Both the position numbers and the translations under genes were made by a program. Below the pieces are notes generated by a model. The model searched no databases. It was not told where the DNA came from and saw only the letters and a list, made by a program, of their open reading frames with translations. A stretch of 64,000 bases of DNA from Escherichia coli. GTDB lineage: Bacteria > Pseudomonadota > Gammaproteobacteria > Enterobacterales > Enterobacteriaceae. The first letter of the stretch is position 1; the number at the start of each line of letters is the position of its first letter. The stretch lies in the NCBI RefSeq assembly GCF_013315695.1, contig NZ_CP054353.1, one strand, 5' to 3'. Below, one piece after another: positions 1-64,000 of this stretch.

Positions 1-100
1 AGAAGTGGATTACGAGAAATCTCGTCTGAAAGTGTCTGTTTCTATCTTCGGTCGTGCGACCCCGGTAGAGCTGGACTTCAGCCAGGTTGAAAAAGCCTAA
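1..100 (+). CDS. nusG: Transcription antiterminator NusG, 3' end (partial, runs off window start)
   Basis: Open frame from the window edge to TAA at 98-100; peptide ...[19 protein letters not shown] matches the NusG C-terminus; position immediately upstream of rplK. Confidence 0.85.
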
Positions 101-195
101 CCCAGCGATCAAAAAAGCGGCGATTTAATCGTTGCACAAGGCGCGAGATTGGAATACAATTTCGCGCCTTTTGTTTTTATGGGCCTTGCCCGTAA

Positions 196-1395
<1,200 letters not shown>

Positions 1396-1686
1396 TGCCT
1401 TTACGTGGGCGGTGATTTTGTCTACAATCTTACCCCCACGTATGCTAACGAAAGTTAGCAGCTAAAAAGATTTGTTCGTTGGAGCCTGGCCTATCCAGGC
1501 CTCCGTCGAAGACCGCAGGAGTTTCGCAAGAAACTTAATCCCCTGCGTAGACGGTGACAGAACGCTAAGATTATTCTTTTATATTCTGGCTTGTTTCTGC
1601 TCACCGTAATTAAGACGCTCTCTCCGTTTGGAGGAGTGAAGTGAGTTCCAGAGATTTTCTCTGGCAAACATCCAGGAGCAAAGCTA
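1396..1686 (+). promoter_or_regulatory. rplJ leader (rplJL promoter and L10-L12 autoregulatory mRNA leader)
   Basis: 290 nt non-coding spacer between rplA and rplJ; established location of the L10 leader in enterobacteria; boundaries not refined. Confidence 0.55.
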
Positions 1687-2184
1687 ATGGCTTTAAATCT
1701 TCAAGACAAACAAGCGATTGTTGCTGAAGTCAGCGAAGTAGCCAAAGGCGCGCTGTCTGCAGTAGTTGCGGATTCCCGTGGCGTAACTGTAGATAAAATG
1801 ACTGAACTGCGTAAAGCAGGTCGCGAAGCTGGCGTATACATGCGTGTTGTTCGTAACACCCTGCTGCGCCGTGCTGTTGAAGGTACTCCGTTCGAGTGCC
1901 TGAAAGACGCGTTTGTTGGTCCGACCCTGATTGCATACTCTATGGAACACCCGGGCGCTGCTGCTCGTCTGTTCAAAGAGTTCGCGAAAGCGAATGCAAA
2001 ATTTGAGGTCAAAGCCGCTGCCTTTGAAGGTGAGCTGATCCCGGCGTCTCAGATCGACCGCCTGGCAACTCTGCCGACCTACGAAGAAGCAATTGCACGC
2101 CTGATGGCAACCATGAAAGAAGCTTCGGCTGGCAAACTGGTTCGTACTCTGGCTGCTGTACGCGATGCGAAAGAAGCTGCTTAA
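1687..2184 (+). CDS. rplJ: 50S ribosomal protein L10
   Basis: 165 aa [70 protein letters not shown]. Confidence 0.97.
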
Positions 2185-2250
2185 TCGCAGTTATCTTTTT
2201 AACGCATTCGCTTACGTATAAACTTATTCTGATATTCAGGAACAATTTAA

Positions 2251-2616
<366 letters not shown>

Positions 2617-2655
2617 GCCAACCCTTCCGGTTGCAGCCTGAGAAATCAGGCTGAT

Positions 2656-2687
2656 GGCTGGTGACTTTTTAGTCACCAGCCTTTTTG
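2656..2687 (+). terminator. rplL-rpoB intergenic attenuator hairpin
   Basis: GGCTGGTGACT-tttt-AGTCACCAGCC perfect stem followed by TTTTT; sits between rplL stop and rpoB start where the partial attenuator is known. Confidence 0.75.
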
Positions 2688-2935
2688 CGCTGTAAGGCGC
2701 CAGTAGCGTTTCACACTGTTTGACTACTGCTGTGCCTTTCAATGCTTGTTTCTATCGACGACTTAATATACTGCGACAGGACGTCCGTTCTGTGTAAATC
2801 GCAATGAAATGATTTAAGCGTGATAGCAACAGGCATTGCGGAAAGTGTTCCATTTTCCGGTCAACAAAATAGTGTTGCACAAACTGTCCGCTCAATGGAC
2901 AGATGGGTCGACTTGTCAGCGAGCTGAGGAACCCT

Positions 2936-5900
2936 ATGGTTTACTCCTATACCGAGAAAAAACGTATTCGTAAGGATTTTGGTAAACGTCCACAAGTTCT
3001 GGATGTACCTTATCTCCTTTCTATCCAGCTTGACTCGTTTCAGAAATTTATCGAGCAAGATCCTGAAGGGCAGTATGGTCTGGAAGCTGCTTTCCGTTCC
3101 GTATTCCCGATTCAGAGCTACAGTGGTAATTCCGAGCTGCAATACGTCAGCTACCGCCTTGGCGAACCGGTGTTTGACGTCCAGGAATGTCAAATCCGTG
3201 GCGTGACCTATTCCGCACCGCTGCGCGTTAAACTGCGTCTGGTGATCTATGAGCGCGAAGCGCCGGAAGGCACCGTAAAAGACATTAAAGAACAAGAAGT
3301 CTACATGGGCGAAATTCCGCTCATGACAGACAACGGTACCTTTGTTATCAACGGTACTGAGCGTGTTATCGTTTCCCAGCTGCACCGTAGTCCGGGCGTC
3401 TTCTTTGACTCCGACAAAGGTAAAACCCACTCTTCGGGTAAAGTGCTGTATAACGCGCGCATCATCCCTTACCGTGGTTCCTGGCTGGACTTCGAATTCG
3501 ATCCGAAGGACAACCTGTTCGTACGTATCGACCGTCGCCGTAAACTGCCTGCGACCATCATTCTGCGCGCCCTGAACTACACCACAGAGCAGATCCTCGA
3601 CCTGTTCTTTGAAAAAGTTATCTTTGAAATCCGTGATAACAAGCTGCAGATGGAACTGGTGCCGGAACGCCTGCGTGGTGAAACCGCATCTTTTGACATC
3701 GAAGCTAACGGTAAAGTGTACGTAGAAAAAGGCCGCCGTATCACTGCGCGCCACATTCGCCAGCTGGAAAAAGACGACGTCAAACTGATCGAAGTCCCGG
3801 TTGAGTACATCGCAGGTAAAGTGGTTGCTAAAGACTATATTGATGAGTCTACCGGCGAGCTGATCTGTGCTGCGAACATGGAGCTGAGCCTGGATCTGCT
3901 GGCTAAGCTGAGCCAGTCTGGTCACAAGCGTATCGAAACGCTGTTCACCAACGATCTGGATCACGGCCCATATATCTCTGAAACCTTACGTGTCGACCCA
4001 ACTAACGACCGTCTGAGCGCACTGGTAGAAATCTACCGCATGATGCGCCCTGGCGAGCCGCCGACTCGTGAAGCAGCTGAAAGCCTGTTCGAGAACCTGT
4101 TCTTCTCCGAAGACCGCTATGACCTGTCTGCGGTTGGTCGTATGAAGTTCAACCGTTCTCTGCTGCGCGAAGAAATCGAAGGTTCCGGTATCCTGAGCAA
4201 AGACGACATCATTGATGTTATGAAAAAGCTCATCGATATCCGTAACGGTAAAGGCGAAGTCGATGATATCGACCACCTCGGCAACCGTCGTATCCGTTCC
4301 GTTGGCGAAATGGCGGAAAACCAGTTCCGCGTTGGCCTGGTACGTGTAGAGCGTGCGGTGAAAGAGCGTTTGTCTCTGGGCGATCTGGATACCCTGATGC
4401 CTCAGGATATGATCAACGCCAAGCCGATTTCCGCAGCAGTGAAAGAGTTCTTCGGTTCCAGCCAGCTGTCTCAGTTTATGGACCAGAACAACCCGCTGTC
4501 TGAGATTACGCACAAACGTCGTATCTCCGCACTCGGCCCAGGTGGTCTGACCCGTGAACGTGCAGGCTTCGAAGTTCGAGACGTACACCCGACTCACTAC
4601 GGTCGCGTATGTCCAATCGAAACCCCTGAAGGTCCGAACATCGGTCTGATCAACTCTTTGTCCGTGTACGCACAGACTAACGAATACGGCTTCCTTGAGA
4701 CTCCGTATCGTAAAGTGACCGACGGTGTTGTAACTGACGAAATTCACTACCTGTCTGCTATCGAAGAAGGCAACTACGTTATCGCCCAGGCGAACTCCAA
4801 CCTGGATGAAGAAGGCCACTTCGTAGAAGACCTGGTAACCTGCCGTAGCAAAGGCGAATCCAGCTTGTTCAGCCGCGACCAGGTTGACTACATGGACGTA
4901 TCCACCCAGCAGGTGGTATCCGTCGGTGCGTCCCTGATCCCGTTCCTGGAACACGATGACGCCAACCGTGCATTGATGGGTGCGAACATGCAACGTCAGG
5001 CCGTTCCGACTCTGCGCGCTGATAAGCCGCTGGTTGGTACGGGTATGGAACGTGCTGTTGCCGTTGACTCCGGTGTAACTGCGGTAGCTAAACGTGGTGG
5101 TGTCGTTCAGTACGTGGATGCTTCCCGTATCGTTATCAAAGTTAACGAAGACGAGATGTATCCGGGTGAAGCAGGTATCGACATCTACAACCTGACCAAA
5201 TACACCCGTTCTAACCAGAACACTTGTATCAACCAGATGCCGTGTGTGTCTCTGGGGGAACCGGTTGAACGTGGCGACGTGCTGGCAGACGGTCCGTCCA
5301 CCGACCTCGGTGAACTGGCACTTGGTCAGAACATGCGCGTAGCGTTCATGCCGTGGAATGGTTACAACTTCGAAGACTCCATCCTCGTATCCGAGCGTGT
5401 TGTTCAGGAAGACCGTTTCACCACCATCCACATTCAGGAACTGGCGTGTGTGTCCCGTGACACCAAGCTGGGGCCAGAAGAGATCACCGCTGACATCCCG
5501 AACGTGGGTGAAGCTGCGCTCTCCAAACTGGATGAATCCGGTATCGTTTACATTGGTGCGGAAGTGACCGGTGGCGACATTCTGGTTGGTAAGGTAACGC
5601 CGAAAGGTGAAACTCAGCTGACCCCAGAAGAAAAACTGCTGCGTGCGATCTTCGGTGAGAAAGCGTCTGACGTTAAAGACTCTTCTCTGCGCGTACCAAA
5701 CGGTGTATCCGGTACGGTTATCGACGTTCAGGTCTTTACTCGCGATGGCGTAGAAAAAGACAAACGTGCGCTGGAAATTGAAGAAATGCAGCTCAAACAG
5801 GCGAAGAAAGACCTGTCTGAAGAACTGCAGATCCTCGAAGCGGGTCTGTTCAGCCGTATCCGTGCTGTGCTGGTAGCCGGTGGCGTTGAAGCTGAGAAGC

Positions 5901-6964
5901 TCGACAAACTGCCGCGCGATCGCTGGCTGGAGCTGGGCCTGACCGACGAAGAGAAACAAAATCAGCTGGAACAGCTGGCTGAGCAGTATGACGAACTGAA
6001 ACACGAGTTCGAGAAGAAACTCGAAGCGAAACGCCGCAAAATCACCCAGGGCGACGATCTGGCACCGGGCGTGCTGAAGATTGTTAAAGTATATCTGGCG
6101 GTTAAACGCCGTATCCAGCCTGGTGACAAGATGGCAGGTCGTCACGGTAACAAGGGTGTAATTTCTAAGATCAACCCGATCGAAGATATGCCTTACGATG
6201 AAAACGGTACGCCGGTAGACATCGTACTGAACCCGCTGGGCGTACCGTCTCGTATGAACATCGGTCAGATCCTCGAAACCCACCTGGGTATGGCTGCGAA
6301 AGGTATCGGCGACAAGATCAACGCCATGCTGAAACAGCAGCAAGAAGTCGCGAAACTGCGCGAATTCATCCAGCGTGCGTACGATCTGGGCGCTGACGTT
6401 CGTCAGAAAGTTGACCTGAGTACCTTCAGCGATGAAGAAGTTATGCGTCTGGCTGAAAACCTGCGCAAAGGTATGCCAATCGCAACGCCGGTGTTCGACG
6501 GTGCGAAAGAAGCAGAAATTAAAGAGCTGCTGAAACTTGGCGACCTGCCGACTTCTGGTCAGATCCGCCTGTACGACGGTCGCACTGGTGAACAGTTCGA
6601 ACGTCCGGTAACCGTTGGTTACATGTACATGCTGAAACTGAACCACCTGGTCGACGACAAGATGCACGCGCGTTCCACCGGTTCTTACAGCCTGGTTACT
6701 CAGCAGCCGCTGGGTGGTAAGGCACAGTTCGGTGGTCAGCGTTTCGGGGAGATGGAAGTGTGGGCGCTGGAAGCATACGGCGCAGCATACACCCTGCAGG
6801 AAATGCTCACCGTTAAGTCTGATGACGTGAACGGTCGTACTAAGATGTATAAAAACATCGTGGACGGCAACCATCAGATGGAGCCGGGCATGCCAGAATC
6901 CTTCAACGTATTGTTGAAAGAGATTCGTTCGCTGGGTATCAACATCGAACTGGAAGACGAGTAA
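2936..6964 (+). CDS. rpoB: RNA polymerase beta subunit
   Basis: 1342 aa from ATG at 2936 ([38 protein letters not shown]); the track ORF begins 11 codons earlier at an upstream in-frame ATG. Confidence 0.97.
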
Positions 6965-7040
6965 TTCTCGCTCAAACAGGTCACTGCTGTCGGGGTAAAA
7001 CCCGGCAGCGGATTGTGCTAACTCCGACGGGAGCAAATCC

Positions 7041-10000
7041 GTGAAAGATTTATTAAAGTTTCTGAAAGCGCAGACTAAAACCGAAGAGTTTGATGCGATC
7101 AAAATTGCTCTGGCTTCGCCAGACATGATCCGTTCATGGTCTTTCGGTGAAGTTAAAAAGCCGGAAACCATCAACTACCGTACGTTCAAACCAGAACGTG
7201 ACGGCCTTTTCTGCGCCCGTATCTTTGGGCCGGTAAAAGATTACGAGTGCCTGTGCGGTAAGTACAAGCGCCTGAAACACCGTGGCGTCATCTGTGAGAA
7301 GTGCGGCGTTGAAGTGACCCAGACTAAAGTACGCCGTGAGCGTATGGGCCACATCGAACTGGCTTCCCCGACTGCGCACATCTGGTTCCTGAAATCGCTG
7401 CCGTCCCGTATCGGCCTGCTGCTCGATATGCCGCTGCGCGATATCGAACGCGTGCTGTACTTTGAATCCTATGTGGTTATCGAAGGCGGTATGACCAATC
7501 TGGAGCGTCAGCAGATCCTGACTGAAGAACAGTATCTGGACGCGCTGGAAGAGTTCGGTGACGAATTCGACGCGAAGATGGGTGCGGAAGCAATCCAGGC
7601 CCTGCTGAAGAGCATGGATCTGGAGCAAGAGTGTGAACAGCTGCGTGAAGAGCTGAACGAAACCAACTCCGAAACCAAGCGTAAAAAGCTGACCAAGCGT
7701 ATTAAACTGCTGGAAGCGTTCGTTCAGTCTGGTAACAAACCAGAGTGGATGATCCTGACCGTTCTGCCGGTACTGCCGCCAGATCTGCGTCCGCTGGTTC
7801 CGCTGGATGGTGGTCGTTTCGCGACTTCTGACCTGAACGATCTGTATCGTCGCGTCATTAACCGTAACAACCGTCTGAAACGTCTGCTGGATCTGGCTGC
7901 GCCGGACATCATCGTACGTAACGAAAAACGTATGCTGCAGGAAGCGGTAGACGCCCTGCTGGATAACGGTCGTCGCGGTCGTGCGATCACTGGTTCTAAC
8001 AAGCGTCCTCTGAAATCTTTGGCCGACATGATCAAAGGTAAACAGGGTCGTTTCCGTCAGAACCTGCTCGGTAAGCGTGTTGACTACTCCGGTCGTTCTG
8101 TAATCACCGTAGGTCCATACCTGCGTCTGCATCAGTGCGGTCTGCCGAAGAAAATGGCACTGGAGCTGTTCAAACCGTTCATCTACGGCAAGCTGGAACT
8201 GCGTGGTCTTGCTACCACCATTAAAGCTGCGAAGAAAATGGTTGAGCGCGAAGAAGCTGTCGTTTGGGATATCCTGGACGAAGTTATCCGCGAACACCCG
8301 GTACTGCTGAACCGTGCACCGACTCTGCACCGTCTGGGTATCCAGGCATTTGAACCGGTACTGATCGAAGGTAAAGCTATCCAGCTGCACCCGCTGGTTT
8401 GTGCGGCATATAACGCCGACTTCGATGGTGACCAGATGGCTGTTCACGTACCGCTGACGCTGGAAGCCCAGCTGGAAGCGCGTGCGCTGATGATGTCTAC
8501 CAACAACATCCTGTCCCCGGCGAACGGCGAACCAATCATCGTTCCGTCTCAGGACGTTGTACTGGGTCTGTACTACATGACCCGTGACTGTGTTAACGCC
8601 AAAGGCGAAGGCATGGTGCTGACTGGCCCGAAAGAAGCAGAACGTCTGTATCGCTCTGGTCTGGCTTCTCTGCATGCGCGCGTTAAAGTGCGTATCACTG
8701 AGTATGAAAAAGATGCTAACGGTGAATTAGTCGAGAAAACCAGCCTGAAAGATACGACCGTTGGCCGTGCCATTCTGTGGATGATTGTACCGAAAGGTCT
8801 GCCTTACTCCATCGTCAACCAGGCGCTGGGTAAGAAAGCAATCTCCAAAATGCTGAACACCTGCTACCGCATTCTCGGTCTGAAACCGACCGTTATTTTT
8901 GCGGACCAGATCATGTACACCGGCTTTGCCTATGCAGCGCGTTCTGGTGCATCTGTTGGTATCGATGACATGGTCATCCCGGAGAAGAAACACGAAATCA
9001 TCTCCGAGGCAGAAGCTGAAGTTGCTGAGATTCAGGAGCAGTTCCAGTCTGGTCTGGTAACTGCGGGCGAACGCTACAACAAAGTTATCGATATCTGGGC
9101 TGCGGCGAACGATCGTGTATCCAAAGCGATGATGGATAACCTGCAAACTGAAACCGTTATTAACCGTGACGGTCAGGAAGAGAAGCAGGTTTCCTTCAAC
9201 AGCATCTACATGATGGCCGACTCCGGTGCGCGTGGTTCTGCGGCACAGATTCGTCAGCTTGCTGGTATGCGTGGTCTGATGGCGAAGCCGGATGGCTCCA
9301 TCATCGAAACGCCAATCACCGCGAACTTCCGTGAAGGTCTGAACGTACTCCAGTACTTCATCTCCACCCACGGTGCTCGTAAAGGTCTGGCGGATACCGC
9401 ACTGAAAACTGCGAACTCCGGTTACCTGACTCGTCGTCTGGTTGACGTGGCGCAGGACCTGGTGGTTACCGAAGACGATTGTGGTACCCATGAAGGTATC
9501 ATGATGACTCCGGTTATCGAAGGTGGTGACGTTAAAGAGCCGCTGCGCGATCGCGTATTGGGTCGTGTAACTGCTGAAGACGTTCTGAAGCCGGGTACTG
9601 CTGATATCCTTGTTCCGCGCAACACGCTGCTGCACGAACAGTGGTGTGACCTGCTGGAAGAGAACTCTGTCGACGCGGTTAAAGTACGTTCTGTTGTATC
9701 TTGTGACACCGACTTTGGTGTATGTGCGCACTGCTACGGTCGTGACCTGGCGCGTGGCCACCTCATCAACAAAGGTGAAGCAATCGGTGTTATCGCGGCA
9801 CAGTCCATCGGTGAACCGGGTACACAGCTGACCATGCGTACGTTCCACATCGGTGGTGCGGCATCTCGTGCGGCTGCTGAATCCAGCATCCAGGTGAAAA
9901 ACAAAGGTAGCATCAAGCTCAGCAACGTGAAGTCGGTTGTGAACTCCAGTGGTAAACTGGTTATCACTTCCCGTAACACCGAACTGAAACTGATCGACGA

Positions 10001-11264
10001 ATTCGGTCGTACCAAAGAAAGCTACAAAGTACCTTACGGTGCGGTACTGGCGAAAGGCGATGGCGAACAGGTTGCTGGCGGCGAAACCGTTGCAAACTGG
10101 GACCCGCACACCATGCCGGTTATCACCGAAGTAAGCGGTTTTGTACGCTTTACTGACATGATCGACGGCCAGACCATTACTCGTCAGACCGACGAATTGA
10201 CCGGTCTGTCTTCGCTGGTGGTTCTGGATTCCGCAGAACGTACCGCAGGTGGTAAAGATCTGCGTCCGGCACTGAAAATCGTTGATGCTCAGGGTAACGA
10301 CGTTCTGATCCCGGGTACCGATATGCCTGCGCAGTACTTCCTGCCGGGTAAAGCGATTGTTCAGCTGGAAGATGGCGTACAGATCAGCTCTGGTGACACC
10401 CTGGCGCGTATTCCGCAGGAATCCGGCGGTACCAAGGACATCACCGGTGGTCTGCCGCGCGTTGCGGATCTGTTCGAAGCACGTCGTCCGAAAGAGCCGG
10501 CAATCCTGGCTGAAATCAGCGGTATCGTTTCCTTCGGTAAAGAAACCAAAGGTAAACGTCGTCTGGTTATCACCCCGGTAGACGGTAGCGATCCGTACGA
10601 AGAGATGATTCCGAAATGGCGTCAGCTCAACGTGTTCGAAGGTGAACGTGTAGAACGTGGTGACGTAATTTCCGACGGTCCGGAAGCGCCGCACGACATT
10701 CTGCGTCTGCGTGGTGTTCATGCTGTTACTCGTTACATCGTTAACGAAGTACAGGACGTATACCGTCTGCAGGGCGTTAAGATTAACGATAAACACATCG
10801 AAGTTATCGTTCGTCAGATGCTGCGTAAAGCTACCATCGTTAACGCGGGCAGCTCCGACTTCCTGGAAGGCGAACAGGTTGAATACTCTCGCGTCAAGAT
10901 CGCAAACCGCGAACTGGAAGCGAACGGCAAAGTGGGTGCAACTTACTCCCGCGATCTGCTGGGTATCACCAAAGCGTCTCTGGCAACCGAGTCCTTCATC
11001 TCCGCGGCATCGTTCCAGGAGACCACTCGCGTGCTGACCGAAGCAGCCGTTGCGGGCAAACGCGACGAACTGCGCGGCCTGAAAGAGAACGTTATCGTGG
11101 GTCGTCTGATCCCGGCAGGTACCGGTTACGCGTACCACCAGGATCGTATGCGTCGCCGTGCTGCGGGTGAAGCTCCGGCTGCACCGCAGGTGACTGCAGA
11201 AGACGCATCTGCCAGCCTGGCAGAACTGCTGAACGCAGGTCTGGGCGGTTCTGATAACGAGTAA
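7041..11264 (+). CDS. rpoC: RNA polymerase beta-prime subunit
   Basis: 1407 aa, GTG start; [37 protein letters not shown], zinc-finger cysteines, NADFDGD catalytic motif. Confidence 0.97.
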
Positions 11265-11285
11265 TCGTTAATCCGCAAATAACGT

Positions 11286-11311
11286 AAAAACCCGCTTCGG
11301 CGGGTTTTTTT
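11286..11311 (+). terminator. Rho-independent terminator of rplKAJL-rpoBC
   Basis: AAAAACCCGC-ttcg-GCGGGTTTTTTT about 20 nt after rpoC stop. Confidence 0.85.
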
Positions 11312-11505
11312 ATGGGTGTTATTCAGAGGGCAAATTCTTCATGGGAAATATTAAGAAAGGCAGGGCGAAACGAGGAAGAAGCTTTTCGCCCTGGACAACA
11401 TTCCTGCTGACGGGACTACCATAAAAAAACACAACGCTTTCAACAACCTTGCGTTTTTCATCTTCCGTAGCGGCTCGGAATAAATTTACGTTGTTACATT
11501 CTGTC

Positions 11506-12639
11506 TCATGGCCTTTGCGAGGCGCGTCCCAGATAGCTGTCCCAGTCTTTCCATACCGGCTGCAAACCCTGAGCGGTTAACGCGGCAGCAACCGCTTCCG
11601 GTCTGCGATCGTCGTGCGGTGAGAACTGTTCCAGCTCGGGGTGATTGTCGGCATAGCCACCTGGCTGCGTTTTCGAAAAAGCGCTAACGTTATTAATTGC
11701 CAGCGGAATAACGCGATCGCGAAACCACGGTGATTCCCGCGTGGAGAGTGACAGTTCAATCTCCGGTGCAAGCAGCCGGAAGGCGCAGATGGTTTGCACT
11801 AACTGGCGTTCATCCATAATCGACGCAGGCTCAATGCCGCCAGTACATGGACGCAGGCGTGGGAAGGAGACAGAGTAGCGGCTTTGCCAGTAATGCTGTT
11901 GCAGCCATAGCAAATGTTCTGCAACCATATAGCAGTCAATGCGCCAGCTGTCGGAAAGGCCAATTAGCGCGCCGAGGCCTATCTTATCAATCCCCGCACG
12001 GCCCAGCCGATCCGGCGTTTCCAGCCGCCAGAAGAAGTCCTGTTTTTTACCTTTCAGATGATGGCGGGCATAAGTCGCCTCGTGATATGTCTCCTGATAA
12101 ACCATCACGCCATCCAGACCTAGTTGCTTTAACTCGGCGTATTCCGTCTCCGCCAGCGGTTGCACTTCCATCTGTAGTGAAGAGAACTGTTCACGCAGGG
12201 CAGGGAGATGACGACGAAAGTAATCCATCCCCACTTTCGCCTGATGTTCACCAGTGACTAATAGCAGATGTTCAAAGCCCATCTCCCGTATAGCGGCGCT
12301 TTCCCTGGCAATATCCGCTTCATCCAGCGTTTTGCGCTTGATGCGGTTGCTCATAGAAAATCCGCAATAAGTACAGTCGTTAGCGCAGAGATTGGAAAGA
12401 TAAAGCGGGACGTAGAAGCTGACGACGTTGCCAAATCGCTGACGTGTCAGACGCTGCGCCCGTTGGGCCAGTGGTTCCAGATAGCCACTGGCGGCTGGCG
12501 ATAACAGCGCCATCATATCGTCGCGGGTGAGTTGCGAGACATTTAGCGCCCGCTCTACGTCAGCAGCCGTTTTGCCGTTGATACGCAGGCGGATGTCGTC
12601 CCAGTCCAGTTGTCGCCAGCGATCGCTGAAGTTTTTCAT
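11506..12639 (-). CDS. thiH: 2-iminoacetate synthase (tyrosine lyase) ThiH
   Basis: 377 aa from ATG(rc) at 12637-12639 ([33 protein letters not shown]), radical-[13 protein letters not shown] motif; the 497 aa track ORF is an upstream extension overlapping thiG. Confidence 0.93.
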
Positions 12640-13406
12640 GCCGATGCCTCCAGAAATCCGGTCAGCGGGCTGGTGGCATGAGCAAAATGACTGCGGCTGC
12701 CCGGTCCGGACTGACGTGCCAGCAGGCCTGCTTCTACCGCCAGACGAAATGCCTTCGCCATGTTGACGGGATCGTCCGCGACGGCAATCGCCGTATTCAC
12801 TAACACCGCGTCGGCCCCCATTTCCAGCGCCTGCGCGGCATGGCTGGGAACGCCGATGCCAGCATCGACAACCACCGGAACGGTGGCCTGCTGGATAATA
12901 ATCTCCAGCATGGCGCGGGTTTCCAGTCCCTGATTCGAGCCAATCGGCGCGCCGAGCGGCATTACTGCTGCACAGCCCACTTCCTCCAGACGTTTGCACA
13001 ACACCGGATCGGCACCGCAGTAAGGCAGCACGACAAATCCCTGTTGCACCAGCGTTTCGGCGGCTTTCAGGGTTTCGATGGGATCGGGCAACAGCCAGCG
13101 GACGTCAGGGTGAATCTCTAATTTTAGCCAGTTTGTGCCTAACGCTTCACGTGCCAGATGGGCAGCAAAGATCGCTTCTTCCGCAGTTTTCGCTCCGGAA
13201 GTATTCGGCAGCAGTGTTACACCCGCCGCGATAAGTGGATCGAGGATAGCATCGTTGTGTTGGTGCAAATCGACGCGTTTCATCGCCAGTGTCACCAGTT
13301 GGCTGCCGGAAGCGCGGATCGCCTCCACCATCAGTTGTGAAGAAGCGAATTTCCCTGTGCCGGTAAACAGATGTGAATCAAACGTTTTGTCCGCAATACG
13401 TAACAT
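12636..13406 (-). CDS. thiG: Thiazole synthase ThiG
   Basis: 256 aa [20 protein letters not shown]...; 4 nt overlap with thiH start. Confidence 0.93.
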
Positions 13407-13407
13407 C

Positions 13408-13608
13408 TCAACCCCCTGCAATAACCTGAAAAAGCAGGATCTGGTCGCCATCCTGCACGATATGTTGCGCCCACTGCTCACGCGGGACGATTTGCTGATT
13501 AATCGCCAGAGCCGCGCCCGCTTGTCGTTGGTCGAGTTGCTCCAGTAGTTCGTGAACCGTTTGCCCGGCGGCGCACTGCATCGGTTGATCGTTAAACAGG
13601 ATCTGCAT
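13408..13608 (-). CDS. thiS: Sulfur carrier protein ThiS
   Basis: 66 aa [25 protein letters not shown]...QVIAGG with C-terminal GG. Confidence 0.9.
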
Positions 13609-14347
13609 TGCTTCCTCCGCATACCGGGCAACCACTGGCGCGGCGCAACGCCAGGCTGCGCCACTGGCTCGACTTACCGTCGAACAGTCGGAGTTCTCCC
13701 GCAGGCGTCTCTATACCGCTTAATAACTTAATGGCTTCCAGGGCCTGCAAAGTGCCCATAACCCCGACCACCGGGCCAACCACGCCCGCCGTGCGGCAGT
13801 TGCGTTCAGGCTCCTGGTTATCTGGCCACAGGCAGCGGTAACACCCCTGCTCCCAGGGCGGCGTCAGTACCATCAACTGACCGCCAAATCCGACCGCGCT
13901 GGCGGTGATAAGCGGCGTGTTGAGTGCCACGCAGGCGGTATTAATCTCCTGACGAGTCGCCATATTGTCGGTACAGTCGAGCACCACATCGGCCCGTGCT
14001 ACCGCATCTTTTAACGCCTCACCCGTTAACCGTTGTTGTAGTGCCGTCAGTTGAATGTCGGGATTCAACTGTGTCAGTCGCTGTTGGCTGACCTGCGATT
14101 TCGGGCGATCGATATCTTCAGTGGTAAAGAGGATTTGTCGTTGCAGATTGCTTAAATGCACATCGTCGTCATCTGCCAGTACCAGCGTCCCGACGCCAGC
14201 CCCCGCCAGGTATAGCGCAGCAGGTGTACCCAGCCCGCCAAGACCAATAATCAGCACCTGGCTGTCGAGCAGTTTTTGCTGCCCGTCCAGAGCGATATCG
14301 TCGAGCAGGATTTGGCGGCTATAACGCATAAAGTCACGGTCATTCAT
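13592..14347 (-). CDS. thiF: ThiS adenylyltransferase ThiF
   Basis: 251 aa [40 protein letters not shown] (E1-like Rossmann motif); overlaps thiS by 17 nt. Confidence 0.93.
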
Positions 14348-14974
14348 CGCCAGCTCCTGCAATTTCCAGCAACTGTGCCGTTGCCAAACGCCAGTCTGCG
14401 GCTTGAGTAATGGCGCTGACGACGGCGATACTGCCGACACCCGTTGCTATCACCGCAGGCGCGCGCGGCAGACTGATACCGCCAATCGCCACGGTGGGAT
14501 AATCCACCAGGCGCTCAACATGCCGTGCCAGCTGTTCCAGCCCCTGCGGTGCGGAAGGCATCTGTTTGGTTTGTGTCGGAAACACATGTCCCAGCGCGAT
14601 ATAAGAAGGACGTGCCGCCAGCGCGACGTCGATTTCCATATCATCATGAGTCGAAACGCCCAGCCGCAGGCCCGCTGTACGGATAGCGTCGAGATCGGTG
14701 GCTTGCAAATCTTCCTGTCCCAGATGGACGCCATATGCCTGATGCTTAATCGCCAGCCGCCAGTAATCGTTGATAAACAGCCGTGCGTTATAGCGGCGGC
14801 CCAGCGCAATTGCTGCCACGACATCGGCTTCAACCTCTTCATCGCGCCGATCTTTGATGCGCAGCTGGAGAGTACGCACGTCTGCATCCAACAGACGTTC
14901 GATCCACTGTACGCTATCCACTACCGGGTACAGTCCTAAACGAAAAGGTACATGAGGAAAATCAGGCTGATACA

Positions 14975-14975
<1 letters not shown>
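14340..14975 (-). CDS. thiE: Thiamine-phosphate synthase ThiE
   Basis: about 211 aa, [29 protein letters not shown]; start codon ambiguous between two adjacent ATGs. Confidence 0.92.
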
Positions 14976-16873
<1,898 letters not shown>

Positions 16874-16944
16874 TCATTCCAAAAAGTTAAGGACGTGGCT
16901 TGTCAGACGACGGATGAAGCAAGAGACGATCGCCGCAAAGGCGA

Positions 16945-17035
16945 TGCGATAGCAGATTAACTCTTGTTCCCTTCGCAGGTATTAGCCTGATCAGGTTCCG
17001 CGGATCCCGAATAAACGGTCTCAGCCAGTTAAGGC
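16945..17035 (-). promoter_or_regulatory. TPP riboswitch (THI element) in thiC leader
   Basis: Reverse strand reads ...GGCTGAGACCGT...ACCTGATCAGGCTAATACCTGCGAAGGGAA, carrying the conserved CUGAGA and ACCUGAUC/GGnUAAUnCC/AGGGAA blocks, upstream of thiC. Confidence 0.8.
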
Positions 17036-17102
17036 ACTCCGACAAGAAATTAGCCCCACAAACGGGGCGTTGAATGTAAATTACGCGTTAACAGCGCAGA
17101 AC

Positions 17103-17579
17103 TCAAGCAGGATGTTTGACGCGGGCGGCGTCAAGCACCAGCAGAATCAGCTTATCTTCCAGCACAAAGCGCGCTTCCAGCGCCTCGCCGATGTCAGATA
17201 AAACCTGTTGAAACTCAAGGTAATTATCATGATCGATGGCGGTTTCCAGGCTGGAATCGTAGTAATCCATGATCTGTTGGGTATTGGCTTCGAGTTGCGG
17301 CCAAATCTTCGCGGCGCGCGCGAGTTGCCCGTTGCCTTCCAGCTTATGAAGAATGCGCTCATAAATACTGAAATGTCCGGCAGACAAGTAATCGACCAGG
17401 CTCTGACAAAAATCATCAAGGGCTTTTTCGTTTAGCCTCATGTACGATTCTTTGCCAGGCTTAATGCCAACCAGATTGTAGTAAGCCACGAGCAGATGCT
17501 TACGTACATGTAGCCAGCGATCAACCAGTTTGTTACTTCCTCTGACGCGCTCCGTCAGGTTATCGAGCTGGTTAAGCAT
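17103..17579 (-). CDS. rsd: Regulator of sigma D (anti-sigma70)
   Basis: 158 aa MLNQLDNLTERVRGSNKLVDRWLHVRKHLLVAYYNLVGIKPGKE. Confidence 0.93.
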   Translation of the reverse strand: MLNQLDNLTERVRGSNKLVDRWLHVRKHLLVAYYNLVGIKPGKESYMRLNEKALDDFCQSLVDYLSAGHFSIYERILHKLEGNGQLARAAKIWPQLEANTQQIMDYYDSSLETAIDHDNYLEFQQVLSDIGEALEARFVLEDKLILLVLDAARVKHPA

Positions 17580-17673
17580 GATTGACTCCGCAAGTTTGTA
17601 TTCAAAAACTGCTCAGTGAGAAATGTAAAAACCATGTTAAACATGCCAGTGATGCAAAGGTAGTGCAAGAGCT

Positions 17674-18447
17674 ATGGATCGTATAATTGAAAAATTAGAT
17701 CACGGCTGGTGGGTCGTCAGCCATGAACAAAAATTATGGTTGCCGAAGGGAGAATTGCCATATGGCGAAGCGGCAAATTTCGATCTTGTGGGTCAGCGCG
17801 CACTACAAATCGGCGAATGGCAGGGGGAACCTGTTTGGTTAGTACAACAGCAGCGGCGTCACGATATGGGGTCGGTACGTCAGGTCATTGATCTCGATGT
17901 TGGGCTGTTTCAACTGGCCGGACGTGGCGTGCAACTGGCGGAGTTTTACCGATCGCATAAATACTGTGGTTACTGCGGGCATGAAATGTATCCAAGCAAA
18001 ACCGAATGGGCGATGCTGTGCAGCCATTGCCGTGAGCGTTACTACCCGCAAATCGCCCCCTGCATTATTGTTGCCATCCGTCGCGATGATTCGATCCTCC
18101 TCGCCCAGCATACCCGCCATCGTAACGGTGTCCATACGGTACTTGCCGGATTCGTCGAAGTGGGCGAAACCCTCGAGCAGGCTGTCGCGCGGGAAGTGAT
18201 GGAAGAGAGCGGAATTAAAGTTAAAAACTTGCGTTACGTGACTTCCCAGCCGTGGCCGTTTCCTCAGTCTTTAATGACCGCGTTTATGGCGGAATATGAC
18301 AGCGGCGAGATCGTGATCGACCCGAAAGAATTGCTTGAGGCGAACTGGTATCGCTATGACGATTTGCCGTTACTCCCGCCGCCCGGCACCGTAGCGCGCC
18401 GTCTGATAGAAGATACAGTGGCGATGTGTCGGGCAGAGTATGAGTGA
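17674..18447 (+). CDS. nudC: NADH pyrophosphatase / RNA NAD-decapping Nudix hydrolase
   Basis: 257 aa; Cys cluster CGYCGHEM...CSHC and Nudix box [23 protein letters not shown]. Confidence 0.93.
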
Positions 18448-18486
18448 TGATACACTGACCGCCTGACGCACTAAGGAACAGCCAAA

Positions 18487-19551
18487 ATGACCGAACTTAA
18501 AAACGATCGTTATCTGCGGGCGCTGCTGCGCCAGCCCGTTGATGTCACTCCAGTATGGATGATGCGCCAGGCGGGTCGCTATCTACCGGAATATAAAGCC
18601 ACGCGCGCCCAGGCGGGCGATTTTATGTCGCTGTGCAAAAACGCCGAGCTGGCGTGCGAAGTGACTTTGCAACCGCTGCGTCGCTACCCGCTGGATGCGG
18701 CGATCCTCTTTTCCGATATCCTCACCGTGCCGGACGCGATGGGGTTAGGGCTCTATTTTGAAGCCGGAGAAGGTCCGCGTTTTACCTCGCCAGTCACCTG
18801 CAAAGCCGACGTCGATAAACTGCCAATTCCGGACCCGGAAGATGAGCTGGGTTACGTGATGAACGCGGTGCGTACCATTCGTCGCGAACTGAAAGGCGAA
18901 GTGCCGCTGATTGGTTTTTCTGGCAGCCCGTGGACGCTGGCGACCTACATGGTGGAAGGCGGCAGCAGCAAAGCCTTCACCGTGATCAAAAAAATGATGT
19001 ATGCCGATCCGCAGGCGCTGCACGCGCTACTCGATAAACTGGCGAAAAGCGTCACTTTGTATCTGAATGCGCAGATTAAAGCCGGTGCTCAGGCAGTGAT
19101 GATTTTCGACACCTGGGGCGGCGTGCTTACCGGGCGCGATTATCAACAGTTCTCGCTCTATTACATGCATAAAATTGTTGATGGTTTACTGCGTGAAAAC
19201 GACGGTCGCCGCGTGCCAGTCACGCTGTTTACCAAAGGTGGCGGACAGTGGCTGGAAGCGATGGCAGAAACCGGTTGCGATGCGCTGGGCCTCGACTGGA
19301 CAACGGACATCGCCGATGCGCGCCGCCGCGTCGGCAATAAAGTCGCGTTGCAGGGCAATATGGATCCGTCGATGCTGTATGCGCCGCCTGCCCGCATTGA
19401 AGAAGAAGTGGCGTCTATACTTGCAGGTTTCGGTCACGGCGAAGGTCATGTCTTTAACCTTGGTCACGGCATTCATCAGGATGTGCCGCCAGAACATGCT
19501 GGCGTGTTTGTGGAGGCAGTGCATCGCCTGTCTGCGCCTTATCATCTGTAA
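18487..19551 (+). CDS. hemE: Uroporphyrinogen decarboxylase
   Basis: 354 aa [36 protein letters not shown]. Confidence 0.96.
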
Positions 19552-19560
19552 GGAGTGGTT

Positions 19561-20232
19561 ATGGATCTCGCGTCATTACGCGCTCAACAAATCGAACTGG
19601 CTTCTTCTGTGATCCGCGAGGATCGACTCGATAAAGATCCACCGGATCTGATCGCCGGAGCCGATGTCGGATTTAAGCAGGGCGGAGAAGTGACGCGAGC
19701 GGCGATGGTGCTGCTGAAATACCCCTCGCTTGAGCTGGTGGAGTATAAAGTGGCCCGCATCGCCACCACCATGCCTTACATTCCAGGTTTTCTCTCCTTC
19801 CGCGAATATCCTGCGCTGCTGGCAGCGTGGGAGATGCTGTCACAAAAGCCGGATTTAGTGTTTGTCGATGGTCACGGGATCTCGCATCCTCGCCGTCTTG
19901 GTGTCGCCAGCCATTTTGGCTTATTGGTGGATGTGCCAACGATAGGCGTGGCGAAAAAACGGCTCTGCGGTAAATTCGAACCGCTCTCCAGCGAACCGGG
20001 CGCGCTGGCCCCACTGATGGATAAAGGCGAGCAGCTGGCCTGGGTCTGGCGCAGCAAAGCGCGCTGTAACCCATTGTTTATCGCTACCGGCCATCGGGTT
20101 AGCGTGGACAGCGCGCTGGCGTGGGTACAACGCTGCATGAAAGGCTATCGTCTGCCGGAGCCAACGCGCTGGGCGGACGCGGTGGCCTCGGAACGTCCGG
20201 CGTTCGTGCGCTATACAGCAAATCAGCCCTAA
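19561..20232 (+). CDS. nfi: Endonuclease V
   Basis: 223 aa from ATG at 19561 preceded by [44 protein letters not shown]; track ORF starts at upstream GTG 19555. Confidence 0.93.
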
Positions 20233-20274
20233 TTCAGGTAAACTGCGGATAATTTCCGTATTTGAGAACTCAAC

Positions 20275-20865
20275 ATGTTACAAAACCCAATTCATCTGCG
20301 TCTGGAGCGCCTGGAAAGCTGGCAGCACGTCACTTTTATGGCCTGCTTATGCGAACGCATGTACCCTAATTACGCCGTATTCTGTCAGCAAACTGGTTTT
20401 GGTGATGGGCAGATTTACCGCCGCATTCTCGATCTCATCTGGGAAACGCTGACCGTCAAAGACGCAAAAGTAAATTTCGACAGCCAACTGGAGAAATTTG
20501 AAGAAGCGATTCCTTCAGCCGACGATTTCGATCTGTACGGCGTTTATCCGGCAATCGATGCATGCGTGGCGTTAAGTGAACTGGTCCATTCGCGTTTGAG
20601 TGGTGAAACGCTCGAACACGCGGTGGAAGTGAGTAAGACCTCCATCACGACCGTTGCGATGCTGGAAATGACTCAGGCTGGTCGCGAAATGAGCGATGAA
20701 GAGCTCAAAGAAAACCCAGCTGTAGAGCAAGAATGGGACATTCAGTGGGAAATATTCCGACTTTTAGCTGAGTGCGAAGAACGCGATATCGAGCTGATAA
20801 AAGGCCTTAGGGCAGACCTGCGTGAGGCGGGCGAGAGCAATATTGGTATAATTTTTCAGCAATAA
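20275..20865 (+). CDS. yjaG: DUF416 family protein YjaG
   Basis: 196 aa ORF MLQNPIHLRLERLESWQHVTFMACLCERMYPNYAVF in conserved position before hupA. Confidence 0.88.
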   Translation: MLQNPIHLRLERLESWQHVTFMACLCERMYPNYAVFCQQTGFGDGQIYRRILDLIWETLTVKDAKVNFDSQLEKFEEAIPSADDFDLYGVYPAIDACVALSELVHSRLSGETLEHAVEVSKTSITTVAMLEMTQAGREMSDEELKENPAVEQEWDIQWEIFRLLAECEERDIELIKGLRADLREAGESNIGIIFQQ

Positions 20866-21051
20866 GACCAGAAAACGTGATTTAACGCCTGATTTGTCGT
20901 ACCTGGAGTCTTCCCTTTCGCCCCCCGTCTGGTCTACATTTGGGGGGCGAAAAAAAGTGGCTATCGGTGCGTGTATGCAGGAGAGTGCTATTCTGGCATT
21001 TCCGTCGCACTCGATGCTTAGCAAGCGATAAACACATTGTAAGGATAACTT

Positions 21052-21324
21052 ATGAACAAGACTCAACTGATTGATGTAATTGCAGAGAAAGCAGAACTGT
21101 CCAAAACCCAGGCTAAAGCTGCTCTGGAGTCCACTCTGGCTGCAATTACTGAGTCTCTGAAAGAAGGCGATGCTGTACAACTGGTTGGTTTCGGTACCTT
21201 CAAAGTGAACCACCGCGCTGAGCGTACTGGCCGCAACCCGCAGACCGGTAAAGAAATCAAAATTGCCGCAGCTAACGTACCGGCATTTGTTTCTGGCAAG
21301 GCACTGAAAGACGCAGTTAAGTAA
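21052..21324 (+). CDS. hupA: DNA-binding protein HU-alpha
   Basis: 90 aa [69 protein letters not shown]. Confidence 0.97.
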
Positions 21325-21352
21325 GATTGCGTGGCAGTGAACAGTTTTAACG

Positions 21353-21374
21353 AAGGGGTGGTTTCACCCCTTTT
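21353..21374 (+). terminator. hupA terminator hairpin
   Basis: GGGGTG-gttt-CACCCC followed by TTTT, 30 nt after hupA stop. Confidence 0.7.
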
Positions 21375-21396
21375 GTCTTTCTGGCGTCGATCATTG

Positions 21397-22032
21397 ATGC
21401 TGGCTGGCGCTCTGTTTCTCACTGCCTGTAGTCACAACTCTTCACTTCCTCCCTTTACCGCCAGTGGATTTGCTGAAGACCAGGGCGCGGTACGCATCTG
21501 GCGAAAAGACAGCGGCGATAATGTGCATCTGCTTGCCGTGTTTAGCCCGTGGCGCAGTGGCGATACCACCACGCGAGAGTATCGCTGGCAGGGCGATAAC
21601 CTCACGCTCATCAATATCAATGTTTACAGCAAACCCCCGGTGAATATTCGCGCGCGTTTTGACGATCGCGGCGATCTGAGCTTTATGCAACGTGAATCCG
21701 ATGGGGAAAAGCAGCAGCTTTCTAACGACCAAATCGATTTATACCGTTATCGTGCTGATCAGATCCGCCAGATTAGCGATGCCTTACGTCAGGGGAGAGT
21801 CGTGCTGCGCCAGGGGCGCTGGCATGCGATGGAACAGACCGTGACCACCTGCGAAGGGCAAACCATTAAACCTGATTTAGATTCGCAGGCGATAGCGCAT
21901 ATCGAGCGCCGCCAGAGCCGCTCTTCTGTTGATGTCAGCGTGGCATGGCTGGAAGCGCCCGAAGGTTCGCAATTACTGTTGGTGGCAAACTCTGATTTCT
22001 GTCGCTGGCAACCCAACGAGAAAACGTTCTGA
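21397..22032 (+). CDS. yjaH: Putative lipoprotein YjaH (DUF1481)
   Basis: Start chosen at ATG 21397 giving MLAGALFLTACSHNSS (lipobox LTAC); the track ORF start at 21331 would place the hupA terminator hairpin inside the coding region. Confidence 0.8.
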   Translation: MLAGALFLTACSHNSSLPPFTASGFAEDQGAVRIWRKDSGDNVHLLAVFSPWRSGDTTTREYRWQGDNLTLININVYSKPPVNIRARFDDRGDLSFMQRESDGEKQQLSNDQIDLYRYRADQIRQISDALRQGRVVLRQGRWHAMEQTVTTCEGQTIKPDLDSQAIAHIERRQSRSSVDVSVAWLEAPEGSQLLLVANSDFCRWQPNEKTF

Positions 22033-22033
22033 T

Positions 22034-22459
22034 TTACCAGTGGCCCATACCCATATGACCGCCACCACCGCAGCCGCCGTAGCCCATGCCCATTCCGGCT
22101 CCGCGCGGAATACCCGCTTCAGCCATCGCAATATCCCGTTTCACCCGTAACTCATCTAACGACTGACGCAAATTCTCCATCTCTTTGGCGACCGCGTTAA
22201 TTTTGCTGCTATCCGGTGGGTTCGCGGCTAACAGGGCATTGTATTCATAACGCTTCGTCACCAGTTGCTGTTGCAGTGCGCTGCTTTGAGCGTAAAAGTC
22301 ATTATGGATTTTCTGCCACGCTGTCTGTTGTTCGCTGGTCAAAGGCGCGGCATTTTGCTGCCACATACCGTGTCCGCCGTGAGCAAATGCAGATGTCGAT
22401 CCCATCGCCATTGCTGAAAGCGCCATCATTACCAGGGCAATTTTCGTGTTCCGTTTCAT
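22034..22459 (-). CDS. zraP: Zinc-resistance associated periplasmic protein ZraP
   Basis: 141 aa MKRNTKIALVMMALSAMAMGSTSAFA signal peptide, Gly/His/Met-rich C-terminus GYGGCGGGGHMGMGHW; start at ATG(rc) 22457-22459. Confidence 0.9.
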   Translation of the reverse strand: MKRNTKIALVMMALSAMAMGSTSAFAHGGHGMWQQNAAPLTSEQQTAWQKIHNDFYAQSSALQQQLVTKRYEYNALLAANPPDSSKINAVAKEMENLRQSLDELRVKRDIAMAEAGIPRGAGMGMGYGGCGGGGHMGMGHW

Positions 22460-22493
22460 GGTTAATCCTCCAGTGGTTGTCTTACTTCGGGTA

Positions 22494-22510
22494 TTGCATC
22501 TTCCGTGCCA
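22494..22510 (-). promoter_or_regulatory. sigma54 promoter of zraP
   Basis: Reverse strand TGGCACGGAAGATGCAA: GG and GC separated by 10 nt, the -24/-12 pattern. Confidence 0.75.
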
Positions 22511-22553
22511 ACGATGAAACGCTGATATGACGGGTAATCTGGCATGATAAACG

Positions 22554-22598
22554 AGTAAAAATGACTCGCCTGCTGCGGGTGGCGAGTCATTTTTACTC
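22554..22598. promoter_or_regulatory. ZraR enhancer: paired 18 bp inverted repeat
   Basis: GAGTAAAAATGACTCGCC - 10 bp - GGCGAGTCATTTTTACTC, perfect inverted repeat centred between the divergent zraP and zraSR sigma54 promoters. Confidence 0.8.
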
Positions 22599-22649
22599 AT
22601 TGAAACTTAAGCCTTTGTGTTACAGCGCAGGGTAAGCGCTGATAAAAGA

Positions 22650-22665
22650 TGGCATGATTTCTGCT
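22650..22665 (+). promoter_or_regulatory. sigma54 promoter of zraSR
   Basis: TGGCATGATTTCTGCT, GG-N10-GC spacing, about 30 nt upstream of zraS ATG. Confidence 0.75.
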
Positions 22666-22696
22666 GTCAGAAAGGGATGAGCAGGCAAAGAAGAAG

Positions 22697-24073
22697 ATGC
22701 GTTTTATGCAACGTTCTAAAGACTCCTTAGCTAAATGGTTAAGCGCGATCCTCCCCGTGGTCATTGTTGGGCTGGTGGGGCTGTTTGCGGTGACAGTGAT
22801 TCGCGATTATGGACGCGAGACTGCCGCCGCCAGACAAACGCTGCTGGAAAAAGGCAGTGTACTTATCCGTGCTCTCGAATCCGGCTCGCGCGTCGGCATG
22901 GGGATGCGCATGCATCATGCGCAGCAGCAGGCATTACTGGAAGAAATGGCCGGGCAGCCTGGTGTACGTTGGTTTGCGGTCACGGATGAACAAGGAACAA
23001 TCGTGATGCATAGCAACTCCGGCATGGTGGGAAAACAGCTTTATTCCCCGCAGGAAATGCAGCAGTTACATCCGGGAGATGAAGAAGCGTGGCGGCGGAT
23101 CGATAGCGCAGACGGCGAGCCTGTTCTGGAAATTTATCGCCAGTTTCAACCGATGTTTGCTGCTGGAATGCACCGGATGCGCCATATGCAGCAGTATGCC
23201 GCGACACCACAAGCAATTTTTATCGCTTTCGACGCCAGTAACATTGTGAGTGCTGAAGATCGTGAGCAGAGAAACACCTTGATTATCCTCTTCGCCCTGG
23301 CGACGGTCTTGCTGGCAAGCGTGTTGTCATTCTTCTGGTATCGCCGATATCTGCGCTCGCGGCAGCTATTGCAGGATGAAATGAAGCGCAAAGAGAAGCT
23401 GGTGGCACTGGGGCATCTTGCGGCAGGCGTTGCCCACGAAATCCGTAACCCACTTTCCTCGATTAAAGGGCTGGCGAAATACTTTGCCGAACGCGCGCCA
23501 GCAGGGGGAGAAGCGCATCAACTGGCGCAGGTGATGGCGAAAGAAGCTGACCGTTTAAACCGCGTGGTAAGCGAGTTGCTGGAACTGGTTAAGCCAACGC
23601 ATCTGGCTTTGCAGGCGGTGGAGCTCAACACGCTGATTAGCCACTCATTACAGCTGGTAAGCCAGGATGCAAACAGCCGGGAGATCCAGTTACGCTTTAC
23701 CGCCAACGACACATTACCGGAAATTCAGGCCGATCCGGACAGGCTGACTCAGGTCCTGTTGAATCTCTATCTCAACGCTATTCAGGCGATTGGTCAGCAT
23801 GGCGTGATTAGCGTGACGGCCAGCGAAAGCGGCGCGGGCGTGAAAATCAGCGTTACCGACAGCGGTAAGGGAATTGCGGCGGATCAGCTTGAAGCCATCT
23901 TCACTCCGTACTTCACCACCAAAGCCGAAGGCACCGGACTGGGGCTGGCGGTTGTGCATAATATTGTTGAACAACACGGTGGTACAATTCAGGTCGCAAG
24001 CCAGGAGGGAAAAGGCGCAACGTTCACCCTTTGGCTTCCGGTCAATATTACGCGTAAGGACCCACAAGGATGA
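22697..24073 (+). CDS. zraS: Sensor histidine kinase ZraS
   Basis: 458 aa; N-terminal TM segment, H-box LAAGVAHEIRNPLSSIKG, ATPase G-boxes DSGKGI / GTGLGLAVV. Confidence 0.93.
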   Translation: MRFMQRSKDSLAKWLSAILPVVIVGLVGLFAVTVIRDYGRETAAARQTLLEKGSVLIRALESGSRVGMGMRMHHAQQQALLEEMAGQPGVRWFAVTDEQGTIVMHSNSGMVGKQLYSPQEMQQLHPGDEEAWRRIDSADGEPVLEIYRQFQPMFAAGMHRMRHMQQYAATPQAIFIAFDASNIVSAEDREQRNTLIILFALATVLLASVLSFFWYRRYLRSRQLLQDEMKRKEKLVALGHLAAGVAHEIRNPLSSIKGLAKYFAERAPAGGEAHQLAQVMAKEADRLNRVVSELLELVKPTHLALQAVELNTLISHSLQLVSQDANSREIQLRFTANDTLPEIQADPDRLTQVLLNLYLNAIQAIGQHGVISVTASESGAGVKISVTDSGKGIAADQLEAIFTPYFTTKAEGTGLGLAVVHNIVEQHGGTIQVASQEGKGATFTLWLPVNITRKDPQG

Positions 24074-25395
24074 CGCACGATAATATCGATATTCTGGTGG
24101 TGGATGATGACATTAGCCACTGCACTATTTTGCAGGCTTTGCTGCGCGGCTGGGGCTATAACGTCGCGCTGGCGAACAGCGGGCGACAGGCGCTGGAGCA
24201 GGTGCGGGAACAGGTTTTTGATCTTGTGCTTTGCGATGTGCGAATGGCAGAGATGGATGGTATCGCCACGCTAAAAGAGATCAAAGCGTTAAATCCGGCG
24301 ATTCCGGTACTGATTATGACCGCATACTCCAGCGTCGAGACGGCGGTAGAGGCGTTGAAAACCGGGGCGCTGGATTATCTCATCAAGCCGCTGGATTTCG
24401 ATAACCTGCAGGCGACGCTGGAAAAGGCGCTCGCACATACGCACAGTGTTGACGCTGAAACGCCTGCGGTGTCTGCCAGCCAGTTCAGTATGGTCGGTAA
24501 AAGCCCGGCGATGCAACACCTGCTCAGTGAAATCGCCCTCGTCGCGCCATCGGAAGCCACGGTGCTGATCCACGGCGATTCCGGCACCGGTAAAGAGCTG
24601 GTCGCCAGGGCGATTCACGCCAGTAGCGCACGGAGTGAAAAACCACTGGTAACGCTCAACTGTGCGGCACTCAACGAATCCTTGCTGGAATCTGAATTGT
24701 TCGGTCACGAAAAAGGGGCGTTTACCGGAGCCGACAAACGGCGGGAAGGGCGCTTTGTTGAGGCGGACGGCGGCACGCTGTTTCTCGATGAAATTGGCGA
24801 TATCTCACCGATGATGCAGGTTCGTCTGCTGCGTGCGATTCAGGAGCGCGAAGTTCAGCGTGTCGGCAGCAACCAGACCATCTCGGTTGATGTCCGGCTG
24901 ATTGCGGCGACTCATCGCGATCTTGCCGCAGAGGTGAATGCCGGGCGTTTTCGCCAGGATCTCTACTATCGCCTGAACGTGGTGGCGATTGAAGTACCGC
25001 CGCTGCGTCAGCGGCGGGAAGATATTCCTCTGCTGGCTGACCATTTTCTTCAGCGCTTTGCCGAGCGTAATCGCAAGGCGGTAAAAGGTTTTACGCCCCA
25101 GGCGATGGATCTGCTGATTCACTACGACTGGCCGGGAAATATTCGTGAACTGGAAAACGCGGTGGAACGGGCGGTGGTGCTGCTGACCGGGGAATATATT
25201 TCCGAACGCGAGCTGCCGCTGGCGATTGCGAGTACGCCGATCCCGCTGGTACAAAGTCAGGATATTCAGCCGCTGGTGGAAGTCGAAAAAGAGGTGATTC
25301 TTGCGGCACTGGAGAAAACGGGCGGCAACAAAACCGAAGCCGCCCGTCAGTTAGGGATCACGCGCAAAACGCTCTTGGCAAAACTGTCGCGTTAG
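24070..25395 (+). CDS. zraR: sigma54-dependent response regulator ZraR
   Basis: 441 aa; receiver domain, AAA+ sigma54-activator motifs GDSGTGKE and GAFTGA, C-terminal HTH; 4 nt overlap with zraS. Confidence 0.95.
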
Positions 25396-26681
25396 TTCTG
25401 CTCGCGTTCGATAGCGCGCCAGCCGATATCTTTCCGGCAGAAGCAGTCGTCCCAGTGGATATCGGTCATTAAGGCGTAGGCGCGTTTCTGCGCTTCTGCT
25501 ACGGTATGACCCAGCGCGGTGACGCACAGTACGCGCCCGCCGCTGGTCACTACCTGCTCGTTACCCGCCAGTTTCGTGCCCGCGTGGAACACTTTGCCGT
25601 CAGACACTTCTTCCAGCGGCAGGCCGTGGATCACATCGCCGGTGCGGTAATCGCCCGGATATCCACCCGCAGCCATCACCACGCCGAGAGAAGCGCGTTC
25701 ATCCCACTCGGACGTTTTCTCGTCCAGCTTGCCTTCACAGGCCGCCAGGCAAAGCTCAACCAGATCGGACTTCATGCGCAGCATAATCGGCTGGGTTTCT
25801 GGATCGCCAAAGCGGCAGTTAAATTCAATAACCTTCGGATTGCCCTGTTTGTCGATCATCAGGCCCGCGTAGAGAAAACCAGTGTAGGTGTTGCCTTCTG
25901 CCGCCATGCCTTTCACGGTTGGCCAGATGATTCGTTCCATCGTGCGCTGATGAACCTCATCGGTCACTACTGGCGCAGGGGAGTAAGCGCCCATCCCGCC
26001 GGTGTTCGGCCCGGTATCTTTATCGCCTACGCGTTTGTGATCCTGGCTGGTGGCCATCGGCAGCACATGCTCACCGTCCACCATCACGATAAAGCTCGCT
26101 TCTTCGCCGTCGAGGAACTCTTCGATAACGATGCGATGCCCCGCGTCGCCAAAAGCGTTGCCCGCCAGCATATCGTGAACAGCCGCTTCCGCTTCTTCCT
26201 GCGTCATCGCCACGATAACGCCTTTCCCGGCAGCCAGACCGTCAGCTTTAATGACGATTGGCGCGCCTTTCTCACGCAGATACGCCAGCGCAGGTTCTAC
26301 CTCGGTGAAGTTCTGGTATTCCGCCGTAGGGATCTGATGGCGGGCCAGGAAATCCTTGGTAAACGCTTTCGAGCCTTCCAGCTGCGCGGCACCTGCGGTT
26401 GGGCCGAAGATTTTCATCCCGGCGGCGCGGAAGGTATCGACCACGCCTTTCACCAGCGGCGCTTCCGGGCCGACGATGGTTAGATCGATCTTTTCGTTTT
26501 GCGCGAAATCCAGCAGCGCCGGGATATCGGTTACGCCGATAGCGACGTTTTGCAGTGCAGGCTCCAGCGCAGTGCCTGCGTTACCCGGAGCAACAAAAAC
26601 AGTTTCAACCAGCGGCGACTGGGCCGCTTTCCAGGCCAGCGCGTGCTCGCGCCCGCCGTTACCAATCACTAATACTTTCAT
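25392..26681 (-). CDS. purD: Phosphoribosylamine-glycine ligase
   Basis: 429 aa MKVLVIGNGGREHALAWKAAQSPLVETVFVAPGNAGTA; stop overlaps the zraR stop convergently. Confidence 0.96.
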   Translation of the reverse strand: MKVLVIGNGGREHALAWKAAQSPLVETVFVAPGNAGTALEPALQNVAIGVTDIPALLDFAQNEKIDLTIVGPEAPLVKGVVDTFRAAGMKIFGPTAGAAQLEGSKAFTKDFLARHQIPTAEYQNFTEVEPALAYLREKGAPIVIKADGLAAGKGVIVAMTQEEAEAAVHDMLAGNAFGDAGHRIVIEEFLDGEEASFIVMVDGEHVLPMATSQDHKRVGDKDTGPNTGGMGAYSPAPVVTDEVHQRTMERIIWPTVKGMAAEGNTYTGFLYAGLMIDKQGNPKVIEFNCRFGDPETQPIMLRMKSDLVELCLAACEGKLDEKTSEWDERASLGVVMAAGGYPGDYRTGDVIHGLPLEEVSDGKVFHAGTKLAGNEQVVTSGGRVLCVTALGHTVAEAQKRAYALMTDIHWDDCFCRKDIGWRAIEREQN

Positions 26682-26692
26682 CTATTGCTCCA

Positions 26693-28282
26693 TTAATGGC
26701 GGAAGTGGCGCATGTCGGTGAAGAGCATTGCAATACCGTGCTCGTCGGCGGCGGCAATCACTTCGTCATCACGGATAGAACCGCCAGGCTGGATTACGCA
26801 GGTCACGCCCGCAGCGGCGGCGGCATCAATACCGTCGCGGAACGGGAAGAACGCGTCAGAAGCCATCGAGGAACCTTTCACTTCCAGACCTTCATCGGCA
26901 GCTTTAATACCGGCGATTTTCGCGGAGTACACGCGGCTCATCTGGCCTGCGCCAATACCGATGGTCATATTGTTTTTGGCGTAGACAATGGCGTTAGATT
27001 TCACGAACTTCGCCACCTTCCAGCAGAACAGCGCATCACGCAGCTCCTGTTCAGTCGGCTGACGTTTGGTGACGACGCGCAGTTCTTCCGCGCCGACCAT
27101 GCCCAGATCGCGATCCTGAACCAGCAGACCGCCGTTCACGCGTTTGAAATCAAGACCCGGAACACGCTCGCCCCACTGACCGCAGGTCAGAACGCGTACG
27201 TTCTGCTTGGCGGCGGTGATTTTCAGTGCTTCTTCGCTGGCGGACGGCGCAATAATCACTTCGACGAACTGACGAGAAATGATGGCCTGCGCGGTTTCCG
27301 CATCCAGCTCGCGGTTAAAGGCGATAATGCCGCCGAATGCGGAGGTCGGGTCGGTTTTGTACGCGCGATCGTAAGCATCAAGAATGGAATTGCCGATAGC
27401 CACGCCGCAAGGGTTGGCGTGCTTCACAATCACACATGCCGGCTCGGCGAACTCTTTCACGCACTCCAGCGCCGCATCGGTATCGGCGATGTTGTTATAA
27501 GAGAGGGCTTTACCCTGAACCTGGGTTGCGGTAGCAACGGAGGCTTCTTTCACATTCTCTTCTATATAGAAGGCAGCCTGCTGGTGGCTGTTCTCGCCGT
27601 AACGCATATCCTGCTTCTTAATGAAGTTCAGGTTCAGCGTGCGTGGGAAGCGACCGGCGGCTTCTTTGCTTTCACCGTGGTAAGCCGGAACCATGCTGCC
27701 GAAGTAGTTGGCAATCATGCTGTCGTAGGCGGCGGTGTGTTCGAAGGCTTTGATGGCAAGGTCAAAGCGAGTTTCCAGAGTCAGGGAGCCTTCATTGGCA
27801 TCTATCTCTTTAATAATGGCGTCGTAGTCGCTGCTCTTCACCACGATTGCGACATCTTTATGGTTCTTGGCGGCAGAGCGCACCATCGTTGGGCCGCCGA
27901 TATCGATGTTCTCAACCGCATCTTCCAGCGAGCAACCTTCACGGGCAACGGTCTGGGCGAACGGATACAGGTTAACAACCACCATATCGATAGGCTGGAT
28001 CTGATGTTCTTCCATAATGGCATCGTCCTGGCCGCGACGGCCCAGAATGCCACCATGTACTTTCGGATGCAGGGTCTTCACGCGTCCATCCATCATCTCC
28101 GGGAAACCGGTGTAATCGGAAACTTCGGTTACCGGCAGACCTTTTTCTGCTAACAGACGGGCTGTGCCCCCTGTAGACAGCAGCTCCACACCGCGTGCGG
28201 AAAGTGCCTGGGCGAATTCGACGATACCGGCTTTGTCAGAAACACTGAGCAGAGCGCGGCGGACTGGACGACGTTGTTGCAT
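26693..28282 (-). CDS. purH: Bifunctional AICAR transformylase / IMP cyclohydrolase
   Basis: 529 aa [44 protein letters not shown]. Confidence 0.96.
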
Positions 28283-28389
28283 GGTAAATCCCCTGGATTT
28301 GACTATTACAGAGAGCGTTAGCTGAATTTTTCGCGAAAAACTCAGCTAACGCCCCTAACGGGGCATCCTTATTTTTCGCCCGCATTGTA

Positions 28390-28405
28390 ACGAAAACGTT
28401 TGCGC
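28390..28405 (-). promoter_or_regulatory. PurR operator (PUR box) of purHD
   Basis: ACGAAAACGTTTGCGC; reverse complement matches the palindromic PurR consensus ACGCAAACGTTTTCGT, about 100 nt upstream of purH. Confidence 0.7.
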
Positions 28406-28576
28406 AACGCTCGCGAATTTTTCTCTTTCAATGGTGATCACAATTTTGACAGTGGTTACCGTGGGAAAAATACAGAAATTACATTGATGATTGTGGATAA
28501 CTCTGTGCGTAAAAAGGTATAAAGCGGGGTTTTGCTGGGGAATGCAGCAGTCAGTCATTTTTCTGCAATTTTTCTA

Positions 28577-28604
28577 TTGCGGCCTGCGGAGAACTCCCTA
28601 TAAT
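28577..28604 (+). promoter_or_regulatory. rRNA operon promoter P1
   Basis: TTGCGG -35, 16 bp spacer, TATAAT -10, then GC-rich discriminator GCGCC; A/T-rich UP region upstream. Confidence 0.75.
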
Positions 28605-28686
28605 GCGCCTCCATCGACACGGCGGATGTGAATCACTTCACACAAACAGCCGGTTCGGTTGAAGAGAAAAATCCTGAAATTCAGGG

Positions 28687-28714
28687 TTGACTCTGAAAGA
28701 GGAAAGCGTAATAT
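28687..28714 (+). promoter_or_regulatory. rRNA operon promoter P2
   Basis: TTGACT -35, 16 bp spacer, TAATAT -10, about 110 bp downstream of P1. Confidence 0.7.
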
Positions 28715-28898
28715 ACGCCACCTCGCGACAGTGAGCTGAAAGCCGCGTCGCAACTGCTCTTTAACAATTTATCAGACAATCTGTGTGGGCACTCGAAGAT
28801 ACGGATTCTTAACGTCGCAAGACGAAAAATGAATACCAAGTCTCAAGAGTGAACACGTAATTCATTACGAAGTTTAATTCTTTGAGCATCAAACTTTT

Positions 28899-30440
<1,542 letters not shown>

Positions 30441-30525
30441 CCTTAAAGAAGCGTACTTTGAAGTGCTCACACAGATTGTCTGATAGAAAGTGAAAAGCAA
30501 GGCGTCTTGCGAAGCAGACTGATAC

Positions 30526-30601
30526 GTCCCCTTCGTCTAGAGGCCCAGGACACCGCCCTTTCACGGCGGTAACAGGGGTTCGAATCCCCTAGGGGACGCC
30601 A
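30526..30601 (+). tRNA. gltV: tRNA-Glu (UUC) in 16S-23S spacer
   Basis: GTCCCCTTCGTCTAGAGGCCCAGGACACCGCCCTTTCACGGCGGTAACAGGGGTTCGAATCCCCTAGGGGACGCCA, 76 nt, anticodon loop CTTTCAC. Confidence 0.96.
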
Positions 30602-30795
30602 CTTGCTGGTTTGTGAGTGAAAGTCACCGACCTTAATATCGTTAAAGATGACTTACGAGTCATGTTTAAGATATTTGCTCTTTAAAAATCTGGATCAAGC
30701 TGAAAATTGAAACACTGAACAACGAAAGTTGTTCGTGAGTCTCTCAAATTTTCGCAACACGATGATGAGTCGAAAGAAACATCTTCGGGTTGTGA

Positions 30796-33699
<2,904 letters not shown>

Positions 33700-33793
33700 A
33701 CAACGCCGAAGATGTTTTGGCGGAAGAGACATCGATAAGTAAGCTTGATAACAGATTAAATCAGAACGCAGAAGTGGTCTGATAAACAGAATT

Positions 33794-33913
33794 TGCCTGG
33801 CGGCCTTAGCGCGGTGGTCCCACCTGACCCCATGCCGAACTCAGAAGTGAAACGCCGTAGCGCCGATGGTAGTGTGGGGTCTCCCCATGCGAGAGTAGGG
33901 AACTGCCAGGCAT
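33794..33913 (+). rRNA. rrfE: 5S ribosomal RNA
   Basis: TGCCTGGCGGCCTTAGCGCGGTGGTCCCACCTGACCCCATGCCGAACTCAGAAGTGAAACGCCGTAGCGCCGATGG...CTGCCAGGCAT, 120 nt. Confidence 0.97.
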
Positions 33914-33927
33914 CAAATTAAGCGAAA

Positions 33928-33952
33928 GGCCATCCTGACGGATGGCCTTTTT
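33928..33952 (+). terminator. rRNA operon terminator
   Basis: GGCCATCC-tgac-GGATGGCC followed by TTTTT, 15 nt after 5S. Confidence 0.85.
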
Positions 33953-34002
33953 GCGCTGGTGCAGAAAAAGGTCGGATGCGACGCTGGCGCGTCTTACCCG
34001 AC

Positions 34003-34479
34003 CTACGAAGAGTTGCGGCGAGTGCAGATATCCGCATTATCCCCCACATATGCCAGATTCAGCAATGGATACGGTTTCCCCAAATCGTCCACCTCAGAGC
34101 GTCCCGTAACCTTAAAACCCACCTTCTTATAGAACCCAACCGCCTGCTCATTTTGCTCATTAACATTGGTTGTCAGTTCCGGGGCCATTGAGAGCGCATG
34201 CTTCACCAGCATCCGACCCACGCCGCAGCCGCGCACATCAGGATCGATAAACAGCGCATCCATATGCTGCCCACTTAACAACATAAACCCAACCGGCCGA
34301 TCCCGCTCATTAACCGCGACCCACAACGGCGCTTCCGGCAAGAAGGAACGAACTAGCTCCTCCAGCTCGGCCCGATACTCTGCTGATAAAAAATCGTGAG
34401 TGGCATCGACAGAACGACACCAAATCGCAACGAGTTCCTCCCCTTCCTCATGCCGTGAGCGGCGAATACTAATAACCAT
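34003..34479 (-). CDS. yjaB: GNAT family N-acetyltransferase YjaB
   Basis: 158 aa track ORF MVISIRRSRHEEGEELVAIWCRSVDATHDFLSAEYRAELEEL...; acetyl-CoA binding motif RGCGVGRMLVKHAL, GFYKKVGF. Confidence 0.85.
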   Translation of the reverse strand: MVISIRRSRHEEGEELVAIWCRSVDATHDFLSAEYRAELEELVRSFLPEAPLWVAVNERDRPVGFMLLSGQHMDALFIDPDVRGCGVGRMLVKHALSMAPELTTNVNEQNEQAVGFYKKVGFKVTGRSEVDDLGKPYPLLNLAYVGDNADICTRRNSS

Positions 34480-34592
34480 TTTCTCTCCTTTTCGTCATTC
34501 TTATATTCTAACGTAGCCTTTTCCTTGAAACTTTCTCACCTTCAACATGCAGACTCGACATTGGCAAATTTTCTGGTTATCTTCAGCTATCT

Positions 34593-34616
34593 GGATGTCT
34601 AAACGTATAAGCGTAT
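34593..34616 (+). promoter_or_regulatory. MetJ operator (tandem met boxes) of metA
   Basis: GGATGTCT AAACGTAT AAGCGTAT: three tandem 8 bp repeats related to the met box AGACGTCT, 20-45 nt upstream of metA. Confidence 0.65.
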
Positions 34617-34635
34617 GTAGTGAGGTAATCAGGTT

Positions 34636-35565
34636 ATGCCGATTCGTGTGCCGGACGAGCTACCCGCCGTCAATTTCTTGCGTGAAGAAAACGTCTTTGT
34701 GATGACAACTTCTCGTGCGTCTGGTCAGGAAATTCGTCCGCTAAAGGTACTTATCCTTAACCTGATGCCGAAGAAGATCGAAACTGAAAATCAGTTTCTG
34801 CGCCTGCTTTCAAACTCACCTTTGCAGGTCGATATTCAGCTGTTGCGCATTGATTCCCGTGAATCGCGCAACACGCCCGCAGAGCATCTGAATAACTTCT
34901 ACTGTAACTTTGAAGATATTCAGGAACAAAACTTTGACGGTCTGATAGTTACCGGCGCGCCGCTGGGCCTGGTGGAGTTTAATGATGTCGCTTACTGGCC
35001 GCAGATCAAACAGGTGCTGGAGTGGTCGAAAGATCACGTCACCTCGACGCTGTTTGTCTGCTGGGCGGTACAGGCCGCGCTAAATATCCTCTACGGCATT
35101 CCTAAGCAAACTCGCACCGACAAACTCTCTGGCGTTTACGAGCATCATATTCTCCATCCTCATGCGCTTCTGACGCGTGGCTTTGATGATTCATTCCTGG
35201 CACCGCATTCGCGCTATGCTGACTTTCCGGCAGCGTTGATTCGTGATTACACCGATCTGGAAATTCTGGCAGAGACGGAAGAAGGGGATGCATATCTGTT
35301 TGCCAGCAAAGATAAGCGCATTGCCTTTGTGACGGGCCATCCCGAATATGATGCGCAAACGCTGGCGCAGGAATATTTCCGCGATGTGGAAGCCGGACTA
35401 GACCCGGAAGTACCGTATAACTATTTCCCGCACAATGATCCGCAAAACAAACCGCGAGCGAGCTGGCGTAGTCACGGTAATTTGCTGTTTACCAACTGGC
35501 TCAACTATTACGTCTACCAGATCACGCCATACGATCTACGGCACATGAATCCAACGCTGGATTAA
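34636..35565 (+). CDS. metA: Homoserine O-succinyltransferase
   Basis: 309 aa [51 protein letters not shown]. Confidence 0.96.
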
Positions 35566-35609
35566 TCTTCTGTGATAGTCGATCGTTAAGCGATTCAGCA
35601 CCTTACCTC

Positions 35610-35632
35610 AGGCACCTTCGGGTGCCTTTTTT
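35610..35632 (+). terminator. metA terminator
   Basis: AGGCACC-ttcg-GGTGCCT followed by TTTTTT. Confidence 0.8.
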
Positions 35633-35709
35633 ATTTCCGAAACGCACCTCAGTAGGTGAATAAAATTTATTCATATTGTTATCAATAAGTTATCAAGTAT
35701 TTTTAATTA

Positions 35710-35740
35710 AAATGGAAATTGTTTTTGATTTTGCATTTTA
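35710..35740 (+). promoter_or_regulatory. aceBAK promoter region with IclR box
   Basis: AAATGGAAATTGTTTTTGATTTTGCATTTT, A/T-rich imperfect palindrome resembling the IclR operator (TGGAAAT...ATTTCCA type), about 100 nt upstream of aceB. Confidence 0.45.
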
Positions 35741-35833
35741 AATGAGTAGTCTTAGTTGTGCTGAACGAAAAGCGCACAACGATCCTTCGTTCACAGTGGG
35801 GAAGTTTTCGGATCCATGACGAGGAGCTGCACG

Positions 35834-37435
35834 ATGACTGAACAGGCAACAACAACCGATGAACTGGCTTTCATAAGGCCGTATGGCGAGCAGGAGAAGC
35901 AAATTCTTACTGCCGAAGCGGTAGAATTTCTGACTGAGCTGGTGACGCATTTTACGCCACAACGCAATAAACTTCTGGCAGCGCGCATTCAGCAGCAGCA
36001 GGATATCGATAACGGAACGTTGCCTGATTTTATTTCGGAAACAGCTTCCATTCGTGATGCTGACTGGAAAATTCGTGGTATTCCCGCGGACTTACAAGAT
36101 CGTCGAGTCGAGATAACTGGCCCGGTTGAGCGCAAGATGGTGATCAACGCGCTCAACGCCAATGTGAAAGTCTTTATGGCCGATTTCGAAGATTCACTGG
36201 CCCCGGACTGGAACAAAGTGATCGACGGGCAAATTAACCTGCGCGATGCGGTTAACGGCACCATCAGCTATACCAATGAAGCAGGCAAAATTTATCAGCT
36301 CAAGCCCAATCCAGCGGTGTTGATTTGTCGGGTTCGCGGTCTGCACTTGCCGGAAAAACATGTCACCTGGCGCGGCGAAGCAATTCCTGGCAGCCTGTTT
36401 GATTTTGCGCTCTATTTCTTCCACAACTACCAGGCTCTGTTAGCAAAAGGCAGCGGTCCCTATTTCTATCTGCCGAAAACCCAGTCCTGGCAGGAAGCGG
36501 CCTGGTGGAGCGAAGTCTTCAGCTATGCAGAAGATCGCTTTAATCTGCCGCGCGGCACCATCAAGGCGACGTTGCTGATTGAAACGCTGCCCGCCGTGTT
36601 CCAGATGGACGAAATCCTTCACGCGCTGCGTGACCATATTGTTGGTCTGAACTGCGGTCGTTGGGATTACATCTTCAGTTATATCAAAACGTTGAAAAAC
36701 TATCCCGATCGCGTCCTGCCAGATAGACAGGCAGTGACGATGGATAAACCCTTCCTGAATGCTTACTCACGCCTGTTGATTAAAACCTGCCATAAACGCG
36801 GCGCATTTGCGATGGGCGGCATGGCGGCGTTTATTCCGAGCAAAGATGAAGAGCGCAATAACCAGGTGCTCAACAAAGTAAAAGCGGATAAATCGCTGGA
36901 AGCCAATAACGGTCACGATGGCACATGGATCGCTCACCCAGGTCTTGCGGATACGGCAATGGCGGTATTCAACGACATTCTCGGCTCCCGTAAAAATCAG
37001 CTTGAAGTGATGCGCGAACAAGACGCGCCGATTACTGCCGATCAGCTGCTGGCACCTTGTGATGGTGAACGCACCGAAGAAGGTATGCGCGCCAACATTC
37101 GCGTGGCTGTGCAGTACATCGAAGCATGGATCTCCGGCAACGGCTGCGTGCCGATTTATGGCCTGATGGAAGATGCGGCGACGGCTGAAATTTCCCGTAC
37201 CTCAATCTGGCAGTGGATCCATCATCAAAAAACGTTGAGCAATGGCAAACCGGTGACCAAAGCCTTGTTCCGCCAGATGCTGGGCGAAGAGATGAAAGTC
37301 ATTGCCAGCGAACTGGGCGAAGAACGTTTCTCCCAGGGGCGTTTTGACGATGCCGCACGTTTGATGGAACAGATCACCACTTCCGATGAGTTAATTGATT
37401 TCCTGACCCTGCCAGGCTACCGCCTGTTAGCGTAA
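35834..37435 (+). CDS. aceB: Malate synthase A
   Basis: 533 aa from ATG 35834 ([33 protein letters not shown]); track ORF starts 6 codons upstream. Confidence 0.96.
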
Positions 37436-37464
37436 ACCACCACATAACTATGGAGCATCTGCAC

Positions 37465-38769
37465 ATGAAAACCCGTACACAACAAATTGAAGAATTACAG
37501 AAAGAGTGGACTCAACCGCGTTGGGAAGGCATTACTCGGCCATACAGCGCGGAAGATGTGGTGAAATTACGCGGTTCAGTCAATCCTGAATGCACGCTGG
37601 CGCAACTGGGCGCGGCGAAAATGTGGCGTCTGCTGCACGGCGAGTCGAAAAAAGGCTACATCAACAGCCTCGGTGCACTGACTGGCGGTCAGGCGCTGCA
37701 ACAGGCGAAAGCGGGTATTGAAGCGGTCTATCTGTCGGGATGGCAGGTAGCGGCGGACGCTAACCTGGCGGCCAGCATGTATCCGGATCAGTCGCTCTAT
37801 CCGGCAAACTCGGTGCCAGCTGTGGTGGAGCGGATCAACAACACCTTCCGCCGTGCGGATCAGATCCAATGGTCCGCGGGCATTGAGCCGGGCGATCCGC
37901 GCTATGTCGATTACTTCCTGCCGATCGTTGCTGATGCGGAAGCCGGTTTTGGCGGTGTCCTGAATGCCTTTGAACTGATGAAAGCGATGATTGAAGCCGG
38001 TGCAGCGGCAGTTCACTTCGAAGATCAGCTGGCATCAGTGAAGAAATGCGGTCACATGGGCGGCAAAGTTTTAGTGCCAACTCAGGAAGCTATTCAGAAA
38101 CTGGTCGCGGCGCGTCTGGCAGCTGACGTGACGGGCGTTCCAACCCTTCTGGTTGCCCGTACCGATGCTGATGCGGCGGATCTGATTACCTCCGATTGCG
38201 ACCCGTATGACAGCGAATTTATTACCGGCGAGCGTACCAGTGAAGGCTTCTTCCGTACTCATGCAGGTATTGAACAAGCGATCAGCCGTGGCCTGGCGTA
38301 TGCGCCATATGCTGACCTGGTATGGTGTGAAACCTCCACGCCGGATCTGGAACTGGCGCGTCGCTTTGCACAAGCCATCCACGCGAAATATCCGGGCAAA
38401 CTGCTGGCTTATAACTGCTCGCCTTCGTTCAACTGGCAGAAAAACCTCGACGACAAAACTATTGCCAGCTTCCAGCAGCAGCTGTCGGATATGGGCTACA
38501 AGTTCCAGTTCATCACCCTGGCAGGTATCCACAGCATGTGGTTCAACATGTTTGACCTGGCAAACGCCTATGCCCAGGGCGAGGGTATGAAGCACTATGT
38601 TGAGAAAGTGCAGCAGCCGGAATTTGCCGCCGCGAAAGATGGCTATACCTTCGTATCTCACCAGCAGGAAGTGGGTACAGGTTACTTCGATAAAGTGACG
38701 ACCATTATTCAGGGCGGCACGTCGTCGGTTACCGCACTGACTGGCTCCACTGAAGAATCGCAGTTCTAA
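37465..38769 (+). CDS. aceA: Isocitrate lyase
   Basis: 434 aa from ATG 37465 ([38 protein letters not shown]); KKCGHMGGK active-site motif. Confidence 0.96.
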
Positions 38770-38789
38770 GCAACCTACAAACGTTGCTG

Positions 38790-38928
38790 ACTGTAGGCCG
38801 GATAAGGCATTTACGCCGCATCCGGCAATCGGTGCACGATGCCTGATGCGACGCTTGCGCGTCTTATCATGCCTACAACCGTTGCCGAACGTAGGCTGGA
38901 TAAGGCGTTTACGCCGCATCCGGCAATT
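38790..38928. repeat. REP/BIME cluster (three REP units, alternating orientation)
   Basis: CTGTAGGCCGGATAAGGCATTTACGCCGCATCCGGCAA, GCCTGATGCGACGCTTGCGCGTCTTATCATGCCTAC, GTAGGCTGGATAAGGCGTTTACGCCGCATCCGGCAA match the E. coli REP consensus. Confidence 0.85.
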
Positions 38929-38952
38929 CTCTGCTCCTGATGAGGGCGCTAA

Positions 38953-40677
<1,725 letters not shown>

Positions 40678-40693
40678 ATCAGAGGCGAAAAAG

Positions 40694-41518
40694 TCAGCGC
40701 ATTCCACCGTACGCCAGCGTCACTTCCTTCGCCGCTTTAATCACCATCGCGCCAAACTCGGTCACGCGGTCATCGGTAATACGTGAAATCGGTCCGGAAA
40801 TAGAAATTGCGGCAAACGGTTCACGGTGCTCATCGAAAATACACGCTGCAAGGCAACGTAGCCCCAGCGCATGTTCCTCATCGTCAAATGAATAACCCCG
40901 TTTGCGCGTTTGGGCGAGATCTTCTTTTAAATGCACAGGAGACACTAGCGTTGCGTGGGTATAGGCATGTAACCCTTTGCGGTGCAGCAGCTTCGTCACC
41001 TGTTCTTCGCTCAGTTGGGCTAAAAAGGCTTTACCCGCACCGGAAGCGTGCATAGGTAATTTACCGCCGATAGGCGCGGACATTCGCATCAGGTGGGTAC
41101 ACTGTACTTGGTCGATAATAATCGCTTCATGATCGCTTTGATCAAGCACCGCCATATTGACCGTTTCGCCAGACTCTTCCATTAGATTGCGCAGGATAGG
41201 GTGAACAATTGCTAACAAATTACGGCTCTGGAGAAAGCTGCTGCCGACCATAAAGGCATGTGCGCCGATTGCCCAGTGTCCCAGTTCGCCAACCTGACGC
41301 ACGAAACCCTGCTGTTGCATCGTGGTTAGCAGGCGGTGGGTCGTGGAATTGGGTAACCCGGCTTGTTGCGCCAGCTCCGTGAGTGCCACACTGCCATTGG
41401 ATTCGGCAATCCACTCCAGTAATTTCAGGCCACGCGTTAAAGACTGAACCTGTCCAGTCGCTGGTGCGGTGGCAACGGCGGGTTTTCTGCCGCGTTTCGC
41501 GGGAATGGGTGCGACCAT
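40694..41518 (-). CDS. iclR: Glyoxylate bypass repressor IclR
   Basis: 274 aa MVAPIPAKRGRKPAVATAPATGQVQSLTRGLKLLEWIAESNGSVALTELAQQAGLPNSTTHRLL; stop is 16 nt from aceK stop. Confidence 0.95.
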   Translation of the reverse strand: MVAPIPAKRGRKPAVATAPATGQVQSLTRGLKLLEWIAESNGSVALTELAQQAGLPNSTTHRLLTTMQQQGFVRQVGELGHWAIGAHAFMVGSSFLQSRNLLAIVHPILRNLMEESGETVNMAVLDQSDHEAIIIDQVQCTHLMRMSAPIGGKLPMHASGAGKAFLAQLSEEQVTKLLHRKGLHAYTHATLVSPVHLKEDLAQTRKRGYSFDDEEHALGLRCLAACIFDEHREPFAAISISGPISRITDDRVTEFGAMVIKAAKEVTLAYGGMR

Positions 41519-41717
41519 GACAGTCTCCTTTTTCTGTATCGTGGAAATCATTTTCATTTTTATTGTTAGCTAATGCAATAGTTGCTGAACTGATCCGATG
41601 AGTTAATGTTGAACAAATCTCATGTTGCGTGGTGGTCGCTTTTACCACAGATGCGTTTATGCCAGTATGGTTTGTTGAATTTTTATTAAATCTGGGTTGA
41701 GCGTGTCGGGAGCAAGT

Positions 41718-45401
<3,684 letters not shown>

Positions 45402-45620
45402 TTCACAAATCTGTCACTTTTCCTTACAACAAACAGGGCGCTCAATGAGTGCCCTGTCTCTTTATTAATATGAAACACTTATACTGGAATCAGGCTGGAA
45501 TAATCTTAGCCGGAAAAACGAAGGTCAAAAGGCACAGTAAAGATGCCAGTCAGCGTGTTTCCGGTCCTTTGGTCATTCAATTGCTTCAGGAACATATAAC
45601 GATAAGGAGAACCTGAACTC

Positions 45621-47252
45621 GTGTTAACGCTGCTTCACCTGCTTTCTGCCGTCGCCCTGCTGGTCTGGGGGACTCATATTGTTCGAACCGGCGTAATGCG
45701 CGTCTTCGGCGCGCGTCTGCGTACTGTTCTTAGCCGAAGCGTCGAAAAGAAGCCGCTCGCCTTTTGCGCGGGGATAGGCGTTACCGCACTGGTGCAGAGC
45801 AGTAATGCCACCACCATGCTGGTGACCTCGTTTGTCGCTCAGGATCTGGTAGCCCTCGCACCGGCTCTGGTGATTGTGCTGGGTGCAGATGTCGGGACGG
45901 CGCTAATGGCGCGTATTCTCACCTTCGATTTATCCTGGCTGTCACCGTTACTTATTTTTATCGGCGTGATTTTTTTCCTCGGACGCAAACAGTCACGCGC
46001 CGGGCAACTGGGCCGCGTCGGTATTGGTCTTGGGCTGATTTTGCTGGCGCTGGAGTTGATTGTGCAGGCCGTAACGCCGATCACCCAGGCAAACGGCGTT
46101 CAGGTGATCTTTGCCTCGCTGACCGGCGATATTCTGCTGGATGCGCTGATTGGCGCGATGTTCGCCATTATCAGCTACTCCAGCCTTGCTGCTGTACTGC
46201 TGACCGCGACTCTGACCGCCGCAGGCATTATCTCCTTCCCCGTGGCGCTCTGTCTGGTGATTGGTGCTAACCTCGGTTCCGGTCTGCTGGCGATGCTCAA
46301 CAACAGTGCCGCCAATGCCGCAGCCCGCCGTGTCGCGCTGGGTAGCCTGCTGTTTAAGCTGGTGGGTAGCCTGATTATCCTGCCGTTTGTCCATTTGCTG
46401 GCAGAGACAATGGGGAAGTTGCCACTGCCAAAAGCGGAACTGGTGATCTATTTCCACGTCTTCTACAACCTTGTACGCTGCCTGGTCATGCTGCCATTTG
46501 TTGACCCGATGGCACGGTTTTGCAAAACGATTATTCGCGATGAACCGGAACTGGATACCCAGCTACGACCCAAACATCTGGATGTCAGCGCGCTGGATAC
46601 GCCCACGCTTGCTCTGGCGAACGCCGCGCGCGAAACCCTGCGCATTGGCGACGCCATGGAACAGATGATGGAAGGGTTGAATAAAGTGATGCACGGCGAG
46701 CCACGGCAGGAGAAAGAGCTGCGTAAGCTGGCAGATGATATCAACGTTCTCTACACCGCCATTAAGCTGTATCTGGCGCGAATGCCAAAAGAGGAACTGG
46801 CAGAAGAAGAGTCGCGCCGCTGGGCGGAGATCATCGAAATGTCGCTCAACCTTGAACAGGCCTCCGATATCGTCGAGCGCATGGGCAGCGAAATTGCCGA
46901 CAAATCGCTGGCTGCAAGGCGAGCATTTTCGCTTGATGGTTTGAAGGAACTGGATGCGCTCTATGAGCAATTGCTCAGTAATTTAAAACTGGCAATGTCG
47001 GTTTTCTTCTCTGGCGATGTTACCACCGCCCGTCGTTTGCGCCGTAGCAAACATCGTTTTCGCATTCTTAATCGCCGCTATTCCCATGCCCACGTCGATC
47101 GCCTGCATCAGCAAAACGTGCAAAGCATTGAAACCAGTTCGCTACATTTAGGCTTACTGGGAGATATGCAGCGTCTGAACTCGCTGTTTTGTTCGGTGGC
47201 TTACAGTGTGCTGGAACAGCCGGATGAAGACGAAGGACGGGACGAGTATTAA
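45621..47252 (+). CDS. yjbB: Na/Pi cotransporter family membrane protein YjbB
   Basis: 543 aa polytopic N-terminal half plus PhoU-like C-terminal half; position after metH. Confidence 0.9.
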   Translation: MLTLLHLLSAVALLVWGTHIVRTGVMRVFGARLRTVLSRSVEKKPLAFCAGIGVTALVQSSNATTMLVTSFVAQDLVALAPALVIVLGADVGTALMARILTFDLSWLSPLLIFIGVIFFLGRKQSRAGQLGRVGIGLGLILLALELIVQAVTPITQANGVQVIFASLTGDILLDALIGAMFAIISYSSLAAVLLTATLTAAGIISFPVALCLVIGANLGSGLLAMLNNSAANAAARRVALGSLLFKLVGSLIILPFVHLLAETMGKLPLPKAELVIYFHVFYNLVRCLVMLPFVDPMARFCKTIIRDEPELDTQLRPKHLDVSALDTPTLALANAARETLRIGDAMEQMMEGLNKVMHGEPRQEKELRKLADDINVLYTAIKLYLARMPKEELAEEESRRWAEIIEMSLNLEQASDIVERMGSEIADKSLAARRAFSLDGLKELDALYEQLLSNLKLAMSVFFSGDVTTARRLRRSKHRFRILNRRYSHAHVDRLHQQNVQSIETSSLHLGLLGDMQRLNSLFCSVAYSVLEQPDEDEGRDEY

Positions 47253-47261
47253 TACCGTGAC

Positions 47262-47337
47262 CCTGTAGGCCTGATAAGACGCGTAAAGCGTCGCATCAGG
47301 CACGATGAACAAGATGCCGGATCATGCATCCGGCAAT
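47262..47337. repeat. REP element pair
   Basis: CTGTAGGCCTGATAAGACGCGTAAAGCGTCGCATCAGGCA and GATGCCGGATCATGCATCCGGCAA between yjbB and pepE. Confidence 0.8.
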
Positions 47338-47341
47338 TCAT

Positions 47342-48031
47342 TTAAAAACGGTGACCCGCTTCCAGCGGAACCGCTTCTTCACCAGCCTTAAATACATAAG
47401 TGGTGTTCGGGCCACCCAGCGTAGCGTGACCTTTACTTACTGTGATCCAGTTACCTTCCGGCAGACCAATAATCGTCAGTTCTGGCGCGACGACCAGCAG
47501 TTCGCGAATACGCTGCTCACGCGTTTCACCTTTATGGCCTTCCGGCAGCGCGTTGGTGAAGTGCGGGTTGATTTGCAACGGGAACAGATTCAGCGCATCG
47601 AAACCTTGCGGATCGACAATCGGCATATCGTTGGTGGTACGAATGGTTGGGCAAGCAAGGTTAGCGCCTGCGCTCCAGCCAATATACAGCGCGCCACGTT
47701 TCACCACGTCAGTAATTGGTGCCAGCAGCCCGCGCTCGCGGCACTGTTTCAGCAACTGGAAAGTATTACCGCCGCCGACAATCACGATCTCAGCATTTTC
47801 AATCGCGGCAACGGGATCGACAACGCTATGAATACCGGTGACAGAAACACCCAGCGGAGCGAGAACCGCAGCCGTTTTCGCTGTGTAATCATCCCAGGTC
47901 TGCGTTACGCCAGCGAAAGGAATAAATACCGCTGAGCGGCGACCCTGCAACTGTTCAGCAATCAGCGGCAGCGCGTGTTCCAGCCAGGCTTTACCCGGCA
48001 GCGTCGAGTTACTCAATAAAAGCAGTTCCAT
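47342..48031 (-). CDS. pepE: Dipeptidase E (alpha-aspartyl dipeptidase)
   Basis: 229 aa [57 protein letters not shown]. Confidence 0.95.
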
Positions 48032-48153
48032 TACTTCTCCGGTTAGTAAGAAATCACGGGAGCCATGCTACCACTGTGATTTTAACCGCTTACTGACATG
48101 GCTCACGATGTTGCGCATTGCTTCTGGCGTGGCAAACAAGGCGCTGATGTTTC

Positions 48154-48966
48154 TTATCCTTCTCGTGCAAATTGTGCCGCCTCAGCAATCAGTTGCGCAT
48201 CAGGCCGTACGCCGGTATACATTGCGAACTGCTCGACGGCCTGTAAAGCAATCACCTCCGCACCGCTAATCGTCTGCTTATCAAGCCGTTGCGCCAGGCG
48301 AATGAGCGGCGTTTCCGGCGGCAAGGCCACGACATCAAAAACGACGCTTGCCGTTGAGACCATCGCTTCGCTGAAGGCCAGCTCATGGCTCTCTTTACCG
48401 CCGCTCATGCCAACGGGCGTCACGTTGACCAGAATGTCGCAGGCGATGCCTTCCGGCTGCGGTTGCCACTGAAACCCATACTGCTTCGCCAGCGCCGGGC
48501 CGCTCTCGCGGTTGCGGGCGGCAATGATAACATCCGTAAACCCCGCGTCGCGAAAGGCGGCAATCACCGCTTTGCCCATGCCGCCACTGCCGCGAATCAT
48601 CACTCGCGTGGTGGTATTGAGCTGGTGGTGGGTAATCAGGCTTTTCACCGCGATATAGTCGGTGTTAAACCCGGTCAGCCTGCCGTCGTCATTCACGATG
48701 GTATTCACGGAATCAATGACCTTCGCCGACGGATCGATCGCGTCGAGAAAAGGCATGCAGCTTTCTTTAAACGGCATCGACACAGCGCAACCGCGAATAC
48801 CCAACGCGCGAACCCCTTTCACCGCCGCTGCAATATCCTGGGTGGTGAACGCTTTATAGATGAAATTCAGCCCCAGCTTTTCATAAAGATAATTGTGAAA
48901 ACGCGTGCCGAAGTTACCGGGGCGGCCGGCCAGCGACATGCAGAGTTGAGTATCGCGATTAATCAT
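48154..48966 (-). CDS. AroE/YdiB-family (shikimate dehydrogenase-like) NAD(P) oxidoreductase, substrate unknown
   Basis: 271 aa from ATG(rc) 48964-48966: MINRDTQLCMSLAGRPGNFGTRFHNYLYEKLGLNFIYKAF...NTDYIA...IRGSGGMGKAV; N-terminal substrate domain, NTD motif and Gly-rich Rossmann loop laid out as in AroE; start overlaps the sorE stop (ATGATTAA). Confidence 0.75.
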   Translation of the reverse strand: MINRDTQLCMSLAGRPGNFGTRFHNYLYEKLGLNFIYKAFTTQDIAAAVKGVRALGIRGCAVSMPFKESCMPFLDAIDPSAKVIDSVNTIVNDDGRLTGFNTDYIAVKSLITHHQLNTTTRVMIRGSGGMGKAVIAAFRDAGFTDVIIAARNRESGPALAKQYGFQWQPQPEGIACDILVNVTPVGMSGGKESHELAFSEAMVSTASVVFDVVALPPETPLIRLAQRLDKQTISGAEVIALQAVEQFAMYTGVRPDAQLIAEAAQFAREG

Positions 48967-50188
48967 GGGAAATCGCCTCTGCATGGGCGAGCAGGTACTG
49001 CTCCGCCTCGCCAGACCAGACTCCCTGATGACGCGCCAGAATCGCCGCCAGTTCTTCATCCTGAATCTGCGTGAGTGATGTCAGCGGCAGATATTTCCCG
49101 GTATACACCAGTTTTTTCCCGCCGCCGACGGCAGGCAATTCAAGCGTGGTTTCGCCCGCGGCATTCAGCCCAAGAATATGTGTTACCACTTTTGCGGCCT
49201 GCACTTTTTTCTCTTCAATCAATTTGACCGCTGCGCGCATGTCGTCGGTATTGCCGCCTGACGTGCCTACGTAGTGGGTAAATGCATAATGCACATCGTA
49301 GAAATTAATTGGCGCGCTGAAGTGCTTATCCTGCGGTCCGGCGAAGAAATTCAGGCAACCATCTGTCGCCAGCAAGGAAGAGGCGAGAGTCACCAGTCCT
49401 TCATTAGGCACAAAGACGAAAATATCATCGAAGCCGTGACCGCCACTCAGCGCCATTAACGTATCAAATGCTGCATCGGTGGCATTGAGATAATGAATCA
49501 GTGTTTGCGGTTCTGATGGATAGTGCTTGCGCGCATAACTCAATTTGTCGTTGTCGGTATCGGTAATGACGAGCAGCGAAGGGTTAACGGGTCCATGTAG
49601 CGCATAATCAATCGCCAACAGTCCCATTGGTCCGGTGCCGCCGAGGATCAGCGTGCGCCCTTGCGGGCGAATCCCCATCGTGTGGTTATAACTACCTTCC
49701 TGAAGATGATAGTTGGCGTTGAACGCGCCAATCACGCAGGAAAGCGGTTCAACCAGCGAGCCTTCAAAATAGGTTTCGCCGTCGTATGCCAGCAGGCAAT
49801 CTTGTTCCATGACCTCGTTGGGAATAACCACATGCGTCGCTTCGCCGCCTACCCACGGGAAGGAGTAGCCGGGGCAGTCCGGGCGGTCGGGGAGTTGCAG
49901 GTTGGCCTGAATCACATAACGCTGACCCGGCTGGAATTTGTGCTGCCACTTTTTACCCACGGCCAGAATATCGCCGCAAAATTCGTGGCCGATGATGATG
50001 GGATTGGTCGCCACATCGTCGGGTACTTTTTTATGGTTTTCCCCCAGATTGGCCTCTTTCCAGGAAGAGAGGCACAGGCTGTCAGTGACCACCGTCGCGA
50101 GGATTTCATCCTCCTGCATTTCAGGAAGGTCAAAGGTTTCCAGACGCAGGTCACGTTTGCCATAAAGACGCAGAGCTGTTGTTTTCAT
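48959..50188 (-). CDS. sorE: Sorbose-1-phosphate reductase (Zn-dependent MDR dehydrogenase)
   Basis: About 409 aa (MKTTALRLYGKRDLRLETFDL...), zinc-ADH fold motifs GHEFCGDI and LILGGTGPMG; last gene of the sor-type PTS cluster; start ambiguous (track ORF 48959..50200). Confidence 0.75.
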   Translation of the reverse strand: MKTTALRLYGKRDLRLETFDLPEMQEDEILATVVTDSLCLSSWKEANLGENHKKVPDDVATNPIIIGHEFCGDILAVGKKWQHKFQPGQRYVIQANLQLPDRPDCPGYSFPWVGGEATHVVIPNEVMEQDCLLAYDGETYFEGSLVEPLSCVIGAFNANYHLQEGSYNHTMGIRPQGRTLILGGTGPMGLLAIDYALHGPVNPSLLVITDTDNDKLSYARKHYPSEPQTLIHYLNATDAAFDTLMALSGGHGFDDIFVFVPNEGLVTLASSLLATDGCLNFFAGPQDKHFSAPINFYDVHYAFTHYVGTSGGNTDDMRAAVKLIEEKKVQAAKVVTHILGLNAAGETTLELPAVGGGKKLVYTGKYLPLTSLTQIQDEELAAILARHQGVWSGEAEQYLLAHAEAISHD

Positions 50189-50239
50189 AAACCACCTCAT
50201 GTTGAGCGATGACCCCGGCAGTCGTGCCGGGGCGAAGAA

Positions 50240-51064
50240 TCAGGACAGGAAGCCCAGCGCATTACCGATAATCCCTAAACCAAACAGGGCGAAAATCAGC
50301 CATACCGGGTTAATTTTTTTGTTGAGCAGACGTACCATCAGCAGCGTCAAACCGAGCGCCAGCAATCCAGGGCAAAGCTGGTCGAGAATGTTCTGTACGG
50401 TCATAGTGACGGTGGCACCATCGGCGGCAGGCGTTTGTGAAACCACTAACGGCACGTTGATCGATGTCCATTTGGTCACCAGTACGCCCATTACAAACAG
50501 CCCGAGAATCGACGCGCCTTCGGTCAGTTTTTGCAGCAAATTACCGCCCATATCGCTGACGATATTCACCCCTTTACGAAAGCCCAGTTGCAGCCCATAC
50601 CATTTCATTGCCAGACGTACTGCATTGAAAATAAAGAAGAACAGCAGGGGGCCGAGAATGTTGCCCGAAAGTGCCAGAGATGCGCCGAGCGCGGCGGTAA
50701 TCGGGCGCAGCGTTCCCCAGACCAGTGGATCGCCAACACCTGCCAACGGTCCCATCAGGCCGACTTTGATGCCGTTAATGGTACCGTCATCAATTTCCGC
50801 GCCGTTGGCTCGCGCCTCTTCCATGGCGGCAGTGACGCCGATGACCGGGCCACATACGGCTGGCGTGGTATTGAAGAACACCAGGTGTCGCCTGAGCGCC
50901 GCAACTTGATCCTCTTTTAATGGGTAAAGTCGTTTGATGGCGGGGATCATGTCGTAGCAAAAACCCAGCCCGTGAATACGTTCAAAGTTAAAGGATGCCT
51001 GTTGCAGGTTGGAGCGCAGAAACATGCTCACCAGATCGCTGCGTGTAATTTTTCTCTGTTCCAT
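50240..51064 (-). CDS. sorM: PTS sorbose (mannose-family) EIID component
   Basis: About 274 aa (MEQRKITRSDLVSMFLRSNLQQASFNFERIHGLGFCY), characteristic EIID-Man N-terminus; alternative start 51094. Confidence 0.8.
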   Translation of the reverse strand: MEQRKITRSDLVSMFLRSNLQQASFNFERIHGLGFCYDMIPAIKRLYPLKEDQVAALRRHLVFFNTTPAVCGPVIGVTAAMEEARANGAEIDDGTINGIKVGLMGPLAGVGDPLVWGTLRPITAALGASLALSGNILGPLLFFFIFNAVRLAMKWYGLQLGFRKGVNIVSDMGGNLLQKLTEGASILGLFVMGVLVTKWTSINVPLVVSQTPAADGATVTMTVQNILDQLCPGLLALGLTLLMVRLLNKKINPVWLIFALFGLGIIGNALGFLS

Positions 51065-51074
51065 GATGGCTCCG

Positions 51075-51872
51075 TTAATCATCAAGTTGGTCAAGGGCGG
51101 TGATAGTGGTGGTCTGGGGATGTGGTTCAGCTTTACGCCACTGTGGATTTAACTGGATGTAGAGCAGGGCCATGATCACGCCGACGCCACCGAACGCCAG
51201 CAGACTGAGATCGAGGTAGCCACCTGCGAGGAAACCGAGGAAAAAGAAAGGCATCAAATATTTCACGCCCATCATGCGAAGCACCATGGCGTAACCGACC
51301 ACCACGATAAAACCGCCAGCAATCTGCAGCCCACGGGTCACAAATTCGGGAATGGCGCTCAGCATATTGCTCACCATATCAGCGCTGACGAACAGCGAGA
51401 CAATCAGTGCCGGAATAGCAACGCGCAGTGCCTGCACGCCAAGCGCGGAGACATGCAGAATATCGAGAGTGCGAAACCGTGCTTCTTCCGCTGCTTTATC
51501 CGCCGCGTGCTGGAACACTACGGTGATGGTACGGGCAAACACCGTCAGCACCTGGCCTGCCGCAGCCACAGGCAACGCGATGGCGATTCCGGTGGCGATG
51601 CTTTGCTGACCAACGATAACCAGAATGGCGGAGATTATGCTGGCGAGTGCAGAATCCGGAGATTGCGCCGCGCCGACGTTCATCCAGCCGAGAGCTATCA
51701 ATTCCAGCGTACCACCGAGCATAATTCCGGTTTTTAAATCACCGAGAATTAAACCAATCACCGTACAGGCAATTAACGGACGATGAGTCTGAAATTCATC
51801 CAGCACGCTGCCCATTCCGGCAATACAGGAAAAAAGAAATATAGCAATAATTTGTAGGGTACTTATTTCCAT
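51075..51872 (-). CDS. sorA: PTS sorbose EIIC component
   Basis: 265 aa polytopic membrane protein MEISTLQIIAIFLFSCIAGMGSVLDEFQTHRPLIACTVIGLILGDLKTGIMLGGTLELIALGW (EIIC-Man family). Confidence 0.8.
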   Translation of the reverse strand: MEISTLQIIAIFLFSCIAGMGSVLDEFQTHRPLIACTVIGLILGDLKTGIMLGGTLELIALGWMNVGAAQSPDSALASIISAILVIVGQQSIATGIAIALPVAAAGQVLTVFARTITVVFQHAADKAAEEARFRTLDILHVSALGVQALRVAIPALIVSLFVSADMVSNMLSAIPEFVTRGLQIAGGFIVVVGYAMVLRMMGVKYLMPFFFLGFLAGGYLDLSLLAFGGVGVIMALLYIQLNPQWRKAEPHPQTTTITALDQLDD

Positions 51873-51937
51873 GATTTGTCACCTTTTAAGTGTCGTCATC
51901 CCTGCCTGTTAAAGCATATGTACACAGGCGCTATTAT

Positions 51938-52432
51938 TTAATTTGCGATTAACTGTTCGTTTATTTTGTCGATAATATTGATTGAGGGATCTGACGCTAC
52001 GACGCGTAAATCCAGTATGACGCCAAGATTATTTAACTCATGAAATGCGTTAATATCATCGTCATCTAATGAAACTGCTTTGGTTAACTGTTTCTTACCA
52101 GGACGCCAGGCCATACCGCCAATATTCAGGGTACCTATTTTTACCCCCTGGCGAACCATTGCTAAGGCATCTTGTGGGCGAGTGAAAAGATAAAAAACGG
52201 TTTCGTCCTGATATTGCGGGTTGTGATAAACCGCGACGGCTTTTTCAATATTGACCACGTTAACCTTCATTCCCGGTGGCGCAGCCTGACGCAATAATGT
52301 CCGGCGAACTTCATCGTTATAAACTTCGTCATTGCAGATAATAATGCGTTGGGCGTTAGCCACTTTAGACCAGACGGTAGTGACCTGGCCGTGGATCAGG
52401 CGGTCATCAATGCGGGCGAGCGTAATGTTCAT
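51938..52432 (-). CDS. sorB: PTS sorbose EIIB component
   Basis: 164 aa MNITLARIDDRLIHGQVTTVWSK, EIIB-Man phosphohistidine motif. Confidence 0.82.
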   Translation of the reverse strand: MNITLARIDDRLIHGQVTTVWSKVANAQRIIICNDEVYNDEVRRTLLRQAAPPGMKVNVVNIEKAVAVYHNPQYQDETVFYLFTRPQDALAMVRQGVKIGTLNIGGMAWRPGKKQLTKAVSLDDDDINAFHELNNLGVILDLRVVASDPSINIIDKINEQLIAN

Positions 52433-52839
52433 CAGAAATCCTCCTCCGCTGTTGCCACCTGTCTCCAGACGACGCAGATTTGCTTTGCGATTTGCGTCAG
52501 GTGTTCACACAGTTCATCAATATTCATGCTGTCCTGGTTATCAACCAGTTCGAGCGCCAGCGGCAGAGAAAGGCCGCTGATTACCCGCAGACGAGGATTG
52601 CGCATCGCAAGCATCGCTGCCGCATTCCACGGGCTGCCGCACTGTAAATCCACGGCAATCAGCCACTCATCTTGATTGTGAATGCTTGCTAACTTTTCCA
52701 GCTTTGCTACGATGTCTCCGGCGTTCTCGCCGGGCACAAATTCAACGGCCTCGACCCTGGCATCGCCGTACACCATCTGAACCGATTCCAGCATGGCGCA
52801 AGCTAATTTGCCATGGGCGCAAAAAATGGCATTGACCAT
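52432..52839 (-). CDS. sorF: PTS sorbose EIIA component
   Basis: 135 aa MVNAIFCAHGKLACAMLESVQMVYGD, EIIA-Man with conserved His near N-terminus. Confidence 0.82.
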   Translation of the reverse strand: MVNAIFCAHGKLACAMLESVQMVYGDARVEAVEFVPGENAGDIVAKLEKLASIHNQDEWLIAVDLQCGSPWNAAAMLAMRNPRLRVISGLSLPLALELVDNQDSMNIDELCEHLTQIAKQICVVWRQVATAEEDF

Positions 52840-52848
52840 AAAGCCTCC

Positions 52849-53655
52849 TTAGCCGCGCGTTTTGCCGCCCGCAATGTTAGTGGTTACTCCGGTGATATAG
52901 CTGGCGCGTTCAGACAGCAGATAACAAACAAAATCAGCCACTTCTGCTAATCTTCCGGCGCGCCCAATAGGAATGGCGTTTTTGGTATAGCCTTCACGCA
53001 GCTGCTCGACGGTGATATTGCGCGTCCACGCCAGCGCTTCTTCATATTCCGGCGTGCGCAGTCCTGTTTTTTCCAGAATCCCCGGCGCGATACCGACCAC
53101 ACGGATACCGTGCTTACCCAGTTCTTTCGACCAGGAGCGAGTGAAGCTATTGAGCGCAGCTTTAGTGGCGGCGTAGCAGCTCTGGCCTTCTGAGCCTTCC
53201 AGCCCACTTTCTGAGGAAACATTCACAATCACGCCATCGTGTTGTTTGACCATCTGTCGCGCCACCGCCTGCGACATCAGAAAAACGCCTTTCTGGTTGA
53301 TATTGACCATTTTTTCGAATGCAGCTTCGTTGAGTTCATACTGCCCGGCAGGCGCTTTCTCATCGACCAGCAGACGCGGGAAATTGACCCCGGCGTTATT
53401 GACCAGACCGTCGATGCGACCAAAACGCTGGATAATTTCTGCTACCGTATGATTTACCTCTTTGGCGCTGGAAATATCGGTCGGCCAAAACTGATAGCCT
53501 TTATGACCTTCATATTGTCCATCGCCACCGTGAATATCGACCATCTGTACATTCGCGCCTTGTGCTAATAATTCATCCACAATCGCCAGACCAATGCCGG
53601 ATGCGCCACCGGTGACAATAATGATTTTATCCTGCAAATTTAACCACGTTTGCAT
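52849..53655 (-). CDS. sorD: Short-chain dehydrogenase (D-glucitol-6-phosphate dehydrogenase type)
   Basis: 268 aa MQTWLNLQDKIIIVTGGASGIGLAIV... (TGxxxGIG), SDR catalytic YAATK. Confidence 0.8.
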   Translation of the reverse strand: MQTWLNLQDKIIIVTGGASGIGLAIVDELLAQGANVQMVDIHGGDGQYEGHKGYQFWPTDISSAKEVNHTVAEIIQRFGRIDGLVNNAGVNFPRLLVDEKAPAGQYELNEAAFEKMVNINQKGVFLMSQAVARQMVKQHDGVIVNVSSESGLEGSEGQSCYAATKAALNSFTRSWSKELGKHGIRVVGIAPGILEKTGLRTPEYEEALAWTRNITVEQLREGYTKNAIPIGRAGRLAEVADFVCYLLSERASYITGVTTNIAGGKTRG

Positions 53656-53724
53656 AACAGACTCCTGATTTTAGATAATAGGGACCCGCCGTAATTTTTA
53701 TTACGGTAAACATCGGGAAGATTT

Positions 53725-54672
53725 TTATTTCAGTAATAGTTCAGCTGTGCTGCTATTCGTTACCAGACAATTAATATATTTTCCACGCAGTGCACCAACA
53801 ATTCCGCTGTATTTTTCTTCACTCATGGCAATGCCAATGGAATATCGTGCCTGCTTTAATTTATTCATTTCGATAGAGAGTGTTTTTTCGCTCATATTCG
53901 TTTCAACCATTGCGCCGTGAATATCAAAAAAGCGCGAGCAAATATCGCCAGCAACCTGGCGGGCATTCAGGTCGTCACTCTCTTCACCACCATAAAACGC
54001 ATGCCAGTTAGCGCCGTCGCGAATGGCCGGTGAGCCAATTCCCACCAGGGCGACATCCAGATTATCCCAGTAGGCAGAGATGGTTTTAAAGTGCTGAGAC
54101 TGCATGATCCCATTACGAATTAATGGGTTATCCAGCAGAGCCGGAAAATCCGCGAGATGCGATTCCCCTTTCAACTTCGCTGCCGCGCTGTAGGTTAATG
54201 TGTTTACATGATAGCGGCTTTCGAGTTTACCGGACGGTCCGCCAATAATTGGTACGCAGATTAACTGCCGCGATTGCCCCGCCTGCGGCAAGTTTTCAAC
54301 CAGTGCGCTCACCGCGCGGCCCCAGGAAAAACCAACAATATCGCCAGGTTCCAGCAAGCGATCCAGCAGTTGCGCGCCGTGTAACCCCATCATCGCCAGT
54401 TGAGTCTCTTCATCCTCATCATTTCCCGACACCACCACAACGTCTTTCAGGCCAAACTTTTGCTTCAGTTGCTGCTCCAGCCAGAGATTTTCGTTGTAGT
54501 CATAGTTGATGGCGATGGTGACAATTCCCTGATCGCGGCCTCGTTTAAGCAAGCGGCTGATGGTGGTGCGGTAAATACCCAGTTCGCGCGCGATTTGCGC
54601 CTGCGTCATATCCTGTTCGTAATAGAGTTGGGCAATCTTCACAATCAAACGGATATCGTCACTGTTTTCCAT
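53725..54672 (-). CDS. sorC: SorC-family transcriptional regulator of the sorbose operon
   Basis: 315 aa from ATG(rc) 54670-54672 (MENSDDIRLIVKIAQLYYEQDMTQAQIARELGIYRTTISRLLKRGRDQGIV), N-terminal HTH plus sugar-phosphate binding domain; first gene of the cluster. Confidence 0.8.
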   Translation of the reverse strand: MENSDDIRLIVKIAQLYYEQDMTQAQIARELGIYRTTISRLLKRGRDQGIVTIAINYDYNENLWLEQQLKQKFGLKDVVVVSGNDEDEETQLAMMGLHGAQLLDRLLEPGDIVGFSWGRAVSALVENLPQAGQSRQLICVPIIGGPSGKLESRYHVNTLTYSAAAKLKGESHLADFPALLDNPLIRNGIMQSQHFKTISAYWDNLDVALVGIGSPAIRDGANWHAFYGGEESDDLNARQVAGDICSRFFDIHGAMVETNMSEKTLSIEMNKLKQARYSIGIAMSEEKYSGIVGALRGKYINCLVTNSSTAELLLK

Positions 54673-55019
54673 TGCCGCCTCCTGGTTCTGCACATTTGTG
54701 CAAATACGCTTTCTCACCGCTTGATCTGATATAACCCCATCATGATGGCCTTTCAAAGCGATTTTTCACTCTTTGCATGGGGGGAAATAGCGCTTTCTCT
54801 TGCACATTTGTTTCTCTGCGTAGTAGTCATCAGCACAGGTGTGCAGCGATTCGTAATATGTTGATTATCCTTATTTTGCCAGGCAAATTTGCATCGTACT
54901 TCCGGAGACACTTTTGTGATAAAAGGCGTGGCAGATCACATTTAATTTCGACGTTGCCGCATAACCCTGTTTTTCCCCGCTAAGAGGTACGGTATATTCC
55001 GCGTTTTACAGGAGAATTT

Positions 55020-55892
55020 ATGCTGCCCGACTCATCAGTCCGTTTAAATAAATACATCAGCGAAAGCGGAATTTGCTCACGCCGCGAAGCGGATCGCTAT
55101 ATCGAGCAAGGCAATGTGTTCCTTAATGGCAAGCGAGCCACCATTGGCGATCAGGTGAAACCCGGCGACGTTGTGAAAGTAAACGGTCAGTTGATTGAGC
55201 CTCGGGAAGCCGAAGATTTGGTACTTATCGCCCTGAACAAGCCCGTCGGTATTGTCAGCACCACCGAAGATGGCGAGCGCGATAACATTGTCGATTTCGT
55301 TAACCACAGCAAACGCGTGTTCCCGATTGGCCGCCTGGATAAAGACTCCCAGGGGCTGATTTTCCTCACCAATCACGGCGATCTGGTGAATAAGATCCTC
55401 CGTGCGGGTAACGATCATGAGAAAGAGTATTTGGTGACGGTTGATAAACCGATTACCGATGAATTTATTCGTGGTATGGGGGCGGGAGTGCCGATCCTCG
55501 GGACGGTGACGAAAAAGTGCAAAGTCAAAAAAGAAGCGCCGTTTGTCTTCCGCATTACCCTGGTGCAGGGGCTGAACCGTCAGATCCGTCGCATGTGCGA
55601 GCACTTTGGTTACGAAGTGAAAAAGCTGGAACGTACGCGCATTATGAACGTCAGTTTAAGCGGCATTCCGCTGGGTGAGTGGCGCGATTTAACCGACGAT
55701 GAGTTAATCGACCTCTTTAAGCTCATCGAAAATTCCTCTTCCGAGGCAAAACCTAAAGCGAAGGCCAAACCGAAAACGGTAGGCATCAAACGTCCAGTCG
55801 TCAAGATGGAAAAAACGGCGGAAAAAGGCGGTCGCCCGGCGTCCAACGGTAAGCGTTTTACCTCGCCGGGGCGAAAAAAGAAGGGACGTTAA
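55020..55892 (+). CDS. rluF: 23S rRNA pseudouridine synthase RluF
   Basis: 290 aa; S4 domain N-terminus and pseudouridine synthase motif [21 protein letters not shown]; Lys-rich tail. Confidence 0.94.
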
Positions 55893-56165
55893 TCAGCGCC
55901 TGCCGCGCGTCGACGTATTTGCTGACCAGCTAAATGACGCCTCAGGATCCGGTTTATAAGCCTGCTTTTTCTTCAATTGGCGGGCTTTTTTCGCTTCAGC
56001 CTCACGCTCGACCATTAATTTATCGATGTACTCTTTCTTAATGCTGTTGGTTTCGGAGTTGGTCAGTACGCGACCATGCGCAATCCGCGCCCGATCCAGC
56101 AATGTTTTAAGTTCACGCTGCTCGCGTTCAGTCATCTCTTTTTGGGTAATACGGGGGAGTGCCAT
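55893..56165 (-). CDS. yjbD: DUF3811 family protein YjbD
   Basis: 90 aa MALPRITQKEMTEREQRELKTLLDRARIAHGRVLTNSETNSIKKEYIDKLMVEREAEAKKARQLKKK. Confidence 0.85.
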   Translation of the reverse strand: MALPRITQKEMTEREQRELKTLLDRARIAHGRVLTNSETNSIKKEYIDKLMVEREAEAKKARQLKKKQAYKPDPEASFSWSANTSTRGRR

Positions 56166-56378
56166 GATGGTGCCCTCAGTGAGCCAGAGAGTTCAGTGTA
56201 CGGGAATTCGTTTGCGAGCAGAACTGATAATATTCCTTTGTTCCCTTCTTAAATATCTATCTTTCTTGATAATTGACGATAAATACAGATAAAAATTTAG
56301 CAAAAAGTTTTCCCCCTACAAACAACAGTAATTCATTAACTCTTTATTTTTCATTTGGTTAATGGTTTTTCTCAATTC

Positions 56379-56394
56379 TGGCACGCTTCTCGCA
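56379..56394 (+). promoter_or_regulatory. Putative sigma54 (-24/-12) promoter upstream of the SPFH gene
   Basis: TGGCACGCTTCTCGCA: matches TGGCACG-N4-TTGCW with one mismatch (C for T at -14); GG and GC separated by 10 nt; about 300 nt upstream of the SPFH start. Confidence 0.45.
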
Positions 56395-56693
56395 ATAACA
56401 CTTTTGCGTTGATACTGAATTTCAAAGGGGATTAAACCCCGTCGGCACACCAGGAACGGCCAGGCTGTTTTCCGGGCGTGTTCCGTCAGCCTTTGACGCT
56501 AATTACGGGTTCGATTCCCGAATTCATTCCTGAAATGAATACTGGTTGTAACTTATTAAATAAAAAATGGGGGATTGCGCAGTCAGCGATCCCCGATAAC
56601 GTCGCCGATAAAGACGCCGGGATACAGGCAAAAGGGAATTCCCCTGTCTCTTCGTGTCTGCTTCCGCGACGGCTGTTAAGCAAGGAATAGATA

Positions 56694-57821
56694 ATGATTA
56701 AGAAAATAAGCGTAAGAAAAGATCAGCTGGCATTACTCTCCAGAAATGGCGATTACTACAAAGTGCTGCATGCAGGCGAGCATCTTTTACCCTGGTTAAA
56801 TACGCCAGAAGTCTTGCTGATTACGCTCGATGGCAGCGAAGTTCCCGACGTGCTGGCGGATTATTTGCGCCGCTTTCAGCCTGATTGGGTGGAAAGATAT
56901 TGCGTGGTGGCCGACTTGTCGGAGACTGAAGCCGGGGCGTTGTATATGGACGGTATTTTGCTGGAGATCCTGCCGCCATCAACGCGTCGTTTGTACTGGC
57001 GTGTAGAGGATGATTTGACGCTGGTGCGGATGAATACGCAGCAAGTCCAGGTTCAAACGGAGGTGATGAATGCGGTATTGCAGCCACGGCGCAAAGGGAC
57101 TGTTAAAGGCCGCGATGCGATACTGACGGTGCAGGTTCCGGCCTGGCACGTAGGTGTACTGAAAATCGATGGTGAAACGCAGGCGCTGTTACCGCCGGGG
57201 CTGACTGCGTACTGGAAAATTAACCATCTGGTTGAAGCTGAAGTGGTTGACACCCGCTTGCAGGTACTGGAAGTCAGTGGGCAAGAAATCTTAACGAAAG
57301 ATAAGGTCAATCTGCGGATTAATCTCGCCGCTAACTAGCGCTACAGCGACGTGTTATTGGCATTTAGTCAGTTAACGAAGCCGATTGATCATTTGTATCG
57401 GGAATTGCAATTTGCACTGCGTGAAGCGGTAGGTACGCGTACGCTGGATGAGTTGCTGGAAGATAAACAAGTCATTGATGACGTTGTCAGCGAACAGGTG
57501 AAATCGCGTATGTTGCCATTTGGTATGGAGATTGCTTCATTAGGGGTGAAAGATATCGTCCTGCCTGGCGATATGAAAAATATCCTTGCGCAGCTGGTTG
57601 AGGCGGAGAAATCCGCGCAGGCCAATGTGATTCGTCGACGTGAAGAAACGGCAGCGACGCGTTCGTTACTCAATACCGCTAAAGTCATGGAAAACAACCC
57701 GGTGGCGTTACGCTTAAAAGAACTGGAAACGCTGGAGAGAGTGGCTGAGCGGATCGATAACATCTCTGTATTTGGTGGTCTGGATCAGGTTCTGCACGGG
57801 TTAGTGAATATCAAAGGATGA
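56694..57821 (+). pseudogene. SPFH/band-7 domain protein, interrupted by in-frame TAG at 57339-57341
   Basis: Track ORFs 56694..57338 and 57351..57821 are in the same frame, separated only by the TAG; the joined product (...TKDKVNLRINLAAN*RYSDVLLAFSQ...LLEDKQVIDDVVSEQVKSRMLPFGMEIASLGVKDIVLPGDMKNILAQLVEAEKSAQANVIRRREE) has a stomatin/prohibitin-type SPFH domain spanning the stop. Confidence 0.7.
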
Positions 57822-57933
57822 GTCAAATGCCATTAAATGGAGTCAGTGCTGCGATGCGCGAACGGGTATCGCAGCAGTTAAAAGAAATAGAACGTCGCTA
57901 TGGCGTGAAAGTGCTGTACGCCTGCGAATCAGG

Positions 57934-57945
57934 CAGCCGCGGCTG
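57934..57945. repeat. IS4 target-site duplication, left copy
   Basis: CAGCCGCGGCTG immediately 5' of the IS4 terminus TAATGCC. Confidence 0.85.
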
Positions 57946-59371
57946 TAATGCCAGTCAGTTAAGCAACTGACTGGCTCTTTTTCGGGGCTGTGGGGTATTT
58001 CCAGGGCCTCTCCTTTACCACTCTCGGGAAGGCCCTTTCCCTTCTTGTCGGTAATTTCACAAGTTGTCCCATACTTGCAAGATCGCGCATCAGCTCCGGT
58101 ATACGTCCCGGTGAAGCGCCCTGCAATGTCATCAGCATTCTCATCACCATTCCGCATGATTCTGAGAAACTCAGTTGATTCGGCCAGTAACCTTTCAGAT
58201 GTTCCGCCATTTTAATCATCTGATATCTCACCAGATTATAAGCCAGTAAGACACCCCACAGCTCTTGCTCCACAAGCTCCGGTTTTTTACTTCTCAGCGT
58301 CAGCCTGCTCAGTTGCATCGTCTGTTTTATCTCCCTGTATCCCAGTTCGATTTCCCAGCGATGACTGTACAGATCCGCCATTTCTCCTCCGGGGAAGCGC
58401 ATGGCGTCCGTCATCGACGTCAGCAGATGGCAGACTTTTCCTTTGCGCGTCACGGTCAGCAGGCGGGCTGTCACTTCATTTCCCAGTCCCGGCCACTTTT
58501 TTCGTGCCTGCGGGCTGGTTTTCAGCTTCACCAGATGATCGCCTTTACCCAGTTTTCTGATCTCTTCATATTGCGCTCCCTTTCTGAGAGGTATCATCCA
58601 GTGGCGGTGTTCTCCCGCCAGGCTCCAGGCATTTAACAGTCCCAGTGAGTAATAACCTTTATCCATTAACGTCAGAGTGTTATCGCCGGTTTGTTCTATA
58701 AGTTGCTCAGCAAGCTCATTTTCGCTGTTCTTCATCGTGCCGAAGGCTGCAGCCGTCAGCAGATGGCTGGTCAGTTCCATCTGGCAGACCATTTTGACCT
58801 GCGGGTAGAGCGCCGGGTTCCCGGCATGTGTCTGGCGGGGGAAGGCTGCATCGTTCTCTGGTGTATCCGGTGTGCGCCAGAACACACCATCGATGGCCAG
58901 CAGGGTCAGGCCGCACCAGTGCGGATGCGGCGTGGCGTTATGCCAGAGCTGCGCTGTTTTCGTGAACACGCGGCGGACAGCCTCACTTCCCAGGCGCTGG
59001 CGGGCCTGAATAACGGCACTGGGGGCAACGAAGGGGCGATTGCCCGGCAGCATGATGTCCAGGCGATTCACAATCTGGTGAAGAGGTTCTTTACGCTCAA
59101 GCGCCATGCCAACAATACACCAGACCATCATTTCGAGGGGAAGACGGCGCTTGCGTAGCGTTACAGTACCTGATTCGGCAAGGCAACGAGAGATGAGTTC
59201 GGGGTCGAGGTAATCCCCCAGAGAAGTCAGTGGGTTACGCAGAGAATCGTAACGGGATACCAGATCAAGAGCCTGTCCAATGTGCATAAAAAAATCCGGA
59301 AACAAGTGAGCGTTTCCGGATTCTTACACAGCCACTGGATCGGTCAACTGATCCTTAACTGATCGGCATTA
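57946..59371 (-). mobile_element. IS4 insertion sequence (complete, 1426 bp)
   Basis: Terminal inverted repeats TAATGCCAGTCAGTTAAG... and ...CTTAACTGATCGGCATTA; single 442 aa DDE transposase; flanked by a 12 bp direct repeat. Confidence 0.92.
57959..59287 (-). CDS. insG: IS4 transposase
   Basis: 442 aa [63 protein letters not shown]... (IS4 family DDE transposase). Confidence 0.92.
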
Positions 59372-59383
59372 CAGCCGCGGCTG
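59372..59383. repeat. IS4 target-site duplication, right copy
   Basis: CAGCCGCGGCTG immediately 3' of the IS4 terminus. Confidence 0.85.
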
Positions 59384-60170
59384 GGGATTTGCCTCGCCCG
59401 ATAGCGACTACGATGTACGGTTTTTGTATGTCCATCCGCTGGAATGGTATCTGCGTGTAGAGTCACCGCGCGATGTTATCGAGCTGCCCATCGACGACGA
59501 ATTAGATGTTTCCGGTTGGGAGTGGCGTAAGGCGCTGGGATTATTGAAAGGCGCGAATCCGACGCTGATAGAATGGCTGGATTCTCCGGTGGTCTATCAA
59601 CAAGATGAAGAAACGATAACGGCGCTTAAGGCAATGGTCCCAATGTGGTTTTCTTCGTTGCGTGCACGCTGGCATTACTATTCGATGGCGCAGAAAAACT
59701 TCCGCGGCTATTTGCAGGGCGATGAAGTTCGACTGAAAAAATACTTTTACGTGCTGCGCCCGCTGCTGGCCGTGCGCTGGGTCGAAGCGGGTAAAGGCGT
59801 GCCGCCAATGCGCTTTGCTGAGTTACTGGCAGGAAGCGAGCTTGATGCGCCGTTACGCGAAGAGATTGACGAACTGCTGGAGCGTAAACAGCGAGCGGGG
59901 GAGGCGGAATATGGTCCGCGCCGTCCTTTGTTACATGCGTTTATTCGCGCGGAGCTGGCGCGTGGGGAAATTCCACCGATTTTACCGGACAGTCGAGATG
60001 GAGATGTTCGGGAGCTAGATAATTTGCTGTATCAAACGGTAATGCGCCGGGCATAAAGCCCGGCGTGATTTATTGCTGGTATTGCCAACTGCTGACTAAA
60101 GCGTACAAGTGATTTGGTGATGCTGCCAACTTACTGATTTAGTGTATGATGGTGTTTTTGAGGTGCTCCA

Positions 60171-60446
60171 GTGGCTTCTGTTTCTATCAGCTGTCCCTCC
60201 TGTTCAGCTACTGACGGGGTGGTGCGTAACGGCAAAAGCACCGCCGGACATCAGCGCTATCTCTGCTCTCACTGCCGTAAAACATGGCAACTGCAGTTCA
60301 CTTACACCGCTTCTCAACCCGGTACGCACCAGAAAATCATTGATATGGCCATGAATGGCGTTGGATGCCGGGCAACAGCCCGCATTATGGGCGTTGGCCT
60401 CAACACGATTTTACGTCACTTAAAAAACTCAGGCCGCAGTCGGTAA
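60171..60446 (+). CDS. insA: IS1 InsA
   Basis: 91 aa [43 protein letters not shown]... zinc-finger/HTH protein of IS1. Confidence 0.93.
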
Positions 60447-60868
60447 CCTCGCGCATACAGCCGGGCAGTGACGTCATCGTCTGCGCGGAAATGGACGAAC
60501 AGTGGGGCTATGTCGGGGCTAAATCGCGCCAGCGCTGGCTGTTTTACGCGTATGACAGGCTCCGGAAGACGGTTGTTGCGCACGTATTCGGTGAACGCAC
60601 TATGGCGACGCTGGGGCGTCTTATGAGCCTGCTGTCACCCTTTGACGTGGTGATATGGATGACGGATGGCTGGCCGCTGTATGAATCCCGCCTGAAGGGA
60701 AAGCTGCACGTAATCAGCAAGCGATATACGCAGCGAATTGAGCGGCATAACCTGAATCTGAGGCAGCACCTGGCACGGCTGGGACGGAAGTCGCTGTCGT
60801 TCTCAAAATCGGTGGAGCTGCATGACAAAGTCATCGGGCATTATCTGAACATAAAACACTATCAATAA
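60365..60868 (+). CDS. insB: IS1 InsB reading frame (expressed as InsAB' by -1 frameshift)
   Basis: -1 frame relative to insA; ...[78 protein letters not shown] slippery run in the insA/insB overlap. Confidence 0.9.
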
Positions 60869-60921
60869 GTTGGAGTCATTACCAATAGCGTCGTGGGTCG
60901 CTATTCACCTCTACTGATCGT

Positions 60922-62271
60922 TTACTCAAACAAATTAAAATGCAGCTTCTGCACCACCTGCTCGGCATCTTCGCCGGGCACCAGGAAGCACAGGTTATGG
61001 CTGGATGCGCCGTAACAAATCATGCGAATGTTGAACGGTTCCAGTACGCCGAATACCTCTTTGCCAACGCCGCAGGCTTTTGACAGGTCATTGCCAATCA
61101 ACGCGACCAGCGCCAGCCCCTCTTCCACTTCCACCCGGCACAGTGCGGAAAGCTCCATCAGCAGGGATTGCGTCAGCAAGGTATCGCCAGTGGAGGTTGA
61201 ACCGGTGGTATCAAGGGTTAATGCCACGCTCACTTCTGACGTGGTGATTAAGTCTACCGAAATATTATGCCGCGCGAGGATGCCGAAAACTTCCGCGAGG
61301 AAACCGCGAGAATGCAGCATATTCAGGCTGTGCAAAGTGAGCAGGGTCTGATTGCGACGAAGCGCCAGCGCGCGGAACAGCGGCGGATTTTCAGTTTTAT
61401 TGCACACCAGCGTACCACCTGCGCGTGGGTCTTTGCTGGAGCCGACAAAGACCGGGATATCGCTGCGTACTGCGGGTAGCAACGTTGCCGGATGCAGTAC
61501 TTTTGCACCAAAAGTTGCCATCTCTGCCGCTTCGGCAAACGCGATTTCATCAATGCGTTTTGCTGCGGAAACCACGCGTGGATCGGTGGTGTAGATGCCC
61601 GGGACGTCGGTCCAGATATCAACACGAGATGCGTGTAAAGCCTCCGCCAGCAAGGCTGCCGTATAATCGCTGCCTCCACGGCCAAGCGTCGTTGTACGAC
61701 CTTTATTTTCGCTACCGATAAATCCCTGGGTGATCACTAAGCCTTCATTGAGGCGTGGGAGCAGCTGCAGCGCGGTCAGTTCCGCCAGCGCGGCTACATC
61801 TGGCTCTGCACGACCAAATCGGTCGTTGGTACGCATCACTTTACGTACATCAAACCACTGTGCCTGAACATCGCGTTCGCGCAGGATTTCGACAAACAGC
61901 AGGGTCGACATCAGCTCGCCGTGGCTGACCAGTTCATCTGTCAGGGCCGGAGACGTTGCCAGCGCCGCCGCTTCTGCCAGAACAGTAATATTCTCCAGCA
62001 GACGTTCAATCTCTTCACGGATAACGTTCGGGTAACGCAGACGTTCCAGAATGGCAAACTGGATATTGCGGATTGCGTCGAGTTTTTCGAATCGCTCGCC
62101 AGGTTCCAGTCCTTCAGCTAAAGCGACCAGCAGATTAGTGATACCAGCAGAAGCCGAGAGGACAACTAAACGCACGTTGGCATCAGAAAGCACAATATCA
62201 GCGCTGCGGTTCATGGCGTCAAAATCAGCTACGCTGGTACCGCCAAATTTGGAGACAACAATTTCAGACAT
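60922..62271 (-). CDS. lysC: Lysine-sensitive aspartokinase III
   Basis: 449 aa MSEIVVSKFGGTSVADFDAMNRSADIVLSDANVRLVVLSASAGITNLLVALAEG...; C-terminal ACT domains. Confidence 0.96.
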   Translation of the reverse strand: MSEIVVSKFGGTSVADFDAMNRSADIVLSDANVRLVVLSASAGITNLLVALAEGLEPGERFEKLDAIRNIQFAILERLRYPNVIREEIERLLENITVLAEAAALATSPALTDELVSHGELMSTLLFVEILRERDVQAQWFDVRKVMRTNDRFGRAEPDVAALAELTALQLLPRLNEGLVITQGFIGSENKGRTTTLGRGGSDYTAALLAEALHASRVDIWTDVPGIYTTDPRVVSAAKRIDEIAFAEAAEMATFGAKVLHPATLLPAVRSDIPVFVGSSKDPRAGGTLVCNKTENPPLFRALALRRNQTLLTLHSLNMLHSRGFLAEVFGILARHNISVDLITTSEVSVALTLDTTGSTSTGDTLLTQSLLMELSALCRVEVEEGLALVALIGNDLSKACGVGKEVFGVLEPFNIRMICYGASSHNLCFLVPGEDAEQVVQKLHFNLFE

Positions 62272-62299
62272 AACTACCTCGTGTCAGGGGATCCATTTT

Positions 62300-62560
62300 C
62301 AGCCTTGGCACAAGGGAAGAGCGGAAGACGGGTGGGCGCAGAGCGATACTTCGCTACTATTTTCACCCAGAAGTGCTCCACCACTTGCGAAACGCCCGAC
62401 TGCGAACGCTTCTGGTGACAACCCAGGGGATTCAGCCCCTGTAGCCGATGATGAACGTGGCCAGCCGTTCAATCACCTCGGCGATGCACCCCCTCAGGTG
62501 TTATCACAGGACTGGCTCCTCCAACACCGTTACTTGGGCAACGCGCCTCTTCTGGCCTGC
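62300..62560 (-). promoter_or_regulatory. Lysine riboswitch (L box) in lysC leader
   Basis: Long structured leader upstream of lysC; reverse strand contains ...AGAGGCGCGTTGCCCAAG... and ...GGTGCATCGCCGAGGTGATTGAACGG..., consistent with L-box conserved segments; exact ends not determined. Confidence 0.6.
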
Positions 62561-62741
62561 GCTAGCGCAGGTAGTACATTTATAAATAAAGGGTGAGCGG
62601 GGCGGTTGTCAACGATGGGGTCATGCGGATTTTTCATCCACTCCTGGCGGTCAGTAGTTCAGCTAATAAATGCTTCACTGCGCTAAGGGTTTACACTCAA
62701 CATTACGCTAACGGCACTAAAACCATCACATTTTTCTGTGA

Positions 62742-64000
<1,259 letters not shown>

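Follow-up and report, generated by a model that had tools for sequence, protein, structure and literature searches.

An in-frame amber codon in an accessory SPFH/Band-7 gene of Escherichia coli, and the setting of that gene beside RNA-repair functions

The DNA analysed here (the window; 64,000 nucleotides) is a stretch of the Escherichia coli chromosome that spans nusG to pgi; its first position corresponds to position 3842454 of NZ_OZ547117.1 (AF3, a UK blood-culture isolate), and across positions 56400–58000 the two sequences are 100% identical. Between yjbD and lysC lies a small islet composed of a sigma-54-type promoter motif, a structured leader, an SPFH/Band-7 gene and the remains of an RlaP gene, the last interrupted by one insertion sequence and followed by another. 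The SPFH/Band-7 ('slipin') gene occupies 56694–57821 on the forward strand (375 codons with one internal stop, as defined by open reading frames (ORFs), translation, PGAP annotation and the Pfam Band_7 profile). Two ORFs run through it in one frame, 56694–57338 (214 amino acids) and 57351–57821 (156 amino acids), their starts lying 657 nucleotides (3 × 219) apart, and translation of 56694–57824 gives a single 375-codon frame whose sole internal stop reads ...TKDKVNLRINLAAN*RYSDVLLAFSQ.... A first-pass annotation of this DNA had reported both the shared frame and an in-frame TAG that splits the gene. Both observations are correct, but the codon had been placed at 57339–57341, which in fact reads CGC; because the ORF end at 57338 already counts the stop codon, the TAG occupies 57336–57338 (forward strand), codon 215 of the frame.

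The stop falls inside the SPFH domain, as had also been claimed. The Pfam Band_7 match (PF01145) covers residues 147–318 and scores 92.8 bits in an intact orthologue (cut-off 23.6), and each half of the window's gene retains part of it, the first matching profile positions 2–65 (35.4 bits) and the second positions 86–175 (45.5 bits). In an AlphaFold2 monomer model (mean pLDDT 88), residue 215 sits within a beta-strand (residues 206–217), and the SPFH alpha/beta fold is followed by a long helical region, an arrangement that places the protein in the SPFH/Band-7 superfamily; an NCBIfam search returned matches to HflK and HflC only, all of them below threshold. Ahead of the domain is an N-terminal extension, which had been recognised before but put at 130 residues, whereas we find about 146, predicted to form beta-strands. 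The predicted absence of a transmembrane helix was borne out, in that neither a helix nor a hairpin anchor was found and the highest Kyte–Doolittle 19-residue mean (1.13) lies inside the SPFH domain. The protein thus differs from stomatin/PH1511, HflK/C, QmcA and prohibitin, which are membrane-anchored, in having a beta-rich N terminus of ~146 residues instead of an anchor. It also shows only 12% sequence identity to the major vault protein (shoulder domain plus repeats), a resemblance that we treat as a lead and not as membership.

Intact alleles (for example, those of strains CUVET16-465 and RM11911) have TGG (Trp) at codon 215, and the stop therefore reflects a G-to-A transition at 57337 (W215*). 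The first-pass annotation had suggested that orthologues might reveal the ancestral codon and that one point change would restore a protein of roughly 375 amino acids; TGG was one of the four source codons that it had proposed, and the restored frame has 375 codons. Across 88 other orthologous loci, residue 215 is aromatic in 86 (W in 60, Y in 20 and F in 6, with Q and V once each) and the stop occurs in none, the window's sequence alone having one at this position. The gene is accessory (present in 1,630 of 5,426 complete E. coli genomes), and the TAG haplotype was found in 5 of the 1,630 carriers: AF3, AF10 and AF14 from the UK, MSB1_4I from Australia and MS 21-1 from the USA. Over 5.8 kb, these five genomes differ from one another by 0–4 substitutions and from the nearest TGG haplotype by 80, which indicates that the mutation arose once, in a single clone.

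Of the two explanations first offered for the TAG, a nonsense lesion or a sequencing error, the former stands. An error in sequencing or assembly, with a sense codon as the true state, would fit a single-base difference, the kind of change that errors make, but the same TAG is common to five complete genomes that were sequenced independently from separate isolates in three countries. Furthermore, exact copies of the truncated ORF products recur on public contigs from several sources (822 for the 214-residue product and 796 for the 156-residue product), which rules out such an error for practical purposes and leaves it a vanishingly small probability. It is likewise extremely improbable that the SPFH protein is naturally split into two polypeptides encoded by two genuine genes. 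Older GenBank records do enter the halves as two separate 'SPFH domain-containing protein' genes, and a GTG at 57351 could serve as the start of the second ORF; yet no ribosome-binding site or other Shine–Dalgarno-like sequence is seen by eye before 57351, the break lies within a beta-strand of the modelled fold, each of the 88 other orthologous loci encodes a single protein without interruption, the 375-residue form is found in about 1,625 E. coli genomes and the split allele is limited to one clone. The PGAP annotation of all five TAG genomes, too, treats the gene as a pseudogene ('slipin family protein, internal stop'), in agreement with the original judgement that these are not two genes.

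The TAG is thus very probably a lineage-specific, inherited W215* nonsense mutation in an accessory SPFH/Band-7 gene, that is, a case of ordinary gene decay. The G-to-A change at 57337 would have converted codon 215 from TGG to TAG in one lineage and then been inherited within a single clone. Translation would stop after 214 residues, and the predicted product would comprise the beta-rich N terminus plus only the opening third of the SPFH domain; missing from it would be the remainder of the fold and the long C-terminal helices, which in other SPFH proteins serve assembly into rings or cages; because of this truncation, loss of function appears likely. The lesion is already known in the sense that RefSeq annotates it as a pseudogene, and nothing sets W215* apart from the ordinary nonsense pseudogenes of E. 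coli accessory genes (PGAP 'internal stop'), which are alike in their single-base stops, clonal distribution, nearby IS insertions and flags in RefSeq.

To place the intact gene, we considered its relatives and their neighbourhoods. A representative-protein library holds 2,231 relatives at E values up to 1e-10, and many of these align over residues 1–374, so that conservation in the family extends to the N-terminal region. One homologue (68% identical) lies in the order RtcR (divergent), Band-7 and RlaP; a second (42% identical) in the order RtcR, Band-7, a small ORF and RtcB; and a third (40% identical) is the gene after RtcB–RtcA. A scan of species-representative genomes yielded 80 loci (42–82% identity over residues 1–375), most of which combine a divergent RtcR gene, a tRNA-like gene (about 280–350 nucleotides upstream of Band-7), the Band-7 gene, and RtcB and/or RlaP, sometimes with RtcA. 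Because the orthologues in other Proteobacteria belong to RNA-repair operons, the conserved N-terminal extension and the missing membrane helix are explained: they are unusual for SPFH proteins generally, as had been remarked from the sequence, but within the RNA-repair-linked subfamily they are the normal, conserved architecture. On the combined evidence of sequence and gene neighbourhood, the intact gene is predicted to encode a cytoplasmic Band-7 component of an RtcR-type RNA-repair module and not a membrane stomatin; membrane SPFH proteins have NfeD or FtsH as partners, whereas here the partners are RNA-repair enzymes. A defence-system reading was also considered and was rejected, as PADLOC had no match for the SPFH or RlaP proteins and literature searches for SPFH proteins with RlaP, or with an anti-phage role, returned nothing relevant.

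The E. coli gene has yjbD on one side and, on the other, the RlaP gene, which begins 5 nucleotides after the Band-7 stop. RlaP enzymes extend RNA 3'-hydroxyl ends by one or two nucleotides. Neither RtcR nor RtcB had a match in window positions 54001–62500; in E. coli K-12, rtcR–rtcBA is at another locus. The islet between yjbD and lysC is therefore a reduced one, consisting of the sigma-54 promoter motif, the structured leader, Band-7 and RlaP. [quoted passage not shown] PaFlo8 (PA14_60630) of Pseudomonas aeruginosa PA14, an example of such a protein, is encoded inside the rtc locus, and its deletion had no phenotype in the assays used (PMC13086221). The E. coli protein resembles the Band-7 component of such RtcR/Band-7/b7a-tRNA modules (40–82% identical over the full length, with the same N-terminal domain plus SPFH), and RlaP immediately downstream, with a sigma-54 motif and a T-arm RNA upstream, extends the likeness. 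By contrast, RtcR and RtcB are not neighbours of the E. coli islet, the enterobacterial RNA is not a recognisable tRNA (a T-arm match only, a longer anticodon arm and two extra hairpins) and the window's own Band-7 gene is a pseudogene.

Two features of the wider family were observed in passing. In Gilliamella, Snodgrassella, Xenorhabdus and one Providencia (loci L036, L048–L051, L056, L062 and L064), the Band-7 match is longer, at about 510–520 codons, and in several of these it is divided between two tblastn segments, suggesting that the genes carry additional sequence at the N terminus. Several beta- and gammaproteobacterial genomes have arrays of 4–12 tRNA genes flanking Band-7 (loci L057, L091, L094, L042, L061, L066, L069 and L093; one ARAGORN call, L094 1372–1457, has a CTA anticodon), and these arrays may represent a spare tRNA set tied to RNA repair.

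Upstream of the SPFH gene, the sigma-54-type promoter motif (TGGCACGCTTCTCGCA, with −24 and −12 elements; 56379–56394, forward strand) lies ~300 nucleotides before the start codon and was recognised by pattern search and conservation. The pattern TGGCAC-N5-TYGCW matches twice in the window, against 0.2 matches expected; the second match (36919–36934) lies inside aceB and is probably there by chance. The motif, a candidate promoter close to the consensus, stands at the corresponding position in 11 of 13 Enterobacterales leaders and is conserved at distant loci too. The homology of the E. coli sequence to the RtcR-linked loci reaches no further than about 7 nucleotides upstream of the motif, so an upstream activator site was not recognised, and no activator site common to the RtcR-linked loci was found, their homology running from the promoter onward only.

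Beyond the motif, comparative folding (RNAalifold) delimits a structured leader RNA with tRNA-like features (56423–56655, forward strand), comprising a D-like hairpin (56426–56440), a long anticodon-like arm (56444–56482), a T-arm (GGGTTCGATTCCC, 56507–56519) and two further hairpins (56605–56620 and 56621–56650). Across 13 Enterobacterales leaders, 36 base pairs are predicted, 24 of them with compensatory changes; single-sequence folding of the leader is no better than that of shuffled sequences (z = −0.97), so that the structure is visible solely by comparative analysis. A genuine tRNA or a known RNA family at this position was rejected, as ARAGORN found nothing in the leader region and Rfam nothing credible at E values up to 10. 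We also built a b7a-tRNA covariance model, R1, from 37 b7a-tRNAs. In non-enterobacterial loci missed by ARAGORN, R1 found full-length copies (seven at 52–68 bits and one at 27 bits), and full-length tRNA-like genes in non-enterobacterial loci were detected by ARAGORN, Rfam or R1. Applied to the window, R1 matched the T-arm alone (56506–56520; 15.1 bits, E = 0.05), and the same T-arm-only match (~15 bits, E about 0.05) was obtained in E. coli and most enterobacterial relatives.

Among the 37 loci used for the model, the D- and T-arms of the b7a-tRNAs are conserved, the 'anticodons' are nearly random and several loops are abnormal; the varying anticodons and abnormal loops suggest that these tRNA-like genes do not decode. 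The E. coli leader is best read as a putative diverged derivative of a b7a-tRNA. A more far-reaching proposal, which we regard as tentative and somewhat doubtful, is that the ~230 nucleotides of 56423–56655 are a new enterobacterial derivative of the b7a-tRNA (T-arm kept, anticodon-like arm greatly extended, two hairpins gained and no Rfam family) within an E. coli orphan module that has become detached from RtcR/RtcB and is possibly under the control of the resident RtcR in trans. If this were true, W151*, W215* and E279* (the first and last being null alleles of other lineages, described below) would be natural knock-outs with which the pairing of Band-7 and a tRNA-like RNA in RNA repair could be tested.

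Downstream, the SPFH stop codon TGA overlaps an ATG (ATGA, 57818–57821) and PGAP places the RlaP start at 57827. With the two genes so tightly coupled, the premature stop could lower RlaP expression where RlaP is intact. The intact orthologue matches Pfam RlaP (PF10127) with an E value of 4e-96. In the window, this nucleotidyltransferase gene is reduced to a 5' fragment (57827–57945, forward strand; a PGAP partial CDS, with the breakpoint set against MS 21-1) and a 3' fragment (59372–60056, forward strand; from PGAP and the MS 21-1 comparison) that starts with a duplicated 12 bp. Between them is an IS4 element of 1,426 bp with a 12-bp target duplication (57946–59371, reverse strand; transposase at 59305–57959), delimited by ORFs, PGAP and comparison with MS 21-1. 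An IS1 element of 768 bp follows (60116–60883, forward strand; PGAP and genome comparison), replacing a phage-tail block or a zeta-toxin gene of related genomes, and then lysC. The IS4-split RlaP gene, with IS1 abutting 60 bp past the RlaP stop, is found in AF3 (this window) and MSB1_4I; AF10, AF14 and MS 21-1 have an intact RlaP gene after the TAG allele and then a phage-tail gene block. Because these three TAG carriers keep both RlaP and the tail block, the TAG predates the IS4 and IS1 events, and the entry of IS4 into RlaP and of IS1 where the tail block stood would represent further decay of the operon in the window's sub-branch.

The W215* allele is not the only null allele of the gene. 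Independent ones occur in other E. coli lineages, namely E279* (GAG to TAG), W151* (TGG to TAG) and a 2-bp deletion of nucleotides 451–452 (loci L100/L101, 1649–2776; L102, 2039–3166; and L103, 2041–3166). All three nonsense alleles seen (W215*, W151* and E279*) are amber codons, probably by coincidence, given how few cases there are. Counted between alleles, differences were 22 at the nucleotide level against 2 plus the stop at the amino-acid level, 43 against 6, and 27 against 3. Because these differences are mostly synonymous, they indicate purifying selection in most of E. coli; the SPFH gene is thus maintained in most of the species and repeatedly lost in some clones. This bears on whether the losses have been adaptive, with inactivation of Band-7 becoming advantageous once the module was separated from RtcR and RtcB, as opposed to neutral decay. 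At least four independent E. coli null alleles, some of them on hundreds of contigs, speak for such an advantage, as does an islet without adjacent RtcR or RtcB and without homology upstream of its promoter, but the mostly synonymous differences between intact alleles and the persistence of the intact gene in about 1,625 genomes argue against it, and we consider adaptive loss unlikely.

We consider it very unlikely that ribosomes read through the amber codon, whether with the help of a suppressor tRNA or in a leaky context, so that some full-length protein is made and the gene remains partly functional. Of the stop codons in E. coli, TAG is the leakiest, which favours this idea, as does the fact that the suppressors excluded cover two classes, supE and supF, besides which serU, leuX, trpT and phage- or plasmid-borne tRNAs could act. 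A check for supE-type suppressors, put forward with the first description of the TAG, was negative: glnX and glnV, the two tRNA-Gln(CUG) genes of one operon in the source genome, each retain the wild-type anticodon, CTG, and supE is therefore not present there. A control query with the supE anticodon had exact matches in 155 genomes (the 40 listed being laboratory or K-12-type strains), and a supF-type tyrT allele had an exact match in none of 5,441 records. The base after the TAG is C, a poor context for amber suppression. Further counting against read-through, RlaP was later lost to IS4 in this branch, and the recurrent inactivation of the Band-7 gene in other E. coli lineages argues that it is dispensable. 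Programmed UAG recoding (for example, with pyrrolysine) found no support, as the stop is conserved in 0 of the 88 other loci and TAG occurs in 5 of the 1,630 complete E. coli carriers. Re-initiation at GTG 57351 or low-level natural read-through would nonetheless be compatible with the sequence as it stands. Ordinary decay of the gene through W215* remains the preferred account.

As a clonal loss-of-function allele of an accessory gene, W215* is itself of little import, and its main practical use is as a caution for annotation, where older records give the halves as separate SPFH genes. Of wider interest is the context, from which the 'slipin family protein' encoded between yjbD and lysC in E. 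coli emerges as a predicted cytoplasmic Band-7 partner of RtcB/RlaP RNA-repair systems. The general outline of an RNA-repair module with Band-7 is already published; the structured leader is not in Rfam. About 30% of complete E. coli genomes carry this reduced and poorly understood module, in a host that is genetically tractable and with several natural knock-out alleles.

Some further observations concern the region beyond RlaP and the source genome as a whole. In some strains, such as A10 (L011 21563–37203), lysC is separated from the RlaP/SPFH pair by a block of ~15.6 kb that is absent from the window, which has IS1 instead. It contains genes for a Mor activator, lysis, tail sheath, tube, baseplate and fibre, without capsid, integrase or replication genes, and resembles an R-type tailocin or what is left of a prophage; the fibre genes of the tail block are pseudogenes in AF10, AF14 and MS 21-1, and other strains have a zeta-toxin gene at the site. 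The adjacent tail genes prompted the idea that the SPFH/RlaP pair might be cargo of a P2-type prophage hotspot, which was rejected, as the pair also occurs without tail genes and the block has no capsid or integrase. Elsewhere, the source genome has a frameshifted pagP pseudogene and another IS1A copy between ybeF and lipB (L010 2142–2703 and 7187–7884), and the source record shows 18 matching places in the BLAST table, mostly IS4 ends, consistent with active IS elements and a number of pseudogenes in this genome.

Follow-up and report, generated by a model that had tools for sequence, protein, structure and literature searches.

RNA 3'-end modification by RlaP has been described for two Pseudomonas enzymes (PfRlaP and PaRlaP), which extend RNA 3'-OH ends by one or two NMPs and require three strictly conserved aspartates for catalysis (PMC12776372). 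In Pseudomonas the gene is located beside rtcB in an rtcR-controlled operon, as are its orthologues in Kosakonia and Franconibacter (PMC12776372; PMC13086221), and in P. aeruginosa a gene for an SPFH protein (PaFlo8) is embedded in the rtc locus rtcR-rtcB-rtcA (PMC13086221). Insertion sequences of the IS4 family duplicate about one helical turn of their target (11-13 bp for IS4), and the elements of the IS4 subgroup are credited with a "spectacular" specificity in the target arms (PMC2266710).

The window (the whole 64-kb stretch of Escherichia coli DNA that was analysed) brings these systems together, with an IS4 element lying inside an rlaP gene. In our reading, to which we assign a probability of about 0.96, a complete IS4 moved by ordinary DDE transposition into an intact rlaP and split its predicted active site; the event would have been recent and would have struck a vestigial Rtc-type operon.

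The inserted element was delimited as follows.

57946-59371, transposase on the minus strand: complete copy of IS4, 1426 bp, assigned by its ends, its length and its near-identity to other copies
57959-59305, minus strand: IS4 transposase coding sequence, 448 aa from TTG at 59305 or 442 aa from ATG at 59287
57946-57963, plus strand: terminal inverted repeat at the end distal to the transposase start, read directly and found by end-motif search
59354-59371, minus strand: terminal inverted repeat at the end proximal to the transposase start, read directly and found by end-motif search

IS4 of E. coli (IS4 family, IS4 subgroup; insG of K-12) is 1426 bp long, with 18-bp imperfect inverted repeats and a single DDE transposase ORF, and the element in the window has all of these traits. 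Its inverted repeats, TAATGCCAGTCAGTTAAG and TAATGCCGATCAGTTAAG, are identical at 16 of their 18 positions, and the end motif was found at just two sites in the 64-kb window, namely the two ends of this element (0.01 expected by chance). The transposase was matched by the IS4 family model NF033592 of NCBIfam (E = 9e-91; 304 bits, cut-off 115), the Pfam domains Nterm_IS4 (PF13006) and DDE_Tnp_1 (PF01609) were found on proteins identical to it, and RefSeq labels it "IS4-like element IS4 family transposase". Between this copy and 20 IS4 copies from other genomes there are 0-3 differences per 1426 nt (at least 99.8% identity). The element is a complete, canonical IS4, as follows from its length, its inverted repeats, its lone long minus-strand ORF with an IS4 profile match and its near-identity to the 20 copies. 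It has no difference of its own from IS4 of E. coli; only its intragenic location is unusual.

Both ends of the element abut a direct repeat, and the gene continues on either side.

57934-57945: left copy of the target-site duplication CAGCCGCGGCTG, perfectly palindromic and coding for S37-R38-G39 plus part of W40
59372-59383: right copy of the target-site duplication CAGCCGCGGCTG, read directly
57827-57945, plus strand: rlaP 5' fragment, codons 1-39 plus 2 nt, carrying G36-S37; RefSeq pseudogene "DNA polymerase beta superfamily protein, missing C-terminus"
59384-60056, plus strand: rlaP 3' fragment, from the rest of codon 40 to the stop, carrying D48, D50, D81 and the helical domain; RefSeq pseudogene "missing N-terminus"

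Every coordinate given for the element and for its 12-bp repeats in the original prediction, including the length of exactly 1426 bp, was reproduced by script. CAGCCGCGGCTG occurs exactly twice in the window, once at each IS4 end. The repeat is exactly 12 bp long and is not extendable, the outer bases being different (left G versus A, right T versus G); duplications at 13 other IS4 sites measure 11-14 bp. When IS4 and one repeat copy are removed, ...YACESGSRG is joined in frame to WGFASPDSDYDVRF..., as had been predicted, and the restored gene is identical to intact genes elsewhere. Its length of 804 bp had to be corrected: the restored ORF, from ATG at 57827 to the stop at 60056, comprises 792 bp (263 codons plus stop), and 804 bp is the length with both repeat copies kept, which would add four residues. 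The element is located after nucleotide 119 of rlaP, within codon 40 (W40).

In a search of 5,426 complete E. coli genomes with the reconstructed ORF, homologues, which the original prediction had named as a check, proved numerous: an uninterrupted rlaP is present in 1,627 of these genomes, and in three of the 1,627 (MS 21-1, OZ546925 and OZ546911) it is 100% identical to the restored ORF over all 792 nt. The empty site in MS 21-1 holds the 12-mer in single copy, and its flanks are collinear with the window (99.97% identity upstream, 99.3% downstream). The proposed simple transposition into an intact gene is thus matched by an empty site with one 12-mer, an identical ORF and collinear flanks.

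These observations also bear on whether IS4 might instead mark a rearrangement junction, that is, the end-point of an inversion or deletion formed by homologous recombination between two IS4 copies. The host carries some 18 IS4 copies, and a neighbouring IS1 is tied to a 17.6-kb deletion without target duplication, so that such events are conceivable here. Recombination between IS4 copies would, however, give unrelated flanks and no matching duplication, whereas the same 12-mer is found on both flanks, and these are contiguous halves of one gene, collinear with MS 21-1. With a matching duplication and an empty site of 100% identity, a rearrangement is effectively refuted.

The junction was surveyed with a 140-nt probe across its left side, and the exact junction was found in only two of the 5,426 genomes. 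These are E. coli MSB1_4I (NZ_LR898874.1) and OZ547117, to both of which the window is 100% identical over 12 kb; in the RefSeq record NZ_LR898874.1 both gene pieces are already annotated as pseudogene fragments flanking an IS4 transposase. Each of the two genomes has 18 IS4 ends, compared with a median of 1 among IS4-carrying genomes and a maximum of 33. A misassembly, in which an IS4 copy was misplaced into the gene, would be in keeping with the fact that IS elements are a classic source of such errors, and LR898874 and OZ547117 may represent one clone, so that the second record adds little independent support for the assembly. Even so, two separate complete-genome records share the identical junction, and a misplaced repeat would not produce a precise, IS4-typical 12-bp duplication at the exact IS ends; we consider an artefact extremely improbable.

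The insertion is best read as a recent, simple transposition in an IS4-rich lineage (about 18 IS4 copies). Its recent date is suggested by the perfect repeat, by the absence of substitutions relative to the intact allele and by the confinement of the junction to 2 of 5,426 genomes. In the proposed course of events, IS4 would have transposed by its cut-and-paste DDE mechanism into the rlaP coding sequence; target cleavage staggered by 12 bp, followed by gap repair, would have duplicated CAGCCGCGGCTG. The NTP-binding loop G36-S37 would be left on a 39-residue N-terminal stub that runs into a stop codon in IS4, and a promoterless 3' fragment would retain D48-x-D50, which binds metal, together with D81 as the likely third carboxylate and the entire helical domain. 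The product predicted by reading the 5' fragment on into IS4 has 47 aa, and the C-terminal fragment would have 210 aa.

The identity of the interrupted gene was established from the restored protein (E. coli RlaP, WP_001130544.1). It is matched by the Pfam RlaP model (PF10127, "RNA repair pathway DNA polymerase beta family") with E = 3.2e-96, residues 10-256 covering model positions 1-248 of 249; the generic Polbeta model gave E = 0.47 only. Its homologues number thousands. When the protein was aligned with 54 representatives (55 sequences in all; 37-57% identity), the residues found to be invariant included E34, G36, S37, R38, W40, S47, D48, D50, R52 and D81. The nucleotidyltransferase signature of the Pol-beta superfamily is present as G36-S37, ten residues and D48-Y-D50; D81, likewise invariant, is the likely third carboxylate. 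The claim that IS4 cuts the catalytic core between the GS and DxD motifs is borne out, both motifs being invariant in the 55 RlaP homologues and W40 lying between them. Neither piece is expected to form an active site, because the GS loop is separated by IS4 from D48, D50, D81 and the helical domain; we infer that enzyme activity is lost and that the gene is null.

PfRlaP, PaRlaP and T4 NrdC.11 (PF10127) have the invariant GS plus DxD core as well as a helical domain at the C terminus in common with the E. coli protein. Biochemistry is known for the Pseudomonas enzymes only, whereas the E. coli protein is assigned to RlaP by sequence and is split in this window. The designation as a canonical "minimal NTase" in the original prediction could not be kept, as the protein is a two-domain RlaP of 263 aa with a C-terminal helical domain. 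The minimal nucleotidyltransferases (MNT of HEPN-MNT toxin-antitoxin systems) are stand-alone domains of about 100-150 aa, and this class was rejected in view of the length of 263 aa, the helical domain, the lack of a HEPN neighbour and the lack of a PADLOC hit. Neither NCBIfam nor PADLOC assigned a family to RlaP or to the slipin protein encoded upstream, and no PDB chain was matched in a sequence search with RlaP. A known defence system likewise found no support in NCBIfam or PADLOC; there was just a sub-threshold PezT-like match for a zeta-toxin-family neighbour in other strains.

Target choice was analysed with a comparison set of 20 IS4 copies with their flanks, retrieved by two exact-protein look-ups; the copies occupy 13 distinct insertion sites. 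The literature searched gave no match for an IS4 target formula AAAN20TTT; the target consensus was derived empirically from the 13 sites, and a half-site position weight matrix (PWM) without any reward for dyad symmetry was built from them. The duplications at these sites are 11-14 bp long, have 54-75% G+C and are mostly dyad-symmetric; at 4 of the 13 the duplication begins with CAGC and ends with GCTG or similar. Beside the GC-rich dyad, the strongest feature consists of two arms that lie 3-4 bp beyond the duplication. On one side an A-run spans -8 to -4, with A at -6 and -5 in 26 of 26 half-sites, and a T-run mirrors it on the other, in agreement with the arm specificity described for the IS4 subgroup (PMC2266710). 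Most comparison sites resemble intergenic terminator-like hairpins, such as AAAAAAATAC-CGGCATAACGCCG-GTATTTTTA; 10 of the 13 look intergenic, whereas the site studied here is intragenic. One site, between msyB and a glycosyltransferase (mdoH-like) gene, carries IS4 in both orientations in different strains (L005 versus L016).

The rlaP site reads gAATcagg-CAGCCGCGGCTG-gggATTTg, with a perfect 12-bp dyad of 83% G+C. One half-site is close to the consensus and the other is offset by one base, with T where all 26 training half-sites have A, so that the fit to the IS4 target model appears moderate. The original prediction had called the GC-rich, palindromic target consistent with the site preference of IS4. 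The dyad and the G+C content agree with that; the strongest signal, however, resides in the A-run/T-run arms, one of which is offset here.

Pure chance, with a palindromic target unrelated to the specificity of IS4, seems an unlikely account of this choice. It would sit well with the number of perfect 12-nt palindromes in the window, which is at the chance level (15 versus about 15 by our own estimate, window length/4^6), with the 174 window positions that outscore the rlaP site, and with the presence of only one rlaP insertion in 1,629 genomes. Yet the site ranks 175th of 62,520 window positions (top 0.3%) under a PWM that ignores dyad symmetry, its CAGC...GCTG duplication is like those of 4 of the 13 independent sites, and AAT and ATTT arms are present. 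In addition, the targets of unrelated insertions (trg, hofO and others) are similar enough to the rlaP site for megablast alignments to continue 15-19 nt past the IS4 end. The site was probably chosen because the GS-loop codons happen to make up a CAGC...GCTG dyad, rich in G+C and with AAT and ATTT on its flanks, which mimics the terminator-like targets of IS4. A second independent IS4 insertion in rlaP was not found among the 1,629 rlaP-bearing genomes, and rlaP is therefore no IS4 hot spot.

The insertion lies in an operon between yjbD and lysC, whose further features in the window are listed here.

56379-56394, plus strand: sigma-54-type -24/-12 element TGGCACGCTTCTCGCA, conserved in position across four genera
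56395-56693, plus strand: slipin-rlaP operon leader of about 300 nt, conserved and putatively structured; a T-arm-like hairpin occupies 56506-56520
56694-57821, plus strand: slipin (SPFH/Band_7) pseudogene, 5 nt upstream of rlaP, with W215 changed from TGG to TAG at 57336-57338
60116-60883, plus strand: IS1, 768 bp, without target duplication, replacing a 17.6-kb phage-tail-like cluster found in MS 21-1

In other strains a zeta-toxin-family gene occupies the downstream position. The yjbD-lysC locus was compared with those of other Enterobacteriaceae and with a more distant contig.

Kosakonia and Franconibacter: rtcR divergent from Band_7-rtcB-rlaP
Klebsiella pasteurii: rtcR divergent from Band_7-rlaP
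E. coli: Band_7-rlaP only
Intestinirhabdus: rlaP only
More distant contig: Band_7-zf-rtcB-rlaP-HEAT-rtcA

As in the P. aeruginosa rtc locus with PaFlo8, an SPFH/Band_7 gene accompanies the Rtc genes in Enterobacteriaceae, where it leads an operon with RtcB and RlaP and an RtcR-type sigma-54 activator is encoded divergently. Unlike the P. aeruginosa locus, which has rtcA, the Enterobacteriaceae version is without rtcA and sits between yjbD and lysC; the window keeps only the promoter, the leader and the disrupted slipin and rlaP genes. In contrast to the genes of PfRlaP and PaRlaP, E. coli rlaP is without rtcB and rtcR neighbours and without rtcA; rtcR and rtcB were absent from all E. coli loci examined at this position. 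The association with an RNA ligase, from which the RlaP family takes its name, was likewise not found: neither in the window nor at the E. coli loci that were examined does rtcB or any other ligase gene adjoin rlaP. In Franconibacter and Kosakonia the association does occur at the orthologous locus, and it recurs on the more distant contig; it is a contextual trait of RlaP, not a sequence criterion. On the grounds of these arrangements and of the SPFH gene in the P. aeruginosa rtc locus, we interpret the E. coli slipin-rlaP pair as what is left of an RtcR/sigma-54 operon for RNA repair, which other Enterobacteriaceae have as slipin-rtcB-rlaP.

Codon 215 of the slipin gene is TAG in the window and in MS 21-1 and TGG in strain 98206; the nonsense codon would thus predate the insertion, since the IS4-free MS 21-1 carries the same stop. 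Before IS4 arrived, rlaP would have been the last intact coding member of the vestigial operon, and all accessory content between yjbD and lysC appears to have been inactivated or lost in this strain.

A real but selectively neutral insertion, in which IS4 hit an already dead operon and removed no working function, must be given considerable weight, at slightly less than even odds. The older W215 stop in the slipin gene, with probable polarity on rlaP, is what such a course would leave, as are the decay of the adjoining region by the IS1-associated deletion and the loss from the E. coli loci examined of the rtcR and rtcB genes found at the orthologous locus in Kosakonia and Franconibacter. The selection data point the other way. 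Between divergent E. coli alleles, which have no rtcR or rtcB nearby, dN/dS is 0.055 at dS = 0.33 for rlaP (slipin, 0.047), as expected under strong purifying selection, and rlaP is probably functional where it is intact. Moreover, the sigma-54 element and the leader are conserved, and the rlaP allele, being 100% identical to intact genes, was without defect at the time of insertion. E. coli usually carries a canonical RtcR elsewhere on the chromosome, and this protein might act in trans.

Klebsiella, Franconibacter and Kosakonia, all with a divergent rtcR upstream, have the sigma-54-type element in the corresponding position. The pattern alone showed no enrichment within the window, and the element is credible only because of its conserved position across genera. 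The leader folds better than shuffled sequences (z = -3.0), and in an RNAalifold analysis of five sequences compensatory changes were observed in 20 of 68 pairs. Its hairpin CGGG-TTCGATT-CCCG resembles a tRNA T-arm and covaries (TGGG/CCCA in another E. coli allele, CAGG/CCTG in Franconibacter). Searches of the leader against Rfam and with ARAGORN gave no credible match and no tRNA; a SAM-III match (E = 0.33) was rejected as noise. The data, from five sequences only, are suggestive of a conserved, covarying structured RNA.

Taken together, slipin, rlaP, promoter and leader, which E. coli has kept despite the loss of the cognate rtcR and rtcB, could be viewed as an undescribed stand-alone unit for RNA 3'-end repair or sensing. 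The canonical RtcR would perhaps control it in trans, and the leader, by its likeness to tRNA, might serve as a sensor of RNA damage or a decoy. We regard this idea as quite improbable; if it were true, the IS4 insertion, atop the slipin nonsense codon, would be the natural knock-out of the unit. The unannotated leader RNA may merit a study of its own and is the most interesting side observation of this work.

The IS4 knock-out of rlaP is ordinary and already marked in public annotation, where RefSeq flags both fragments. Losing an accessory gene to IS4 is an everyday form of genome decay where, as in this E. coli lineage, IS elements abound; as a discovery it is minor. It does offer a clean, datable case of IS4 target choice in a coding sequence that would mimic a terminator-like dyad. 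MSB1_4I would be a natural rlaP-null strain and MS 21-1 its near-isogenic, rlaP-intact relative, a pair of potential use for studies of the part in RNA repair that has newly been proposed for RlaP. The surroundings of the gene, finally, indicate that a second Rtc-type operon has been reduced step by step across Enterobacteriaceae.

Gene content at the yjbD-lysC locus, which houses the slipin (Band_7)-rlaP pair in E. coli, was compared between window positions 55893-60921 and five sequences carrying rlaP loci (L025, L027, L030, L031 and L032). The comparison shows an Rtc-type operon reduced stepwise across the Enterobacteriaceae.

Gene content at the yjbD-lysC locus
Kosakonia, Franconibacter: rtcR with Band_7-rtcB-rlaP
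Klebsiella pasteurii: rtcR with Band_7-rlaP
E. coli: Band_7-rlaP
Intestinirhabdus: rlaP alone

Features of the window around rlaP
56379-56394: promoter-like sigma-54-type -24/-12 element
56395-56693: conserved leader (~300 nt) between this element and the slipin start codon
56506-56520: covarying tRNA T-arm-like hairpin, CGGG-TTCGATT-CCCG, inside the leader
56694-57821: slipin/Band_7 pseudogene, directly 5' of rlaP
60116-60883: IS1, 768 bp

Slipin was inactivated by a W215 TGG->TAG change (stop codon at 57336-57338). The identical change is carried by E. coli MS 21-1, which does not have this IS4, and decay of the operon is therefore older than the IS4 insertion.

The rlaP-lysC interval of MS 21-1 is occupied by a 17.6-kb phage-tail-like cluster (24200-41805 of its sequence, L024) containing a Mor activator, holin, sheath, tube, tape measure, baseplate and fibres; no capsid genes were seen in it. 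IS1 takes its place in the window and lacks a target-site duplication; of the last cluster gene, just 48 nt are left (60070-60117). Loss of the cluster looks like an IS1-mediated adjacent deletion.

Alleles of rlaP in E. coli are unusually divergent: dS was 0.33 between the window gene (57827-60056, IS4 removed) and the allele at 8829-9620 of a second E. coli sequence (L002), and identity bands of 80-100% were found across 1,627 genomes; despite this divergence, dN/dS was 0.055, indicating strong constraint. Many strains have a zeta-toxin/PezT-like P-loop kinase gene (308 aa) convergent to rlaP (L002 9656-10582); the window lacks it.

Thirteen insertion sites, read from IS4 copies in further genomes of the E. 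coli group (L004-L023), gave the target consensus AAAAA-N3-[11-14 bp GC-rich dyad, often CAGC...GCTG]-N3-TTTTT, the majority of sites being terminator-like intergenic hairpins. The msyB-side site received independent insertions in both orientations (L005 versus L016), and the adhE-tdk duplication measured 11 bp or 12 bp depending on the strain.

The leader is structured (MFE z = -3.0), with 20 of 68 pairs compensatory (RNAalifold; five sequences, four genera), and Rfam and tRNA searches with it returned no match. RtcR-type operons may thus far have an undescribed leader here, of tRNA-like or Y-RNA-like character.

Follow-up and report, generated by a model that had tools for sequence, protein, structure and literature searches.

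Introduction

IS1-mediated adjacent deletions were reportedly described by Reif and Saedler in 1975, and the classical adjacent (replicative) deletion made by IS1 is said to be the subject of Turlan and Chandler, EMBO J 14:5410, of 1995 (as cited in PMC12428005). An intact IS1 at the joint, no target-site duplication and the loss of a block of neighbouring DNA characterise these events and also the Escherichia coli locus described here, where, unlike in the classical cases, the event, with its presumed earlier IS1 insertion, is reconstructed by comparative genomics. Among clinical isolates of E. coli, deletions of 11-66 kb immediately adjacent to IS1 have removed nfsB (Wan et al. 2023, PMC10569738). 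Species, element, approximate size and the position directly beside IS1 are shared with our locus, but in that study the authors had the progenitor, which already carried the IS1, and knew the selection (nitrofurantoin), whereas the DNA lost here is a phage-tail cargo with no known selection. In the long-term evolution experiment, 14 of 14 IS-associated deletions went back to an IS that was already in place and beside which the deletion then arose (PMC11708052). There, as here, the absence of a duplication is diagnostic of such 'IS-Del' events and the same alternative causes have to be considered, although the elements were IS150, IS5 and IS481 rather than IS1 and the steps could be ordered by time series. 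The target duplication of IS1 is usually 8 or 9 bp long (PMC12428005), and recombination between two IS copies is a standard cause of missing duplications (PMC11708052).

The DNA lost at our locus resembles a second group of described systems. R-syringacin of Pseudomonas syringae (PMC4542187) and BceTMilo of Burkholderia (PMC5411513) are R-type tailocin clusters that derive from Mu-like or BcepMu-like phages. We found no specific description in the literature of an E. coli tailocin at lysC, or of the cluster considered below.

Results and discussion

A complete IS1 without a target-site duplication lies beside lysC

The stretch of DNA that was analysed, hereafter the window, is 64 kb of E. coli chromosome with the order sorbose operon, rluF, yjbD, a small islet of accessory genes, lysC and pgi. 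It is 100% identical over the 2 kb tested to MSB1_4I (NZ_LR898874.1) and to NZ_OZ547117.1. The IS1 that closes the islet on the lysC side has the following features.

60116-60883, + strand: complete IS1 (IS1A-like), 768 bp, without target-site duplication (terminal matches, flank comparison)
60116-60138, + strand: IS1 left inverted repeat (IRL), GGTGATGCTGCCAACTTACTGAT (exact match, 0 mismatches)
60861-60883, - strand: IS1 right inverted repeat (IRR), GGTAATGACTCCAACTTATTGAT (exact match, 0 mismatches)
60171-60868, + strand: insA / insB' transposase frames (ORF list, sequence, RefSeq annotation)

An earlier note on this DNA had placed an IS1 at 60116-60883 and the stop codon of lysC 38 bp away, and these coordinates proved exact: the stop codon occupies 60922-60924 and the gap to the right end of IS1 runs from 60884 to 60921. 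The element is bounded by the 23-bp imperfect inverted repeats expected of an IS1 of about 768 bp, neither the insA ORF (60171-60446) nor insB' (60365-60868) is interrupted, and at 60420-60428 there is the A6C slippery site of the -1 frameshift that joins the two frames in IS1, TTAAAAAAC; the identical DNA of MSB1_4I carries the RefSeq label of an IS1A-family transposase with programmed frameshift. A search with the terminal repeats found a single IS1 copy in the 64-kb window. This copy is identical to one in the unrelated strain MS14386 and differs by 2-10 nt from other copies.

The 9-mers beside the element, AAGTGATTT on the left and AATAGCGTC on the right, are equal at 4/9 positions in register, and the longest word common to the two 20-nt flanks is 5 nt. 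The junctions as observed in the window read CTAAAGCGTACAAGTGATTTGGTGATGCTGCC (left) and GGAGTCATTACCAATAGCGTCGTGGG (right), with no 8-9 bp direct repeat, a feature that we treated as the footprint of a simple insertion and not as a property of IS1 itself. By way of control, perfect 9-bp duplications flank 4/4 IS1 insertions at other sites of the locus in other strains, and an IS4 located in the window 2 kb from the IS1 has a perfect 12-bp duplication. Because the four IS1 controls and the one IS4 control are all perfectly duplicated, the missing duplication is meaningful rather than noise, and the earlier description of an IS1 lacking its target duplication holds.

The IS1 flanks are separated by 15.7-17.6 kb in IS-free relatives

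The nearest IS-free relatives found were MS 21-1, AF14 (NZ_OZ546925.1) and OZ546911. MS 21-1 shows 8 differences in the 19,946 bp that correspond to window positions 38000-57945 (99.96% identity) and is 100% identical over the right flank (60884-63275); its lysC gene and its nucleotidyltransferase gene, the latter free of IS4, are identical to those of the window. AF14 is equally close, the two aligned close relatives having 6-8 SNPs per ~19-20 kb. Alignment places the IS1 flanks exactly 17,608 bp apart in both strains, the intervening segment being L010 20744-38351 in the locus record of MS 21-1 and L011 19745-37352 in that of AF14. In WP2-W18-ESBL-08 (locus L009), which is less closely related, 15,656 bp separate them, the difference between the two lengths being due to an ISEc53 element and a ClbS/DfsB-family gene in the close relatives. 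The earlier note had read the IS1 as the signature of an IS1-associated deletion and had proposed this alignment as the check; instead of contiguous flanks with a decayed duplication, the IS-free genomes contain a gap of 15,656-17,608 bp, which bears that reading out.

Two remnants frame the element.

60070-60115, - strand: 3' stub of the last gene of the deleted cluster, consisting of 14 codons, the stop codon and 1 nt (translation)
60884-60921, no strand: remnant of the lysC-mor spacer, 38 bp (100% identical to MS 21-1 from 60884 on)

Translation of the stub gives NHLYALVSSWQYQQ followed by the stop, which is the C-terminus of the full 151-aa protein WP_000047948.1 of MS 21-1, a phrog_1128-like moron by its PHROG match. 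The presence of a truncated 14-codon stub therefore indicates loss in the lineage of the window and not gain in the relatives. The two IS1 junctions occur together in 2/5,426 complete E. coli genomes, as compared with 197/5,426 for the core of the cluster, and the two genomes with the scar are nested in a clade of otherwise intact members. Since the lost segment has no match anywhere in the 64-kb window, and since neither scar genome belongs to the 10 in which the cluster core is found at >=99% identity, this DNA was deleted and not relocated. Together these comparisons support the view that the IS1 of the window is the scar of a 17.6-kb deletion beside lysC, and the absent target duplication was here a reliable pointer to a hidden deletion.

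The missing segment encodes an R-type tailocin-like cluster in relatives

RefSeq annotation together with Pfam and PHROG scans identifies the lost segment as a BcepMu-like cluster of contractile-tail and lysis genes that lacks head genes. Read from lysC, the gene order begins with a Mor-family late activator, a holin, a lytic transglycosylase and a small lipoprotein, continues with Gp37, tail sheath, tail tube, assembly chaperone and tape measure proteins, followed by gpU-like, gpX-like and gpD-like proteins and baseplate proteins V, W, J and I, and ends with a 546-aa tail fibre (an intact ORF), a DUF4376 / Caudo_TAP fibre-assembly protein and the 151-aa moron-type protein. The sheath protein is 71% identical to gp39 of BcepMu. 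The interval from the nucleotidyltransferase gene to lysC has no annotated capsid, portal, terminase, replication, parent-phage transposase or integrase gene, and its sole transposase belongs to the unrelated ISEc53. The suggestion of the earlier note that the islet had lost sequence and might once have held more genes can now be given a figure, with about 22 to 24 genes gone. The cluster core is always chromosomal in the genomes that hold it, which include IAI39 and CE10.

In both close relatives, the DNA between holin and mor contains ISEc53 (ISL3 family) and an orphan gene of the ClbS/DfsB family (L010 35897-37654; L011 34898-36655). Both are also present in AR_0013 (L005 2546-4303), and WP2-W18-ESBL-08 has neither. 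The ClbS/DfsB family is the one that serves in self-protection against colibactin.

The relatives thus carry the genes that define an R-type tailocin, namely a full contractile-tail module, a lysis cassette and a regulator, with no head genes. We regard the architecture as R-type tailocin-like, because it corresponds to that half of a BcepMu-like transposable phage which encodes tail and lysis functions, together with the late activator of the phage. The regulator, the lysis cassette, the complete contractile-tail module and the lack of head, packaging, replication and integration genes are all shared with R-syringacin (PMC4542187) and BceTMilo (PMC5411513); compared with these two systems, the E. 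coli cluster is a putative tailocin, and one that is gone from the window. Relative to its nearest sequenced relatives, the strain has shed a complete set of genes for a tailocin-like weapon and for lysis, and with it the orphan clbS-like gene; the locus is a clean natural case of an IS1-rich E. coli lineage shedding accessory DNA.

The remainder of the islet is decaying

Upstream of the IS1, the window retains the following islet genes, the second of which is split by an IS4.

56694-57821, + strand: slipin (SPFH/Band 7) pseudogene, first gene of the islet, W215* (annotation, domain scan, gene comparison)
57827-57945, + strand: nucleotidyltransferase gene, 5' part (the rejoined gene equals the MS 21-1 gene)
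57946-59371, - strand: IS4, 1426 bp, splitting the nucleotidyltransferase gene (annotation, alignment, duplication check)
59384-60056, + strand: RlaP-family nucleotidyltransferase gene, 3' part (annotation, domain scan, gene comparison)

The slipin nonsense codon results from a change of TGG to TAG at 57336-57338 and is common to MS 21-1 and AF14. The 12-bp duplication of IS4, CAGCCGCGGCTG, is found at 57934-57945 and 59372-59383, and removal of IS4 together with one copy of the duplication yields a nucleotidyltransferase gene identical to that of MS 21-1. As IS4 is absent from MS 21-1 and AF14, its insertion is recent. A terminator-like hairpin lies 3' of the nucleotidyltransferase gene, at 60043-60067. 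PADLOC returned no match for either the slipin or the nucleotidyltransferase. All genes of the islet are now inactive or lost in the window strain; with a nonsense mutation in the slipin gene, a nucleotidyltransferase gene split by IS4 and a lost cluster, the islet as a whole is in decay.

The deletion probably arose by IS1 insertion followed by adjacent deletion

The ancestral islet between yjbD and lysC would have consisted of the slipin gene, the RlaP-type nucleotidyltransferase gene and a tail and lysis cluster of ~16-18 kb, which, as in the nearest relatives, would also have contained ISEc53 and the clbS-like gene. We consider it probable that the deletion is recent and took place in two steps: an IS1 would first have inserted at one end of the present gap, and intramolecular replicative transposition from that IS1 would then have removed the DNA up to the second breakpoint, leaving one intact IS1 between two unrelated 9-mers. 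We favour this IS1-mediated adjacent deletion because it requires fewer events and because it has a precedent in the long-term evolution experiment. Such a deletion is a standard and already known kind of event, and as such adds nothing new to IS biology.

The final sequence would be exactly the same if two IS1 copies in the same orientation, one in the moron gene (with duplication AAGTGATTT) and the other in the lysC-mor hairpin (with duplication AATAGCGTC), had undergone RecA-mediated exchange, with excision of the 17.6 kb and retention of one hybrid IS1. This recombination is a serious if less likely alternative. The IS1 load of the lineage is very high, at >=39 places per chromosome in AF14, OZ546911, MSB1_4I and OZ547117, and MS 21-1 has 18 extra IS1 places, as against a median of ~10 per genome in the collection; with a lineage so rich in IS1, both adjacent deletion and recombination between IS1 copies are plausible. 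Independent IS1 insertions in the same cluster and spacer of other strains also speak for recombination. Against it, three events are needed, among them two insertions of IS1 in the same orientation within 17.6 kb, where adjacent deletion needs two, since none of the three intact close relatives (MS 21-1, AF14 and OZ546911) has an IS1 within the cluster. The IS1 of the window has no mosaic signal either, a test that says nothing if all IS1 copies are identical.

We derived the sequences of two hypothetical intermediates, one with IS1 at the left site, GGAGTCATTACCAAGTGATTTGGAGAATAGCG, and one with IS1 at the right site, CATGGTGAATAGCGTCGGTGATGCTGCC. Queries with the left and right junctions found no one-junction intermediate, and neither junction alone, in the 5,426 complete E. 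coli genomes, and exact junction patterns found none in metagenome contigs, which counts against adjacent deletion as well as against recombination. The AT-richness of the breakpoints (50-59% versus 43-52%) is not decisive as to which of the two sites was hit earlier. That the steps occurred in this order and were driven by the transposase is therefore what we infer, given that no one-junction intermediate was found and that recombination leads to the same final sequence.

A near-repeat marks both breakpoints

The breakpoints of the intact relatives carry a near-repeat with 11/12 matches, TGGAGAATAGCG and TGGTGAATAGCG, which adjacent deletion does not predict. In MS 21-1 the two copies are located at L010 20743-20754 and 38347-38358, corresponding to window positions 60115/60116 and 60883/60884. 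TGGAGAATAGCG starts at the last base retained on the left, and TGGTGAATAGCG lies across the right breakpoint, where it makes up the 5' arm of the hairpin. On the + strand, the motif GG[AT]GAATAGCG occurs in 40.7 kb at the two breakpoints only, and 0.24% of random breakpoint pairs have a match of >=10/11 within 12 bp. The registers of the near-repeat could be fitted to no order of ordinary insertion plus duplication. We also looked for motifs resembling an IS1 end beside IS1 targets and found none at four other local targets; targeting to IS1-end-like sequence therefore does not explain the near-repeat, which was spotted post hoc and may be due to chance.

The near-repeat is the one argument for a single-step origin, in which a deletion between the two copies captured an IS1 at the break, with no duplication and with the left joint at GGTG(A), a microhomology between the repeat and the left end of IS1. 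IS1 starts with GGTGA, and the window is equal to the hypothetical product of a deletion between the repeats with IS1 bases 5-768 placed after GGTG. One-step capture of an IS at breaks, without duplication, has been proposed for IS5 and IS481 (PMC11708052). We nevertheless think it improbable here. Copies of a 12-bp imperfect repeat at a distance of 17.6 kb lend themselves very poorly to slippage, the pattern was recognised after the fact, the model is itself unproven and is unreported for IS1, and it is superfluous where classical routes account for the sequence. If it were true, the idea of 'IS insertion into rearrangement breaks' (PMC11708052) would also apply to IS1, and to a clinical lineage in nature. 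The near-repeat and the tail cluster of the relatives are the sole points of this locus that are perhaps worth more work.

A simple IS1 insertion with a decayed duplication, or an ancestral IS1 state with later insertion of the cluster in the relatives, is extremely improbable, for decay has nothing in its favour but the 4/9 in-register identity of the flanks, which lie 15.7-17.6 kb apart in IS-free relatives, a cluster gene survives in the window as a truncated 3' end, and the surroundings differ from intact relatives by at most ~0.04%, far too little for mutation of 5/9 positions.

The deletion shortens a hairpin downstream of lysC

The gene on the right of the scar is intact.

60922-62271, - strand: lysC (lysine-sensitive aspartokinase 3), intact (identical to the MS 21-1 gene)

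The DNA upstream of lysC, including the annotated lysine riboswitch, is also 100% identical to MS 21-1. The coding sequence and the riboswitch are thus unchanged, and the effect is confined to a shortened downstream hairpin. Where the allele is intact, a hairpin with an 11-bp stem, GGTGAATAGCG / CGCTATTCACC, lies at the point on which lysC and mor converge, and the 66-nt fold has a free energy of -23.9 kcal/mol (z = -5.2). After truncation by IS1, at the cost of the four outermost pairs and of further pairing, the stem has 7 bp and the fold -12.7 kcal/mol (z = -1.35); what remains is the hairpin AATAGCG-N8-CGCTATT at 60884-60905. No U-tract follows the hairpin, whether intact or cut, and a terminator consensus scan found no site between the lysC stop codon and IS1, nor in the intact tail-cluster allele. 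The combination of GC-rich hairpin and U-tract that identifies a Rho-independent terminator is hence missing downstream of lysC in the window, and the K-12 allele has a canonical lysC terminator directly after the stop codon.

The earlier note had suggested that IS1 may have replaced or altered the native lysC terminator. Alteration stands in so far as the hairpin was cut from 11 to 7 bp and from -23.9 to -12.7 kcal/mol, but this hairpin never had a U-tract; replacement has to be given up, as the K-12-type terminator is a feature of another allele and IS1 has not displaced it. From the known polarity of IS1, we would place the putative end of the lysC transcript inside the untranslated antisense IS1.

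Forms of the yjbD-lysC spacer in E. coli

Comparison across E. coli distinguished several forms of the spacer between yjbD and lysC: a K-12 type with no islet and with the canonical lysC terminator, a form with slipin, nucleotidyltransferase and zeta-toxin genes, and a form with slipin and nucleotidyltransferase genes and the phage-tail cluster. The bases that adjoin the IS1 of the window match the tail-cluster form exactly. The zeta-toxin allele of strain KSC9 was considered as the state before IS1, but neither the 44 bp on the left of the element nor the 38 bp on its right aligned to it; the zeta-toxin gene is therefore not the DNA that was lost, and KSC9 represents a different allele. In KSC9, the tail cluster is replaced by a 308-aa zeta-toxin-family gene (locus L001 4720-5646), which lies immediately downstream of lysC and is followed by its own hairpin with a 12-bp stem; PADLOC gave a marginal match only for the zeta toxin (E=0.0008).

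Independent insertions of IS1, all with perfect 9-bp duplications, recur in the yjbD-lysC spacer and the islet of other strains, at L002 4335, L006 6001, L007 7480 and L008 6001. In TB354, an IS1 with the duplication CGGCCCGAA is located inside the hairpin of a K-12-type lysC terminator.
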